From Macrostomum lignano (taxonomy: Eukaryota): a DNA stretch of 64,000 nucleotides. Positions 1-64,000 of the stretch are shown here, in pieces; the stretch's first letter is position 1, and the number at the start of each line of letters is the position of its first letter. Made by a program: the position numbers and the translations under genes. The DNA is taken from positions 173,573-237,572 of the forward strand of contig NIVC01001789.1 in the NCBI GenBank assembly GCA_002269645.1. The letters run 5' to 3'. The notes beneath the pieces were generated by a model. It saw only the letters and a list, made by a program, of their open reading frames with translations, was not told the DNA's origin and searched no databases.

Positions 1-412
1 TCGCCATGGAGAGTCGGAACTGCAACTCGTCATCTCAGCTACCGAAGCCGCCGCCTTCAGAGCTGGCCCGGCACGAGGTCGGCAAAGATGACAGCTCTGG
101 TGTTAAAGTGCTGAGCAGTGCCAGCCCTATCAAGTCTTGGTGACGAAATTAGGCTGACATTGAAACTGTCAATAACATTTTGATGAAAAATTGATAAACA
201 TCTAATAATCCAATTATCATATTCAAATCTCTCGCTTTAATTCTTAAAGCAACCATTCATAACTTGTTAAAACAGCTTCTATTACATATGCTGTGCTATT
301 AGTTCCATTCAGACTAAGTTGTACTGGCAATTAAATAGTAAAAACAAAAATGTTGTTACAAATATTGTGCTGACAACTGCTTGTAATTGTTCATCATTTG
401 TTCATTCGAGGC

Positions 413-2100
413 TCCACTCTCCCACACTCTCCCACACACTCCCACACTCTCTCCCACTCTCCACACACTCTCACACACACTCCCACACACTCCCACACTC
501 TCCCACACTCTCCCACACACTCCCACACTCTCCCACACTCTCCCACACACTCCCACACACTTCCACACTCTCCCACACACTCCCACACTCTCACACACTC
601 TCCCACACTCTCTCCCACTCTCCACACACTCTCCCACACACTCCCACACACTCCCACACTCTCCCACACTCTCCCACACACTCCCACACACTCCCACTCT
701 CTCCCACACACTCCCACACTCTCCCACACTCTCTCCCACTCTCCACACACTCTCCCACACTCTCCCACACACTCCCACACTCTCCCACACTCTCCCACAC
801 ACTCCCACACACTCCCACACTCTCCCACACACTCCCACACTCTCTCACACTCTCCCACACACTCCCACACACTCCCACACTCTCCCACACTCTCTCCCAC
901 ACTCTCTCACACTCTCCCACACACTCCCACACACTCCCACACACTCCCACACTCTCCCACACTCTCTCCCACTCTCCACACACTCTCCCACACACTCCCA
1001 CACACTCCCACACACTCCCACACTCTCTCACACTCTCCCACACACTCCCACACTCTCCCACACTCTCCCACACTCTCCCACACTCTCCCACACTCTCCCA
1101 CACACTCCCACACTCTCTCCCACTCTCCACACACTCTCCCACACACTCCCACACACTCTCCCACACACTCCCACACACTCCCACACTCTCCCACACACTC
1201 CCACACTCTCCCACTCTCCACACACTCTCCCACACACTCCCACACACTCCCACACTCTCCCACACACTCCCACACTCTCCCACACTCTCCCACACACTCC
1301 CACACACTCCCACACACTCCCACACACTCCCACACTCTCTCACACTCTCCCACACACTCCCACACACTCCCACACTCTCCACACACTCTCCCACACACTC
1401 CCACATACTCCCACACTCTCCCACACTCTCCCACACTCTCCCACACTCTCCCACACTCTCTCCCACTCTCCACACACTCTCCCACACACTCCCACACTCT
1501 CTCCCACTCTCCACACACTCTCCCACACTCTCCCACACACTCCCACACTCTCCCACACTCTCCCACACACTCCCACACACTCCCACACTCTCCCACACAC
1601 TCCCACACTCTCTCACACTCTCCCACACACTCCCACACACTCCCACACTCTCCACACACTCTCCCACACACTCCCACACACTCCCACACTCTCCCACACT
1701 CTCCCACACTCTCCCACACTCTCCCACACTCTCTCCCACTCTCCACACACTCTCCCACACTCTCCCACACTCTCTCCCACTCTCCCACACTCTCCCACAC
1801 ACTCCCACAGTCTCCCACACTCTCCCACACTCTCTCCCACTCTCCCACACTCTCCCACACACTCCCACAGTCTCCCACACACTCCCACACTCTCCCACAC
1901 TCTCCCACACTCTCCCACACTCTCCCACACTCTCTCCCACTCTCCCACACTCCCACACACTCTCCCACACTCTCTTCCACTCTCCACACACTCTCCCACA
2001 CACTCCCACACTCTCCCACACTCGCAAACTTTACCAAACTCTCCCACAATCTCTCCCACACTCTCCCACACACTCCCACACTCCCACACTCTCCAACACT
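413..2100. repeat. 10-bp minisatellite (CTCCCACACA/CTCCCACACT)n
   Basis: Continuous tandem array. All six-frame ORFs over it are repeat translations (HTLPHSPTLS etc.). Confidence 0.97.
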
Positions 2101-2539
2101 AACCCACACCAAGAAATCGCTTATCTGTATCTCCCCTTATCCCAAAGCCCCGACACGCCAACACGGGCGGTCTCCAAACTGCCCTAATCTCAAAGCAGAC
2201 ACCTGACTAAGGAAGCGAATGTCGAATTTACAGGAAATTCTGCAAGATAAAGACGTATTTGCTTGGTAATCCTGCTGAGAGCGTCGTGCTCATGCGGAAG
2301 AGATTAGCAGATCTCACTTTCTATTTTGTTAGACTTTAATATCGGCCGTTTAAATGACCAGTTTTTTAATCGGGTTTTGTTAATCCTTTATTACCCGCGG
2401 GTCGTGAAATCCCAGCAGGTCATTGAGATTAGGAGACAAAAAATACGAGTATTTGTTACTCCAGTGGCTTAAATAAATCTTTTATTTGAGGAATTATGCC
2501 TGGGATAGATGAAGGGCGAGTAGCTTTTCTTGATCCCCA

Positions 2540-3790
2540 CCCTCCATCCTCCGAATCTGCCCCAATCCTCCGAATCTGCCTCAATCCTCAGAATCTGCCT
2601 TCATCCTCCGAATCTGCCCCAATCCTCCGAATCTGCCTCAATCCTCCGAATCTGCCCCAATCCTCAGAATCTGCCCCAATCCTTCGAATCTGCCTCCATC
2701 TCCCCGAATCTGCCTCCATCCTCCGAATCTGCCCCAATCCTCCGAATCTGCCTCAATCCTCAGAATCTGCCTTCATCCTCCGAATCTGCCCCAATCCTCC
2801 GAATCTGCCCCAATCCTCCGAATCTGCCTCAATCCTTCGAATCTGCCTCAATCCTCCGAATCTGCCTCAATCCTTCGAATCTGCCTCCATCTCCCCGAAT
2901 CTGCCTCAATCCTCCGAATCTGCCTCAATCCTCCGAATCTGCCTCAATCCTCCGAATCTGCCCCAATCCTCCGAATCTGCCTCAATCCTCCGAATCTGCC
3001 CCAATCCTCCGAATCTGCCCCAATCCTCCGAATCTGCCTCAATCCTCCGAATCTGCCCCAATCCTCCGAATCTGCCCCAATCCTCCGAATCTGCCCCAAT
3101 CCTCCGAATCTGCCCCAATCCTCCGAATCTGCCCCAATCCTCCGAATCTGCCCCAATCCTTCGAATCTGCCTCCATCTCCCCGAATCTGCCTCAATCCTC
3201 CGAATCTGCCTCCATCTCCCCGAATCTGCCCCAATCCTTCGAATCTGCCTCGATCCTCCGAATCTGCCCCAATCCTCCGAATCTGCCCCAATCCTCCGAA
3301 TCTGCCCCAATCCTCCGAATCTGCCCCAATCCTCCGAATCTGCCCCAATCCTCCGAATCTGCCCTAATCCTCCGAATCTGCCCCAATCCTCCGAATCTGC
3401 CCCAATCCTCCGAATCTGCCCCAATCCTCCGAATCTGCCCCAATCCTCCGAATCTGCCCAATCCTCCGAATCTGCCCCAATCCTCCGAATCTGCCCCAAT
3501 CCTCCGAATCTGCCCCAATCCTCCGAATCTGCCCCAATCCTCCGAATCTGCCCCAATCCTCCGAATCTGCCCCAATCCTCCGAATCTGCCCCAATCCTCC
3601 GAATCTGCCCCAATCCTTCGAATCTGCCTCCATCTCCCCGAATCTGCCCCAATCCTCCGAATCTGCCTCCATCTCCCCGAATCTGCCCCAATCCTCCGAA
3701 TCTGCCCCAATCCTCCGAATCTGGCGCACATAAATAGCATAGATAGCATAGATAGCATAGATAGCATAGATAGCATAGATATCGCATATC
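2540..3790. repeat. 19-bp minisatellite (AATCCTCCGAATCTGCCCC)n followed by a short (AGCATAGAT)n
   Basis: Direct reading: 19-mer to about 3720, 9-mer from about 3731 to 3790. Confidence 0.95.
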
Positions 3791-4213
3791 CGGTTTAGGC
3801 ATCTGGATGATGCAAATATCCGACTAGCACAGGTTCAGAACAGGTCTTCCTTAATTTTCGTTGTTTCAATCTACTCAAAATAGACCTCAAATTGGAATTT
3901 TCTTATTTCCTATTCAGTATTTTTCGCTTCTCAATTAGGAAGCCAAATTGAATCGATGGCTGCTTAGGAAAGGGTTATGATCTCCTCAATCGGGGGTAAT
4001 TCACGGACACAAGATGTGAGGCTAAAAACAGGTGAAACAGTGAATAAATTTTTTTTATTTTTTTTGCTTCCCGAAGATCATGACTCATCGTCAATCATGG
4101 CCAGGCGTGTTGGAAAATCTTTATCAAAATAATTTGCCAGATTTACATTGCTAGCGAAAGAAGTATCAACAGATTAGGGAGAGAGATTTAAAATCAGTTC
4201 AAGTAGAGTTTGA

Positions 4214-4565
4214 GAAGTAGAGTGAGGAGAGAAGTAGAGCGGGGATAGAAGTAGAGTGGGGAGAGAAGTAGAGCGGAGAGAAGTAGAGCGGGGAGAGAAA
4301 TAGAGCGGGGAGAGAAGTAGAGCGGGGAGAGAAGTAGAGCGGAGAGAAGTAGAGCGGAGAGAAATAGAGCGGGGAGAGAAGTAGAGCGGAGAGAAGTAGA
4401 GCGGGGAGAGAAATAGAGCGGGGAGAGAAGTAGAGCGGGGAGAGAAATAGAGCGGGGAGAGAAGTAGAGCGGGGAGAGAAGTAGAGCAGGGAGAGAAGTA
4501 GAGCGGGGAGAGAAGTAGAGCGGGGAGAGAAGTAGAGCGGGGAGAGCAGTAGAGTGGGGAGAGAG
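4214..4565. repeat. 17-bp minisatellite (GAGAAGTAGAGCGGGGA)n
   Basis: Direct reading of the tandem array. Confidence 0.93.
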
Positions 4566-5619
4566 AGCAACAAGGCAACATCTGACATCAGAGTGGCATC
4601 TCAAATTCATCGGCCTCGCTATCCAAATTTTGCCCAATTAGTTCTCTTAACATTCACCAAGCGCGTCTCTGTACCGCATCAGGAAATGTAGAAGCATTTG
4701 CTGTGTCTGGGGAATTGCCCTGGGATTCCCAGGCGTTCAGTTTGTGGAGCATGAGGCTAATTTGAACGGAGGTTCAAATTAGCCTCATGCCCTCCTGGGA
4801 CAAGTTTATTCAAAACGGTTTTGAAGACGATTCTGACACTTTCTTGGACCAGTTTGGCTTCAGTTGAGTTTTGTAGTTAACCTTTTAATTTTCATCAATT
4901 TTTTAGCAAATTTGAATATCGTGTAATTTTCGATTTCAAATTGTAAACGAACAAGCGCCTGCCATCGAGAGAAAACTTTATTGAGACTCCAGGCTATCCC
5001 AAATAAATTTTGCAGCTTATTTCTCCTTCCGTACTACACTACTGCCGGTGTCTGTCAGTAGTGTGTAAAACATTTTTTGTCTGTGTCAATTCTGCCCATT
5101 CCGCTGACTCCTGAGCCATAAATTAATTCGGCCGCGCTCTGTCCACGCCATATTAAGCTTTTCTTCTCTAACTTATGAGAATTCCGCATCGCTAGAGGCT
5201 GGCTCAAAACAGTTTCAGAACCGCGGATAGTCTATGGTAGTTATTGGTGACTAAGAACGATGTAGCACTCTCGTTCGACTGAGCTTCAAGATCCGTAGTT
5301 AGGGTTTGTTTTATTTTTATGTGGTCCATAAGTTTCTAGCAACTTCTCGCCGAGCTCACCAATGAATCCGACTTCGCCCAGATCGAAATCATTGGCACGC
5401 GGCGCCCTACCACAGAAGCGGCCACAGTCTGGTCAAGCTTCCGTGACGTCATCTCCAGCCAGAAACTCGCCATCAATGGTTGCTGCTAGGCCAGTCGGAA
5501 TTGGCAGCGTTCAGAAGTCGGCGGGCTCGCCCGGAGTACGAGATCTGCGAAGGTGAGCTGGGCTTTGCAGACTGCACTGCAGTGCACTGTAATGCAGTAC
5601 TAGTTAAACTGAGTATGTC

Positions 5620-6403
5620 ATGAGTTCGCAAAACCTCCGGGTCCGCAGGCGAGCGTTGCAGAACTTCAAGCTGGGCAAAAGTCGAGCTCCAGTTCCAGTT
5701 GCCCCGGCTGCAGTTGCACCTGCTGATGACTCGGCTGCTAGTGCAGGTCGTACCGGAAGCGAGACCGTTGGCTTGAATGATGAGGTAACTAACTATAAGA
5801 TAGTGGGCTGGCTCAACGGACTAACGTAGCTTAGTTAAAAGGACATCCACATGTAGCTCGTAAAGGTTAATTGTTAAGTCAATAGGTACTTTACTTTGGT
5901 TGGATAGTTTGTTGGTGAACAAGACGAATATTATTGAGAACTTCTGCTCCTATGAACAGAGGACTTGATTGGCATGGCTTGACTCCGTTCTCCGTCGCAA
6001 AAGACTCTGTTAGACAGACTCAATACGGTCTGATGCTGCTAAGAGCGAAGCGTCCTCGTCTGTACACTTCAGTCCTAAGATACCTACGTGTCTCCGTGTT
6101 GTTCTTTTCTATCTTTTCTCCGTGCCAATTGTAGAAAGAGCAGCAACAGCAGCAGCCAAACGATTCGGCAATCTTCTGGCACGAGATGAGTCGAACGTCC
6201 GAAATGCTCACCAGCGCCCTCGAAGACGAGACCAGACGAATGCGGGCTGGCAGTGGAAATGAGGATCGCCAGACTGGTGGCTCGATGGCAACCGTTGTGG
6301 AATTGCGTAATCTTCTGAGCGAAGTGGAAAAACTAAAGCAGATCCAGCGACAGCGACAGCAGCAGCAACAACAACAAAAACCACCACCACCACCACAACA
6401 ACC

Positions 6404-6440
<37 letters not shown>

Positions 6441-9400
6441 CCACAAACGCAACAACAAAAACAACAACCACAGCAGCAGCATCAGGAGGACGAGCAGCAG
6501 CAGCTAAAACAGTTTCTAAATCTAACTACCGATAGTCAGCATGTTGTTTCAGTTGAGATCAATCGAATCCTTCGAGTACTTGACGCTTTACAACGCCGAG
6601 GCCTTCAGCACCACGTTGCATTGTCCGCCGCAGAAATACTCAGCCTACGCGACTCAATTCGTCGAATGAATCCGTCAGCGTTGAGCTGCGCGGACATCGA
6701 ACTGCTGTCTAACGCTCGAGAGCTTGTCGCTTGCGTTGGTGGAAAGCTGGCCGAGCAGCTGCGCCAGCGACAGCAGCAGCAGCCGCAGCAAAAACAGAAG
6801 CAGCACCAGCACCAGCAGCAGGCTTCCGTCAGGTTAGTCTTCAGTTGAGTTTTAAAACTTTTAGCTATAGCTTCATCAAACAGGAGGTTGTAGCCCAGTG
6901 GCTAGAGCGTCGGACTCACCAATTGAAGGTCGGGGGTTCGACTCCCGATCTCACTGGAACAATTTGTGTCCTTGAGCAAGACACTTAACTCTGCATTGCT
7001 TCAGTTCACCCAGCTGTAAAATGGGTGCCAGCATTAGCTGGGGTGATTGACTGTGCGTGTGGCGACCCCCGTCCTTGGACTGAACAGCCGTACGCAGCCT
7101 TCAGATGCGCCGCGCAATAGCTGCGGCTGAGCTGTCGGTTTCACACCTGCCCCAATTGAGGGCAGGTGTAATCAATTAGTTTTATTCATTATTCATCAGA
7201 AAAGTCCGAGCGGATGTCAGAGAAAGGCAGTTGAAAATATTCATGCTCCACTATGGTTGCGATGCTCGCGCCACAAACATCCAGGTCTCTCGATCGTCTG
7301 CCCCAGATGGAGGCACGGCAGCAGCAGCAAGCGGTCGAACCTGCTTCAGCCAATACACCAGCTCAAGGCCAACTATCAAGCCAAATCGAATCAGTCATTG
7401 AGGGGCTACGCCAGCTCAACACAACAACGGATCATCCAAGTGATCGACCGTTCAAAAACGGAGAAGTTCAAGGCCTGATCCGCGATCTGAGAACAGTCAC
7501 GGCGGACAATGCAACCGAGGTTGACCGGCTGCTCATTCAGCAGCTGGGCGAGAAAATCCGCAGCGTCCGAGAGCAGTCGGCAGAGAATCGAGTAGCCGAC
7601 ACGGCCGAGTCTGGTCCCGACAAGCACCGGGTTCAGAATTTGAAAATTGCTGACGAGTTGCAGTTGTGGGAGCAGACACCTGCTGGACAGCAGCAGTCGC
7701 TTACGGAGCAGCCTGAGGCGGCAACTCCGGCCAAGTCGGAGTCGGCGGCGACAAACGCGCACTCGTCTCAGGTGTCGCCGACCAACGACAAGTCGGCAAA
7801 GGCGGTGCGTTTGAAGAATACTGATGAGGCGGTACAGCAGCAGGAGCAGCGGCGGCCCCAGGCACTGCGCTCGTGCCTCAAGCCGGTCAGCTGGAAGCCC
7901 GCAACCGAGTCGCAAACAGTAAAAAACGACAACGAATCGCGTCCTAGCAGAGGCCGTGAGTTTTGGTCGGGAATGCGGCATCTTTTTCATTTTGTTTTTG
8001 CCTCTCTATATTGCAGACTGTGCATGCCTGACCATGGTAGACAGATTTTATGGTGGGGAGACAAAGCCAACAATTCAACATGTACATGCCAAAATTCCTA
8101 CATTTCCATTATTTTGAGAATCGTGTTGTCAGCGCTCGCTTTGACGCTACAGGCACTCATTTTAGCGCCACAGGCACTCATTTTGGTGCCGCAGGCACTC
8201 ATTTTAGCGCCACAGGCACTCATTTTAGCGCCACAGGCACTCATTTTAGCGCCACAGGCACTCATTTTAGCGCCACAGGCACTCATTTTAGCGCCGCAGG
8301 CACTCATTTTAGCGCTGCAGGCACTCATTTTGGTGCCGCAGGCACTCATTTTAGCGCTGCAGGCACTCATTTTGGTGCCGCAGGCACTCATTTTGGTGCC
8401 GCAGGCACTCATTTTGGTGCCGCAGGCACTCATTTTTAGCGCCGCAGGCATTAATTTTGGCGCCGAAGGCGCTATATTTCGGCGACCTGAAGAAAAATTA
8501 TTAATTACCACAACGGTTCACAAGGTTGTGAACCGTTTTTTACTGTTTGCGCATTGGCATGTCCCCCCATAGCTTTTACCGAAGGGGACATGTCCCCCCA
8601 TAGCTTTTACCGAAGGGGACATGTCCCCCCATAGCTTTTACCGAAGGGGACATGTCCCCCCATAGCTTTTACCGAAGTGGACATGTCCCCCCATAGCTTT
8701 TACCGAAGGGGACATGTCCCCCCATAGCTTTTACCGAAGTGGACATGTCCCCCCATAGCTTTTACCGAAGGGGACATGTCCCCCCATAGCTTTTACCGAA
8801 GGGGACATGTCCCCCATAGCTTTTACCGAAGGGGACATGTCCCCCCATAGCTTTTACCGAAGGGGACATGTCCCCCCATAGCTTTTACCGAAGGGGACAT
8901 GTCCCCCCATAGCTTTTACCGAAGGGGACATGTCCCCCATGGCTTTTACCGAAGTGGACATGTCCCCCCATAGCTTTTACCGAAGGGGACATGTCCCCCT
9001 GACCCCCCGCGATGGCGACGCGCCGATGGTAAAGTCAGACGCAGTTAACCCAAACAAACAACATCTGCCCTAGCTAGAGATAAAAGCAGGAAAAAGATTA
9101 GCGAACTACCAACAAAAATACTGCCGATATGACTAAAACAGACTGGGTGCAAAATGGAACAACGGGTGTTGGGAAGATGCGCCTCAAATACGGGAGACGA
9201 AGTCAATGCAGATAAAGAGAGCTATATAGGAAAGCATTGGATGAGGCTTATCGCATGCTACACTTATCAAGTAATACTTGTTTGCATATACTCTCCAAGG
9301 CTCAGCCCTGCCACTTTGTATGTAGCATCGCATTCAGTTCCTCTCAGACAGGCCTCGCCACTTTTCCTACGGGACAGCAACTGCTGACTGCGAATATTTT

Positions 9401-10775
9401 ATCCCATATTTTATTGCCTTCCCCCTTTATAGGCAAAGATCGGGGGGGAGGGGTGGCGGCATAATAATTATGTGGAATTTTATACGCTTCACCAATGAAG
9501 AAAAGTTTACGGACTAGCTCTCCAGAACATGCGGCTGGCGATGCTGTCTGGCTGTCCCAAATTTAATGTGCCTTACTCGATCTGTCTACTAAATCCAGTG
9601 TAATTCAATCCATTAACTTTGCTTATCCTGACCCACGAGGGAGGCGATTCTCATCATCATCAGTGAGTTGAGGGCGATTCTCATCATCATCAGTGAGTTG
9701 AGGGCGATTCTCATCATCATCACTGAGTTGAGGGCGATTCTCATCACGGAGTTGAGGGCGATTCTCATCACTGAGTTGAGGGCGATTCTCATCACTTAGT
9801 TAAGTGAGCATTCAAGGCTCGTTCACAGCAGCGCTCACCTGCTCAAAAGGCAAAAATCCGAGTATCCTAACGGCATCGCTAACGAAGCCTTGTCAACCAC
9901 CGACCGCCCACTCTCATTGGCGCACAACCGCAGGCTCTGTACTCAGAGGCTTCATCAAACGACTCGGCGGCAAAAGCGGCAGCCGGGGTCGCCGAAGAAG
10001 CAGCAGTGCCGGCAGCGGCAGCGGCGCTCGATCGCAGAGCGCCGTCGGCCGAGTTTTCAAAGCGCTCTTCGGCGGCGGCGGCGGCGGCGGCGCCAGCGGC
10101 AAGCACCGACGCCGATCCGCCGGCGCCGCTAAGAGTCGTCGCCATCGCCGGCATCGACGGAGTCGCGGCGCCGGTCGCAGCCGCAGCAGGCATCCGCGGA
10201 GGAAAATCCGCAGTCGCAGTAGCAGCAGCACTAGGAGCAGCAACAGCAGCAGCAGCAGCATAAGCAGCAGCGATAGCGACATCGACAGCAGACGCAAGCG
10301 CAGGCGCCATCGGCGACACAGGCGCCGGTGTCGACACCAGACAGCGCGCCAGCGACGCAGAAGCAGCAGCCGGAATCATCGAGTATCGGCTGACAACGGC
10401 GAAGGAGTCGGCGAAGGAGGCGGTGGCGGCGGCAGGGGAGATGATTCCTCCGACTGCTCCTACAGCACCGGCTCGCAGTCATCAATGGCTTCGTCTGCAT
10501 CATCGTCGACAACATCTTCTGAGGCTGCTCGCATCTCCGCCGCCAAGCTGGAGCCGATGGATCTGATGGACATCCGTGAGACCCTGCTGCGGCTCACCAA
10601 CTATTGGGAGTGCCAGAAGTGGAGGAACAGCGCCCGAGACAGCGGTGGCAGCGGCGCTGGTGGTAAACAAGGAGGCGGCCGTCAACCAGACGACGATTTG
10701 AACAGTCTGGACAGTCGGCTAGCAGCGGCGGTGGTGCGGATGCACGGCCTGGACAAGCCAAAGACAGAGAAATGA
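5620..10775 (+). CDS. Putative four-exon orphan gene encoding a Gln-rich, helical and Ser/Arg/Gly-rich low-complexity protein
   Basis: Exons 5620-5784, 6135-6832, 7285-7955 and 9829(or 9817)-10775. Donors GAG|GTAACT, CAG|GTTAGT, GCC|GTGAGT; acceptors TGTAG, TCCAG, CACAG. Splice phases 0, 2 and 1 all join into one open frame. No recognisable family motif. Confidence 0.5.
6883..7190 (+). mobile_element. tRNA-derived SINE with CORE-like domain, apparently full length
   Basis: A-box TAGCCCAGTGG, B-box GGTTCGACTCC, then CTTGAGCAAGACACTTAAC...CTGTAAAATGGG (resembles the MIR/CORE consensus). 3' 10-bp stem ACACCTGCCC/GGGCAGGTGT and an AT-rich tail. Two more copies in the window. Confidence 0.85.
8020..9025. 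mobile_element. MITE-like element carrying a 21-bp array (8152-8450) and a 31-bp array (8572-9000)
   Basis: The unique segments flanking the 21-mer match the reverse complement of 53251-53714. It ends in TGGCGACGC like that copy. The left end is approximate. Confidence 0.65.
9640..9797. repeat. 24-30-bp minisatellite GAGGGCGATTCT(CAT)nCAGTGAGTT
   Basis: About 6 copies with a variable internal CAT count. Confidence 0.9.
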
Positions 10776-10884
10776 CTCACCGCTGATGCAATGAAGACTG
10801 CGGCACCGCTAAGCCAGTTTCATACGGCTGCTGGCCTCAGTTGATTCACGAGATTTTCTTGCCTATTTGCAAGTTTTAGCGACG

Positions 10885-13800
10885 TTGTCTCCTCTTCCCT
10901 CCTTTCCTCTTCCCTCCTTTCCTCTCCTTTCCTCTTCCCTCCTTTCCTCTCCTCTCCTCTTCCCTCCTTTCCTCTCCTCTCCTCTCCTCTCCTCGCCTCT
11001 CTTCTCCTCTCCTCTCTTCTCCTCTCCTCTCCTCTCCTCGCCTCTCTTCTCCTCTCCTCTCTTCTCCTTCCTGTCCTCTTCTCTCCTCTCCTCTCCTCTC
11101 CTCTCCTCTCCTGTCCTCCTCTCTTCTCCTCACCTCACCTCTCCTTCCTGTCCTCTCCTCTCCTCTCCTCTCCTCTCTTCTCCTCTCCTCTCCTCTCTCT
11201 CTCCTCTCCTCTCTTCTCCTCTCCTCTCCTCTCCTCTCCTCTCCTCTCCTCTCCTCTCCTCTCCTATTTCCTCTCCTCTCCTCTCCTCTCCTCTCCTCTC
11301 CTCTCCTCTCCTCTCCTCTCCTCTCCTCTCCTCTCCTCTCCTCTCCTCTCCTCTCCTCTCCTCTCTCTCCTCTCCTCTCCTCTCCTCTCCTGTCCTCTTC
11401 TCTCATTCCTCTCTTCTCCTTCCTGTCCTCTCCTCTCCTCTCCTCTCCTCTCCTCTCCTCTCCTCTCCTCTCCTCTTCCCTCCTTTCCTCTCCTCTCCTC
11501 TCCTCTCCTCTCCTCGCCTCTCTTCTCCTCTCCTCTCTTCTCCTTCCTGTCCTCTTCTCTCCTCTCCTCTCCTCTCCTCTCCTCTCCTGTCCTCCTCTCT
11601 TCTCCTCACCTCACCTCTCCTTCCTGTCCTCTCCTCTCCTCTCCTCTCCTCTCCTCTCCTGTCCTCCTCTCTTCTCCTCTCCTCTCCTCCTCTCCTCTCC
11701 TCTCCTCTCCTCTCCTCTCTTCTCCTCTCCTCTCCTCTCCTCTCCTCTCCTCTTCTCTCTCTCCTCTCCTCTCCTCTCCTCTCCTCTCCTCTCCTCTCCT
11801 CTCCTCTCCTATTTCCTCTCCTCTCCTCTCCTCTCCTCTCCTCTCCTCTCTCTCTCCTCTCCTCTCCTCTCCTCTCCTCTCCTCTCCTCTCTCTCTCTCT
11901 CTCCTCTCCTCTCCTCTCCTCTCCTATTTCCTCTCCTCTCCTCTCCTCTCCTCTCCTCTCCTCTCCTCTCCTCTCTTCTCCTCTCCTCTCCTCTCCTCTC
12001 CTATTCTCTTCTCTCCCTCATCTCCTCTCCTCTCCTCTCCTCTCCTCTCCTCTCCTGTCCTCTCTCTCATTCCTCTCCTCTCCTCTCCTCTCCTCTCCTC
12101 TCCTCTCTCCTCTCCTCTCCTCTCCTCTCTCTCTCTCCTCCTCTCTCTCTCCTCTCCTCTCCTCTCCTCTCCTCTCCTCTCCTCTCCTCTCCTCTCCTCT
12201 CCTATTTCCTCTCCTCTCCTCTCCTCTCCTCTCATTCCTCTCCTCTCCTCTCCTCTCCTCTCCTCTCCTCTCCTCCTCTCCTCTCCTCTCCTCTCCTCTC
12301 CTCTCCTCTCCTCTCCTCTCCTCTCCTCTCCTCTCCTCTCTTCTTCTGGATTCCACAGGCATTAGGCTTGTCAAAGGACTGAGATGTGCATACCATAGTT
12401 AACAGCCACTTTTCCTTACATTTCAAGCTTCTCAGTTCTTGAGATTTCCGTTGCATTAGATGTAGAGATCCCAGCCCCTTAGACAGTAAGTAACCTTTTT
12501 CTCGTTTGGTTAAAAATCTGCTTTGCTGATTTCGCATTTATTATTGCTCTGTGTTGTGCCTTTATAAGTGTCTTTTTTGTTTTAAAGCACATGGTAGTGA
12601 AACACGCGTTCAGTACTGTGCAGAAGTTCACAAAATATATTCTTTTAATAAGCAGATAGGGCTGCAATATGAGGCTATAAATCTAGGATGATATTATACA
12701 TAAGATTTATTGTCAAACTTGCATCACAATATAAATTTGGTAAATCTTAAATGTACGTTTGTTGTGAAGCTGATATTTTTTACCATTTTCAATTGGTACG
12801 TCCATAAGATTTTTGGTCATTGAGCTAGCACTTCTCTGCTCTCCTCTCCTCTCCTCTCCTCTCCTATTCTCTTCTCTCCCTCATCTCCTCTCCTCTCCTC
12901 TCCTCTCCTCTCTTCTCCTCTCCTCTCCTCTCCTCTCCTCTCCTCTCCTCTCCTCTCCTCTCCTCTCCTATTTCCTCTCCTCTCCTCTTCTCTCATTCCT
13001 CTCTTCTCCTTCCTGTCCTCTCCTCTCCTCTCCTCTCTTCTCCTCTCCTCTCCTCTCCTCTCCTCTCCTCTCCTCTCCACTCTTCTCCTCTCCTCTCCTC
13101 TCCTCTCCTCTCCTCTCCTATTTCCTCTCCTCTCCTCTCCTCTCCTCTCCTCTCCTCTCCTCTCCTGTCCTCTTCTCTCATTCCTCTCTTCTCCTTCCTG
13201 TCCTCTCCTCTCCTCTCCTCTCCTCTCCTCTCCTCTCCTCTCCTCTCCTCTTCCCTCCTTTCCTCTCCTCTCCTCTCCTCTCCTCTCCTCGCCTCTCTTC
13301 TCCTCTCCTCTCTTCTCCTTCCTGTCCTCTTCTCTCCTCTCCTCTCCTCTCCTCTCCTCTCCTGTCCTCCTCTCTTCTCCTCACCTCACCTCTCCTTCCT
13401 GTCCTCTCCTCTCCTCTCCTCTCCTCTCCTGTCCTCCTCTCTTCTCCTCTCCTCTCCTCTCCTCTCCTCTCCTCTCCTCTCCTCTCCTCTCCTCTCCTCT
13501 CCTCTCCTCGCCTCTCTTCTCCTCTCCTCTCCTCTCCTCTCCTCTCCTCTCCTGTCCTCTTCTCTCATTCCTCTCTTCTCCTTCCTGTCCTCTCCTCTCC
13601 TCTCCTCTCTTCTCCTCTCCTCTCCTCTCCTCTCCTCTTCTCTCCTCTCCACTCTTCTCCTCTCCTCTCCTCTCCTCTCCTCTCCTCTCCTCTCCTATTT
13701 CCTCTCCTCTCCTCTCCTCTCCTCTCCTCTCCTCTCCTCTCCTGTCCTCTTCTCTCATTCCTCTCTTCTCCTTCCTGTCCTCTCCTCTCCTCTCCTCTCC

Positions 13801-15570
13801 TCTCCTCTCCTCTCCTCTCCTCTCCTCTTCCCTCCTTTCCTCTCCTCTCCTCTCCTCTCCTCTCCTCGCCTCTCTTCTCCTCTCCTCTCTTCTCCTTCCT
13901 GTCCTCTTCTCTCCTCTCCTCTCCTCTCCTCTCCTCTCCTGTCCTCCTCTCTTCTCCTCACCTCACCTCTCCTTCCTGTCCTCTCCTCTCCTCTCCTCTC
14001 CTCTCCTCTCCTGTCCTCCTCTCTTCTCCTCTCCTCTCCTCTCCTCTCCTCTCCTCTCCTCTCTTCTCCTCTCTTCTCCTCTCCTCTCCTCTCCTCTCCT
14101 CTCCTCTCCTCTCTTCTCCTCTCCTCTCTCCTCTCCTCTCCTCTCCTCTCCTCTCCTCTCCTCTCCTCTCCTCTCCTCTCCTCTCCTCTCCTCTCCTCTC
14201 CTCTCCTCTCCTCTTCTCTTCTCTCTCTCCTCTCCTCTCCTCTCCTCTCCTCTCCTCTCCTCTCCTCTCCTCTCCTCTCCTCTCCTCTCCTCTCCTCTCC
14301 TCTCCTCTCCTCTCCTCTCCTCTCATCTCCTCTCCTCTCCTCTCCTCTCCTCTCCTATTCTCTTCTCTCCCTCATCTCCTCTCCTCTCCTCTCCTCTCCT
14401 CTGCTCTCCTGTCCTCTTCTCTCATTCCTCTCCTCTCCTTCCTCTCCTCTCCTCTCCTCTCCTCTCCTCTCCTCTCCTCTCCTCTACTCTCCTCTCCTCT
14501 CTTCTCCTCTCCTCTCCTCTCCTCTCCTCTCCTCTCCTCTCCTCTCCTCTCCTCTCCTATTTCCTCTCCTCTCCTCTCCTCTCCTCTCATTCCTCTCCTC
14601 TCCTCTCCTCTCCTCTCCTTTCCTCTCCTCTCCTCTCCTCTCCTCTCCTCTCCTCTCCTCTCCTCTCCTCTCCTCCCCTCTCTTCTTCTTTGGATTCCAC
14701 AGGCATTAGGCTTGTTAAAGGACTGAGATGTGCATACCATAGTTAACAGCCACTTTTCCTTACATTTCAAGCTTCTCAGTTCTTGAGATTTCCGTTGCAT
14801 TAGATGTAGAGATCCCCAGCCCCTTAGACAGTAAGTAACCTTTTTCTCGTTTGGTTAAAAATCTGCTTTGCTGATTTCGCATTTATTATTGCTCTGTGTT
14901 GTGCCTTTATAAGTGTCTTTTTTGTTTTAAAGCACATGGTAGTGAAACACGCGTTCAGTACTGTGCAGAAGTTCACAAAATATATTCTTTTAATAAGCAG
15001 ATAGGGCTGCAATATGAGGCTATAAATCTAGGATGATATTATACATAAGATTTATTGTCAAACTTGCATCACAATATAAATTTGGTAAATCTTACATGTA
15101 CGTTTGTTGTGAAGCTGATCTTTTTTACCATTTTCAATTGGTACGTCCATAAGATTTTTGGTCATTGAGCTAGCACTTCTCTGCTCTCCTCTCCTCTCCT
15201 CTCCTCTCCTATTCTCTTCTCTCCCTCATCTCCTCTCCTCTCCTCTCCTCTCCTCTCTTCTCCTCTCCTCTCCTCTCCTCTCCTCTCCTCTCCTCTCCTC
15301 TCCTCTCCTATTTCCTCTCCTCTCCTCTTCTCTCATTCCTCTCTTCTCCTTCCTGTCCTCTCCTCTCCTCTCCTCTCTTCTCCTCTCCTCTCCTCTCCTC
15401 TCCTCTCCTCTCCTCTCCACTCTTCTCCTCTCCTCTCCTCTCCTCTCCTCTCCTCTCCTATTTCCTCTCCTCTCCTCTCCTCTCCTCTCTCCTCTCCTCT
15501 CCTCTCCACTCCTCTCCTCTCTTTTTATCTCCTCTCCTCTCCTCTCTTCTCCTCTCCTCTCCCTTCTCTC
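10885..15570. repeat. (CTCCT)n polypyrimidine arrays with a duplicated ~500-bp unique spacer
   Basis: Three arrays (about 10885-12340, 12840-14682, 15183-15570). The spacers 12341-12840 and 14683-15183 are near identical, giving a period of about 2.34 kb. Confidence 0.95.
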
Positions 15571-16599
15571 CTAATTTCAGGTAAAAGCTTTCATACGCAG
15601 TAAACGGACAAATTATGCATAGCAGACTAAAACACAAAAACGGAACATTTTCTCCGTTTATTTGTCTGAGGAGATGTTCCTCATAATAAGCTTTTATTCC
15701 CAGTGGCAATTCAAGTCCATCTGCTATTCAGGAGCATAGTGAGGCTGCTACGAAAAGCAAAATAATTTCACTTGTAGCCAACCAACGATAGGCAACAATT
15801 AGACGTGGAAAAAAGCAGTTCAACTGGCTCTCAGTGCTTCAGGCATTCTCTGCAAGAACAAACATTACAGATGCATTGTCCTAGGCTTTGAAGTTAGATT
15901 TGGGAAGCTAGGGCTTGGGTTAGGGCTGGGGTGGGTGTCACTTGCAGCGTTATGCTTATAAACCAGAATAAAGTACAATTAGTGATGTTTCTGCCTCTCG
16001 TTGCCTCCCATATTACAGACTCTCTCTCTCTCTCTCCTCTCCTCCATCTCCCACCTCTCTCTATTTCCCTGTCGTCCGTTTCTCCCCGCCTCTTAATCTC
16101 CTATCCTCAAACCAGCCATTGCCTCCCCCCATAGAAAGGATACATCTGACATCCCCACATGAGCATCATTGCAACCCCCATGCAGTTTTGGGGGCGCCAA
16201 TCGTGAATGCATGCAGTTTCAGGGGGAAAGGGTGGGGGAAACTATAAAGGGGAGGAGAAGCGCTGGTGGGGAATCGGTAGCGACACGGGAGGCAGTCAGG
16301 CTTCCTTTGTTGCTTGACCAGCCCATTTCATTTTGCTTGCTGGTGCTGCTACGGCGCCGCAACAGGCAGCATAAATCATGCAGGAAGTGTCAATACAAAT
16401 TTTTGTTAAGCTCTTTACAGTCTTGGAGCATCGGGGCGCATTGCTGCCGCAGCCGCGGTTACTGCTCACTGTGCTGTGCGCTGCCTTTCCTGCAGTTCTG
16501 CCCGAGCACTTTTCATTCATGGAGACAACATTATTGTGTATGGGAGAGGGGATGGAAATTGGGAGAGAACGGATACAGGAGCATAGGAGTCAGAAGAAG

Positions 16600-17745
16600 A
16601 GAGAGGAGAGGAGAGAGAAGCGGAGAGGAGAGATGAGAAGAGAGGAGAGAGGGGAGGAAAGAGGAGAGGAGAGGAAAGAGGAGAGAAGAGAAGAGAGGAG
16701 AGACGAGAAGAGAGGAGAAGAGAGAAGAGAGGAGAGAGGAGAGGAGAGAGAAGCGGAGAGGAGAGATGAGAAGAGAGGAGAGAGGGGAGGAAAGAGGAGA
16801 GGAGAGGAAAGAGGAGAGAAGAGAAGAGAGGTTGAGAGGAGAAGAGAGGAGAGAGGAGAGAGGAGAGGGGAGAGGGGAAAGAGGAGAGAAGAGAAGAGGG
16901 GTAAGAAGAGAGGAGAGAGGAGAGGAGAGAGGAGAAGAGAGGAGAGGAGAGGAAAGAGGAGAAGAGAGGAGAGAGGAGAGGGGAGAGGGGAAAGAGGAGA
17001 GAAGAGAAGAGGGGTGAGAAGAGAGGAAAGAGGAGAGGAGAGAAGAGAAGAGAGAAGAGAGGAAAGGAGAGGAGAGAGAGAGAAGCGGAGAGAAGAGAGG
17101 AGAGAGGAGAGGAGAGAGAGGAGAGAGGAGAGGGGAGAGGGGAAAGAGGAGAGAAGAGAAGAGGGGTGAGAAGAGAGGAGAGAGGAGAGGAGAGAGGAGA
17201 AGAGAGGAGAGGAGAGGAAAGAGGAGAAGAGAGGAGAGAGGAGAGGGGAGAGGGGAAAGAGGAGAGAAGAGAAGAGGGGTGAGAAGAGAGGAAAGAGGAG
17301 AGGAGAGGAGAGAGAGAGAAGCGGAGAGAAGAGAGGAGAGAGGAGAGAAGAGAAGAGAGAAGAGAGGAAAGGAGAGGAGAGAGAGAAGCGGAGAGAAGAG
17401 AGGAGAGAGGAGAGGAGAGAGAGGAGAGAGGAGAGGGGAGAGGGGAAAGAGGAGAGAAGAGAAGAGGGGTGAGAAGAGAGGAAAGAGGAGAGGAGAGGAG
17501 AGAGAGAGAAGCGGAGAGAAGAGAGGAGAGAGGAGAGGAGAGAGAGGAGAGAGGAGAGGGGAAATAGGAGAGAAGAGAAGAGGGGTGAGAAGAGAGGAGA
17601 GGAGAGAAGAGGAGAGAAGAGAAGAGGAGGGGAGAGAAGTGGAGAGGAGAGGAGCTGAGAGGGAGAAAGAGGGAGAGAGAGGAGAGAGAGAGAGAGAGAG
17701 AAGGGAGATGAGAGAGAGCAGAGGTAGAGAAAGGAGTGGAGAAGC
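16600..17745. repeat. Degenerate (GAGAG/GAGGA)n polypurine array
   Basis: Direct reading. The motif is the reverse complement of the upstream CTCCT arrays. Confidence 0.93.
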
Positions 17746-18347
17746 GAGCACCACCGAAAACACACAGTTTTACTTCTAGCATTGCCTGGGATAACTGAAG
17801 AAGCAGTCTTCAAATCTCGTTTTTTCAATAAAGAAGTCGCAACAACAAACGAGTAGACAACAATATTTCAGAAGCTTAGAATGTTCAGAGCTTAATAATG
17901 ATTTGTTTTAATTCAATCAGAATTTCAATCTCGCACAGAAACAGTTGCTTAAAATTGAATTGCGGCAATAATTAATGTGAGACAGTCTCGCTTCGCAGTG
18001 CTGTAGGTCTCTCAATCAGTGTTTACACAGGGACTCCGACCTGGTAACACAAGTTTGCCATGCAAGCTTATACAGTAATAATGGATTAGGGAGACTCGCT
18101 TACACACTTAAGCCGTGTTTCTGCATTTTGTCGGCTTTTAATTAAATCTGCATCGCTTTTAGCGGATTTGCTGCTCTTATGTGAGTTGAAGCAGCACTCG
18201 CGCGCGCTTTAAAACCTGTTATTACAAAATTTTCCCGATGAGAAGAGTTTCAAAAGACCTGCAAGGGATCAAGGACCAATTTGACGGTGTACTTCATTTC
18301 TTGAAATTGTTTTGAAAGCTCGTGTTGTCAACAAATCTGCCAACGTC

Positions 18348-18574
18348 ATTCGCGCGGTGCATCTGAAGGCTGCGTACGGCTGTTCAGTCCAAGGACTGGG
18401 GGGTCGCCACTCCCAGCCTCAATTGCCCCCAGCTAATGCTGGCACCCATTTTACAGCTGGGTGAACTGAAGCAATGCAGAGTTAAGGGTCTTGCTCAAGG
18501 ATACAAATTGTTCCGAGTGAGTCGAAAATCGAACCCCCTACCTTTAAAAGTGCTCTCACCACAAGGCTACAACC
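18348..18574 (-). mobile_element. tRNA-derived CORE-like SINE, 3'-truncated copy
   Basis: Reverse complement matches about 6886-7115 (GGTTGTAGCC..., CAGCTGTAAAATGGGTGCCAGCATTAGCTGGGG, CCTTGGACTGAACAGCCGTACGCAGCCTTCAGATGC). Confidence 0.85.
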
Positions 18575-18837
18575 AATCGTCTAATACGTAATGAGCATAA
18601 AAATGAATTTTTTTTCTGACAAACAATGATAGTGTTTTAAATCGAATGACAGTTTAGAACACGAACTTTTAAACATTAGTACAATTCTATGTAAATCATG
18701 GAGACAGAGGAACAGGGAGAGAGACAAAAAAGTAATTATTAAATATGAAAATATGCAAGTATGGGCTCGAAGCTTAATCTGGCGGTGAGAAGTGACTGCA
18801 GTTTGCTCTCAAATACTCGTAGATATAAAAATTAACA

Positions 18838-19763
18838 GCTTAAACACACTTCAGTTGGAGCTTAAACATACTTCAGTTGGAGCTTAAACACACTTCAGTT
18901 GGAGCTTAAACACACTTCAGTTGGAGCTTAAACACACTTCAGTTGGAGCTTAAACACACTTCAGTTGGAGCTTAAACACACTTCAGTTGGAGCTTAAACA
19001 TACTTCAGTTGGAGCTTAAACACACTTCAGTTGGAGCTTAAACACACTTCAGTTGGAGCTTAAACACACTTCAGTTGAAGGTTAAACACACTTCAGTTGG
19101 AGCTTAAACACACTTCAGTTGGAGCTTAAACACACTTCAGTTGGAGCTTAAACACACTTCAGTTGAAGCTTAAACACACTTCAGTTGGAGCTTAAACACA
19201 CTTCAGTTGGAGCTTAAACACACTTCAGTTGAAGGTTAAACACACTTCAGTTAGAGCTTAAACACACTTCAGTTGGAGCTTAAACACACTTCAGTTGGAG
19301 CTTAAACACACTTCAGTTGAAGGTTAAACACACTTCAGTTGGAGCTTAAACACACTTCAGTTGAAGCTTAAACACACTTCAGTTGGAGCTTAAACACACT
19401 TCAGTTGGAGCTTAAACACACTTCAGTTGAAGGTTAAACACACTTCAGTTAGAGCTTAAACACACTTCAGTTGGAGCTTAAACACACTTCAGTTGGAGCT
19501 TAAACACACTTCAGTTGGAGCTTAAACACACTTCAGTTGAAGGTTAAACAGACTTCAGTTGGAGCTTAAACACACTTCAGTTGGAGCTTAAACACACTTC
19601 AGTTGGAGCTTAAACAGACTTCAGTTGGAGCTTAAACACACTTCAGTTGAAGGTTAAACAGACTTCAGTTGGAGCTTAAACACACTTCAGTTGGAGCTTA
19701 AACACACTTCAGTTGGAGCTTAAACAGACTTCAGTTGGAGCTTAAACACACTTCAGTTGGAGC
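18838..19763. repeat. 22-bp minisatellite (AGCTTAAACACACTTCAGTTGG)n
   Basis: About 42 highly homogeneous copies, downstream of the rabphilin stop codon. Confidence 0.97.
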
Positions 19764-19924
19764 TTTCAAAACAAACCTCAATCGGCCCCATGCCAAAACT
19801 TCTGACACAAACGTAACACACGAGCATTAAAGAGATGTCAAACCAAAAACAGTGATTTTTTAAAGTTGACTTGTCCAGATTATAGCGTATCTTTGCGTTT
19901 GCTTGCTGCGTTAGCGTTGGACTT

Positions 19925-22900
19925 CTACATCGACAGCTCCGGCCACAGGGCGTGCCAGCGCTCATGGCGTTGGTACGGCTGCCGCAGCAGGGCCTCCCAG
20001 TGGCTGCGTCTCTCGCCTGAGCACTCGCTACCGAGCACCAGGGCACCTGGGTGCGAAACGGCGTTGAGAGAAGGGGAGTGACGCGTTTGGGGCGGTTTTG
20101 GGAGCATTTTTGGAGTGATACGTGGGGATATCTCTAGAGTAATTCACCGAAAGCTTTGTCAGAGTGACAAGTAAAAAAATAAGAGCATCGGCTACTCGTC
20201 ACTCTCACCCATGAAATCATTCTTAGAGCCGAAGTCTTTGTCCCAGACTGTGATCTCTAGCGACTTGTCAAGCAGTTCCTGCGGCGTCACAATGAACTGG
20301 AATTCCTGCAATCATGTTCGGGGGTGTTGGGGTGATGAAAATAAGGAGTGACTTTACGTACAAGTGATTTTAGGAGTGACACTAGGAGCGACATCAGTAG
20401 TGACTGTAGGAGCGACATCAGTAGTGACTGTAGGAGTGACATCAGTAGGCGTGAGTGAAAGCATTGCAGCGACTGTCCGAATTGAAAATCTGAGACAACA
20501 GACGCAGTACAGACACCAACAGACCTCTTCGAATTCCGGATTCAGTGTTCTCCGTTTAAACTCAGTTTTACACTTTTTCGGAGTTCCATCGTCCGGTTTC
20601 AGGTGTCTGGCGAAGAGAAGCGGGTTAAGAGTTGGGAAAACACTCACTATAGTTAAAGCGAAATATTGTTTCTTATAACAAATAAGGCAAAAATGAGGCT
20701 CACAGTTTGACAAAAGGATCGCTGTATCCGTTTGGGTCCATGGCAATCAGATTAACGCACTGGATAATCCTTACGGTGAGCTCGTTCTTGGCCGGGGCGT
20801 AATATAGGCCAATCAGAATCTTTCCCCGATCGTCATCTTCCAGCTTCAACGATCTGTCAAGCTCCTGGGTGAATCCAGCATTGAGTGGTTTGTAGTCATT
20901 TCGGAAAAAAACAAAAAGACCGACACAACTTACAAAATTTTTCGGCTGCAAAAAGATCTGCGAATATTCCTTCTTGCCGGAGTGCAGCAAATGGCTCAGT
21001 GGGTAGAGAATCTCTCCCATCCATTCGAATCCGATTGTGTCCTCGTCCAGCACTGATAGCCTTTAAATTGGGCAGAGTAGTGACGCCTTGCCCTGATTTT
21101 ATGGCTGTGCAACGCCCCAACCCTCGATTCCTGCCTCCATTGACAGCCACCTCACGCCTTGCCCTGATTTTCTGGCTGTGCAGCGCTCTAACCCCTTGAT
21201 TCCTACCCCTATTGTACGCCACCTCACGCCTTGACCTGATTTTCTGGCTGTACAGCGCTCTAACCCCTTGATTACTACCCCTATTGTACGCCACCTCACG
21301 CCTTGCCCTGATTTTATGGCTGTGCAACGCCCCAAACCTCTATTCCTACCCCTATTGTACGCCACCTCACGCCTTGCCCCAATTTTATGGCTGTGCAGCG
21401 CTCTAACCCCTTGATTCTTATTCATATCGACCGCTTCACCACCTATATTTTGGCCCCAATTTTTGGCTGGGCAAGCACCCCAATCTTAAGTACAATCCTA
21501 GATAGTAATTTTTTCTTACTATACGAACGTATTAAGCTACATGTAACTAAAAGTATGAGCTAGAAATGATAGCAATGCAAAACCTGATGTTAACCTTAGC
21601 ATCTTCGCCTCAATCTCGGCTTTAGTAATGCCGCTGTAGCAGAACTCCTCGTCCCACAGCGGATTAAGCGTTCTCTGGCAGGTTCGGGTACGCAGTTTAG
21701 TTCTTTTGCCAGTATCGGGCAGCAGATGGACTTTCACATAAGGATCGGATAGTCCATTGGCGTCATGGGCGCGCAGATTTTCGCCCTTAATGATGCGAAT
21801 GTACAGAGCGGCCTTGCCCGGAATGTACTGCAAGACAAAGTGCACAGTGCCTAGGCCTCTGTCTTCAAAGTACACGCCCGGTGGTAGCGTTGAAATCGGC
21901 TGCTGCTGCTGCTGCTGCGTTGCTGACGGACTGGCGGGTGGTCTCCGCTCGGGTGTGGCGGTTGCTATTGGCAACAATTGAGGTTCGTGGGGGACTGTTA
22001 GTGAGATATATTTTTTACGAATGCACATGCAGTTTCCTTGATGACTCGCTAAGCCGTAGAGGCGAGACATCAAGCAAACTTTCATATTTGGGGAAAGGGA
22101 GCAGGGAATGTCTGCTCGTAGCCACATTGGTGGGATAAAATTATGAATGTAAAGTGGGATAAATTGGAGTGTTCGATAGAATGAGTGTGAGATAGAATGA
22201 GTGTGCGATAGAATGAGTGTGAGATAGAATGAGTGTGGGATAGATTGGAGTGTGCGATAGAATTGGTGTGGGATAGATTGGAGTGTGGGATTGGAGTGTG
22301 GGATAGAATGGAGTGAGGGATAGAATGGAGTGTGGGATAGACTGGTGTGGGATAAATTGAGTGTGGGATTGGAGTGTGGGATAGAATGGAGTGAGGGATA
22401 GAATGGAGTGAGGGATAGAATGGAGTGTGGGATAGAATGGAGTGAGGGATAGAATGAAGTGTGGGATAAACTCCTGCGCTTATAGAGCAAGTGCACTTAA
22501 GTACGATGAATGTACAATAGTTTGGTGTACATTAAAAATAGACACGGGCTAAAGGTAACAATCATTGAGCAAGGTAGAAATGGATCAGCTAAGGCCGAGC
22601 TCCCTGCATCCCTACCTCCATATTTCGCGACTCTCCCAGCAGCAGCGAGTCCGTTACTCTCGCTATTGGCAGCGGAATCTGAAAAAAAAATCAATTAATT
22701 ACTTCTCATCTTTAAAATCCCTCTGCATTGCGCATTGCGCAAACACATTATCAGTGATGACAATCAAGAACACAGCGTTAGCAAAGAAACCGACTTTGAC
22801 CGTGAGCTTGAGTTGCCAAGAGAGCATTCGATCTTCATGCGCCGACTTCTTGACCCGCAAGGACACAAAATTTCACAGGGAGGACGGCGTTTAAATAAGT

Positions 22901-25900
22901 GTCAGGACGGCGTTTAAATAAGTGTCAGGACGGCGTTTAAATAAGTGTCAGGACGGCGTTTAAATAAGTGTCAGGACGGCGTTTAAATAAGTGTCAGGAC
23001 GGTGTTTAAATAAGTGTCAGGACGGCGTTTAAATAAGTGTCAGGACGGCGCCTGAATCGGTGTCAGGACAGCGCCTGAATGAGGGTCAGGATGGCGCCTG
23101 AATTGGTGTCAGGGCGGCGCCTGAATGGGGGACAGGACGGCGCCTGAATCGGTGTCAGGACGGCGCCTGAATCGGTGTCAGGACGGCGCTTGAATCTGTG
23201 TCAGGACGGCGCCTGAATCGGTGTCCGGAGGCCTTTATCAGTGCGCGCACCTTTCAGCGGCACTGTGTCGCCCGCACTGCCCGCAGCTCCGCCGCAGCCG
23301 TCGTTGTTCTCCTGATCCTCGTCGAAGTCAGGCGCGTCTTTGCTAGGCGCGCCACCGCTGGTGCGCGGCCTGCCAATCAGCAGATCCGGTGGGCAGCAGC
23401 ACAGGAGGCCTCTCAGAGCTTGCATCAGTCAGTTTGTGACTATGAGCAGATGAGCAGTAACACTTTGACAGCTGCCTAGTAGAAGAGAGAGCGCCACTAA
23501 TGAGCTGAGCTGGATTGTTGAGATGGGGAACAGAGGATGCTGGACCCGGGTTAAGCGTAAATATATATATCACTGGGGGGAAGAGTGGGGGCAGCTGTTC
23601 TGGGCCATCCCCACATCTACCTAATCGTGTTTCTGCCCAATAGCCTGCTTCCTGACGCTGCAATGCAGTGTAGGAGGTCCCTAGTCAAGGGGGCCTCAGG
23701 TCTGCCATCTGGAGTGGTAAACAAGCACGGATGCTATCAGGTCTTCAAAAACTTGAGCTTGTCTTTAGAGTCCAATCAACCACTTCACATCCATGAGAGC
23801 TAACCGCCAAAGCGCTGTTAGTGTACATGCCTGATGATTAGAAAGTCAGGACCGCTGTCCACCCTCTGCCTAGTAGTTTGAAGCGTCTGACTCACGACTT
23901 GAAGGTCGGGAGTTCGATTCCCGACCCACTAGGAACAATTTGTGTCATTGAGCAAGACACTCAACTCTGTATTGCTTCAGTTCACCCAGCTGTAAAATGG
24001 GTGCCAGCATTAGCTGGGGTAATTGAGGCTGTGTGTGGCGACCTCCCGCCTATAGGGCGGATGTAATCAATTATTAAATCGATTTTTTTGTATCATCAGC
24101 TTGACGGATTTTGAGAGCGACACACATGGCTAGGAATCATATGTAATTGATTTCAGAAAAACGACTCAATCGATTTTCTTCAAATTTGCACCATTCGATC
24201 ACGTGATGGTATACGCGTCTTGGCTAAGAAATTGCTCAATGCTAAAGGGATTAAATATTCGAAAAACATCTCATTCTAAACACAAGCTGAATGTTTTGAT
24301 GGCGAAGCTTTCAACTCCAGGTTTTGCATATGGATAGATGCCCTTGACTCTCTCGTCCCAAAGTGCGTCCCTGTTCACCTCTTCTCCCCCCCCCCGCTAT
24401 TTCTAAGCCACCTCTGTCCAATTTGTTTAATCTCCGCCCCCAGGTGGCTCACACGCTGATATAGAGTGAGGGAGGGATTATTGTCAGGATTCATTAGATT
24501 ATATTTTGCCAAACAGCATCATCGGTCGGATACGAAGGGGGGGGGGGGGAAGGCTGACTATAGGAAGTGAGCAGTTTATATGGAGGTATGAAACTCTCCG
24601 CTTCCCGCGCACTCATTGATGGAGAGGAGGTTAACTCGTATATGTATGCATTGAATACTCTGATCTCGCTGCGTGCATTATCAACATTAATTAATAGCCT
24701 ACATGTATATTGCCGACTTGAGCCATGATCCTTGATGCACCTGACGCCTCCTTGATCTCCCATGGCGCTTCCTTGATGCACCTGGCGCCTCCTTAATGTA
24801 CTTGGTTCCTTGCTTGATGCACCTGGCGCCCTCCTAGATGCACCTGGCGTCTCCTTGATCTCCCATGGCGCTTCCTTGATGCACCTGGCGCCTCCTTAAT
24901 GTACTTGGTTCCTTGCTTGATGCACCTGGCGCCCTCCTAGATGCACCTGGCGTCTCCTTGATCTCCCATGGCGCTTCCTTGATGCACCTGGCGCCTCCTT
25001 AATGTACTTGGTTCCTTGCTTGATGCACCTGGCGCCCTCCTAGATGCACCTGGCGTCTCCTTGATCTCCCATGGCGCTTCCTTGATGCACCTGGAGCCTC
25101 CTTGGTCTCCGATGGCGCTTCCTTGATCCCCCATGGCGCTTCCTTGATCCCCCATGGCGCTTCCTTGATCTCCCATGGCGCTTTCTTGATCTCCCATGGC
25201 GCTTCCTTGATGCACCCGGCGCCTCCTTAATTCACCCGGTGTTTCATCTTGCGCCTTTCTGATGCACCTTCTTGTGCAGGTATACTTTGTGAATGTACTT
25301 TTATTTCTGGTTTTTCGCGTTCATTTTTGGCCAGCGCCAAATGAATTCGGCCGCGCACGGGATCAACCAAGTTGTCACGTGGCGAGAGAGTCTGGAGCGC
25401 TTACCGCTGCGCTGCTCTGTTCTGTAAATTTCGCCAAAAGCTTCTATCCTTTATCTGTAAGTTAATTTTCCAAAATTATATTTTCCCCCGAACCGTGCAA
25501 ATGAGGCACTGCCTACTGTAAGTAGAAATAACAGCAGTCGGTATTCTTACAAGGATGAAGCATCGGCTCAGCTTCGGCTTCTGTATCCGAGATGTGGTCG
25601 CTTTTCTGCGAGGACTCTTCTCTGTCCGCTCCAGCTGCTGGAACTGGCAGCCGCTGATAAAACCAGGCGCCTGATTTCTTCCACAGCTGAAAAGAGAATA
25701 TTTTTAATGGTGTTTATGTGTACATGACGGAGTGTTTATTTGCTAGAGTGTTTACTAAGCATTTTGGTACTGTTTATTTAAAGCAGGTGCTTTTTTATTT
25801 GATCGGGTGTTTATTTGATAGGGTGTTTATCCAACAAGATGTTTATCTAACGGATGTTAATCCAAGGGGATGTTTATCCAATAGGATGTTTATCAAACAG

Positions 25901-28900
25901 GATGTTTATCCAATAGGATGTTCATCAAATAGGGTGTTTATCTAATAATTTTCCTATCCAACGGAATGTTGGATATTGGAAATATTGGAAACCATTCAGC
26001 ATGTTAATCTAATAGAGTTTATCGGATCAATTTTATGATTAAATGAGAGTTAATTTGATAGGCAGTTTATCTGTACATGTTTCTTTATGTCGATATCCTA
26101 GGATGTTTATTTTATGCAGTGCTTATTCGAAAGGGAGTTTACTTGCTTATGATTAAGTAGCGTCGAAAAAAATGGTTTTTGAAGAATTTTTGAGTTTTGA
26201 TCTGTCGATATACTAAGACGAAGGAAATCAAATTTCTTACCGCAAAAAACCGGATTAAAAGAGTTACCTGAATCTCTTTGTGACAGATTTTGCACTGCCA
26301 ATCGTTTGGCGAGGTCTGAGGTTCGACTCGATCTAAGGAGCGAGATTTCAATCTGCTTGAGTAGTGCAACTGCTCGATTGAGCTCTTGTGTCTGCGATGA
26401 TGACCATGAGGTCTCGTGCCGCACTTTACGCAAGTAGACTGAAAATTTTTGTACAGAAATAGGGGTCTTGCTAAAGCACTATTACTAATGCACAAAACAG
26501 CTCAGACACAAAAGATAACATGCTGTCTGGTCGTTTAAGCAGCCTTTTTAATGTGCTTTTTAATGCATTTTGTGTGAAGTAGGCAAGTCCTCATGGTCTT
26601 GGGTGATGGGGAGAGGGTAGGGGACTAGGGGAGAGGAGACAGGGGAAAGGGAGACAGGGGAGAGGGAGACAGGGAAAGGGAGACAGGGAGAGGGAGACAG
26701 GGAGAGGGAGACAGGGAGAGGGAGACAGGGAGAGGGAGACAGGGAGAGGGAGACAGGGAGAGGGAGACAGGGAGAGGGAGACAGGGAGAGGGAGACAGGG
26801 AGAGTGAGACAGGGGGAGAGGGAGACAGGGAGAGGGAGACAGGGAGAGGGAGACAGGGAGAGTGAGACAGGGGGAGAGGGAGACAGGAGAGGGAGACAGG
26901 GAGAGGGAGACAGGGAGAGGGAGACAGGGAGAGGGAGACAGGGAGAGGGAGACAGGGAGAGGGAGACAGGGAGAGGGAGACAGGGAGAGGGAGACAGGGA
27001 GAGGGAGACAGGGAGAGGGAGACAGGGAGAGGGAGACAGGGAGAGGGAGACGGAGAGGAATACAGGGGGAGAGGGAGACAGGGAGAGTGAGACAGGGGGA
27101 GAGGGAGACAGGAGAGGGAGACAGGGAGAGGGAGACAGGGAGAGGGAGACAGGGAGAGGGAGACAGGGAGAGGGAGACAGGGAGACGAAGACAGGGAGAG
27201 GGAGACGGAGAGGAATACAGGGGGAGAGGGAGACAGGGAGAGTGAGACAGGGGGAGAGGGAGACAGGAGAGGGAGACAGGGAGAGGGAGACAGGGAGAGG
27301 GAGACAGGGAGAGGGAGACAGGGAGAGGGAGACAGGGAGACGAAGACAGGGAGAGGGAGACGGAGAGGAATACAGGGGGAGAGGGAGACCGGGAGAGTGA
27401 GACAGGGGGAGAGGGAGACAGGGAGAGTGAGACAGGGGGAGAGTGAGACAGGGGGAGAGGGAGACAGGGAGAGTGAGACAGGGGGAGAGTGAGACAGGGG
27501 GAGAGTGAGACAGGGGGAGAGTGAGACATGGAGGAGGTATAACGCTTCCCAAAGCGTGTTCTCAAGGCCCTCAAAGTGGCATGACTTTTTGTCGACATCA
27601 GTTTGTCCTTTGATGCTGCCTTCGAGTCGTCATTTAAGCGCTTCGTTGGCGCCCCTCTGGCATGTAAACATTCGCAAAGAAAAGACTCTGCACTCTCTGC
27701 CTCTGCCTGTCTGGAGTGTCTTCTGCGGAGTAATGAACGCACAATTTTGCTAAAAAAAAGCTATTTGAAAGTGCGCAAAGATAAGAAATGTGTCGCTTAG
27801 ATGTGAAAATTGGAAAAAAGGCACACAAAGGCATTTTGTAGCAAATATTTGTTTTCAATACTGCTCTAGCCGAGCTGAGAATGTAGCAACTACCTTATTG
27901 AGCCTTCATATTTGAGTCAGCGTGAATCTGCGACTGCACTTTAGCTTAAGGCATTTTTTTAGGTTCAACCAGGGCAACTGAGATGGTTCGTCTGGGCTCA
28001 GCCTGAAACTGATCAAGCATCCGACTCACCAGACCGCAGACGCAGCACCGCAGTCGGCGGTGAACCTTCGGCAGCAGCCGCATCAGTAGCGAGTCTGACA
28101 CTCGGTCACCGCACAGCAGGCAGCGGCTGTGACCGTCTCCTCGGGCCAGCGACTTCAGCGACTCCAGCTTTGAGATGTAGTGCCTGAGGCGGTGGGATTG
28201 GGGTTCGAGTCTGAGAGACTGACATTATGACAGCCACTATGACCCAAACTATAACCGACACTATAACCGACACTATGACCGACACTATGACCAACACAAT
28301 GACTGACAGTATCACCGTTGCTATATCCAAAACTTTCACCGACACTATGACCGACACTATAATCGACACAATGACCGACACTATGACCGACATTATGATT
28401 GACACTATCACCGACACTTTTACCGACACTATAACCGACACTATGATCGACACAATAACCGACACTATAACCGACACTATCATCGACACTATCACCGAAA
28501 CTATAACCGACACCATGACCGACACAATAACCGACACAATAACCGACACTTTGACTGACACTATGACTGGAAGACTTGATGGCAATAAAGCGCTCAGACA
28601 GACAGTCAGACACTAACACACGAAAGTGTAGGGACTGAGACAGGGCCGTGTCTGTGCGGATCAATACCGACGACGAGGTTTTGCGAATTTTTTAGGCGAC
28701 CAACCCAGGTGGGCCTTGTCTCGTACTATAGATAGACCAGCGCCAACAACTTTTGTTATTTATTATATGCAACTCACCATTAGAGTGGTCAAGCGCCAAT
28801 AGCAAAAACGGTGCCCCATGGCTACGAAGAGGAAAAGGGGAAAGGAAGTGAAAGAAGACAAACGGAGAGGATGGAAGGAGAACAACAAGAAGGAGAAAAT

Positions 28901-31900
28901 AAGCCAAAAAAACTTATCAAGGTGGTCTTTAAGAAAAACTCTTTACTTTTTGTTTAGTGTGTAGCTTTAGACTGAGTTTTTACTAGAGGTCACCGGAAAT
29001 ATTAATCTATAAAGAATAGTAATCGTAAGACATTAAGACTATAAGACTCTAAGACACTGAGTGACTAAGACATTCAAGACACTCACACACTAGGACAAGC
29101 AAACTAGAAGATAGCTAGATGGCAATGGTCATACGACATTGGCTAAATACATATAAGATTATGAGTAATGTTGTAAGCTACGTGGGGTGGATGCCCCGGC
29201 CTCTTCCAGTTCTCTTGAACCGCGGGAAAGCTCAACAGAGAAAAGCAATTTCTCTTCATGGCTTTGAATTGCTTGACAATTTATGGCGACAATGGTCGGT
29301 ACTTTTAAGGCTTTTAGCAGGCTTCGAGCTCGGGCCCATCAGGGGAGTCACAATTTACTCAAACTAGTCAACCGAGCAAATCAATTAGCTTAGAAGGACA
29401 CAATCGCCGTTTTAAGGGGGCGGGATAAAAGCTTTAAGTAATTGACTGATGGACAAATTAGGATTCAGTGACTGCTGGCGCTGGGAAATGAAGAAGAGAG
29501 TAGAGTACTCGTAGATTCCGGCAGAGGCCACGGTTCATTGAGTTGATTCATTGAGAAAATGCTAGCTAAGTAGACTGACTTTGTTGCCAGGGCGACTGTG
29601 AGCGAATAGTTAAAATAAAAAATCTGACAAAATTGAAAACAATGAGTAGTTTATTGACAGGTGAGCAGAACAGACTAGCTAGGGATCAGTGAAGAGTAAG
29701 GAGAGCAGGATAGAAGAGAGGAAAAAGAGAGTGCGTAGAGACAGGGGAGAGAGGGGAGTACTGAGGAGAGGGGAGGAGAGGAGACGAGAGGAGACGATAA
29801 GAGAGGAGTCGAGACGAGAGGAGACGAGAGGAGACGAGAGGAGAGGAGACGAGAGGAGACGAGAGGAGACGAGAGGAGAGGAGTCGAGACGAGAGGAGAC
29901 GAGAGGAGACGAGAGGAGAGGAGTCGAGACGAGAGGAGACGAGAGGAGACGAGAGGAGAGGAGTCGAGACGAGAGGAGACGAGAGGAGACGAGAGGAGAG
30001 GAGACGAGAGGAGACGAGAGGAGACGAGAGGAGAGGAGTCGAGACGAGAGGAGACGAGAGGAGACGAGAGGAGAGGAGACGAGAGGAGACGAGAGGAGAC
30101 GAGAGGAGAGGAGTCGAGACGAGAGGAGACGAGAGGAGACGAGAGGAGACGAGAGGAGAGGAGACGAGAGGAGACGAGAGGAGAGGAGACGAGACGAGAG
30201 GAGACGAGAGGAGACGAGAGGAGAGGAGACGAGAGGAGAGGAGACGAGAGGAGACGAGAGGAGACGAGAGGAGACGAGAGGAGACGAGAGGAGACGATGG
30301 GAGAGGAGACGAGACGAGACGAGAGGAGATGAGAGGAGACGAGAGGAGACGAGAGGAGAGGAGACGAGAGGAGACGAGAGGAGAGGAGTCGAGACGAGAG
30401 GAGACGAGAGGAGACGAGAGGAGACGATGGGAGAGGAGACGAGACGAGACGAGAGGAGATGAGAGGAGACGAGAGGAGAGGAGAGGCGATGAGAACCAAA
30501 AGGGCAGGGAGATTAGTGAGAGATGCAGCAGCCAGGATCCTGGCAACGGCACTGCAGAGCAGCATTGGGCAGCTGAGTAGTGCAAAGGCACAATGCGGCA
30601 GGGGTCGCATATCAGCTGAATCGCGCTAACACTCCGTCACCCCCAAAGCCGCAACAACACTGAAGCCACAGCCACTCTCAAGTCTACAAAGGCACTGTGT
30701 CGGTAGGAACAAAGAATCCACATCGCAGTGTTGCAATCGACTTCTCTCTCACCGAATCCTGTTTCTCTCCATAGCTTGCAGTGCCTCATTGTCCCGCATC
30801 ACCCTGTCCATTAATTGCAACTCCTCGGTTGTAAAAGTCGGTCGATGCTGGTAGATGTTGCACCAGCCCTTGGACAGTCTGAGCAAGGAGGGTGTGTTGA
30901 CATAATTGAGCTCTGTGGATGCCCCAAGTGCTTTCACTGGCCAGGCTGAATTTTCAGGCTAGCCAACTTGATAATAAAATTTCCCACACCTGTTAGACAC
31001 ACTCATACACCTGTTGGACACACTCATACACCTGTTAGACACACTCATACACCTGTTAGACACACTCACACACCTGTTAGACACACTCATACACCTGTTA
31101 GACACACTCACACACCTGTTAGACACACTCATACACCTGTTAGACACACTCATACACCTGTTAGACACACTCATACACCTGTTAGACACACTCATACACC
31201 TGTTGGACACACTCATACACCTGTTAGACACACTCATACACCTGTTAGACACACTCATACACCTGTTAGACACACACACCTTTTAGACAGACACACACAC
31301 CTGTTAGACACATACACCTGTTAGACACATACACCTGTTAGACACACACTCATACACCTGTTAGACACACACTCATACACCTGTTAGACACACACTCATA
31401 CACCTGTTAGACACACTCATACACCTGTTAGACACACTCATACACCTGTTAGACACACACTCACACACATGTTAGACACACTCATTCACCTGTTAGACAC
31501 ACACACCTTTTAGACAGACACACACACACACCTGTTAGACACATACACCTGTTAGACACACTCATTCACCTGTTAGACACACACACCTTTTAGACAGACA
31601 CACACACACACCTGTTAGACACATACACCTGTTAGACACACTCATACACCTGTTAGACACACACTCACACACATGTTAGACACACTCATTCACCTGTTAG
31701 ACACACACACCTTTTAGACAGACACACACACACACCTGTTAGACACATACACCTGTTAGACACATACACCTGTTAGACACACTCGTACACCTGTTAGACA
31801 CACTCATACACCTGTTAGACACACTCATACACCTGTTAGACACACTCATACACCTGTTAGACACACACTTATACACCTGTTAGACACTCACTCATACACC

Positions 31901-33719
31901 TGTTAGACTCACACACCTGTTAGACTCACACACCTGTTAGACACACACACCTGTTAGACACACACACCTGTTAGACACACACTCACACACCTGTTAGACA
32001 CACACAACTGTTAGACAATAAACTTGTTAGACACACACTCGCACACCTGTTAGACACACAACACCTGTTAGACTCACACACCTGTTAGACTCACACACCT
32101 GTTAGACAATACCCTTGTTAGACACACACTCACACACCTGTTAGACACACACTCACACACCTGTTAGACACACTCACACACACACACACACACACCTGTT
32201 AGACGCACACACCTGTTAGACACACTCACAAACATGTTAGACACACACACCTGTTAGACACACACACTCAAAAACCTGTTAGACACACACCTGTTAGACA
32301 CACACAAACCTGTTAGACACACACCTGTTAGACACACACTCACAAACCTGTTAGACATACACAAACCTGTTAGACACACACCTGTTAGACACACACAAAC
32401 CTGTTAGACACACACAAACCTGTTAGACACACACCTGTTAGACACACACTCACAAACCTGTTAGACATACACAAACCTGTTAGACACACACCTGTTAGAC
32501 ACATACAAACCTGTTAGACACATACACATGTTAGACACACACACATGTTGGACACACACAACTGTTAGACACACACAAACCTGTTAGACACGCACCTGCT
32601 AGACACACACACTCACAAACCTGTTAGACAAACACACATGTTAGACACACACAAACCTGTTAGACACACACAAACCTGTTAGACACACACAAACCTGTTA
32701 GACACACACAAACCTGTTAGACACACACAAACCTGTTAGACACACACAAACCTGTTAGACACACACAAACCTGTTAGACAAACACACCTGTTAGACAAAC
32801 ACACCTGTTAGACACACACACTCACAAACCTGTTAGCCAAACACACCTGTTAGACACACACAAACCTGTTAGACACACACAAACCTGTTAGACACACACA
32901 CCTGTTAGACACACACACTCACAAACCTGTTAGACAAACACACCTGTTAGACACACACAAACCTGTTAGACACACACACTCACAAACCTGTTAGACAAAC
33001 ACACCTGTTAGACAAACACACCTGTTAGACACACACACTCACAAACCTGTTAGACAAACACATCTGTTAGACACACACAAACCTGTTAGACCAACACACC
33101 TGTTAGACAAACACACCTGTTAGACAAACACACCTGTTAGACACACACAAACATGCTAAACACACACACACATGTTAGACACACGCCTGTTAGACACACA
33201 CACTCACAAACCTGTTAGACAAACACACCTGTTAGACAAACACACCTGTTAGACGCACACAAACATGCTAAACACACACACATGTTAGACACACACAAAC
33301 ATGTTGGACACACACACCTGTTAGACACACACAAACCTGTTAGACACGCACCTGTTAGACACACACACTCACAAACCTGTTGGACAAACACACCTGTTAG
33401 ACACACACAAACCTGTTAGACACACACAAACCTGTTAGACACACACAAACCTGTTAGACACACACAAACCTGTTAGACACACACACATGTTAGACACAAC
33501 CAAAAATTGTTAGACACACACATGTTAGGCACACACAAGTTAGACACACACACTTGATAGTCACAAGTGACACCCTGAAGACACAAACCCTCATCAATAC
33601 ATCAAGGATACAAACATTCAGCAGGACATTCCAGTAAAACAAATTGAACAGCACAAATCCACTTACTTGGACCTCAGTCGCAGCTGTCTATCAGTCGGAC
33701 AGATCCAGCTGTTCCACAT
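19925..33719 (-). CDS. RPH3A: Rabphilin-3A-like protein (Rab-binding SHD/Zn finger plus tandem C2A and C2B domains)
   Basis: Hand-spliced, phase-consistent exons: 33719-33667 (MWNSWICPTDRQLRLRSK), 30878-30753 (LSKGW...EELQLMDRVM), 28183-28030 (GDGHSRCLLC...CCVC), 26438-26268 (CVKC...WQCKIC), 25686-25551 (LWKKSGAWFY), 21994-21595 (C2A, DANGLSDPYVK), 21060-20934 (SVLDED), 20864-20704 (C2B, AMDPNGYSDPFVK), 20606-20525, 20305-20209 (VWDKDFGSKNDFMG) and 20046-19925 (HERWHAL). Linker exons between 25551 and 21994 (candidates about 23240-23420 and 22570-22680) are unresolved. Confidence 0.93.
21085..21420. repeat. 72-bp tandem repeat in a rabphilin intron
   Basis: GCCACCTCACGCCTTG recurs at 21146, 21218, 21290 and 21361. 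Confidence 0.9.
22185..22470. repeat. 17-bp minisatellite (GATAGAATGGAGTGTGG)n
   Basis: Direct reading. Confidence 0.9.
22882..23225. repeat. 23-bp minisatellite (GGACGGCGTTTAAATAAGTGTCA)n grading into GGACGGCGCCTGAATCGGTGTCA
   Basis: Period 23, with two variant blocks. Confidence 0.92.
23865..24072 (+). mobile_element. tRNA-derived CORE-like SINE, internally deleted copy
   Basis: B-box GAGTTCGATTCC and the same CORE-like block as 6883. The body jumps to the 3' GTAATCAATT end. Confidence 0.85.
24728..25262. repeat. Higher-order repeat: 103-bp units built from ~20-bp TTGATGCACCTGGCGCC subunits
   Basis: GCTTCCTTGATGCAC recurs at 24767, 24870, 24973 and 25076. Confidence 0.9.
25735..25945. 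repeat. Degenerate ~20-bp repeat with AGGATGTTTATC core
   Basis: Direct reading; the copies are diverged. Confidence 0.75.
26625..27528. repeat. 14-bp minisatellite (GGGAGAGGGAGACA)n
   Basis: Intronic array in rabphilin. Confidence 0.96.
28225..28570. repeat. 12-bp minisatellite (GACACTATAACC)n
   Basis: Intronic array immediately upstream of the Zn-finger exon acceptor. Confidence 0.92.
29765..30490. repeat. 10-bp minisatellite (GAGACGAGAG)n
   Basis: Intronic array. Confidence 0.95.
30985..33555. repeat. Minisatellite with CACCTGTTAGACACA core and variable CA-rich spacer
   Basis: Fills most of the first coding intron of rabphilin. Confidence 0.96.
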
Positions 33720-34192
33720 ATTGATCCACTATTGAGTTCGTAGTAATAATGATGACAGTGAATTACCAGTCCTAGCCGAGATAGCTTTCTAGGAAATATA
33801 CTTGAGCAGATAAAACTGGTATAGCTAGTCTCGGCTAGTGAGGAACAGGTTACCGAAGCCAGTGCGCATGAGAATTTTATGCAGCACGATTTTGCAATAT
33901 TTCCACTCGGTGCGGGTTTTTATTGCCAATCAGAGTCACCGCGCACTGATTTCTCTGAATATTCATACCTATGGCTAGCGATAAGATTTGGACTCCGCAT
34001 TCTCTCTCTCACTGCTGATATCCCAGCCAAGGCTGTACAATATTCCCAACAATCAAAGCGTCTGATATGGCAACATTGGTTAGCTGGAGATATTCTCATA
34101 TCTTGCCTTCTTATCGACAAGTTACCAGGCTTTCCGCTCCCGTTAGGGAACTGCGGGACACCAGTGAGACAGGGGAGGGACGAGGGACTAAG

Positions 34193-35435
<1,243 letters not shown>

Positions 35436-35735
35436 GCAAATGGCCTGGCTAATAATGACTATCAAAAGCAATTTGCTAATTTATTTGACGATGACTTTCA
35501 AAAGCCTTTTGTACGGTTGAGTTCAATTGACTGAGGCGATATTTGCCTCACTTAAAATTTTCAATTCAACAGGGATGGGGGCGCCACACAGTAACCATTG
35601 GCTGCTGGGGATGGAGGAGGGTCGAGCTGCAACGGGATAAAGGGATTCGGAGCTGAATGCCTCAGAGATCTGCGCTGTCTCAGCACGACACGTTGCCTCT
35701 CAGGTAAGTTTATTCTCCCATTTATAATATAAACT

Positions 35736-36360
<625 letters not shown>

Positions 36361-36454
36361 ATATCTATTTGAATCCACTTTAACATTAGATAGCAGAGCA
36401 GCCAATTCAGACCGTTTCAACTCAGCTGCTAGCCACTGAAGTACAAAGGCAACG

Positions 36455-37297
36455 ATGAACTTTCTGTGGGGCCTGCTGGCCGCGGTGCTGATTGCGTTCT
36501 TCAGCGCGCCGTCGCTTGCGCAAGAAGATACAGGTGACACTTTTTATTACCCACATGAATTGTTTGGTACTCGGTTTTAGTTTTTTGTTTTTTGTTTATG
36601 CTTAGGGATGGGGTTAGGGTTATTGCTTTGCTTTCCTTAGTCGCAGTCGCTGTCTGTAGTGCAGCCAAATGTCAACAGCTATGGAACTTTTTCTTTGACA
36701 GATAGCGACGTCGTACAAACGCGTTTGCTAAGAGACTTTGACACGTTGGATAAGCGCGGCTACGCCAGATTCGGGAAGCGCGGCTACGCCAGATTCGGGA
36801 AGCGCGGCTACGCCAGATTCGGGAAGCGCGGCTACGTCAGATTCGGGAAGCGCGGCTACGCCAGATTCGGGAAGCGCGGCTACGCCAGATTCGGGAAGCG
36901 CGGCTACGCCAGATTCGGGAAGCGCGGCTACGCCAGATTCGGGAAGCGCGGCTACGCCAGATTCGGGAAGCGCGGCTACGCCAGATTCGGGAAGCGCGGC
37001 TACGCCAGATTCGGGAAGCGCGGCTACGTCAGATTCGGGAAGCGCGGCTACGCCAGATTCGGGAAGCGCGGCTACGCCAGATTCGGGAAGCGCGGCTACG
37101 CCAGATTCGGGAAGCGCGGCTACGCCAGATTCGGGAAGCGTGGCTACGCCAGATTCGGGAAGCGCGGCTACACCACATTCGGGAAGCGCGGCTACGCCAG
37201 ATTCGGGAAGCGCGGCTACGCCAGATTCGGGAAGCGCGGCTACGCCAGATTCGGAAAACGATCAGCTATTGTTCAGGAAGAGCCTTCTATGTACTAA
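36455..37297 (+). CDS. FMRFamide-like neuropeptide precursor (18x GYARFamide, 2x GYVRFamide, 1x GYTTFamide)
   Basis: Exon 36455-36533 encodes the signal peptide MNFLWGLLAAVLIAFFSAPSLA-QEDT (donor ACAG|GTGAC, phase 1). Exon 36702-37297 (acceptor TTTGACAG) encodes an acidic spacer, KR, 21 x GYxxF-G-KR (36758-37261) and SAIVQEEPSMY-stop. Gly-Lys-Arg is the canonical amidation/convertase signal. Confidence 0.95.
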
Positions 37298-37524
37298 ATT
37301 ACAAACGAAGGAGTCTTCAAGTAGCTGAAGTGCAGCTGAACTTAGAAGACGTTCTGTTTGTCACAATTTCGGTGTTATCAGACGGTTGAAAGTTCAGTAC
37401 GCCTGACAACTGGAAAAAGTTCTAAAACTGTAGCAAATATACTAATATGGGATGGTTTGCGCAACTAAAGTCCTTATCACGGCTAATTTGAGGTGTTGTA
37501 TGTCATTTCAGCTAAAAATAGCTG

Positions 37525-39220
37525 CTGCACCTGAGCATCTGAGAGCAGGATGTCTGCAATCCCACCTGAGTATCTGAGTGCAGGATGTCTGCAATCCCAC
37601 CTGAGTATCTGAGTGCAGGATGTCTGCAATCCCACCTGAGTATCAGAGTGCAGGATGTCTGCAATCCCACCTGAGTCTCCGAGAGCAGGATGTCTGCAAT
37701 CACACCTGAGTCTCCGAGAGCAGGAGAGCAGGATGTCTGCAATCACACCTGAGTCTCCGAGAGCAGGATGTCTGCAATCACACCTGAGTATCTGAGTGCG
37801 AGATATCTGCAATCACACCTGAGTATCTGAGTGCGAGATGTCTGCAATCACACCTGAGTCTCCAAGAGCAGGATGTCTGCAATCACACCTGAGTCTCCAA
37901 GAGCAGGATGTCTGCAATCACACCTGAGTATCAGAGTGCAGGATGTCTGCAATCACACCTGAGTATCTGAGTGCAGGATGTCTGCAATCACACCTGAGCA
38001 TCTTAGTGCAGGATGTCTGCAATCACACCTGAGTATCTGAGTGCGAGATGTCTGCAATCACACCTGAGTCTCCAAGAGCAGGATGTCTGCAATCACACCT
38101 GAGTCTCCAAGAGCAGGATGTCTGCAATCACACCTGAGTATCAGAGTGCAGGATGTCTGCAATCACACCTGAGTATCTGAGTGCGAGATGTCTGCAATCA
38201 CACCTGAGTATCAGAGTGCAGGATGTCTGCAATCACACCTGAGCATCTGAGTGCGAGATGTCTGCAATCACACCTGAGCATCTTAGTGCAGGATGTCTGC
38301 AATCACACCTGAGCATCTTAGTGCAGGATGTCTGCAATCAATCACACCTGAGTATCAGAGTGCAGGATGTCTGCAACCACACCTGAGTATCAGAGTGCAG
38401 GATGTCTGCAATCAATCACACCTGAGTATCTGAGTGCAGGATGTCTGCAATCACACCTGAGCATCTTAGTGCAGGATGTCTGCAATAACACCTAAGCATC
38501 TGAGTGCAGGATGTCTGCAATCACACCTGAGCATCTGAGTGCAGGATGTCTGCAATAACACCTAAGCATCTGAGTGCAGGATGTCTGCAATCACACCTGA
38601 GCATCTGAGTGCAGGATGTCTGCAATCACACCTGAGTATCTGAGTGCAGGATGTCTGCAATCACACCTGAGCATCTGAGTGCGAGATGTCTGCAATCACA
38701 CCTGAGTATCAGAGTGCAGGATGTCTGCAATCACACCTGAGTATCAGAGTGCAGGATGTCTGCAATCACACCTGAGCATCTGAGTGCAGGATGTCTGCAA
38801 TCACACCTGAGTATCAGAGTGCAGGATGTCTGCAATCACACCTGAGCATCTGAGTGCAGGATGTCTGCAATCAATCACACCTGAGTATCAGAGTGCAGGA
38901 TGTCTGCAACCACACCTGAGTATCAGAGTGCAGGATGTCTGCAATCACACCTGAACATCTGAGTGCAGGATGTCTGCAATCACACCTGAGTATCAGAGTG
39001 CAGGATGTCTGCAATCAATCACACCTGAGTATCTGAGTGCAGGATGTCTGCAATCAATCACACCTGAGTATCAGAGTGCAGGATGTCTGCAACCACACCT
39101 GAGTATCAGAGTGCAGGATGTCTGCAATCAATCACACCTGAGTATCTGAGTGCAGGATGTCTGCAATCACACCTGAGCATCTTAGTGCAGGATGTCTGCA
39201 ATAACACCTAAGCATCTGAG
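37525..39220. repeat. 35-bp satellite (GAGTGCAGGATGTCTGCAATCACACCTGAGCATCT)n, left part
   Basis: Period 35. The array resumes at 43023 after the LINE insertion. Confidence 0.96.
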
Positions 39221-42200
39221 CAGATCAACACCCAGCACTGCGTGGCGGCGTCGGTCAACCTGATGCGCACGGCAGAGCAACAGCTTCCGGGCCTGGTCTT
39301 CGTACAGGAGCCCTGGATGACTAAAGGTAAGCCAAATAATGTGCCATCTGGCTACCACTGTTTTTGCATGGCGGGCTCTCAGCCTCGCCCAAGATCTCTG
39401 GTCTTTGCTGCAAAAGCTTTTGAGGCATGGATGAGACCTGATCTCTCGACTGGGGACATCTGTGTTGTTCAAATCAATAACCTCATTCCCAATAAACCTG
39501 TGCTGGTATTGATAGCTTCTGCCTATTTCCCGGGCGATGCCCCAGTTGTCTGCGACGCGTTAGTCAACCTTACTGACTATGCTGCGTCCCATCGGTTCGA
39601 GCTGCTCATTTCAGGGGATGTGAACGCACACCACCTGCATTGGGGCAGCAAGAACATCAATAGCAGAGGCGAGGAGCTGCTGGCCTATGTCAGCAGCACT
39701 AACCTCAACTTCTGTAACGTGGGCAATGCACCAACGTTCAATAATGGGCGGTGGGCCGAAGTCATCGACACCACCATCGCCTCACCCGGACTGCTTTCCG
39801 CAGTTACGGGCTGGCGAGTGTGGGACGAGGACTCGCTCTCGGACCACCGCTTTATCCGCTTTTGCATTGGGCCGACCAAGCAAAAGCCTAAGGTCACTTG
39901 GAGTCGGAACGTCAGGAACACCGATTGGGCCGCCTTTGGCTCGAAGCTGAGCCGCGGCCTTCGGGATCTTGACCCCCCCAGTGACCTCTCTGACTGCCAG
40001 GTGGTGGACGATCTCGCCTCCTCCCTGGGCGGGGCGATCACCACTGCCTTTGAAGCAGCCTGCCCCCTAAAGGCCTATAAAGGCAAGAAATCTGCTCCCT
40101 GGTGGAACCCAGAGCTCGGGGCCCTTCGACGCCGAGCCAGGACCCTCCAAAGGCGAGCGCTCAAAACCAAAGACCCATCTGACAGAGAGGCCTATACCCG
40201 TGCGATCCACGAGTTTAAGGGCCAAGTCAGAAGGGCCAAGACGGCCAAGTGGCGCCAATATTGCGAAGGGCTTGAGGGCTCTCGCCCCGTAGCCCGCGTG
40301 GTTAAGGCACTCACTAATGACCGTTTTTCTAAACTCTCTGTCGTGAAGAGACCTGACGGCTCGGTCACAGAGAGTTCGGAAGAGACTCTAGAGTTCATGC
40401 TCAGCAGTTTTTTCCCTAAATCTCCGACTCAGCAGGGCCCGCCCGACCACACAGTGGGAGGGCAAGGCCTAGCAAAGTCTATGATCACCAAAGACCGCAT
40501 TATTAGAGCGGCAAGGTCCTTTAACCCGTTCAAGGCGCCTGGGCCCGACGGCATCTACCCAGCGTTCTTGCACGAGGCGGTGAAAAACCACCGCTTCCTG
40601 GACCTGCTCTGTCGTCTCCTTCGAGCTTGTGTGGAGCTGGGCTATGTACCAGTTGCATGGAGAGAGGCCCGGGTGGTCTTTATCCCCAAGCCTGGAAAGA
40701 GCGACTACCAATCGGTGAAGGCCTTCAGGCCTATCAGCCTCACTTCTTTCTGCCTCAAGCTCCTCGAGAGACTGGTGCTTTGGCGCCTACTTTCGGTCGA
40801 TCTGAAGCGCTTCCCACTCTCGCAGAACCAGCACGCCTTCCGCGCGGGCAGGTCAACCGAGAGTGCTCTCCATGTCATTGTTGACTTCCTGGAGAGGGCC
40901 GTTCTTGGCAGCGGCTTTGCCCTCTCGCTTTTCCTGGACATTGAGGGGGCCTTCGACAACGTCATCTTCGAGGCCTTTTGCAGAGCCCTGGAATCCAGGG
41001 CCACGCACCCTCACCTTGTCCGGTGGATCATGTTCATGATCCGAAACCGCACTGTTGTGGCCCATCTGAGTGGCAGCTCTCTTTCGGTGCCTGTCCTGAA
41101 AGGGGGCCCCCAGGGCGGCGTTCTCACCCCCGTTCTCTGGAACATGGTCATGGATGAGTTGCTTTGCAGTGATCTCCACGACCCCATTCTCAAGGTGGGC
41201 TATGCCGATGATGTGACCGCGATATGCGCGGGCCCCTCGGTTGATACCATCAGAGACCTTCTGCAGGGCTTTCTGGGACGAGCGGAGCGTTGGGCAGACC
41301 AATGTGGCCTTAGACTCTCAGAGTCGAAAACCACAGCAGTCATGTTTACCAACAAACTGCTCTGGACCATTAAGCCCCTCACCCTCTATGGAAAGAATAT
41401 TTCCATGGAGAAGCAGGTCCGCTGCCTGGGCCTCACTCTGGACCACAGGCTTAACTGGACTCCGCACATTCAAACTAAAGCCAAAAAAGCCCTGGCTGTA
41501 CTGGCTCAGATCAGGCGCGCCGTGGGCACCACCTGGGGGCTCACCCCCAGGAAGCTCTGGTGGATTTACACTGCCATCATCCGCCCCTCGATCAGTTACG
41601 CCAGCCTCGTGTGGGCTAGCGGCCTGAGCGTCAAGAGCAACCTCGACGCTCTCTACAAAATCCAGGGCAGAGCCTGCCGCATGACTATGGGCGCTCCACC
41701 CTCTACTCCTTTTGAAGGCATGAATGCCTTCCTCTGTGCCCCTCCTTTGGATATTTATATCAAAGGAGAGGCGGCGAAGAGCACCCGGCGTCTTCTGGAT
41801 GCTGGGGTGGCCTTCAAGAAAGTGCGGGCCTTTAAGAAGCGGTCGCTTATCCCGCACTCTGACCTCTGCCTCAAGGCTCTCGAGGAGTGTGGCGGGCTCA
41901 ACATCCTCACGGACTCGATCCCAGCCACCCTTCTCCTGAGCCAAAGGTATAAGGTCACCATTCAGCCTCGACACGAGGCGAGTGACAGCTGGAGCGACTC
42001 TGAAGTCCACTGTTACACTGACGGCTCTATGAGGCATGGTCTTTCAGGCTTCGGAGCTTGCGTCTTCTTCAAGGGAGAAGTGGTGTGGAGCTACTCCCAG
42101 CACACTGGGCTCAACTCCAGTGTTTTTCAGAGCGAGGTGCTTGCCATCAGCTCCTGCGCGGCAGAGCTGCGCCGAAGGCAGCTTAGCGGCCGGAAATTTA

Positions 42201-43022
42201 TTTTTCACTCTGACAGCCAAGCAGCCCTTCGGGCCCTCTGCCGCAGCACCGCCAGCTCCAGGTCCGTCCTGGACTGCAACACCCAGCTCAACGGGCTTGC
42301 GCTAGGCAACCAGGTGGAGCTCAGATGGATCCCGGGCCACGCCGGCTTCCCGGCAACGAGCGCGCTGACCTGCTGGCCAAGGCTGGCTCCGCCGGCGCGC
42401 TATTGGGGCCGGGCCCGGGTGCCCCCATCCCCGCCTCGGTGATCAATTCCCGCGTTAAGCGCTGGGCTGACTCCGAGCATCTCCGCAGGTGGCACGACAC
42501 CCGGAATTGTAGGCAATCCCGTGCTGCCGTCCCCTGCCCCTCTCCTCTCCTGCGTAGAGCCCTCCTCAGGCTCAACCGCAGAGACCTCAGAGCAGTTAGC
42601 ATGGCCCTCTCCGGGTATGGCTGCTTCTCTCGCCACCGCTTCCTTCAGGGCCAAGTACCCGAGGAGCGGTGCCCCTTCTGCCGCTCAGGCAGTGAAAACG
42701 CCGAGCATTTTATCTGCCACTGCCAGGTTTTCACCAGGGCCAGGCTTACTCACCTCGGGCCAAACCCGGTTCTCTCCGACGTTTGCAGGCCCGAGAGCAT
42801 CCCGCTGCTCGCCCGGTACCTCAGGGACACCGGACGAGCTGATTTCTTCCCCACCGTCGGTGAGGAGGACCGCGCTGCAGGCGAGACCGACGGGTCCCCC
42901 TGAGCGACACCACTTCAACGGAAGTCGTTGGTCGCCAGGGGCTAGCGGAATGGGCGGTCTCCTCCGCCTCCTCGCTGCATCCGCCGGACGCCCCCTGCAG
43001 CTAAGTCAAAGTAAGTCAAGTC
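39221..43022 (+). mobile_element. 5'-truncated non-LTR retrotransposon, I-group (Loa/R1/Tad1-like): APE endonuclease, RT, RNase H, CCHC
   Basis: The frame opens QINTQHC...VQEPW...GDVNAHH...SDH (APE). RT: KAPGPDG, FRPISL, QHAFR, FLDIEGAFD, PQGGVL, YADD. RNase H: YTDGS, SEVLAI, SDSQAAL, WIPGHAG then GNERADLLAK after a 1-bp frameshift at about 42350. C-terminal CPFC...H...C, stop at 42903, (AAGTC)n tail, TSD AAGCATCTGAG at 39210-39220 and 43023-43033. Confidence 0.95.
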
Positions 43023-43225
43023 AAGCATCTGAGTGCAGGATGTCTGCAATCACACCTGAGCATCAGAGTGCAGGATGTCTGCAATCACACCTGAGCATCT
43101 GAGTGCAGGATGTCTGCAATCAATCACACCTGAGTATGAGTGCAGAATGTCTGCAATCACACCTTAGTATGAGTGCAGGATGTCTGCAATCACACCTGAG
43201 TATCCGAGAGCAGGATGTCTGTCAC
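43023..43225. repeat. 35-bp satellite, right part
   Basis: Same unit as 37525-39220. Confidence 0.95.
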
Positions 43226-44212
43226 CTGAGTATTTAAGTGTGGGTTTTTACATCCGGGATTTATGCTTTCTACATGTTGAAAGAGTTACAAATCGTCTAT
43301 TTCTCAAAGCCAACGCCTAGATAAAAAACCCTTATTTTTATTTTATTTTACTGTCAAAAATAAAATCGTGTTGCTGGATGATGAAACTGTCGATTGTTCA
43401 GCGTCGTGGATGATCAGATTGAAAGAACGACAAGGTTCTCCGATGCCCCGTAGAGATAATCTTGGATGATAAAGATTTGCAGTTTCCCTTAGCGAATCTA
43501 TCATAACCCTTCATCTAACTTTCGAATTTCATTTTCCCAATTCGTCTGCGTGTTTTGTCATCCCAGCTAGTCGCTCTGGGAGATGCTCTTTCGTTGGTCC
43601 GCAGCGTGTAACACCTATTGGATTTACAGTGACAGCGATTTATCAGATTATCGCTAATTAATCCCTTATGAGGCTGAGCAAACATAAAATGCTTCGGTTT
43701 TTGTAGATCAAATCTACCTGGCACAGTTTAGTGTTGAGCAAATTTTTCCCCCAGAAAAGTTCGTCCGCCTGAGTACAACGGACAGACAGGCGAGTCAGCC
43801 GGGCGGGCGGGTTCCGCATTGCTTTGAGCAAACACTGCCTGATTGCAGACATCCTGCACCGGAGCTGTCCCTAAATGAGGCCAAGGCGTGGCTGATATTC
43901 TACCATGTGGCGCACGGGCAATCGCATTTGCCTAAGAGATGAAGTTTAAATGAATATGGCTGGGGGAGTCGCCACGGAGACAGATACGATGAGGGAGAGT
44001 GTGTGAGACGAAAGCGATGTATTAGCAAAAATACTTCAAAAAGAGAGAAAAGAACGAAAACTTGGAACTCGTGATAAAAGCTTATGCAGACATTTCATCT
44101 CACTAATTCATTACGATTCAACATTATTTAAAAAAGAAATTTTCCTGTCCTAGAGGGAGAATTTCTCATTTAATTTATTAGAAAATACCCCCATCGAAAG
44201 GGTAGAATTCAT

Positions 44213-44470
44213 CATATGAGAATTCCCCATTCATCACATGAGAATTCCCCATTCAGCATATGATAATTCATCATTCATCATATGAGAATTCCCCATTCAT
44301 CATATGAGAATTCCCCATTCAGCATATGAGAATTCTCCATTCATCATATGAGAATTCCCCATTCATCATATGATAATTCATCATTCATCATATGAGAATT
44401 CTCCATTCATTGTATGAGAATTCTCCATTCATTGTATGAGAATTCCCACAATCATAAATGGAGAATTCCC
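44213..44470. repeat. 22-bp minisatellite (CATATGAGAATTCCCCATTCAT)n
   Basis: Direct reading. Confidence 0.9.
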
Positions 44471-45214
44471 CAGTCTTCATGCCAGAAATTCTTCCCATTA
44501 ACGTGAGAAATTCGCTTCCTATCTGCTACATAAGCATATTTTGTACTGCGTGATCAATCCACCGATATGTAGCGTAACTAACTTTTTGGATATTTTCTTT
44601 AATTTTCAATTTCTTCAATTTCAAGCAAGCTAAAAATGGCATGACTTGGCTTTTCACATTTTTCGGTAGAAGAAGAAGAAGACGAAGAAAGCAGAAGTAT
44701 TTTCAATTTCTGCTTATCCGAGAGACAGCCAACGCGGAAACACTTCCCTGTCTTGGTCTTGTGCGGGAAATTGCGAGCCGTAGAGGGTAGACCCGGTAGG
44801 TCCCCTCTAAGCGGATATTGAGTCCGCAACAGGAAGTCCTATTTGTTTCCTTTTGGCTGATTCCCATCTTCAGCAGTTAAATTGTCACCAGCCGGATATA
44901 TTGATATATTAGGTCACGTGACTTCTATAAAAATAGTGAATCAAATCAACAGCTAGAAATTCAGGCATCTTGATTCGGAAATTGCCTTGAGAAGCAACTT
45001 TGTTGGAGTTTTATATTTAACGGCACTGATAGGGGCGCCTTTTCGGACTCAAAATCTAATTATCGATAGGTCCGGCATTGGATTTTACATTTCACTTAAT
45101 CAGGAACTGAGTGAGCGAGTTGCAGATGAGGCAGGTCAGAGGGAAATTAGAGATTAATTGAAGAGAAAGAAGGGGCGAAGTGGGTTACGGGAAAGGGGAC
45201 ACGCTGGATCAGAG

Positions 45215-48200
45215 AGAGAGGGAGATAGATCGGGGAGAGAGGGAGATAGATCGTGGAGTGAGGGAGATAGATCGGGGAGAGAGGGAGATAGATCGGGGAG
45301 AGAGGGAGATAGATCGGGGAGAGAGGGAGATAGATCGTGGAGTGAGGGAGATAGATCGGGGAGAGAGGGAGATAGATCGGGGAGAGAGGGAGATAGATCG
45401 GGGAGAGAGGGAGATAGATCGGGGAGAGGGAGATAGATCGTGGAGTGAGGGAGATAGATCGGGGAGAGAGAGAGATAGATCGGGGAGAGAGGGAGATAGA
45501 TCGTGGAGTGAGGGAGATAGATCGTGGAGTGAGGGAGATAGATCGGGGAGAGAGGGAGATAGACCGGGGAGAGAGGGAGATAGATCGTGGAGTGAGGGAG
45601 ATAGATCGGGGAGAGAGGGAGATAGATCGGGGAGAGAGGGAGATAGATCGTGGAGTGAGGGAGATAGATCGGGGAGAGAGGGAGATAGATCGGGGAGAGA
45701 GGGAGATAGATCGGGGAGAGAGGGAGATAGATCGTGGAGTGAGGGAGATAGATCGTGGAGTGAGGGAGATAGATCGGGGAGAGAGGGAGATAGATCAGAG
45801 AGAGAGGGAGATAGATCGGGGAGAGAGGGAGATAGATCGTAGAGTGAGGGAGATAGATCGGGGAGAGAGGGAGATAGATCGGGGAGAGAGGGAGATAGAT
45901 CGGGGAGAGAGGGAGATAGATCGGGGAGAGAGGGAGATAGATCAGGGAAAGAGGGAGATAGATCAGGGAAAGAGGGAGATAGATCGTGGAGTGAGGGAGA
46001 TAGATCGGGGAGAGAGGGAGATAGATCGTGGAGTGAGGGAGATAGATCGGGGAGAGAGGGAGATAGATCGGGGAGAGAGGGAGATAGATCGGGGAGAGAG
46101 GGAGATAGATCGTGGAGTGAGGGAGATAGATCGTGGAGTGAGGGAGATAGATCGGGGAGAGAGGGAGATAGATCGGGGAGAGAGGGAGATAGATCGGGGA
46201 GAGAGGGAGATAGATCAGGGAAAGAGGGAGATAGATCGTGGAGTGAGGGAGATAGATCGGGGAGAGAGGGAGATAGATCGTGGAGTGAGGGAGATAGATC
46301 GGGGAGAGAGGGAGATAGATCAGGGAAAGAGGGAGATAGATCGTGGAGTGAGGGAGATAGATCGGGGAGAGAGGGAGATAGATCAGGGAAAGAGGGAGAT
46401 AGATCGTGGAGTGAGGGAGATAGATCGGGGAGAGAGGGAGATAGATCGGGGAGAGAGGGAGATAGATCAGGGAAAGAGGGAGATAGATCGTGGAGTGAGG
46501 GAGATAGATCGGGGAGAGAGGGAGATAGATCGGGGAGTGAGGGAGATAGATCGGGGAGAGAGGGAGATAGATCAGGGAAAGAGGGAGATAGATCGTGGAG
46601 TGAGGGAGATAGATCGTGGAGTGAGGGAGATAGATCGGGGAGAGAGGGAGATAGATCGGGGAGAGAGGGAGATAGATCGTGGAGTGAGGGAGATAGATCG
46701 GGAGAGAGAGGAGATAGATCGTGGAGTGAGGGAGATAGATCGGGGAGAGAGGGAGATAGATCAGGGAAAGAGGGAGATAGATCGTGGAGTGAGGGAGATA
46801 GATCGGGGAGAGAGGGAGATAGATCGTGGAGTGAGGGAGATAGATCGGGGAGAGAGGGAGATAGATCGGGGAAAGAGGGAGATAGATCGTGGAGTGAGGG
46901 AGATAGATCGGGGAGAGAGGGAGATAGATCGTGGAGTGAGGGAGATAGATCGGGGAGAGAGGGAGATAGATCAGGGAAAGAGGGAGATAGATCGTGGAGT
47001 GAGGGAGATAGATCGTGGAGTGAGGGAGATAGATCGGGGAGAGAGGGAGATAGATCAGGGAAAGAGGGAGATAGATCGTGGAGTGAGGGAGATAGATCGG
47101 GGAGAGAGGGAGATAGATCGTGGAGTGAGGGAGATAGATCGTGGAGTGAGGGAGATAGACCGGGGAGAGAGGGAGATAGATCAGGGAAAGAGGGAGATAG
47201 ATCGTGGAGTGAGGGAGATAGATCGGGGAGAGAGGGAGATAGATCGTGGAGTGAGGGAGATAGATCGGGGAGAGAGGGAGATAGATCAGGGAAAGAGGGA
47301 GATAGATCGTGGAGTGAGGGAGATAGATCGGGGAGAGAGGGAGATAGATCGTGGAGTGAGGGAGATAGATCGGGGAGAGAGGGAGATAGATCAGGGAAAG
47401 AGGGAGATAGATCGTGGAGTGAGGGAGATAGATCGGGGAGAGAGAGAGATAGATCGTGGAGTGAGGGAGATAGATCGGGGAGAGAGGGAGATAGATCGTG
47501 GAGTGAGGGAGATAGATCGGGGAGAGAGGGAGATAGATCGTGGAGTGAGGGAGATAGATCGGGGAGTGAGGGAGATAGATCGGGAGAGAGGGAGATAGAT
47601 CAGGGAAAGAGGGAGATAGATCGTGGAGTGAGGGAGATAGATCGGGAGAGAGGGAGATAGATCGTGGAGTGAGGGAGATAGATCGGGGAGAGAGGGAGAT
47701 AGATCAGGGAAAGAGGGGATAGATCGTGGAGTGAGGGAGATAGATCGGGGAGAGAGGGAGATAGATCGTGGAGTGAGGGAGATAGATCGGGGAGAGAGGG
47801 AGATAGATCAGGGAAAGAGGGAGATAGATCGTGGAGTGAGGGAGATAGATCGGGGAGAGAGGGAGATAGATCAGGGAAAGAGGGAGATAGATCGTGGAGT
47901 GAGGGAGATAGATCGTGGAGTGAGGGAGATAGATCGGGGAGAGAGGGAGATAGATCAGAGAGAGAGGGAGATAGATCGGGGAGAGAGGGAGATAGATCGT
48001 AGGGTGAGGGAGATAGATCGGGGAGAGAGGGAGATAGATCGGGGAGAGAGGGAGATAGATCGGGGAGAGAGGGAGATAGATCGGGGAGAGAGGGAGATAG
48101 ATCAGGGAAAGAGGGAGATAGATCAGGGAAAGAGGGAGATAGATCGTGGAGTGAGGGAGATAGATCGGGGAGAGAGGGAGATTGATCAGGGAAAGAGGGA

Positions 48201-50258
48201 GATAGATCGTGGAGTGAGGGAGATAGATCGGGGAGAGAGGGAGATAGATCAGGGAAAGAGGGAGATAGATCGGGGAGAGAGAGAGATAGATCGTGGAGTG
48301 AGGGAGATAGATCGGGGAGAGAGGGAGATAGATCGTGGAGTGAGGGAGATAGATCGGGGAGAGAGGGAGATAGATCGTGGAGTGAGGGAGATAGATCGTG
48401 GAGTGAGGGAGATAGATCGGGGAGAGAGGGAGATAGATCAGGGAAAGAGGGAGATAGATCGTGGAGTGAGGGAGATAGATCGGGGAGAGAGGGAGATAGA
48501 TCGGGGAGAGAGGGAGATAGATCGTGGAGTGAGGGAGATAGATCGGGGAGAGATAGATCGGAGATAGATCAGGGAAAGAGGGAGATAGATCGTGGAGTGA
48601 GGGAGATAGATCGGGGAGAGAGGGAGATAGATCGTGGAGTGAGGGAGATAGATCGGGGAGAGAGGGAGATAGATCAGGGAAAGAGGGAGATAGATCGTGG
48701 AGTGAGGGAGATAGATCGGGGAGAGAGGGAGATAGATCAGGGAAAGAGGGAGATAGATCGTGGAGTGAGGGAGATAGATCGGGGAGAGAGGGAGATAGAT
48801 CGTGGAGTGAGGGAGATAGATCGGGGAGAGAGGGAGATAGATCAGGGAAAGAGGGAGATAGATCGTGGAGTGAGGGAGATAGATCGGGGAGAGAGGGAGA
48901 TAGATCAGGGAAAGAGGGAGATAGATCGTGGAGTGAGGGAGATAGATCGGGGAGAGAGAGAGATAGATCGTGGAGTGAGGGAGATAGATCGGGGAGAGAG
49001 GGAGATAGATCGTGGAGTGAGGGAGATAGATCGGGGAGAGAGGGAGATAGATCGTGGAGTGAGGGAGATAGATCGGGGAGTGAGGGAGATAGATCGGGGA
49101 GAGAGGGAGATAGATCAGGGAAAGAGGGAGATAGATCGTGGAGTGAGGGAGATAGATCGGGGAGAGAGGGAGATAGATCGTGGAGTGAGGGAGATAGATC
49201 GGGGAGAGAGGGAGATAGATCAGGGAAAGAGGGGGATAGATCGTGGAGTGAGGGAGATAGATCGGGGAGAGAGGGAGATAGATCGTGGAGTGAGGGAGAT
49301 AGATCGGGGAGAGAGGGAGATAGATCAGGGAGAGAGAGAGATAGATCGTGGAGTGAGGGAGATAGATCGGGGAGAGAGGGAGATAGATCGTGGAGTGAGG
49401 GAGATAGATCGGGGAGAGAGGGAGATAGATCGTGGAGTGAGGGAGATAGATCGGGGAGTGAGGGAGATAGATCGGGGAGAGAGGGAGATAGATCAGGGAA
49501 AGAGGGAGATAGATCGTGGAGAGAGGGAGATAGATCGGGGAGAGAGGGAGATAGATCGGGGAGAGAGGGAGATAGATCAGGGAAAGAGGGAGATAGATCA
49601 GGGAAAGAGGGAGATAGATCGTGGAGTGAGGGAGATAGATCGGGGAGAGAGGGAGATTGATCAGGGAAAGAGGGAGATAGATCGTGGAGTGAGGGAGATA
49701 GATCGGGGAGAGAGGGAGATAGATCAGGGAAAGAGGGAGATAGATCGTGGAGTGAGGGAGATAGATCGGGGAGAGAGAGAGAGATAGATCGTGGAGTGAG
49801 GGAGATAGATCGGGGAGAGAGGGAGATAGATCGTGGAGTGAGGGAGATAGATCGGGGAGAGAGGGAGATAGATCGTGGAGTGAGGGAGATAGATCGTGGA
49901 GTGAGGGAGATAGATCGGGGAGAGAGGGAGATAGATCAGGGAAAGAGGGAGATAGATCGTGGAGTGAGGGAGATAGATCGGGGAGAGAGGGAGATAGATC
50001 GTGGAGTGAGGGAGATAGATCGGGGAGAGAGGGAGATAGATCAGGGAAAGAGGGAGATAGATCGTGGAGTGAGGGAGATAGATCGGGGAGAGAGGGAGAT
50101 AGATCGGGGAGTGAGGGAGATAGATCAGGGAGAGAGGGAGATAGATCAGGGAAAGAGGGAGATAGATCGGGGAGTGAGGGAGATAGATCGGGGAGAGAGG
50201 GAGATAGATCAGGGAAAGAGGGAGATAGATCGGGGAGAGAGGGAGATAGATCGGGGGG
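45215..50258. repeat. 21-bp minisatellite GGGAGATAGATC+(GGGGAGAGA/GTGGAGTGA/AGGGAAAGA), about 5 kb
   Basis: About 240 units with three interspersed variants. The EREIDRG ORFs are repeat translations. Confidence 0.97.
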
Positions 50259-51074
50259 ATAAAGTGACGCATTTTAAACTCGCTCGTAAGGTAGAAAAAC
50301 TGATGGCATCGCTGAAGTTTCATCGACTGTTTGTCATCAATAGAAGAAGAACTACCAAGGGAAGAACTACCAACTACCATATTTTGCTGCATCGGAACGG
50401 GCACACGAAATTCAAGAACACGGGCTAACTTTTTTGCACACATTCTTAAACAAGAATCAAATCAAGCCCTCCGGACCGTCGTCGAGATATTCAACGATTC
50501 TGCCAGGGAAGGTCGGATTCTTCCGATAAGCGCCAGTGCAGATCAATGCACCCCTGTGCGTCAATCAGCACTGCGCCTCAGTGCAGCCTTGACAAGCCTC
50601 CAAATTTCATCAGCATGTCGACCACATGTGTCTACATCAGCTCTGACTTCAATGGTCACTGGCCATCATCCAGGCGGAGCTTCTGGAACTTCGACAGGTG
50701 ACACCAGGTAACTATGGAAGCCTGTTTCTCTTTAGTTTCGCTAGTACAATCACTCCAGTAGCAAGTTGTTCAACTTGGATTAGCCAATTATAAGACGAGT
50801 GTAAGTAGCTTCGCAGGAGATCATGGCATTTTTTCTGTTAATTTTTGTATCGTTTCAAACGCACAAATGCGTCACCAAGTATTCCAGTTTTCAGCCATAC
50901 GAATAAAATGCACAATGACCTATGGTATACACGAGCTATCATATGCATTTTATCGATATTTTACTTTATTTATTAAGAGCATAAAACGGTAGCTGCCTAC
51001 TATCAATAGTACGCTGTGCATAATGTTTCTGGGTGGTTAAAATCTGATTGGTATCTACGAGCTTAGGAGCGCCA

Positions 51075-51295
51075 GTCTACGCCAATCTGGGGTGTAAGCT
51101 AGAGCGCCAATCTGGGGGTAGCTAGGGCGCCAATCTGGGGATAGCTAGGGCGCCAATCTGGGGATAGCTAGGGCGCCAATCTGGGGATAGCTAGGGCGCC
51201 AATCTGGGGATAGCTAGGGCGCCAATCTGGGATAGCTAGGGCACCAATCTGGGGATAGCGCCAATCTGGGGATAGCTAGGTTCGCCAATCTGAGG
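51075..51295. repeat. 23-bp minisatellite (GCTAGGGCGCCAATCTGGGGATA)n
   Basis: Period 23 (51121, 51144, 51167). Confidence 0.92.
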
Positions 51296-52133
51296 GTGCT
51301 CACAGTGACACCAGGAAGCTGAGCTTGGCAAAAAAGTGACATAAGTTGGACTTGGTATAGAAGAGAATAAGCAAGTGAATAATTAGGAACTCTACTTTAT
51401 ATGAGCTTAAGTTGACATAATATTCCCAATTATCCTCTTTGGTGTTCTCCGTTATCGCAAGTCCAACTTTTGTCACTTTTTCGCCAAGCCCAGCTTTCTG
51501 GTGTCCCTGACACCCTGTGAGCAGAATGACGTATCATTTGTGTACATACATAGGTTACTCGGGCTCCACTTTTTGAGCTTAAATTGACAGCCCCTTTTTT
51601 GTTAATGATCTCATCAAAAGAAATTGATGTCTCTCTTGTCCAGAAGCGCAGTCGAATAAAAATCAACTTTACTTTTGTTTTAAACGCCGACTAATATACT
51701 CGTACATGGGATATGGAATGATCAAAACAAAATACTAATAATCAACAATTGACTAATAGTGCTCAATGCAATACTTGATGCACAAAAATGAAGGCTAGCT
51801 TTATTTTTTAACTACATTTCAGCAATGGTACTAGCCACTAATAGCTACGTGGGTGGGCTGCCACTTGCAGACGGAGGCTTCTTTACATTCTAATTAACTT
51901 CTCATTCTCTAGAGTCTAGAATCCTTATGTTTCTTCGCCTTTCGAGAGTAGTTTGAACGGGGACGGGAGAGGAAGAGAGGAAGACAAAATCGATCGATTC
52001 GAGGGCGGAGAGAGGCTCTGAAGCCCAAGTTGAGAGAATTAATCGCGCAATGTACAGAGCGCGAGAGCATTAGAAGCGCGTAGGCGCGTAGACATGTACA
52101 ACCTGAAGTCTATCTAGTTCGTTCCAGTAGTGA

Positions 52134-52140
52134 GTGTGCA
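52134..52140 (-). promoter_or_regulatory. Candidate metal-response element TGCACAC upstream of the metallothionein
   Basis: Matches the MRE core TGCRCNC about 410 bp before the ATG. An E-box TCACGTGA lies at about 52240 and a TATA-like TTTAAATAAA at about 52472. A single 7-mer can occur by chance. Confidence 0.35.
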
Positions 52141-52546
52141 ATTGTACATATGAACTCCCATGGTTAGAGACAACGAGAAAGCGACAAGCCTATAGTTATT
52201 GGTCAGCTAATGGCCCGTGGACTGGCCCGTGGAACTAAATCACGTGACCTCTATTCCCGCCGTAGCCGCCTGCCACCCGTCCCCCCTAATTCACACCCCC
52301 AATTCTTTACTCGCTCCAATGTACACTTGAGGGCAGAGGAGTGGGGTTTATTTTTAGCACTCCGCGAGATGCTAATTCTTTCAAGGAAGGTCCCTCCTCA
52401 ACTTCTTATCTTTAAAACAGCCCTTCTGTAACCTCTATTTATCATTGTTAGCTAGAGCTCCGACGGATCGATTTAAATAAATTTAAAATTTGATCCAATC
52501 CAGACAATCTTCTCGCTCACTCGCTGACTCCCTACCGAAGTTGAAG

Positions 52547-52795
52547 ATGGACTGCAAATCGTGTAGCCAAAATTGCAAATGCGGCCCCAATTGCACACCC
52601 GGTGGCGATTGCTGCAAAAAGAACGGCTGCGGATGCTCGGCGAAGTCGGAAGCCGCTACCAGCGTCGGCGGCTGCTGCGGTGGAGCCAAGAACGCTGCTG
52701 CTACTGCTGCGTCGGATAAGGCTTGCAAATGCGGCACAGGCTGCACACCCGGTGGCGAGTGTTGCAAAAGGAACAACTGTCATTGCTCGGAGTGA
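52547..52795 (+). CDS. Metallothionein, 82 aa, 18 Cys, intronless
   Basis: MDCKSCSQNCKCGPNCTPGGDCCKKNGCGCS-linker(GGCCGG)-ACKCGTGCTPGGECCKRNNCHCSE, with CxC, CC and CxxC motifs and no aromatic residues. AATAAA at 52963-52968. Confidence 0.88.
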   Translation: MDCKSCSQNCKCGPNCTPGGDCCKKNGCGCSAKSEAATSVGGCCGGAKNAAATAASDKACKCGTGCTPGGECCKRNNCHCSE

Positions 52796-53116
52796 CAATT
52801 CTTGGCAGACTGTTGTTATAACTAGTGACTTAGTGTCGTACATTGAAATTGAATACTAATTAAATTAATCGTTACTGTCTGTCTTATCTATGTATGCCGC
52901 TGTTTGTTGTGAATATTCATCATATCGCAACGCTTTAAGCCGCCATCAATTCAATGTAATACAATAAATAATATTTTGTTGAGCATTATCCTACTCGTTT
53001 ATGAATATACTTTGTTGTCCTCTACGACATAAAATTATCGACAATATTATAAGTTTCATTGGCTGTTTGTCAAGATCTGCTTTCACAAGCTCGAATATTT
53101 CATTCAACCTTTAAAA

Positions 53117-53910
53117 CAGGGGTCGGCAAAGTTTTTTACCTCAATGGTTAGGTAGAGAACCTAGGGCATGACTGCGCTGGAGGGGAGAGGAGAGGGAATA
53201 GAGAAGAGATAAAAGAGATAGGAGAAAGGAGAGGCGAGAGAATAAAGAAGAGAGGCGTCGCCACCGTGGGGGACCTGCTATATAGTAAGCTATGGGAGGG
53301 ACATGCCAATGCTTTGTCATCCACCCGACCTTGTGACCCGTTGTGGAAATCAATAGTTTTGCTTCAGGGCGACAAAACACAGTGCCTGAGGCGCTAAAAT
53401 GAGTACCAGCGGCGCTAAAATGAGTGCCTGCAGCGCTAAAATGAGTGCCTGCGGCGCTAAAATGAGTGCCTGCAGCGCTAAAATGAGTACCATCAGCGCT
53501 AAAATGAGTGCCAGCAGCGCTAAAATGAGTGCCTGGAGCGCTAAAATGAGTGCATGCGGCGCTAAAATGAGTGCATGCGGCGCTAAAATGAGTGCATGCG
53601 GCACCAAAATGAGCGCTGGCAATACTAATTCTGAAAACAATGTACATGTACGTGTAGAATTCTGCCCTTTGTTCCCCCCACCCACCATAAAATCCATATC
53701 ATGCCGACACCCCTGAAGATAGGAGATATAGAATAGGAGAGAAGAGTGGATAGAAGAGAAGAGAGAAAAGAGAGGAGATTAGAGATAAGAGGGATGAGAA
53801 GAGACACAAGCCTTGAGTGGGCCGGATTGCCAATGTAAAGTTTCAAAGACCCGTGCGCCGGATACGAGCGTAGAGAGGCTTTGCCGTCCGGTCGAGTTTG
53901 CCGATCCCTG
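53117..53910. mobile_element. hAT/Charlie-type MITE with nested insertion
   Basis: TIRs CAGGGGTCGGCAAA / TTTGCCGATCCCTG and a perfect 8-bp TSD CTTTAAAA (53109-53116, 53911-53918). The TIR resembles the MER58/Charlie type. Confidence 0.9.
53251..53714. mobile_element. Nested MITE-like element with a 21-bp array (GCGCTAAAATGAGTGCCTGCA)n
   Basis: Imperfect TIR AGAGGCGTCGCCA / TGCCGACACCCCT, flanked by GAAG on both sides. Absent from the sister hAT copy at 56792. Homologous to 8020-9025. Confidence 0.7.
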
Positions 53911-53919
53911 CTTTAAAAC

Positions 53920-55410
53920 TTCACAAGATTCCTCTTTAGGTTGACGACGTGAAACTATTTCGAGTTAATGAATCCGCCTGAGACTGCTGCTGGTCTGGTT
54001 TGTTGGATCCGCCTGCTGCGCCTTGGCCATTCCCATGAAATCAACGCCAGGGAGCAACTGGGGCTGAACAGAAGCCACCGTGCAACGGGAGAGCGCGTCC
54101 GCTGCTGCGTTGTCCTTGCCTGCCACATGTTGGACAATCGTGCTGAATTCGGACACATAGGCCAGGTAGCGCTGCTTTCTTGCGCTGACCAAGGCTGTAC
54201 GGGTCCGCAGCGGCGGCTGCGGTGAGCTACAGGCCCGACCCCGTGCTGTCAATCAGGTGCACGCGAGCATTGAGCAGACGCCGATGCGGCAGGTCCATAG
54301 CAGGCCATGATGCCGGAGAAAACCCGCGCCGATCAACGGTCGCTGAACCGCAGCCAGAATGAATAGGCAAGAGCAACGCCGGATGCCTAGGTCCAGAGTG
54401 AACTGGTGGGCCGGTGCCAAAAGTTCGGATTTGACAACCGTTGGCTGCATTGAGCGGTGGGCCTTGGCGCAGCATTTGGGCTGCTCTGCGATGATCGGAA
54501 AGATGTTGACTTCGGCACCGGTGTCAACACGGAAACGCCGGCCTGTCTGCAGAGATCCGGGACAAGGAGTAGACTGCTGCTGCCGGCCGCCGAGCTGTTC
54601 ACTGACGGCTGGCCTGCCCCGTTTCCCTGAAACCTACATGGGGCTTCGCATCGCCTGGACTTCGCGCCGAACTTCTTGAGAAAAAAGCAAAGACCGCTGG
54701 CTTCACCCCTGTGGTAGCTCACCCCTATCGAAACGGTTGACACGACTCTCACGGGCGGCCGCGACCACAGGCTGGTGAACCACCGCAATCCCTGGCTGGG
54801 GTCGACTAGCCCAGAGCTTGTCGACGAGCAGTGCCACCGATCGGGGCTCCTTGAAATTCGCGGAGACCAACGCCATGCGGATGTCGGCCGGTAGCTGCTG
54901 CTGACGGAACAATACTTCAAAAAGCATGCTGGGTGAGTTGTCGCCCAGCAGCGCCAGCATTTCGTTCATTAGCTCAGACGGACGAGGATCGGCCGGTTAT
55001 GTTGAGCAATCGATTGGCCCGTTGTTGCCTCGATAAACCGAAAGTGCCAAGCAGGCAAGCCTTCAACTGCCATGCGTACTTGTTTTCAGTAGGGGGGTCC
55101 TCAAGAACATCCAAGAAACGTTATGCGAACTGGTGGTCTAGCGCTGCGACCAGCTGATAGTAGTATTTGGTCGAGTCCTGCGTGGCGCCCCTACGTGTAA
55201 ACTGAGCCTCGGCTTGGATAAACCATGCTCGGGGCTGGGAGGCCTAAAATGGAGGCAGCTTGAGCGCTACTGCGCTGACAGTTGTGTTGCTGCTCGCATC
55301 GTTAAAAACGCTGGCTGTTGTGCTGATGCCAGTAGCGATGACAGGTTCGTGCTCTGTGACATCGGCAGCTGCATCAACTGTGTTAGCGCTGTTGCTGTGT
55401 GCTCTGGCAT
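53920..55410 (-). mobile_element. Degenerate, internally deleted Gypsy LTR retrotransposon (CsRn1/Kabuki-like)
   Basis: gag: KLPPF*..P.AWFIQAEAQF...STKYYY, LMNEMLALLG, and the knuckle CFFLKKFGAKSRRCEAPC. Protease: RVDTGAEVNIFP, LIGAGFLRHHGLL. It then jumps to the RNase H end (RQQRYLAYVSEF...HVAGKDNAAADALSR). RT is absent and there are many stops and frameshifts. Confidence 0.88.
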
Positions 55411-56791
55411 TCTCAACTCACGATTTGAGAAAAGTCGGGCTAACCAATTTAGCGGCTCGTTTTACGACCGAGCAAGCGAGAAGAGAAAAAAGTCAGATAT
55501 TTTTCATCTGCCATAGGCACGCAAACAAAACAGCGCGATGCGCAAACAGTCTGGGTGGCCATGCATACATAGAGAATAGCAAGTCCTAGCTAGCTTCTGT
55601 CTGTGGCCGCCACAATAGACAGTTGTATAGGCAAACTTTTTGAGGTGTTGGTCGGGTGAGAACAGGGAAAGAGCCTGCGATACGAAACTTTGTAAGCAAA
55701 AATCCTTGTAGCAAATTTCTCGCTAGCGATTTTCGGCTAGCAAAGATCGGCTAACAAACCGTCCGTTGTTAAAATACGTAAAATACATTGAAAGTTAAGA
55801 ACTTCAACTAGCTTAGCTACTAATAGTAGCCAAGTTCTTCAGTACTTTGCATTTACGAAGGAACGTTGAAAAAATGAAAACTTATCTCATGTATGTATTT
55901 CTGCCAGGTGGCAATCGAATTTCTTTTCAAAAATCATTTAAAACAGTGGGTATCCAGGAAAAGCATAATTCGTTGAAGAACTGGTCATTTTCAACAGAAT
56001 AGCAATAAATAAAATTAATATTCAGGATCTCATTGTTCCAAGGTGTCTATAATTTCATAATCATAAATTTATAATTAGAATCATAGAATGGATTCATAAA
56101 GATATTAACAGGTTTCCATCCGCTTAATGTATAGATATCAGATAAAAGTGCTGCTAACTATTGCTATCATAGCAGTAATTTACTATCAAATATGGATTAT
56201 TACTGTATAAATATATGCAACTCTACACTGAACAAGAAATGCAAAATGCAATCTTAAAAATCAAATAACCAATCAGTCACTAAATATGTAGTAAGAAACT
56301 TTATAGACAACCGAAAATAGACGAGACAAAACAGAAATAAAACGAATAGTAATGCGTAGGAGCACATTTAAATTGTTTTGTTTTGCTAAATTGAACCTTT
56401 TATACTTCCTTCTCTATCTTAACACAGGTGAAGTTTAGGCGCTATGAAAGCAGATATCTTTTAGGTGATATGAAGTACGAGCTATTTAGGTGTTACGAAA
56501 CCCCCAGACAATGAAGTTCAACATTTCTCGTGATTAGATTATTCTACTAAATCACATTCCTAGAGAATACATGCAGTGTCTAGACATCGCAGCAGTGTGA
56601 CCCCTTAGAAATACAATAGATTACCGATAAACCTCGAAACATGAAATGGTATTTAGAGCATAATCAACAATTCAGAGAGTAAAAAAATCTACTAGCATGT
56701 GGCTGTTAACAATCCATTTACAAAACGCGATCGGTTGCTAGAGACAGTGCGAGAGTGTATCAAACATATGCATGCAAATAAGGGCCTAGCC

Positions 56792-57125
56792 CAGGGGTCG
56801 GCAAACTTTTTACCTTCAGGGCCGGATAAAGAACCTAGCTAATGCCCACGAGAGTAATATAGAGGTAATATAGGAGAGATGAGGAAAGAGAGAGTAGATG
56901 AGAAAGGATATATGAGATATGAGATATGAGGATGAGAGAAGAGAGAGAAGCTAAGAATATAGATAAGGATGAGAATTGAAAGAAGAGATAGAAAAGAATA
57001 TGAGGGGAGAGAGGAGGTAAGAGAGCCGAGAAGAGACACAAACACAAAAAGTTTCAAAGGACCCGGGGCCGGATAGAGAGGCTTCGCCCGCAGGTGACCC
57101 GTGAGCCGGAGTTTGCCGACCCCTG
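56792..57125. mobile_element. hAT/Charlie-type MITE without the nested insert
   Basis: Perfect 16-bp TIR CAGGGGTCGGCAAACT and a degenerate TSD GCCTAGCC/GCCCAGCT. Purine-rich interior like 53117-53910. Ends about 20 bp after the DUF229 stop. Confidence 0.88.
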
Positions 57126-57146
57126 GCCCAGCTTCGTTGGTAGCTT

Positions 57147-59312
57147 CTACTTGATAGAAGCTCCGGAACCCGACTTTACAGCTTTCTGCTCTTCCGATTT
57201 CTGATGCAGACAATAGCAAAGCGCTCTCAGATGAGGCAACTTATCACCTAGACAGGCGGCTTGTTGACGATAGGCGTTCACCCGACTAACACTATTTATA
57301 TCCATGCTCAGTCGGTGACTAGCAATGTCCTCTTGCACCGTCACCTCGTAGTGGCCATGATTAGGCAGCGTCTCAATTGTGAGCCGATATAGTCGATAGC
57401 CGGCCGACATCGTGTCCGAGAAGTCCGGATTTCTACCGTCCGCGTCTGCGCTTGCCTGTAACAAATAGTGTCGGGTGTTGATTTTTGCCTGCAGTCGAGA
57501 GTAGAGCATCACTTCCTGCCCTAAATTGATTCTATCTCTTCCCTCTGCTATACGCGTAATACGATCCTGATTTCTTCCTTAAAAATTTCACCTACCTTGA
57601 AGGAGAGAATCTTAGTCGATGGTGCGTATCCATCCACGGCAAGCAGCTTGGAGAAGGTCAACTCGGCGCATTGATCTCGATGCTTCTCAGTTTGCGCATT
57701 GAACTGCGCTACAACGTAATAACCAATCGTTTTGACGTTAGTGCCCAACGGACTGAGCGACTGCCAGGCAAGGCAAGCGCACCAATGCGCTTCGATGCCT
57801 ATTTGAGCGCAATTGCGCTTCTCTGAAATTGGCGTAAAAAGGCTGACGCCGGCCTCGCGTTTACTAGTGGTCTTTGTGTTCTCCTGATGCTGCGGCGGCG
57901 GCTGGGGCGTAAAAAATTCGGCAGCATGCCGCATCGTTGCGTGCAAATCAAGCGGTGTAATCAGGCGATTTTGATTTTTTATTAGCTGTTTGGTCTCTAT
58001 AGGATGAGCGTCTTTCAGACGCTTGGGTAAGGCTATGCCTAGAAAGGGCAGGCGCTCTTCATATTTTCCTTGAAGCGTTGATCGCGTCTTGGCATAACGG
58101 TGGCCATGGTCGGACATAAGTATCAGTATGGAATCATCCAGGTGTTTAGATTCTTTCAGATAGCGCAGATAAGCCAATAGATCGGCGTCCATCGGGCTTA
58201 GGTAATAGTTGTCTTCGTGGCTCAACTCGGAGTGAAACACAAAGGTAAACTTCTTGCGGTTCCGATACACGTCCAGGAAGTCCTTCTGCCAATCGATTTT
58301 CACTTGATGAAGCGGCTTAGAGCCCAGGCAGCCGTACTTCCGGTGCGGATAGAGTTCATCAAGCTTCAGATAGAATGGTCGCATATAGTGATCAGTAGGC
58401 TGCTTCTTAAAGCCCAGCAGTCGTACTGGAAAGTGCCGTATTTAGAACCGTCCTCGCCAAACTGGGTTGTGTAGTTCTTAGCCGCCAGTCGCGCCAGATC
58501 CACGGATAATCGTCGACGGGTTTCGAATTGTTAAAACCGCGACGCGATTCGTACAGTTCGCTCTCCAGATGGCCAGTCAGCATTGGCAGCAGATTTGGCG
58601 TCGTGCCGTCACCTAGGATGTTGAATTTTTCGAACACGACGCCGCCAATGTCGTTAATAAAGTAGCCGTACGACTTTGGCAGATAGCGCTTCCAGGCTTC
58701 TCGCGATACTGAATCCAGGCCGAAAAGAATTATGCTTAACGGCTTTTGGTTCTGTTTGATGTACGGCGCCTCCTTAGATAGCTTTGGCGCTATACCCGCG
58801 TGCAACAGTTGGTACTGCTTCGATCTTTGCTCACTGGCGCAGTTAGCAACAAAGAAGTCGTTGATTAGTTGCCTATTCGTCGATATATCATCGACAGCTT
58901 CACCGTAGTAGACGGAGAAATCGTCGTCACGCAATACGGGCACCATGGCGCACTTGACGTCAGGATATGCGCTGCGTGTAGCGTCCGTAATCCGAAAAGT
59001 GCCGCCCTCGGACGTGACCCAGTTAGGCTCGGCAGCAGTGCAGTTCAGTGTGTACAACGGTCTCGCCGATATTAACTGCTGTTGAAGGGGCGGCAGAATG
59101 CAGAGACTTTCAGTATCCTCCTTGGCCCCAGAGAGCACAACGTCCTGTTTGATTTGCAACGGATGAAAGCGCTTCTTGATGAGATTCGGCTGCCGGAGTA
59201 GCTCCAGAAACACGTACACTATCGGCACGCATATAATTAGCGTCCACATTAGCCGGTAGTGTGATCTTCCAAGCCGAGCGTAGTACATAATGCGACGCAT
59301 TATTCGAACCAT
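57147..59312 (-). CDS. DUF229 family protein (alkaline-phosphatase/sulfatase-like fold) with an N-terminal membrane anchor; two 1-bp frameshifts as assembled
   Basis: Motifs GLDSVSR, FNILGDGTTPNLLPMLTG, SELSHED, MSDHGHRY, EERLPF, RLITPLDLHAT, C.QIGIEAHWCAC, SR.N.Y...C...LCYC. Intron 57456-57595 (AAG|GTAGGT...TACAG). The frame is restored by adding one base at about 58478 and one at about 58423. Confidence 0.85.
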
Positions 59313-60795
59313 TTAGAAATTTTAGAAACTCCAAGAAGTCCACGATACTAAACTGCGTCGATTGTACACAGAATTAAAAACGACAAAATATTAAAATAAT
59401 TTGCTGAATGAGCTTTGTCGCTGACTTAGTGCCGCTAGCTGGTCGTCTAGTTGCCCGCACGATCAGATCAAACCGTATTTAGGTGGAATGGCAGTTGCAA
59501 AACCGCTCTTGCCCTCTTCTCATTCTGAACTGTACACTAAGTATCCTTCCAAGCGCTCTTTTCCAATTCACTCTCAACCCACGCGAAGAAGAGGGGCTGC
59601 ATCAACTGTTTGGAACATTTAATGTACATTAGTGGATTGTACGCGGGTAAGGAGAGAAAGGCAAAACATTCCGGGGTTTAGTATTGGTTGGTTGTGCAGG
59701 CATGGACAGCGAGGCCGCGTGGTCCGCCCGCAGTCTTTTCTAACCCCCTGGCCATGGACGCCTCAAGCTAGAAATCTGGATCTCTTTACTTCAGCGGCAT
59801 TTTGCTGAACTATAGAATTTCCTAATTTAAGGAAAAGATCGCATTTTTGCATTATAACGTTTCCATAAAAAAAGAATTATAATCAATGTAAACCCCGAAC
59901 CCGAAGCACTGACCCCGAACCCGAAACCTGACCCGGACCGAAATCCGACCCGACCTGACCCCGAACTTTCCCTGAAAGGAGATTAGGAGAACGCTTTATC
60001 TCAGGCTTTCCGTGATGATCTTTTTTCCAAGAGTGACGACTGAAGGGAGTTAAACGTCCTGAGGTACCTCTAGTACTCTAGTAGTCTACTTCTCGTTCTC
60101 ATTTGCAGTCCTGGCTCCTTAACTCCTATTTCTAGTCATCAATCAGCAAGCAAAGTCTTCACTCCTCCCCTCCCTATAATTTGACTCCTCATTCTTAAGA
60201 TCTTAGCATTGACTTTAACATCCACTTATCCAAATGTTTACCAACTTGGGTTTAAGTTGTCATTGTTAGCGCAAAATTTTTCCTTTGAACCCGACAACCC
60301 CGAAAACCCGACCCGAAACCCGACCCGACTCCGAACCCGAACACCCTTAGCCTGAAGTAATGAAAAAACAGACTGCCACTCCAGATACTCTCTCTAGAGC
60401 TCCCTATCCTTCCAGCCCTTGCTTAAACCCAGCCTTCCAACCCCTATGTTCTCCCTCGTATCAGTAGACTTTTATAACTGTACACTTCACCCCGATCCCT
60501 CGAACGTTCCTTTAGACTGAGGGCATGAAAAGCCAACAACACTGCAGTAGCAGCACCTCGGGTGCCACTGCCGACCGACAGTTTGAGTTCTGTTTGTTTT
60601 TTTGCTCGCCCAAGCCTCTTTACCCTTCGCGCTCCACGAAGAGCCACTGACCTGAAGTTGCATTTGTTGTCTGTATTAAATTTCTTTGACAAAATGAATA
60701 AATGAGTGTTGTGGTAAAGCGTCAAGTTATAAAATGTGCATACGTATGTACGCTGGCATGGGCAAATTGTTAGCACGAATTGCCTGAATTCGCTA

Positions 60796-61213
60796 GCGCC
60801 AGCACCAAGGGGCGCCAGCACCAAGGGGCGCCAGCACCAAGGGGCGCCAGCACCAAGGGGCGCCAGCACCAAGGGCGCCAGCACCAAGGGCGCCAGCACC
60901 AAGGGGCGCCAGCACCAAGGGGCGCCAGCACCAAGGGGCGCCAGCACCAAGGGGCGCCAGCACCAAGGGGCGCCAGCACCAAGGGGCGCCAGCACCAAGG
61001 GGCGCCAGCACCAAGGGCGCCAGCACCAAGGGGCGCCAGCACCAAGGGCGCCAGCACCAAGGGGCGCCAGCACCAAGGGGCGCCAGCACCAAGGGGCGCC
61101 AGCACCAAGGGGCACCAGCACCAAGGGGCGCCAGCACCAAGGGGCGCCAGCACCAAGGGGCGCCAGCACCAAGGGGCGCCAGCACCAAGGGGCGCCAGCA
61201 CCAAGGGGCGCCA
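60796..61213. repeat. 16-bp minisatellite (GGGGCGCCAGCACCAA)n
   Basis: Period 16 with occasional 15-bp units. Confidence 0.95.
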
Positions 61214-61620
61214 AAACTAAAGTACGAGTAATTTGTTAAGGAACTACAAAAATTGGCAACAGGGGGCGTCGCACCTGTTGTGAACAGGCGCCATAGTTTT
61301 GTCAGTCTATTGGTTGACCTCGGCTACGCCCATTGAATGAAGTGGTAGGTCAGACACTATGAATGGCCAAAAAGCACTGTATGTGATTCGTTGTGAATGC
61401 GGCAAATATTATAGTCGACAGTGGATAGTATATTGACTGCAGAGAAAAACTTCGAAAGAAAATCGTATATTTCCTCTGTTAAAATAAAAGCCAAAAGCCA
61501 ATTTTAAGCATTTTCTGGCCTTTGGAAACCATGCGCAGGTTGTGTCAGAACATTTTCCTCGTCAGCATTGTCTGTCATGCTGTTTTCCTCCATAAAAAGG
61601 TAGATTTATATCGTCCAATG

Positions 61621-63463
61621 TTAATTATTGACGCGAGTGATCTTGTCCAGCACAATGGGATCGACACGAACCTTGCGCTTGGTATCGTCGTCGCGTTTCA
61701 CCGAGACCATAGCAACGCAGCCTTTGTTGGACTTGCCAGTGTAGCCTGGGGCCGAGAATGCCGTGATCAGGTTCTTCTTATAGTGCCATTCGTAGCCAGT
61801 CATGCGCACATCGTGACCTGTCACATTTTTTGAGGTTCAATGTAGATTAAACGCAGTTTATGTGAAACACATAAGAAATGCTGTTCATTCTGATTGCTAA
61901 TAAAAGATTATAACATTTAGGTCTTTGGTACGATACTAACTCTCGTTTTGGGACCATTCGGAAAAGACAGTGTTGTACGTGTGTTGGAAAGTAACTGGTC
62001 GTTAGTGATGTTCGCACATTCCAATAACCACTCACCGCGAATAATCAAGTTTAACTGCCAAGAGTTCAGAAACTTCTCAATAACGTTGGTACCAAAAATG
62101 TAGGAGATCTTTCGATCGTTGTTAAATATCCAGCCTTTGCTCTGATGCCACTTCTGATCGTTGGGTCCGGTCGTGCCTTTTACCACCGACGGATCCGACC
62201 ACAGAAGGTCAGACAATAAGAAGCCGTACGTTTCGAAGGTCTTTGTACTGATGACGTCACGAAGCACCTCTGTTTGAATTAAATATTGATTATAGGTTCA
62301 TAATACGTAATGCTCTTTTCTTTCTCAAGTCATCTCAGGCAGCATCTCACCCTTGTCTTTGACGTAAGCGTCTCCAATTTCGCTAGGATTCTTCACCCTG
62401 GTATTAATTAGGTCAATCAGGTAGTCGACAGTCTGACTAGACGACATGTGATCCGGTATCTCGCAGATGTCAACAATTCGACTTTTGCCGGTGCCGGCGC
62501 GGCACGTGTGACACATGGTAAGTATCGGCGAGATGCCGCCGTGTACGCAGTAGATTTTTCTGTCTAAGATGCACACGGACGGCAGGTAGTCGAATACGTG
62601 CACAAACATGTAGTACATGTTGTTGAATGACAGGTCGTAGAGGGCGGCATTGTTGCCGGCGTTTTCGGAGCAGCTAAAATTTAAAATACATGTAGATGTG
62701 TCAGAAGCGTCTAATGCCAAGTTGTTTACATTTTATTGAAAATTATTAACGGACGACAAGATGAATTGATTATCCAAATGGTTTGGGTAACAAATATCCT
62801 TACGTTAGGTGTACATGTATAGAGCACGGACACCCTAGAGTTACAATTAGAGTCTAGAGTGTTTGGGAAAGCGTCAGAGAACATTTGGATTTACTTGTAG
62901 AATAATAAGAACAAGCAGTACAAGAGCTATACTCACCGATTGCGCACTTCGTCCATAAAGCCGTAGTGCTCGTGCATATCAAAATCTTCGTGATTGCCTT
63001 TAAGAAAGAACATTCGGGTCGGATAGCGCAGCTTGTAGTACAGCAGCAGCAGTGTGGTCTCCATCTGGCGCGGTCCACGATCGACGGAGTCGCCGCAGAT
63101 GACGTAATTGTAGACATTCTGCTGCTCGGGTCCGCCGAACAGGAAAAACCAGCGCAGCTGATCTGAGTGCTGACCGTGCAAATCGGTGAACACAAAGGCC
63201 GGACCTTCGCATTCCTCGCAGGCCATGTGCTGCACTAGGCAGTAGCGCACCGCCATGAGCAGAGCGATGATTCGGTAGCCGTTCAACTTGTTGTCCTCGC
63301 GCGTATCATCGTCCCAAACGATGGTCAGTCTGTCGGATTTCGTATACGAATTTGAGATCAGCGTCTCGTATGTCTGTTTAACTGGCTTACTGGAACTACC
63401 GGGAACTATGCTGATCCAGATTCGACATGCATTAGTTTCATGTACTTGTAAATTGTCCTCAAC
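61621..63463 (-). CDS. PPP-family (PP1-like) Ser/Thr protein phosphatase, divergent; 5' end unresolved
   Basis: Phase-consistent exons 63463-62937 (TDLHGQ, GDSVDRG, KGNHE), 62673-62351 (CVHGGISP), 62269-62036 (DLLWSDP, SYIFG, LIIRG) and 61817-61621 (H...GYE...ITAFSAPGY). A possible upstream exon near 63691-63950 could not be joined cleanly. Confidence 0.88.
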
Positions 63464-64000
63464 CTTGAGGAGGAAAAGTTTTATTTCTAGAGTCTTTTAG
63501 ATTTTTCTTTAGAGTTGTAGAGAATCAAAGAATTTTACCAACTACTTGGTTTAAAACACGAAAAAGCAGTTCAACAGGGTAATATTGGCAAAAACTACAG
63601 GGTATAAAGAGTATGTACCCGCACAGCTTTGATTATGCTAAGACGGGATTAAATACAAATGCAGGACCAATTGAATGCAAGCTGTTGCACTCACGGCCTG
63701 CCCTCGAATCCGACATTCTCTGGCTTAGATTTCGTCTTCACGGCGTTGTCTGTAGCTCGGTTATAAAATGATTGTACTTTAGCTTCATAAACAGCACGTC
63801 CAAGTCCAAGTAGTTGTTCATCTCTTTGCGCAGATTGGCAGTTGGAAGCAGATCGTAGAATCTGGGCATGACCAGGGTACCATCGCCGTTCTTCTGCATA
63901 GACGAACGGCCCAGGCCCTGGTGTGGATTGCAATAAGCAGAGTTGATACTACGCATGATGTACTTTAAGTGAACTTCGAGTCGAAATGATACACTATTTA

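What the first reader, a model, noticed from the sequence alone, without database searches (positions are those of the whole stretch)
36455..37297. 21-copy GYARFamide precursor with GYVRF and non-RF GYTTF variants
A clean signal peptide precedes 21 spacerless GYxxF-GKR units. GYARFamide resembles the flatworm FaRPs GYIRFamide/YIRFamide but has Ala/Val at position 3; I cannot confirm whether it is already described. The 24-bp units are almost identical even at synonymous sites. The two Val copies are exactly 8 units apart (units 4 and 12), implying block duplication like the neighbouring minisatellites, so peptide dosage may be copy-number variable. Unit 18 (GYTTF) loses the RF-amide signature.
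Basis: partly seen in the sequence, partly recalled or inferred. Interest (0 to 1): 0.75.

Follow-up and report, generated by a model that had tools for sequence, protein, structure and literature searches.

The report
Flatworm 21-copy GYARFamide neuropeptide gene
This is a real two-exon gene of the flatworm Macrostomum lignano that encodes a secreted precursor with 21 back-to-back copies of a short RFamide neuropeptide (mostly GYARFamide); it is an ordinary kind of gene with an unusually high, nearly identical copy array, and public databases already flag it automatically as FMRFamide-related.

Summary
Window 36455-37297 (+) holds a 79-nt signal-peptide exon, a 168-nt GT..AG intron, and a second exon. 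That exon carries 21 spacerless 24-bp units encoding KR-GYxxF-G: 18 GYARF, 2 GYVRF (units 4 and 12) and 1 GYTTF (unit 18).

The window is Macrostomum lignano. UniProt A0A1I8JRL5 ("FMRFamide-related neuropeptides", M. lignano) has an identical N-terminus across the proposed splice junction. UniProt A0A1I8IXZ7 is a chimeric model of this same locus fused to the downstream retrotransposon, and it reproduces the GYTTF-GYARFx3-SAI end of the array.

The best explanation is a multi-copy FMRFamide-like peptide (FLP) prohormone. It would be processed at KR sites and amidated to GYARF-NH2, acting like the flatworm peptides GYIRFamide and YIRFamide.

- **Unusual features:** the copy number (planarian spp-11 has 3 YIRFamide copies, the schistosome gene 1), Ala/Val at position 3, and 98.8% nucleotide identity between units. 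The region is 43% tandem repeat.
- **Weaker claims:** the 8-unit block duplication is plausible but unproven. Copy-number variability has only indirect support.
- **Prior naming:** no searchable paper names GYARFamide. The key flatworm peptide lists (McVeigh 2009, Koziol 2016) could not be read.

Verdict: a new member of a known kind, of moderate-to-low interest.

The parts
36455..36533 (+). Exon 1 (79 nt). It runs from the start ATG through the signal peptide MNFLWGLLAAVLIAFFSAPSLA and QEDT, plus the first base of the Asp codon. The donor is CAG|GTGACA.
   Evidence: The 26 N-terminal residues are identical in P0001 and P0006.
36534..36701 (+). Intron of 168 nt, GT..AG, with a pyrimidine-rich 3' end (ctttttctttgacag). 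It contains two in-frame stop codons, so retaining it would truncate the protein.
   Evidence: The junction EDT|D|SDVV is reproduced in UniProt A0A1I8JRL5.
36702..36751 (+). Start of exon 2: the acidic propeptide spacer (D)SDVVQTRLLRDFDTLD that precedes the first KR site.
   Evidence: It is identical in P0001.
36752..37255 (+). Coding minisatellite of 21 x 24 bp. Each unit is AAG CGC GGC TAC GCC AGA TTC GGG, which encodes KR-GYARF-G. It has no indels and 6 substitutions in 504 nt.
36824..36847 (+). Unit 4, GYVRF (GCC>GTC).
37016..37039 (+). Unit 12, GYVRF. It carries the same substitution as unit 4, 192 bp away.
37160..37183 (+). Unit 18, GYTTF (GCC>ACC and AGA>ACA). It has lost the Arg of the RFamide motif.
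   Evidence: The same unit in the same position relative to the 3' end appears in P0006. The one-step intermediate GYTRF appears in P0001.
37256..37297 (+). Last KR site (AAA CGA), the C-terminal peptide SAIVQEEPSMY and the TAA stop.
   Evidence: SAIVQEEPS is shared with P0001.
35736..36363 (.). Context: a (GATA)157 microsatellite that ends 91 bp upstream of the ATG. The core promoter must therefore lie in the roughly 90-bp unique stretch, which contains a CCAAT motif, or the mRNA starts or is trans-spliced there.
   Evidence: The inference about the promoter was not tested.

Best explanation
Window 36455-37297 (+) is a two-exon gene of the free-living flatworm Macrostomum lignano. It encodes a 224-aa FMRFamide-like peptide (FLP) prohormone.

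Proposed mechanism:

1. The signal peptide directs the protein into the secretory pathway, with cleavage most likely after SLA22.
2. A prohormone convertase cuts at each of the 22 Lys-Arg sites, and carboxypeptidase trims the basic residues.
3. The exposed C-terminal Gly is converted to an amide.
4. One precursor therefore yields 18 GYARF-NH2, 2 GYVRF-NH2 and 1 GYTTF-NH2, plus an N-terminal acidic propeptide and the C-terminal peptide SAIVQEEPSMY.
5. By analogy with GYIRFamide and YIRFamide, the RFamide products would be released from neurons and act on a rhodopsin-type FLP GPCR. In muscle this pathway goes through PKC to raise voltage-gated Ca2+ entry and cause contraction.

The array is a coding minisatellite. 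Its near-identity at silent sites shows recent expansion or ongoing homogenisation by slippage or unequal exchange, in a genome region that is 43% tandem repeat.

Shown here: the gene structure, the processing motifs, the species, and agreement with independent gene models. Inferred: expression, processing, amidation, the receptor and the physiological role. The confidence of 0.85 is for 'a genuine FLP-type neuropeptide precursor gene'. The specific GPCR/PKC/Ca2+ myoexcitatory role taken alone is about 0.5.
For: - **Anatomy:**. This covers the signal peptide, the phase-1 GT..AG intron, 21 KR-GYxxF-G units with no indels, and the finding that this is the only tandem array in the window with a stop-free G[KR][KR] frame.
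- **Species and gene:** P0001 is UniProt A0A1I8JRL5, M. lignano, 'FMRFamide-related neuropeptides' (E = 2e-50). Its N-terminus is identical across the splice junction and it has the same C-terminal SAIVQEEPS.
- **Same locus in another assembly:** P0006 is A0A1I8IXZ7, with the same signal peptide and array end, fused to the same downstream retrotransposon at 98-100% identity.
- **Substitution pattern:** 4 silent and 3 replacement events, against 5.7 silent and 18.3 replacement sites. This leans toward purifying selection (binomial P = 0.06).
- **Family context:** YIRFamide precursors are known in planarians (Smed-spp-11, 3 copies, peptide detected by MS) and schistosomes.
- **Signalling context:** flatworm FLPs contract muscle through a PKC-dependent pathway (GPCR implicated) that enhances Ca2+ influx through voltage-operated channels, and a GPCR for GYIRFamide is known in Girardia (PMC2919380).
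- **Processing enzyme:** M. lignano has a pc2 convertase homologue with an RNAi phenotype (PMC4490696).
Against: - No transcript, peptide or expression data could be reached. No exact-protein contigs are on record, and no further relatives turned up in three protein searches.
- Pfam gives no hit, including to its short FARP model.
- Similarity to spp-11 is limited to the peptide and cleavage motif, so orthology is unproven.
- Position 3 is Ala/Val rather than the bulky Ile/Met of known active flatworm FLPs, so potency at FLP receptors is uncertain.
- The copy number comes from a single assembly of a hard-to-assemble repeat.
Confidence: 0.85

Rival explanations
1. The gene is real, but the array as written is partly an assembly product. 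The 21 units, the Val units exactly 8 apart and the near-perfect identity would then reflect mis-estimation or consensus polishing of a tandem repeat. The true allele(s) would differ in unit number and variant content.
For: The two older M. lignano gene models of this gene are riddled with frame shifts inside the array, which shows how badly this repeat assembles. P0001 decodes to about 14 units with a different set of variants. The window is 43% tandem repeat.
Against: The array has zero indels and keeps an intact 224-aa frame. The GYTTF + 3 x GYARF + SAI end is reproduced independently in P0006. Rare variants (V, TT, silent changes) survived, which argues against wholesale homogenisation by polishing.
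Confidence: 0.15
2. The locus is a non-functional or decaying duplicate. M. lignano carries many recent gene duplicates. On this reading the locus would be a silent paralogue whose repeat is expanding neutrally like its neighbours, and the expressed FLP gene lies elsewhere.
For: The array behaves like the surrounding minisatellites. One unit has already lost the RFamide motif. A (GATA)n array sits 91 bp from the ATG, and a retrotransposon lies 2 kb downstream. P0001 has a diverged 5' leader, which suggests that a second copy exists.
Against: The ORF, signal peptide, splice sites and all 22 KR and 21 Gly processing sites are intact. There are no indels in 504 bp of repeat. There is an excess of silent changes. 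The coding N-terminus is 100% identical between copies while the leader differs.
Confidence: 0.08
3. The peptides act mainly on a peptide-gated DEG/ENaC channel (FaNaC-like) rather than on a GPCR.
For: RFamides gate or modulate DEG/ENaC channels in molluscs, annelids and cnidarians. M. lignano has DEG/ENaC genes in the sister branch of the FaNaCs (PMC9234716). GYARFamide was not among the peptides tested there.
Against: Those M. lignano channels gave no current with FMRFa, YMRFa or two other M. lignano peptides. Flatworm FLP action on muscle is PKC-dependent and points to a GPCR, and a GYIRFamide GPCR is known.
Confidence: 0.07

Closest known systems
Flatworm YIRFamide/GYIRFamide peptides and their precursors (Smed-spp-11, Sma-npp-23 / Sja-spp-11)
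   Same: They come from the same phylum. They share the (G)Y-x-R-F-amide core, KR cleavage sites and a Gly amide donor, on a small secreted precursor. The expected myoexcitatory signalling is also the same.
   Different: Position 3 is Ala or Val here, not Ile. There are 21 spacerless copies, against 3 copies with spacers in Smed-spp-11 and 1 in the schistosome gene. No sequence similarity is detectable outside the peptide and cleavage motif.
Spiralian FMRFamide-type precursors, for example Lineus longissimus XP_064635473.1 (P0071) and the M. lignano FMRFa/YMRFa propeptide Mlig001796.g3
   Same: These are multi-copy Y/F-x-RF-G-K/R precursors. The Lineus protein carries about 20 YMRFamide copies plus YIRF-type and GYMRF units. 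M. lignano has such a gene as well.
   Different: In those precursors the copies are separated by acidic spacers and differ from one another. The Lineus precursor has a Cys-containing N-terminal region, while this gene has none. This gene is a separate locus that encodes a different peptide.
High-copy RFamide precursors of cnidarians and molluscs (Antho-RFamide, Aplysia FMRFamide). This comparison is from my own knowledge and was not tested here.
   Same: They use the same strategy of amplifying peptide yield per mRNA with tens of tandem copies.
   Different: They belong to different phyla and encode different peptides. Their copies are normally diverged at silent sites and usually separated by spacers.
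UniProt A0A1I8JRL5 and A0A1I8IXZ7 (M. lignano, automatic annotation)
   Same: They represent the same gene or locus, or a very close paralogue in the case of A0A1I8JRL5. The N-terminus, the C-terminus and the repeat units are identical to the window.
   Different: Both models are broken. A0A1I8JRL5 is frame-shifted inside the array, holds about 14 units and includes GYTRF units. A0A1I8IXZ7 is mis-spliced and fused to the downstream retrotransposon. Neither shows the intact 21-copy precursor.

Membership tests
FMRFamide-like peptide (FLP/FaRP) multi-copy prohormone | N-terminal signal peptide | tested here: met
   MNFLWGLLAAVLIAFFSAPSLA|Q has a hydrophobic core with Kyte-Doolittle values up to 2.8, with Ser at -3 and Ala at -1. 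No dedicated predictor such as SignalP was available.
FMRFamide-like peptide (FLP/FaRP) multi-copy prohormone | Repeated peptide units that end in Arg-Phe followed by Gly, the amide donor | tested here: met
   20 of 21 units end in RF-G. Unit 18 ends in TF-G.
FMRFamide-like peptide (FLP/FaRP) multi-copy prohormone | Basic cleavage sites flanking every unit | tested here: met
   Lys-Arg is present at all 22 boundaries.
FMRFamide-like peptide (FLP/FaRP) multi-copy prohormone | Match to the curated family model (Pfam FARP, PF01581) | tested here: not met
   hmmscan of the 224-aa precursor found no Pfam family at E <= 0.01. The model is a very short motif model, so this is weak negative evidence. 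UniProt's automatic name is nevertheless 'FMRFamide-related neuropeptides'.
FMRFamide-like peptide (FLP/FaRP) multi-copy prohormone | Neuronal expression and detection of the amidated peptide | not testable with these tools
   No transcript or peptidome data could be reached.
Flatworm YIRFamide precursor family (spp-11 / npp-23), orthology | Y-[I/M]-R-F-amide core peptide | tested here: inconclusive
   The Y-x-R-F core is present, but x is Ala (18 units) or Val (2 units), not Ile or Met.
Flatworm YIRFamide precursor family (spp-11 / npp-23), orthology | Sequence homology outside the peptide and cleavage motif | tested here: not met
   BLASTP against Smed-spp-11 aligns only the repeated Y-x-RFGKR motifs (34-40% identity). 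These precursors are too short and fast-evolving for this to exclude orthology.
Flatworm YIRFamide precursor family (spp-11 / npp-23), orthology | Activation of the GYIRFamide-type GPCR, or myoexcitation | not testable with these tools
   This needs receptor or muscle assays.

The most novel reading that the evidence does not exclude
The FLP array is a hypervariable coding minisatellite. Unit number and the mix of variants (GYARF, GYVRF, GYTRF, GYTTF) would differ between homeologous copies, lines and individuals of M. lignano. Neuropeptide dose and peptide cocktail would then be a standing, rapidly mutating quantitative trait. GYARFamide, with a small residue at position 3, would be a lineage-specific ligand that co-evolved with its receptor.
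Probability: 0.3. Interest if true: 0.5.

Novelty: new member of a known kind. Interest (0 to 1): 0.3.

Why it matters
- **Gene model:** it supplies the correct, intact model for an M. lignano FLP prohormone that public databases hold only as two broken models.
- **Structure-activity question:** the peptide has Ala or Val where active flatworm FLPs have Ile or Met. That makes a natural structure-activity test for flatworm FLP receptors, which are studied as anthelmintic targets.
- **Repeat dynamics:** the array's near-identity at silent sites, in a genome region that is 43% tandem repeat, makes it a convenient case for asking whether repeat instability tunes neuropeptide dosage.

None of this changes what is known about how RFamide precursors work.

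Tried and rejected
- **Exact-protein look-ups** for encoding contigs. The exon-2 ORF and P0001 were not on record.
- **Protein search with the non-repeat N-terminus alone** found no candidates in the word index.
- **Profile search with the three M. lignano sequences** added no further paralogues.
- **Full HMMER scan of 1.84 billion representatives.** It gave 582 hits, but almost all are unrelated repeat proteins or other GKR-repeat prohormones. Only P0001 and P0006 are true relatives, and only Lineus P0071 shares a Y-x-RF array among the top 150.
- **Exact 36-mer scan of metagenome contigs** gave 0 hits.
- **Pfam** gave no family for the precursor.
- **Literature.** 'YARFamide' matched 0 papers. 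'GYARF' matched only Hungarian surnames. YARFG, YVRFamide and ARFGKRG gave nothing relevant. McVeigh et al. 2009 (PMC2749192) is not held, and Koziol et al. 2016 has no PMC id. A prior npp/flp name for this gene therefore cannot be excluded.
- **Bacterial promoter/terminator scan** is irrelevant for this eukaryotic locus and found nothing.
- **A decayed repeat unit upstream?** I considered whether the propeptide just upstream of the array (LRDFDTLD) is a decayed unit. By my own count from the sequence, only 10 of 24 bases match in register, so I dropped the idea.
- **Other frames or the minus strand?** I considered a function for these. They are open only because the period is a multiple of 3, and they have no start or signal context.

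Full report
**Observation.** The finding is accurate to the base. Tandem Repeats Finder reports a period-24 array at 36752-37254 with 21.0 copies, 97% matches and no indels. Cutting the array into units gives 18 x KR-GYARF-G, two KR-GYVRF-G (units 4 and 12, both GCC>GTC) and one KR-GYTTF-G (unit 18, two substitutions). There are silent changes in unit 17 (CGC>CGT), unit 21 (GGG>GGA) and the terminal KR (AAA CGA). Sixteen of the 21 units are identical at all 24 bases. The 18-nt core occurs 21 times in the window, only here, against 0.03 expected by chance.

The ATG at 36455 opens a 79-nt exon that encodes MNFLWGLLAAVLIAFFSAPSLA|QEDT. This has a strongly hydrophobic core and small residues at -3 and -1. 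Reading straight on runs into stop codons. Removing the GT..AG intron 36534-36701 joins the exon in phase to the repeat frame and gives a 224-aa protein that ends at TAA 37295-37297. The open frame across the repeat is not evidence by itself, because all three + frames are open. The evidence lies in the signal-peptide exon, the phase-correct splice and the processing motifs. Of 68 TRF rows for the window, this is the only array (among those with 4 or more copies) with a stop-free frame that contains G[KR][KR].

**Source organism and independent support.** A search of 5.8 billion proteins returned UniProt A0A1I8JRL5 from Macrostomum lignano, automatically named "FMRFamide-related neuropeptides" (P0001, E = 2e-50). 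Its sequence reads MNFLWGLLAAVLIAFFSAPSLAQEDTDSDVVQTRLLRDFDTLDKRGYARFG... and ends ...GYARFGKRSAIVQEEPS. It therefore carries exactly the proposed 36533^36702 junction and the same C-terminus.

The middle of P0001 is the repeat read in the wrong frames. SAATSDSG is the +1 frame of a GYVRF unit, and ARLHQIRE is the +2 frame of a GYTRF unit. These frame shifts look like assembly or annotation errors in the underlying genome sequence.

The exhaustive HMMER scan of 1.84 billion representatives added A0A1I8IXZ7 (P0006). It has the same signal peptide and the same array end (GYTTF, three GYARF, SAI), fused to a reverse transcriptase/RNase H protein. That protein matches window 39224-42504 at 98-100% identity. 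P0006 is therefore a chimeric model of this same locus in another assembly, and it independently confirms the GYTTF unit. The window is M. lignano (Platyhelminthes, Macrostomorpha).

**What it is and how it most likely works.** The anatomy is that of a classical multi-copy amidated-neuropeptide prohormone: a signal peptide, an acidic propeptide, then peptide units each flanked by Lys-Arg and ending in Gly. The inferred pathway is as follows:

1. The signal peptide is cleaved.
2. A convertase cuts at the 22 KR sites.
3. The basic residues are trimmed.
4. The C-terminal Gly is converted to an amide.

This would yield 18 GYARF-NH2, 2 GYVRF-NH2 and 1 GYTTF-NH2 per molecule. M. lignano has a pc2 convertase homologue whose knock-down has severe effects on hatchlings (PMC4490696).

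The products resemble the flatworm peptides GYIRFamide and YIRFamide. In schistosome muscle, YIRFamide causes contraction by enhancing Ca2+ influx through voltage-operated channels via a PKC-dependent pathway, and a GPCR for GYIRFamide is known from Girardia tigrina (PMC2919380). I therefore propose neuronal release and GPCR-mediated, mainly myoexcitatory or neuromodulatory action.

This step is inference. No expression, peptide or receptor data could be reached. A peptide-gated channel target is a minor rival. The M. lignano DEG/ENaC relatives of FaNaC did not respond to FMRFa or YMRFa, but GYARFa was not tested (PMC9234716).

**The array as a coding minisatellite.** 43% of the window is tandem repeat, in about 40 arrays. 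The GYARF array is flanked by (GTCT)313 and (GATA)157 upstream, the latter ending 91 bp before the ATG, and by a 35-bp minisatellite downstream. Near-identity of the units at silent sites (6 differences in 504 nt) means recent expansion or continuing homogenisation by slippage or unequal exchange.

Counting distinct events gives three replacements (A>V, A>T, R>T) and four silent changes. The sites available are 18.3 replacement and 5.7 silent. This excess of silent change suggests purifying selection but is not significant (P = 0.06). All replacements at the variable position 3 (A, V, T) fall where known flatworm FLPs also vary (I or M).

The two Val units share a non-CpG transition and are best explained by copying. 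But the spacing of 8 units does not identify a single 8-unit duplication.

For copy-number variability there is only indirect evidence. P0001 decodes to about 14 units, with GYTRF at several positions and adjacent GYVRF units. That pattern differs from the window, and its 5' leader is diverged while the coding N-terminus is identical. This fits a paralogous or homeologous copy, but frame-shift errors in that model limit what can be concluded.

**Comparison with what is known.**

- **Same phylum.** Smed-spp-11 encodes three YIRFamide copies separated by spacers, and the schistosome gene encodes one (Collins et al. 2010 supplement). BLASTP between spp-11 and this precursor aligns only the Y-x-RFGKR motifs. 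It works like that family, but orthology is untested.
- **Separate FLP gene in M. lignano.** The species also has a distinct FMRFa/YMRFa propeptide, Mlig001796.g3.
- **Best non-Macrostomum match with a Y-x-RF array.** This is the nemertean Lineus longissimus FMRFamide-type precursor, with about 20 YMRFamide copies separated by acidic spacers.
- **Pfam.** The short FARP model did not hit.
- **Features that set this gene apart.** These are Ala/Val at position 3, 21 spacerless copies and near-identical codons.

**Novelty and score.** The gene is already in UniProt with an automatic FMRFamide-related name, but only as two broken models. The peptide name GYARFamide/YARFamide occurs in none of the 8.3 million searchable full texts. 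The two papers most likely to list M. lignano neuropeptide precursors, McVeigh 2009 and Koziol 2016, could not be read, so a prior npp name cannot be excluded.

I file it as a new member of a known kind. Interest is 0.3: a tidy, correct gene model and an outlier in copy number for flatworm FLPs, but no new principle. The most novel reading still open is a hypervariable coding minisatellite that tunes neuropeptide dose and cocktail. I give it about 0.3 probability.

Noticed in passing
window 39242-42903 (+), flanked by 37528-39220 and 43024-43221: A non-LTR retrotransposon (endonuclease + RT + RNase H; 1066-aa ORF) is inserted into a 35-bp minisatellite, whose units continue on both sides. The RNase H region changes frame near 42331-42349 (the ORF continues as 42325-42903), so this copy carries a frameshift. 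UniProt A0A1I8IXZ7 wrongly fuses this element to the neuropeptide gene.
   Followed up: partly
window 1-64000: 43% of the window is tandem repeat, in about 40 arrays with periods from 3 to 105. Examples are a 21-bp array of 240 copies at 45207-50256, (TCTCC)n at 10888-14686 and (GTCT)313 at 34194-35436. Many of them produce long spurious ORFs in several frames.
   Followed up: partly
P0001 (UniProt A0A1I8JRL5), not in the window: This model contains GYTRF units, the one-step intermediate between GYARF and the window's GYTTF, and a diverged 5' leader next to a 100% identical coding N-terminus. This suggests a second (homeologous or allelic) copy of the gene with about 14 units.
   Followed up: partly
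window 57548-59312 (-): Two adjacent ORFs together cover a DUF229 (sulfatase-like) protein (Pfam E = 3e-67 and 2e-22). It is probably one gene split by an intron or a frameshift.
   Followed up: no
window 61917-63286 (-): Several ORF fragments include a calcineurin-like metallophosphatase match (Pfam Metallophos, E = 5e-11). These are probably exons of a PPP-family Ser/Thr phosphatase.
   Followed up: no
window 20354-22496 (-): ORFs here include a C2-domain match (Pfam C2, E = 3e-14). They look like exons of a C2-domain protein, possibly synaptotagmin/rabphilin-like and neuronal. No link to the neuropeptide gene was tested.
   Followed up: no
window 6186-10775 (+): There are three long ORFs with Gln-rich or Arg/Ser-rich low-complexity segments and no convincing Pfam family. 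Their coding status is unknown.
   Followed up: no
P0081, P0147, P0002, P0003 and P0126 (database hits, not in the window): Other unnamed prohormone-like proteins surfaced in the searches. One has five spacerless GFVRI-GKR copies (P0081). One mixes [G/A]YV[K/R]I-GKR units with FMRF/FLRF units (P0147). Several combine LRW-GKR with PSRF-GKR units. Their organisms were not identified.
   Followed up: no

What the first reader, a model, noticed from the sequence alone, without database searches (positions are those of the whole stretch)
52547..52795. Metallothionein built from two copies of a 7-Cys module around a CC linker
Residues 10-31 (CKCGPNCTPGGDCCKKNGCGCS) and 60-81 (CKCGTGCTPGGECCKRNNCHCS) are clear internal duplicates with spacing CxC-x3-C-x5-CC-x4-CxC. 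They are separated by a 28-aa Ala/Gly/Ser linker with a central GGCCGG and preceded by CxxC. This layout differs from the vertebrate alpha/beta arrangement, and I do not recognise it from described families, so it may be a new modular MT type. The compact gene has a TATA-like box, a candidate MRE and AATAAA.
Basis: partly seen in the sequence, partly recalled or inferred. Interest (0 to 1): 0.7.

Follow-up and report, generated by a model that had tools for sequence, protein, structure and literature searches.

The report
Candidate flatworm metallothionein, duplicated Cys module
This is a small, intronless, cysteine-rich gene of the free-living flatworm Macrostomum lignano that has every sequence hallmark of a metal-binding metallothionein; it matters modestly because no flatworm metallothionein has been described, but metal binding has not been shown.

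Summary
The ORF is real: 52547-52795 (+), 82 aa, 18 Cys (22%), no aromatic residues, no signal peptide. It contains two 22-aa 7-Cys modules (16/22 aa and 54/68 nt identical, no gaps), a 28-aa Ala/Gly/Ser linker with a central CC, and an N-terminal CxxC. The window is Macrostomum lignano (assembly Mlig_3_7). The genome holds three near-identical copies. One is annotated, from transcript evidence, only as 'hypothetical protein'.

No homologue outside this species turned up in 1.8 billion protein representatives or in metagenome contigs. Pfam is silent, but it is equally silent for genuine snail and lobster metallothioneins, so that says nothing.

The N-terminal 9-Cys block has the same Cys number and span as the mollusc/chelicerate beta1 domain, with 7 of 9 Cys in register. 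The repeated module matches the last 7 Cys of beta1 with one CxC changed to CC (P about 0.01-0.02 under a metallothionein-like null). Profile similarity is just as high to sea-urchin beta and Drosophila MtnA, so family membership is unresolved.

The 'candidate MRE' is at chance level.

Best reading: a lineage-specific, beta-type, two-domain metallothionein, probably binding about six divalent ions (confidence about 0.6). Interest is moderate.

The parts
52547..52795 (+). Complete intronless CDS (82 codons plus TGA) of the candidate metallothionein. A at -3 and G at +4 around the ATG. No upstream ATG in the preceding 87 nt.
   Evidence: Identical protein on a second M. lignano contig and a 98% identical annotated paralogue (PAA92471.1).
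52553..52639 (+). N-terminal 9-Cys block (residues 3-31): Cx2Cx3[CxC]x3Cx5[CC]x4[CxC]. Beta1-like, inferred to form one three-metal thiolate cluster.
   Evidence: 7/9 Cys in register with Helix and Littorina beta1 over the same 28-residue Cys span.
52574..52639 (+). Module 1 (residues 10-31, CKCGPNCTPGGDCCKKNGCGCS), 7 Cys.
52640..52723 (+). 28-aa low-complexity Ala/Gly/Ser/Thr linker (residues 32-59) encoded by GCN/GGN-rich DNA. Lowest predicted order in the protein.
   Evidence: pLDDT below 50 for residues 30-60
52673..52678 (+). CC pair (Cys43-Cys44) inside GGCCGG. Possibly supplies the two extra thiolates that bring module 2 to nine (inference).
   Evidence: Conserved in all three genomic copies.
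52724..52789 (+). Module 2 (residues 60-81, CKCGTGCTPGGECCKRNNCHCS), 7 Cys. Duplicate of module 1.
   Evidence: 54/68 nt and 16/22 aa identical, no gaps
52472..52481 (+). TATA-like TTTAAATAAA, 66-75 nt upstream of the ATG. Conserved in the three copies. Function untested.
52963..52968 (+). AATAAA, 168 nt after the stop codon. Plausible poly(A) signal, untested.
52134..52140 (-). The only MRE-core match (TGCACAC) upstream of the gene. Judged a chance occurrence and not counted as part of the system.
   Evidence: 62 matches in the window, most in satellites; shuffles give 37 per 64 kb on both strands

Best explanation
The ORF encodes a cytosolic metallothionein of Macrostomum lignano.

The apo-protein is probably disordered. 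Its 18 cysteine thiolates would wrap Zn(II)/Cd(II), or Cu(I), into metal-thiolate clusters.

The most likely organisation is two beta-type units. Unit 1 is residues 3-30: the CxxC plus module 1, nine Cys. Unit 2 is module 2, seven Cys, possibly completed to nine by the linker's CC. By analogy with the nine-Cys domains of snail metallothioneins, each of which forms one Cd3 cluster, each unit would hold about three divalent ions, giving about M(II)6 per protein.

The gene arose by an internal 150-nt-offset duplication of the 7-Cys module. This is the usual route by which metallothioneins grow.

Shown here: the ORF, its composition, the duplication, the three genomic copies, transcript-based annotation of a paralogue, and the similarity of the Cys register to beta1.

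Inferred: metal binding, stoichiometry, domain boundaries, and cytosolic location.
For: Composition and motifs: 22% Cys, Gly/Ala/Lys/Ser-rich, no aromatic residues and no Leu/Ile, maximum Kyte-Doolittle (11-residue window) 0.88, so no signal peptide or membrane segment.

Cys register: 7/9 (N-terminal block) and 6/7 (module) coincide with the mollusc beta1 pattern. P = 0.023 and 0.014 under a null that draws Cys spacings from 14 other metallothionein domains. No other domain type in that panel reaches more than 5 of 7 for the module.

Profile comparison: the two modules score 24.1 over all 22 columns against Helix plus Littorina beta1. A column-shuffled null gives 13.3 +/- 3.2, and 0.7% of shuffles reach the observed score. 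Scores are similar against sea-urchin beta (24.9) and Drosophila MtnA (29.7), but only about 10-11 against rat and lobster domains.

Smith-Waterman against beta1: z = 2.9-3.6 versus composition-preserving shuffles.

The gene is real. The ORF is intact in three copies, whose only length difference is an in-frame 3-nt indel, while the flanks carry 64-190 gap columns per 1.2 kb. GenBank models for this assembly derive solely from RNA-seq transcripts (PMC5730564), and one copy is annotated (PAA92471.1).

Snail nine-Cys domains each form one Cd3 cluster, and two-domain forms bind 6 Zn or 6 Cd (PMC5535943).

Internal duplication of Cys modules is the documented mode of metallothionein evolution (PMC7826182, PMC13168519).
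Against: There is no experimental metal binding or induction.

No homologue exists outside M. lignano in the searchable databases, so conservation cannot be assessed.

dN/dS between the two modules is 0.64 on very few sites. The paralogues are too similar for a selection test: 2 substitutions in 249 nt against about 2.2% in the flanks.

MRE-type elements are not enriched.

The beta1 similarity is only P about 0.02 before correcting for the 10-15 domain types one could compare with. Comparable profile scores to unrelated-looking families show that such scores are inflated for Cys-rich peptides.

AlphaFold gives no confident fold (pLDDT 48.7). This is expected for a metallothionein without metal, but it gives no positive support.
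Confidence: 0.6

Rival explanations
1. It is a lineage-specific small Cys-rich protein with a role other than metal handling. Examples would be a structural or redox protein of sperm, eggshell or adhesive organs, comparable to Cys-rich sperm-tail proteins. Its resemblance to metallothioneins would then be convergent composition.
For: No homologue exists outside the species. Similarity scores to several mutually unrelated metallothionein families are about equal, as expected if they reflect shared CxC/CKCG-type low complexity. No MRE enrichment. Many young M. lignano genes are reproduction-related (PMC7336406, abstract seen).
Against: No signal peptide and no repeats of the Cys-Gly-Pro type. 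Total absence of aromatic and aliphatic residues. The full-length ungapped register with beta1 includes the shared K, G and T. Its transcript-cluster identifier was not found in the held supplements of M. lignano expression papers, but those texts do not use that identifier format, so this is uninformative.
Confidence: 0.2
2. It is a young, transcribed ORF without selected function. It would have been born from GC-rich trinucleotide-like DNA and an internal duplication, and is still intact only because the three copies diverged very recently.
For: The linker is encoded by GCN/GGN low-complexity DNA. The paralogues differ too little to show purifying selection. Module dN/dS is 0.64. A synonymous-codon test against the neighbouring DUF229 gene does not single out the reading frame. 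The field itself proposes frequent de novo birth of metallothionein-like sORFs (PMC13168519).
Against: The two modules have diverged 21% at DNA level, yet all 14 Cys remain. The only changes in Cys codons are synonymous, and there is no frameshift. The sole indel among copies is in frame, whereas the flanks are riddled with indels. The start context is good and there is no upstream ATG.
Confidence: 0.15
3. It is a secreted, disulfide-rich peptide (toxin-, defensin- or adhesive-like).
For: High Cys content alone.
Against: The N-terminus MDCKSCSQNCK is hydrophilic (mean hydropathy -0.70 over residues 1-20) and there is no hydrophobic stretch anywhere. No upstream in-frame ATG could add a leader. 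No confident fold was predicted.
Confidence: 0.03

Closest known systems
Beta1 domain of mollusc metallothioneins (Helix pomatia CdMT, PDB 6qk5; Littorina littorea MT, PDB 5ml1). The same Cys pattern is reported as domain D1b of chelicerate and myriapod MT1.
   Same: Nine Cys in a 28-residue span, with 7 in register. The 7-Cys module superimposes on the last 7 Cys of beta1 without gaps. CKCG and C-T are shared at the same positions, giving 11/29 identities.
   Different: First motif is CxxC instead of CxC. The fourth motif is CC-x4 instead of CxC-x3. It ends in S or SE rather than K. The complete block is N-terminal, not C-terminal. There is no alpha/beta2/beta3 partner domain. Instead there is a truncated second copy after a 28-aa linker, whereas mollusc linkers are 2-10 aa.
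Sea-urchin metallothionein beta domain (PDB 1qjl) and Drosophila MtnA
   Same: Profile scores to the module are equal to or higher than those to beta1 (24.9 and 29.7). MtnA also ends in C-x-C-S-E.
   Different: Only 4 of 7 Cys fall in register without gaps. The urchin beta sequence matched PDB 1qjl over its full length, but the alignment was not displayed.
Plant type 1-3 metallothioneins (from general knowledge)
   Same: Overall layout: two short Cys-rich ends separated by a long linker of roughly 30-45 residues.
   Different: Plant linkers are Cys-free and often contain aromatic residues. The Cys patterns differ, and no sequence relationship was detected (pea domains z of 1.5 or less).
Fungal modular metallothioneins built by tandem amplification of a basic Cys unit (Cryptococcus neoformans, Tremella mesenterica)
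   Same: Built by repeating a short Cys module separated by spacers (mentioned in PMC5535943, and PMC12508003). The 7-Cys size of the fungal unit is from memory.
   Different: Different Cys spacing. These are Cu-thioneins with 3-5 or more units. Neurospora-type 7-Cys pattern matches only 4 of 7.

Membership tests
Metallothionein (operational class) | Small size (below about 10 kDa) | tested here: met
   82 aa
Metallothionein (operational class) | High Cys content (about 15-30%) arranged in CxC, CC and CxxC motifs | tested here: met
   18/82 = 22%, with 16 of 18 Cys in such motifs
Metallothionein (operational class) | No or very few aromatic residues and His; no secretion signal | tested here: met
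   0 Phe/Trp/Tyr, 1 His, maximum hydropathy 0.88
Metallothionein (operational class) | Binds several metal ions in thiolate clusters | not testable with these tools
   Needs recombinant protein with ESI-MS/ICP-AES and CD/UV spectroscopy
Metallothionein (operational class) | Metal-responsive expression. This is usual but not obligatory, and MRE/MTF-1 control applies only in some phyla. | tested here: inconclusive
   One MRE core in the upstream kilobase, which is chance level. No expression data could be reached.
Mollusc-type beta1 domain | Exact Cys pattern [CxC]x3-4[CxC]x3Cx5[CxC]x3[CxC] (PMC7826182) | tested here: not met
   Pattern is Cx2Cx3[CxC]x3Cx5[CC]x4[CxC]: 7/9 in register, two Cys displaced by one position
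Mollusc-type beta1 domain | Similarity beyond composition and specific to beta1 | tested here: inconclusive
   hhalign score 24.1, P = 0.007 against column shuffles; register P about 0.02. Urchin beta and MtnA score as high. No database profile could be built because the protein collection returned no mollusc metallothioneins.
Mollusc-type beta1 domain | C-terminal position after an alpha/beta2/beta3/gamma/delta domain with a 2-10-aa linker | tested here: not met
   The complete block is N-terminal, the linker is 28 aa, and the partner is a truncated copy of itself
Pfam PF00131 Metallothio (vertebrate type) and other Pfam metallothionein families | Match to the profile | tested here: not met
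   0 families at E up to 10. Controls: rat MT2 hits at 6.6e-20, but genuine Helix and lobster metallothioneins also give 0 hits, so the test has no power for invertebrate types.

The most novel reading that the evidence does not exclude
This is the first metallothionein of the phylum Platyhelminthes, and its modules descend from the ancient bilaterian beta1 domain. A basal free-living flatworm would then have kept, and internally duplicated, the ancestral metal-binding domain. The reported absence of metallothionein genes in schistosomes and other parasitic flatworms would be a secondary loss, or a failure of detection, rather than a primitive state.
Probability: 0.3. Interest if true: 0.55.

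Novelty: new variant of a known kind. Interest (0 to 1): 0.4.

Why it matters
Metallothioneins are well characterised mainly in chordates and molluscs, and other phyla are patchy (PMC13168519). Parasitic flatworms are stated not to have metallothionein genes and to rely on phytochelatin synthase (PMC3561135).

A confirmed metallothionein in Macrostomum, a transgenic and RNAi-tractable model, would fill a phylum-level gap. It would provide an easily tested case for the proposal that a beta2/beta1-type protein predates bilaterian diversification. It would also give ecotoxicology a molecular marker in a marine flatworm.

It would not overturn anything. New lineage-specific metallothioneins built by module duplication are found regularly.

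Tried and rejected
1. Pfam scan gave no hit. It was shown to be uninformative by controls.

2. phmmer against PDB returned only complex I and CO-dehydrogenase noise.

3. Word-indexed search of 5.8 billion proteins found only the paralogue P0001. Full HMMER over 1.84 billion representatives found P0001 plus P0002, a translated repeat and not a relative.

4. Two remaining protein searches used snail and oyster metallothionein queries to collect beta1 domains. They returned nothing, so the collection evidently lacks them. No database-derived beta1 profile could be built.

5. A metagenome scan with module patterns gave one hit. It is a bacterial OmpA-like protein with a chance ENCKCGPNC.

6. Selection tests were underpowered, both on the paralogues and on module dN/dS. 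A synonymous-codon test did not discriminate the frame.

7. The transcript cluster name Mlig008448 was looked up in the supplements of four M. lignano expression papers. It was absent or the supplements were not held, and the identifier format was not present.

8. AlphaFold2 on the single sequence gave pLDDT 48.7. No fold search was done because it would be meaningless.

9. The minus-strand ORFs overlapping the locus (97 and 103 aa, Ala-rich) were rejected as antisense artefacts of GCN-rich coding DNA. The annotated paralogue is on the plus strand.

10. The bacterial-type promoter and terminator scan is irrelevant to a eukaryote.

Full report
**Observation**

- The start codon has A at -3 and G at +4. 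There is no ATG in the 87 nt before it.
- Residues 10-31 and 60-81 are duplicates. They share 16/22 residues, and offset 50 is the only offset with more than 4 identities.
- At DNA level, 54/68 nt are identical without gaps, blastn E = 3.8e-11.
- All seven Cys of the module are kept, and two Cys codons differ only synonymously.
- The 28-aa linker, its central GGCCGG and the N-terminal CxxC are as described.
- Elsewhere in the window, comparable Cys density occurs only in translations of simple satellites. This ORF lies in unique sequence between two short arrays (51080-51292 and 53381-53613).

**Origin and copies**

The window is 100% identical to the end of contig NIVC01001789.1 of the Macrostomum lignano assembly Mlig_3_7, GCA_002269645.1.

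The genome has three copies:
- the window copy;
- an identical CDS on NIVC01001146.1;
- a copy on NIVC01000051.1 with one synonymous change, one Ser-to-Leu change and an in-frame 3-nt insertion.

The third copy is the only one annotated (PAA92471.1 / A0A267H2E1, 'hypothetical protein BOX15_Mlig008448g3').

GenBank gene models of this assembly come exclusively from RNA-seq-based transcripts with TransDecoder ORFs (PMC5730564). The locus family is therefore transcribed. I could not see the reads themselves.

The flanks of the copies differ by about 2.2% and carry many indels. The CDS differs by 0.8% and has only an in-frame indel. That is in the expected direction for a coding gene but is statistically weak. 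The assembly is known to be redundant because of recent chromosome duplication, which explains the three copies.

**What it is**

Sequence-level criteria of a metallothionein are all met:
- small size;
- 22% Cys, almost all in CxC/CC/CxxC motifs;
- rich in Gly, Ala, Lys and Ser;
- no aromatic or aliphatic residues;
- one His;
- no hydrophobic segment, hence no signal peptide.

AlphaFold2 gives no confident fold (pLDDT 48.7, lowest in the linker). This is what a metal-dependent fold would give, but it is not positive evidence.

**Homology searches**

Pfam finds nothing. Controls show this is meaningless: rat MT2 hits PF00131 at 6.6e-20, but the structurally solved Helix pomatia Cd-metallothionein and lobster MT-1 also return zero families.

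HMMER against 1.84 billion representatives and the word-indexed search of 5.8 billion proteins return only the paralogue. A metagenome scan returned one chance bacterial hit.

The protein is therefore an orphan at the sequence level in what can be searched here. Short Cys-rich ORFs are commonly unannotated, and the collection does not even return mollusc metallothioneins.

**Comparison with known families**

The mollusc beta1 domain is defined as [CxC]x3-4[CxC]x3Cx5[CxC]x3[CxC] (PMC7826182, Table 1). Residues 3-30 of the flatworm protein read Cx2Cx3[CxC]x3Cx5[CC]x4[CxC].

- Both have nine Cys in the same 28-residue span. Seven are in register and two are displaced by one position.
- The duplicated 7-Cys module equals the last seven Cys of beta1 with one CxC collapsed to CC.
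- Against the PDB-verified beta1 sequences of Helix (6qk5) and Littorina (5ml1), the ungapped alignment gives 11/29 identities. These include K, G and T at the positions typical of molluscs.

Statistics:
- Smith-Waterman z = 2.9-3.6 against composition-preserving shuffles.
- Under a null that draws Cys spacings from 14 other metallothionein domains, the register match has P = 0.023 for the 9-Cys block and P = 0.014 for the 7-Cys module.
- hhalign of the two modules against Helix plus Littorina beta1 aligns all 22 columns, score 24.1. Column-shuffled templates give 13.3 +/- 3.2, and 0.7% reach the observed score.

Specificity is not established:
- It scores 19 against the snail beta3 control.
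- It scores only about 10-11 against rat and lobster domains.

I conclude that the module is genuinely metallothionein-like beyond composition and that its Cys register is closest to beta1. Membership of the mollusc family fails the strict pattern and position tests, and homology is unresolved.

The field uses Cys-motif patterns as the homology criterion. It has recently proposed that the beta2/beta1 arrangement predates bilaterian diversification (PMC13168519). A slightly slipped beta1 in a flatworm fits that idea but does not prove it. The same authors also argue that metallothionein domains arise de novo frequently.

**Mechanism (inferred)**

In snail metallothioneins, each nine-Cys domain folds around one Cd3 cluster, and two-domain forms bind six Zn or Cd (PMC5535943).

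By analogy, the N-terminal nine-Cys block should bind three divalent ions. Module 2 has seven Cys. With the linker's CC it has nine, and could then form a second cluster, giving about M(II)6. Without the CC it would bind fewer. The linker is low-complexity, is encoded by GCN/GGN-rich DNA, and is predicted to be disordered.

Metal preference cannot be read from the sequence with any confidence.

**Regulatory claims**

The TATA-like element (52472-52481) and AATAAA (52963-52968) exist, and the proximal 450 nt are nearly identical in the three copies.

The MRE core occurs once upstream, at about -410 on the minus strand, which is chance expectation. The two matches inside the gene are Cys-Thr-Pro codons. 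MTF-1/MRE control is therefore not supported. It is also not excluded, and it is not a requirement for a metallothionein.

**Literature**

- No paper in the searchable corpus links metallothionein to Macrostomum or describes a flatworm metallothionein sequence.
- Schistosomes and other parasitic flatworms are stated not to have such genes (PMC3561135).
- One review reports metallothionein up-regulation in planarians after metal exposure, without sequence information in the passage read.

**Verdict**

I rate it a new variant of a known kind, with moderate interest (0.4). Confidence that it is a functional metal-binding metallothionein is about 0.6.

The main rivals are a non-metal role for a lineage-specific Cys-rich protein (0.2) and a young ORF without selected function (0.15).

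Noticed in passing
window 51347-53995 versus L002 and L003: The three genomic copies are mosaics. In the 1.2 kb upstream, the window and L002 differ by 1 mismatch, while L003 is 2.1% away. In the 1.2 kb downstream, L002 and L003 are identical, while the window is 2.2% away. This points to recombination or gene conversion, or an assembly chimera, just 3' of the CDS.
   Followed up: partly
window 52240-52247: Palindromic E-box TCACGTGA about 300 nt upstream of the ATG, conserved in all three copies. It could be a bHLH-Zip (USF/TFE-type) site. Not tested against chance.
   Followed up: no
window 52347-52357: Pyrimidine tract plus AG (TTTATTTTTAG) about 190 nt upstream of the ATG. It is a possible spliced-leader trans-splice or 5'-UTR intron acceptor. 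About 39% of M. lignano genes are trans-spliced.
   Followed up: no
window 39242-42442 (+): 1066-aa ORF of a non-LTR (LINE-type) retrotransposon with endonuclease, RVT_1 and RNase H domains. It is flanked by a 35-bp satellite (37528-39220 and 43024-43221) that carries most of the window's MRE-core matches.
   Followed up: partly
window 57548-59312 (-): Two adjacent ORFs, both matching Pfam DUF229 (profile positions 42-211 and 246-494). This is one gene split by a short intron or a frameshift, and it is the nearest conventional gene to the metallothionein candidate.
   Followed up: partly
window 53381-53613 and 8150-8470: The same 21-bp satellite unit occurs in opposite orientations at the two sites: AGTGCCTGCGGCGCTAAAATG versus its reverse complement. 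More generally, roughly 40 tandem arrays fill much of the window, including a 5-kb array of a 21-bp unit at 45207-50256.
   Followed up: no
L004 991-1032: A bacterial OmpA-like ORF from a metagenome contig contains ENCKCGPNCLC by chance. It is not related to the flatworm gene.
   Followed up: yes
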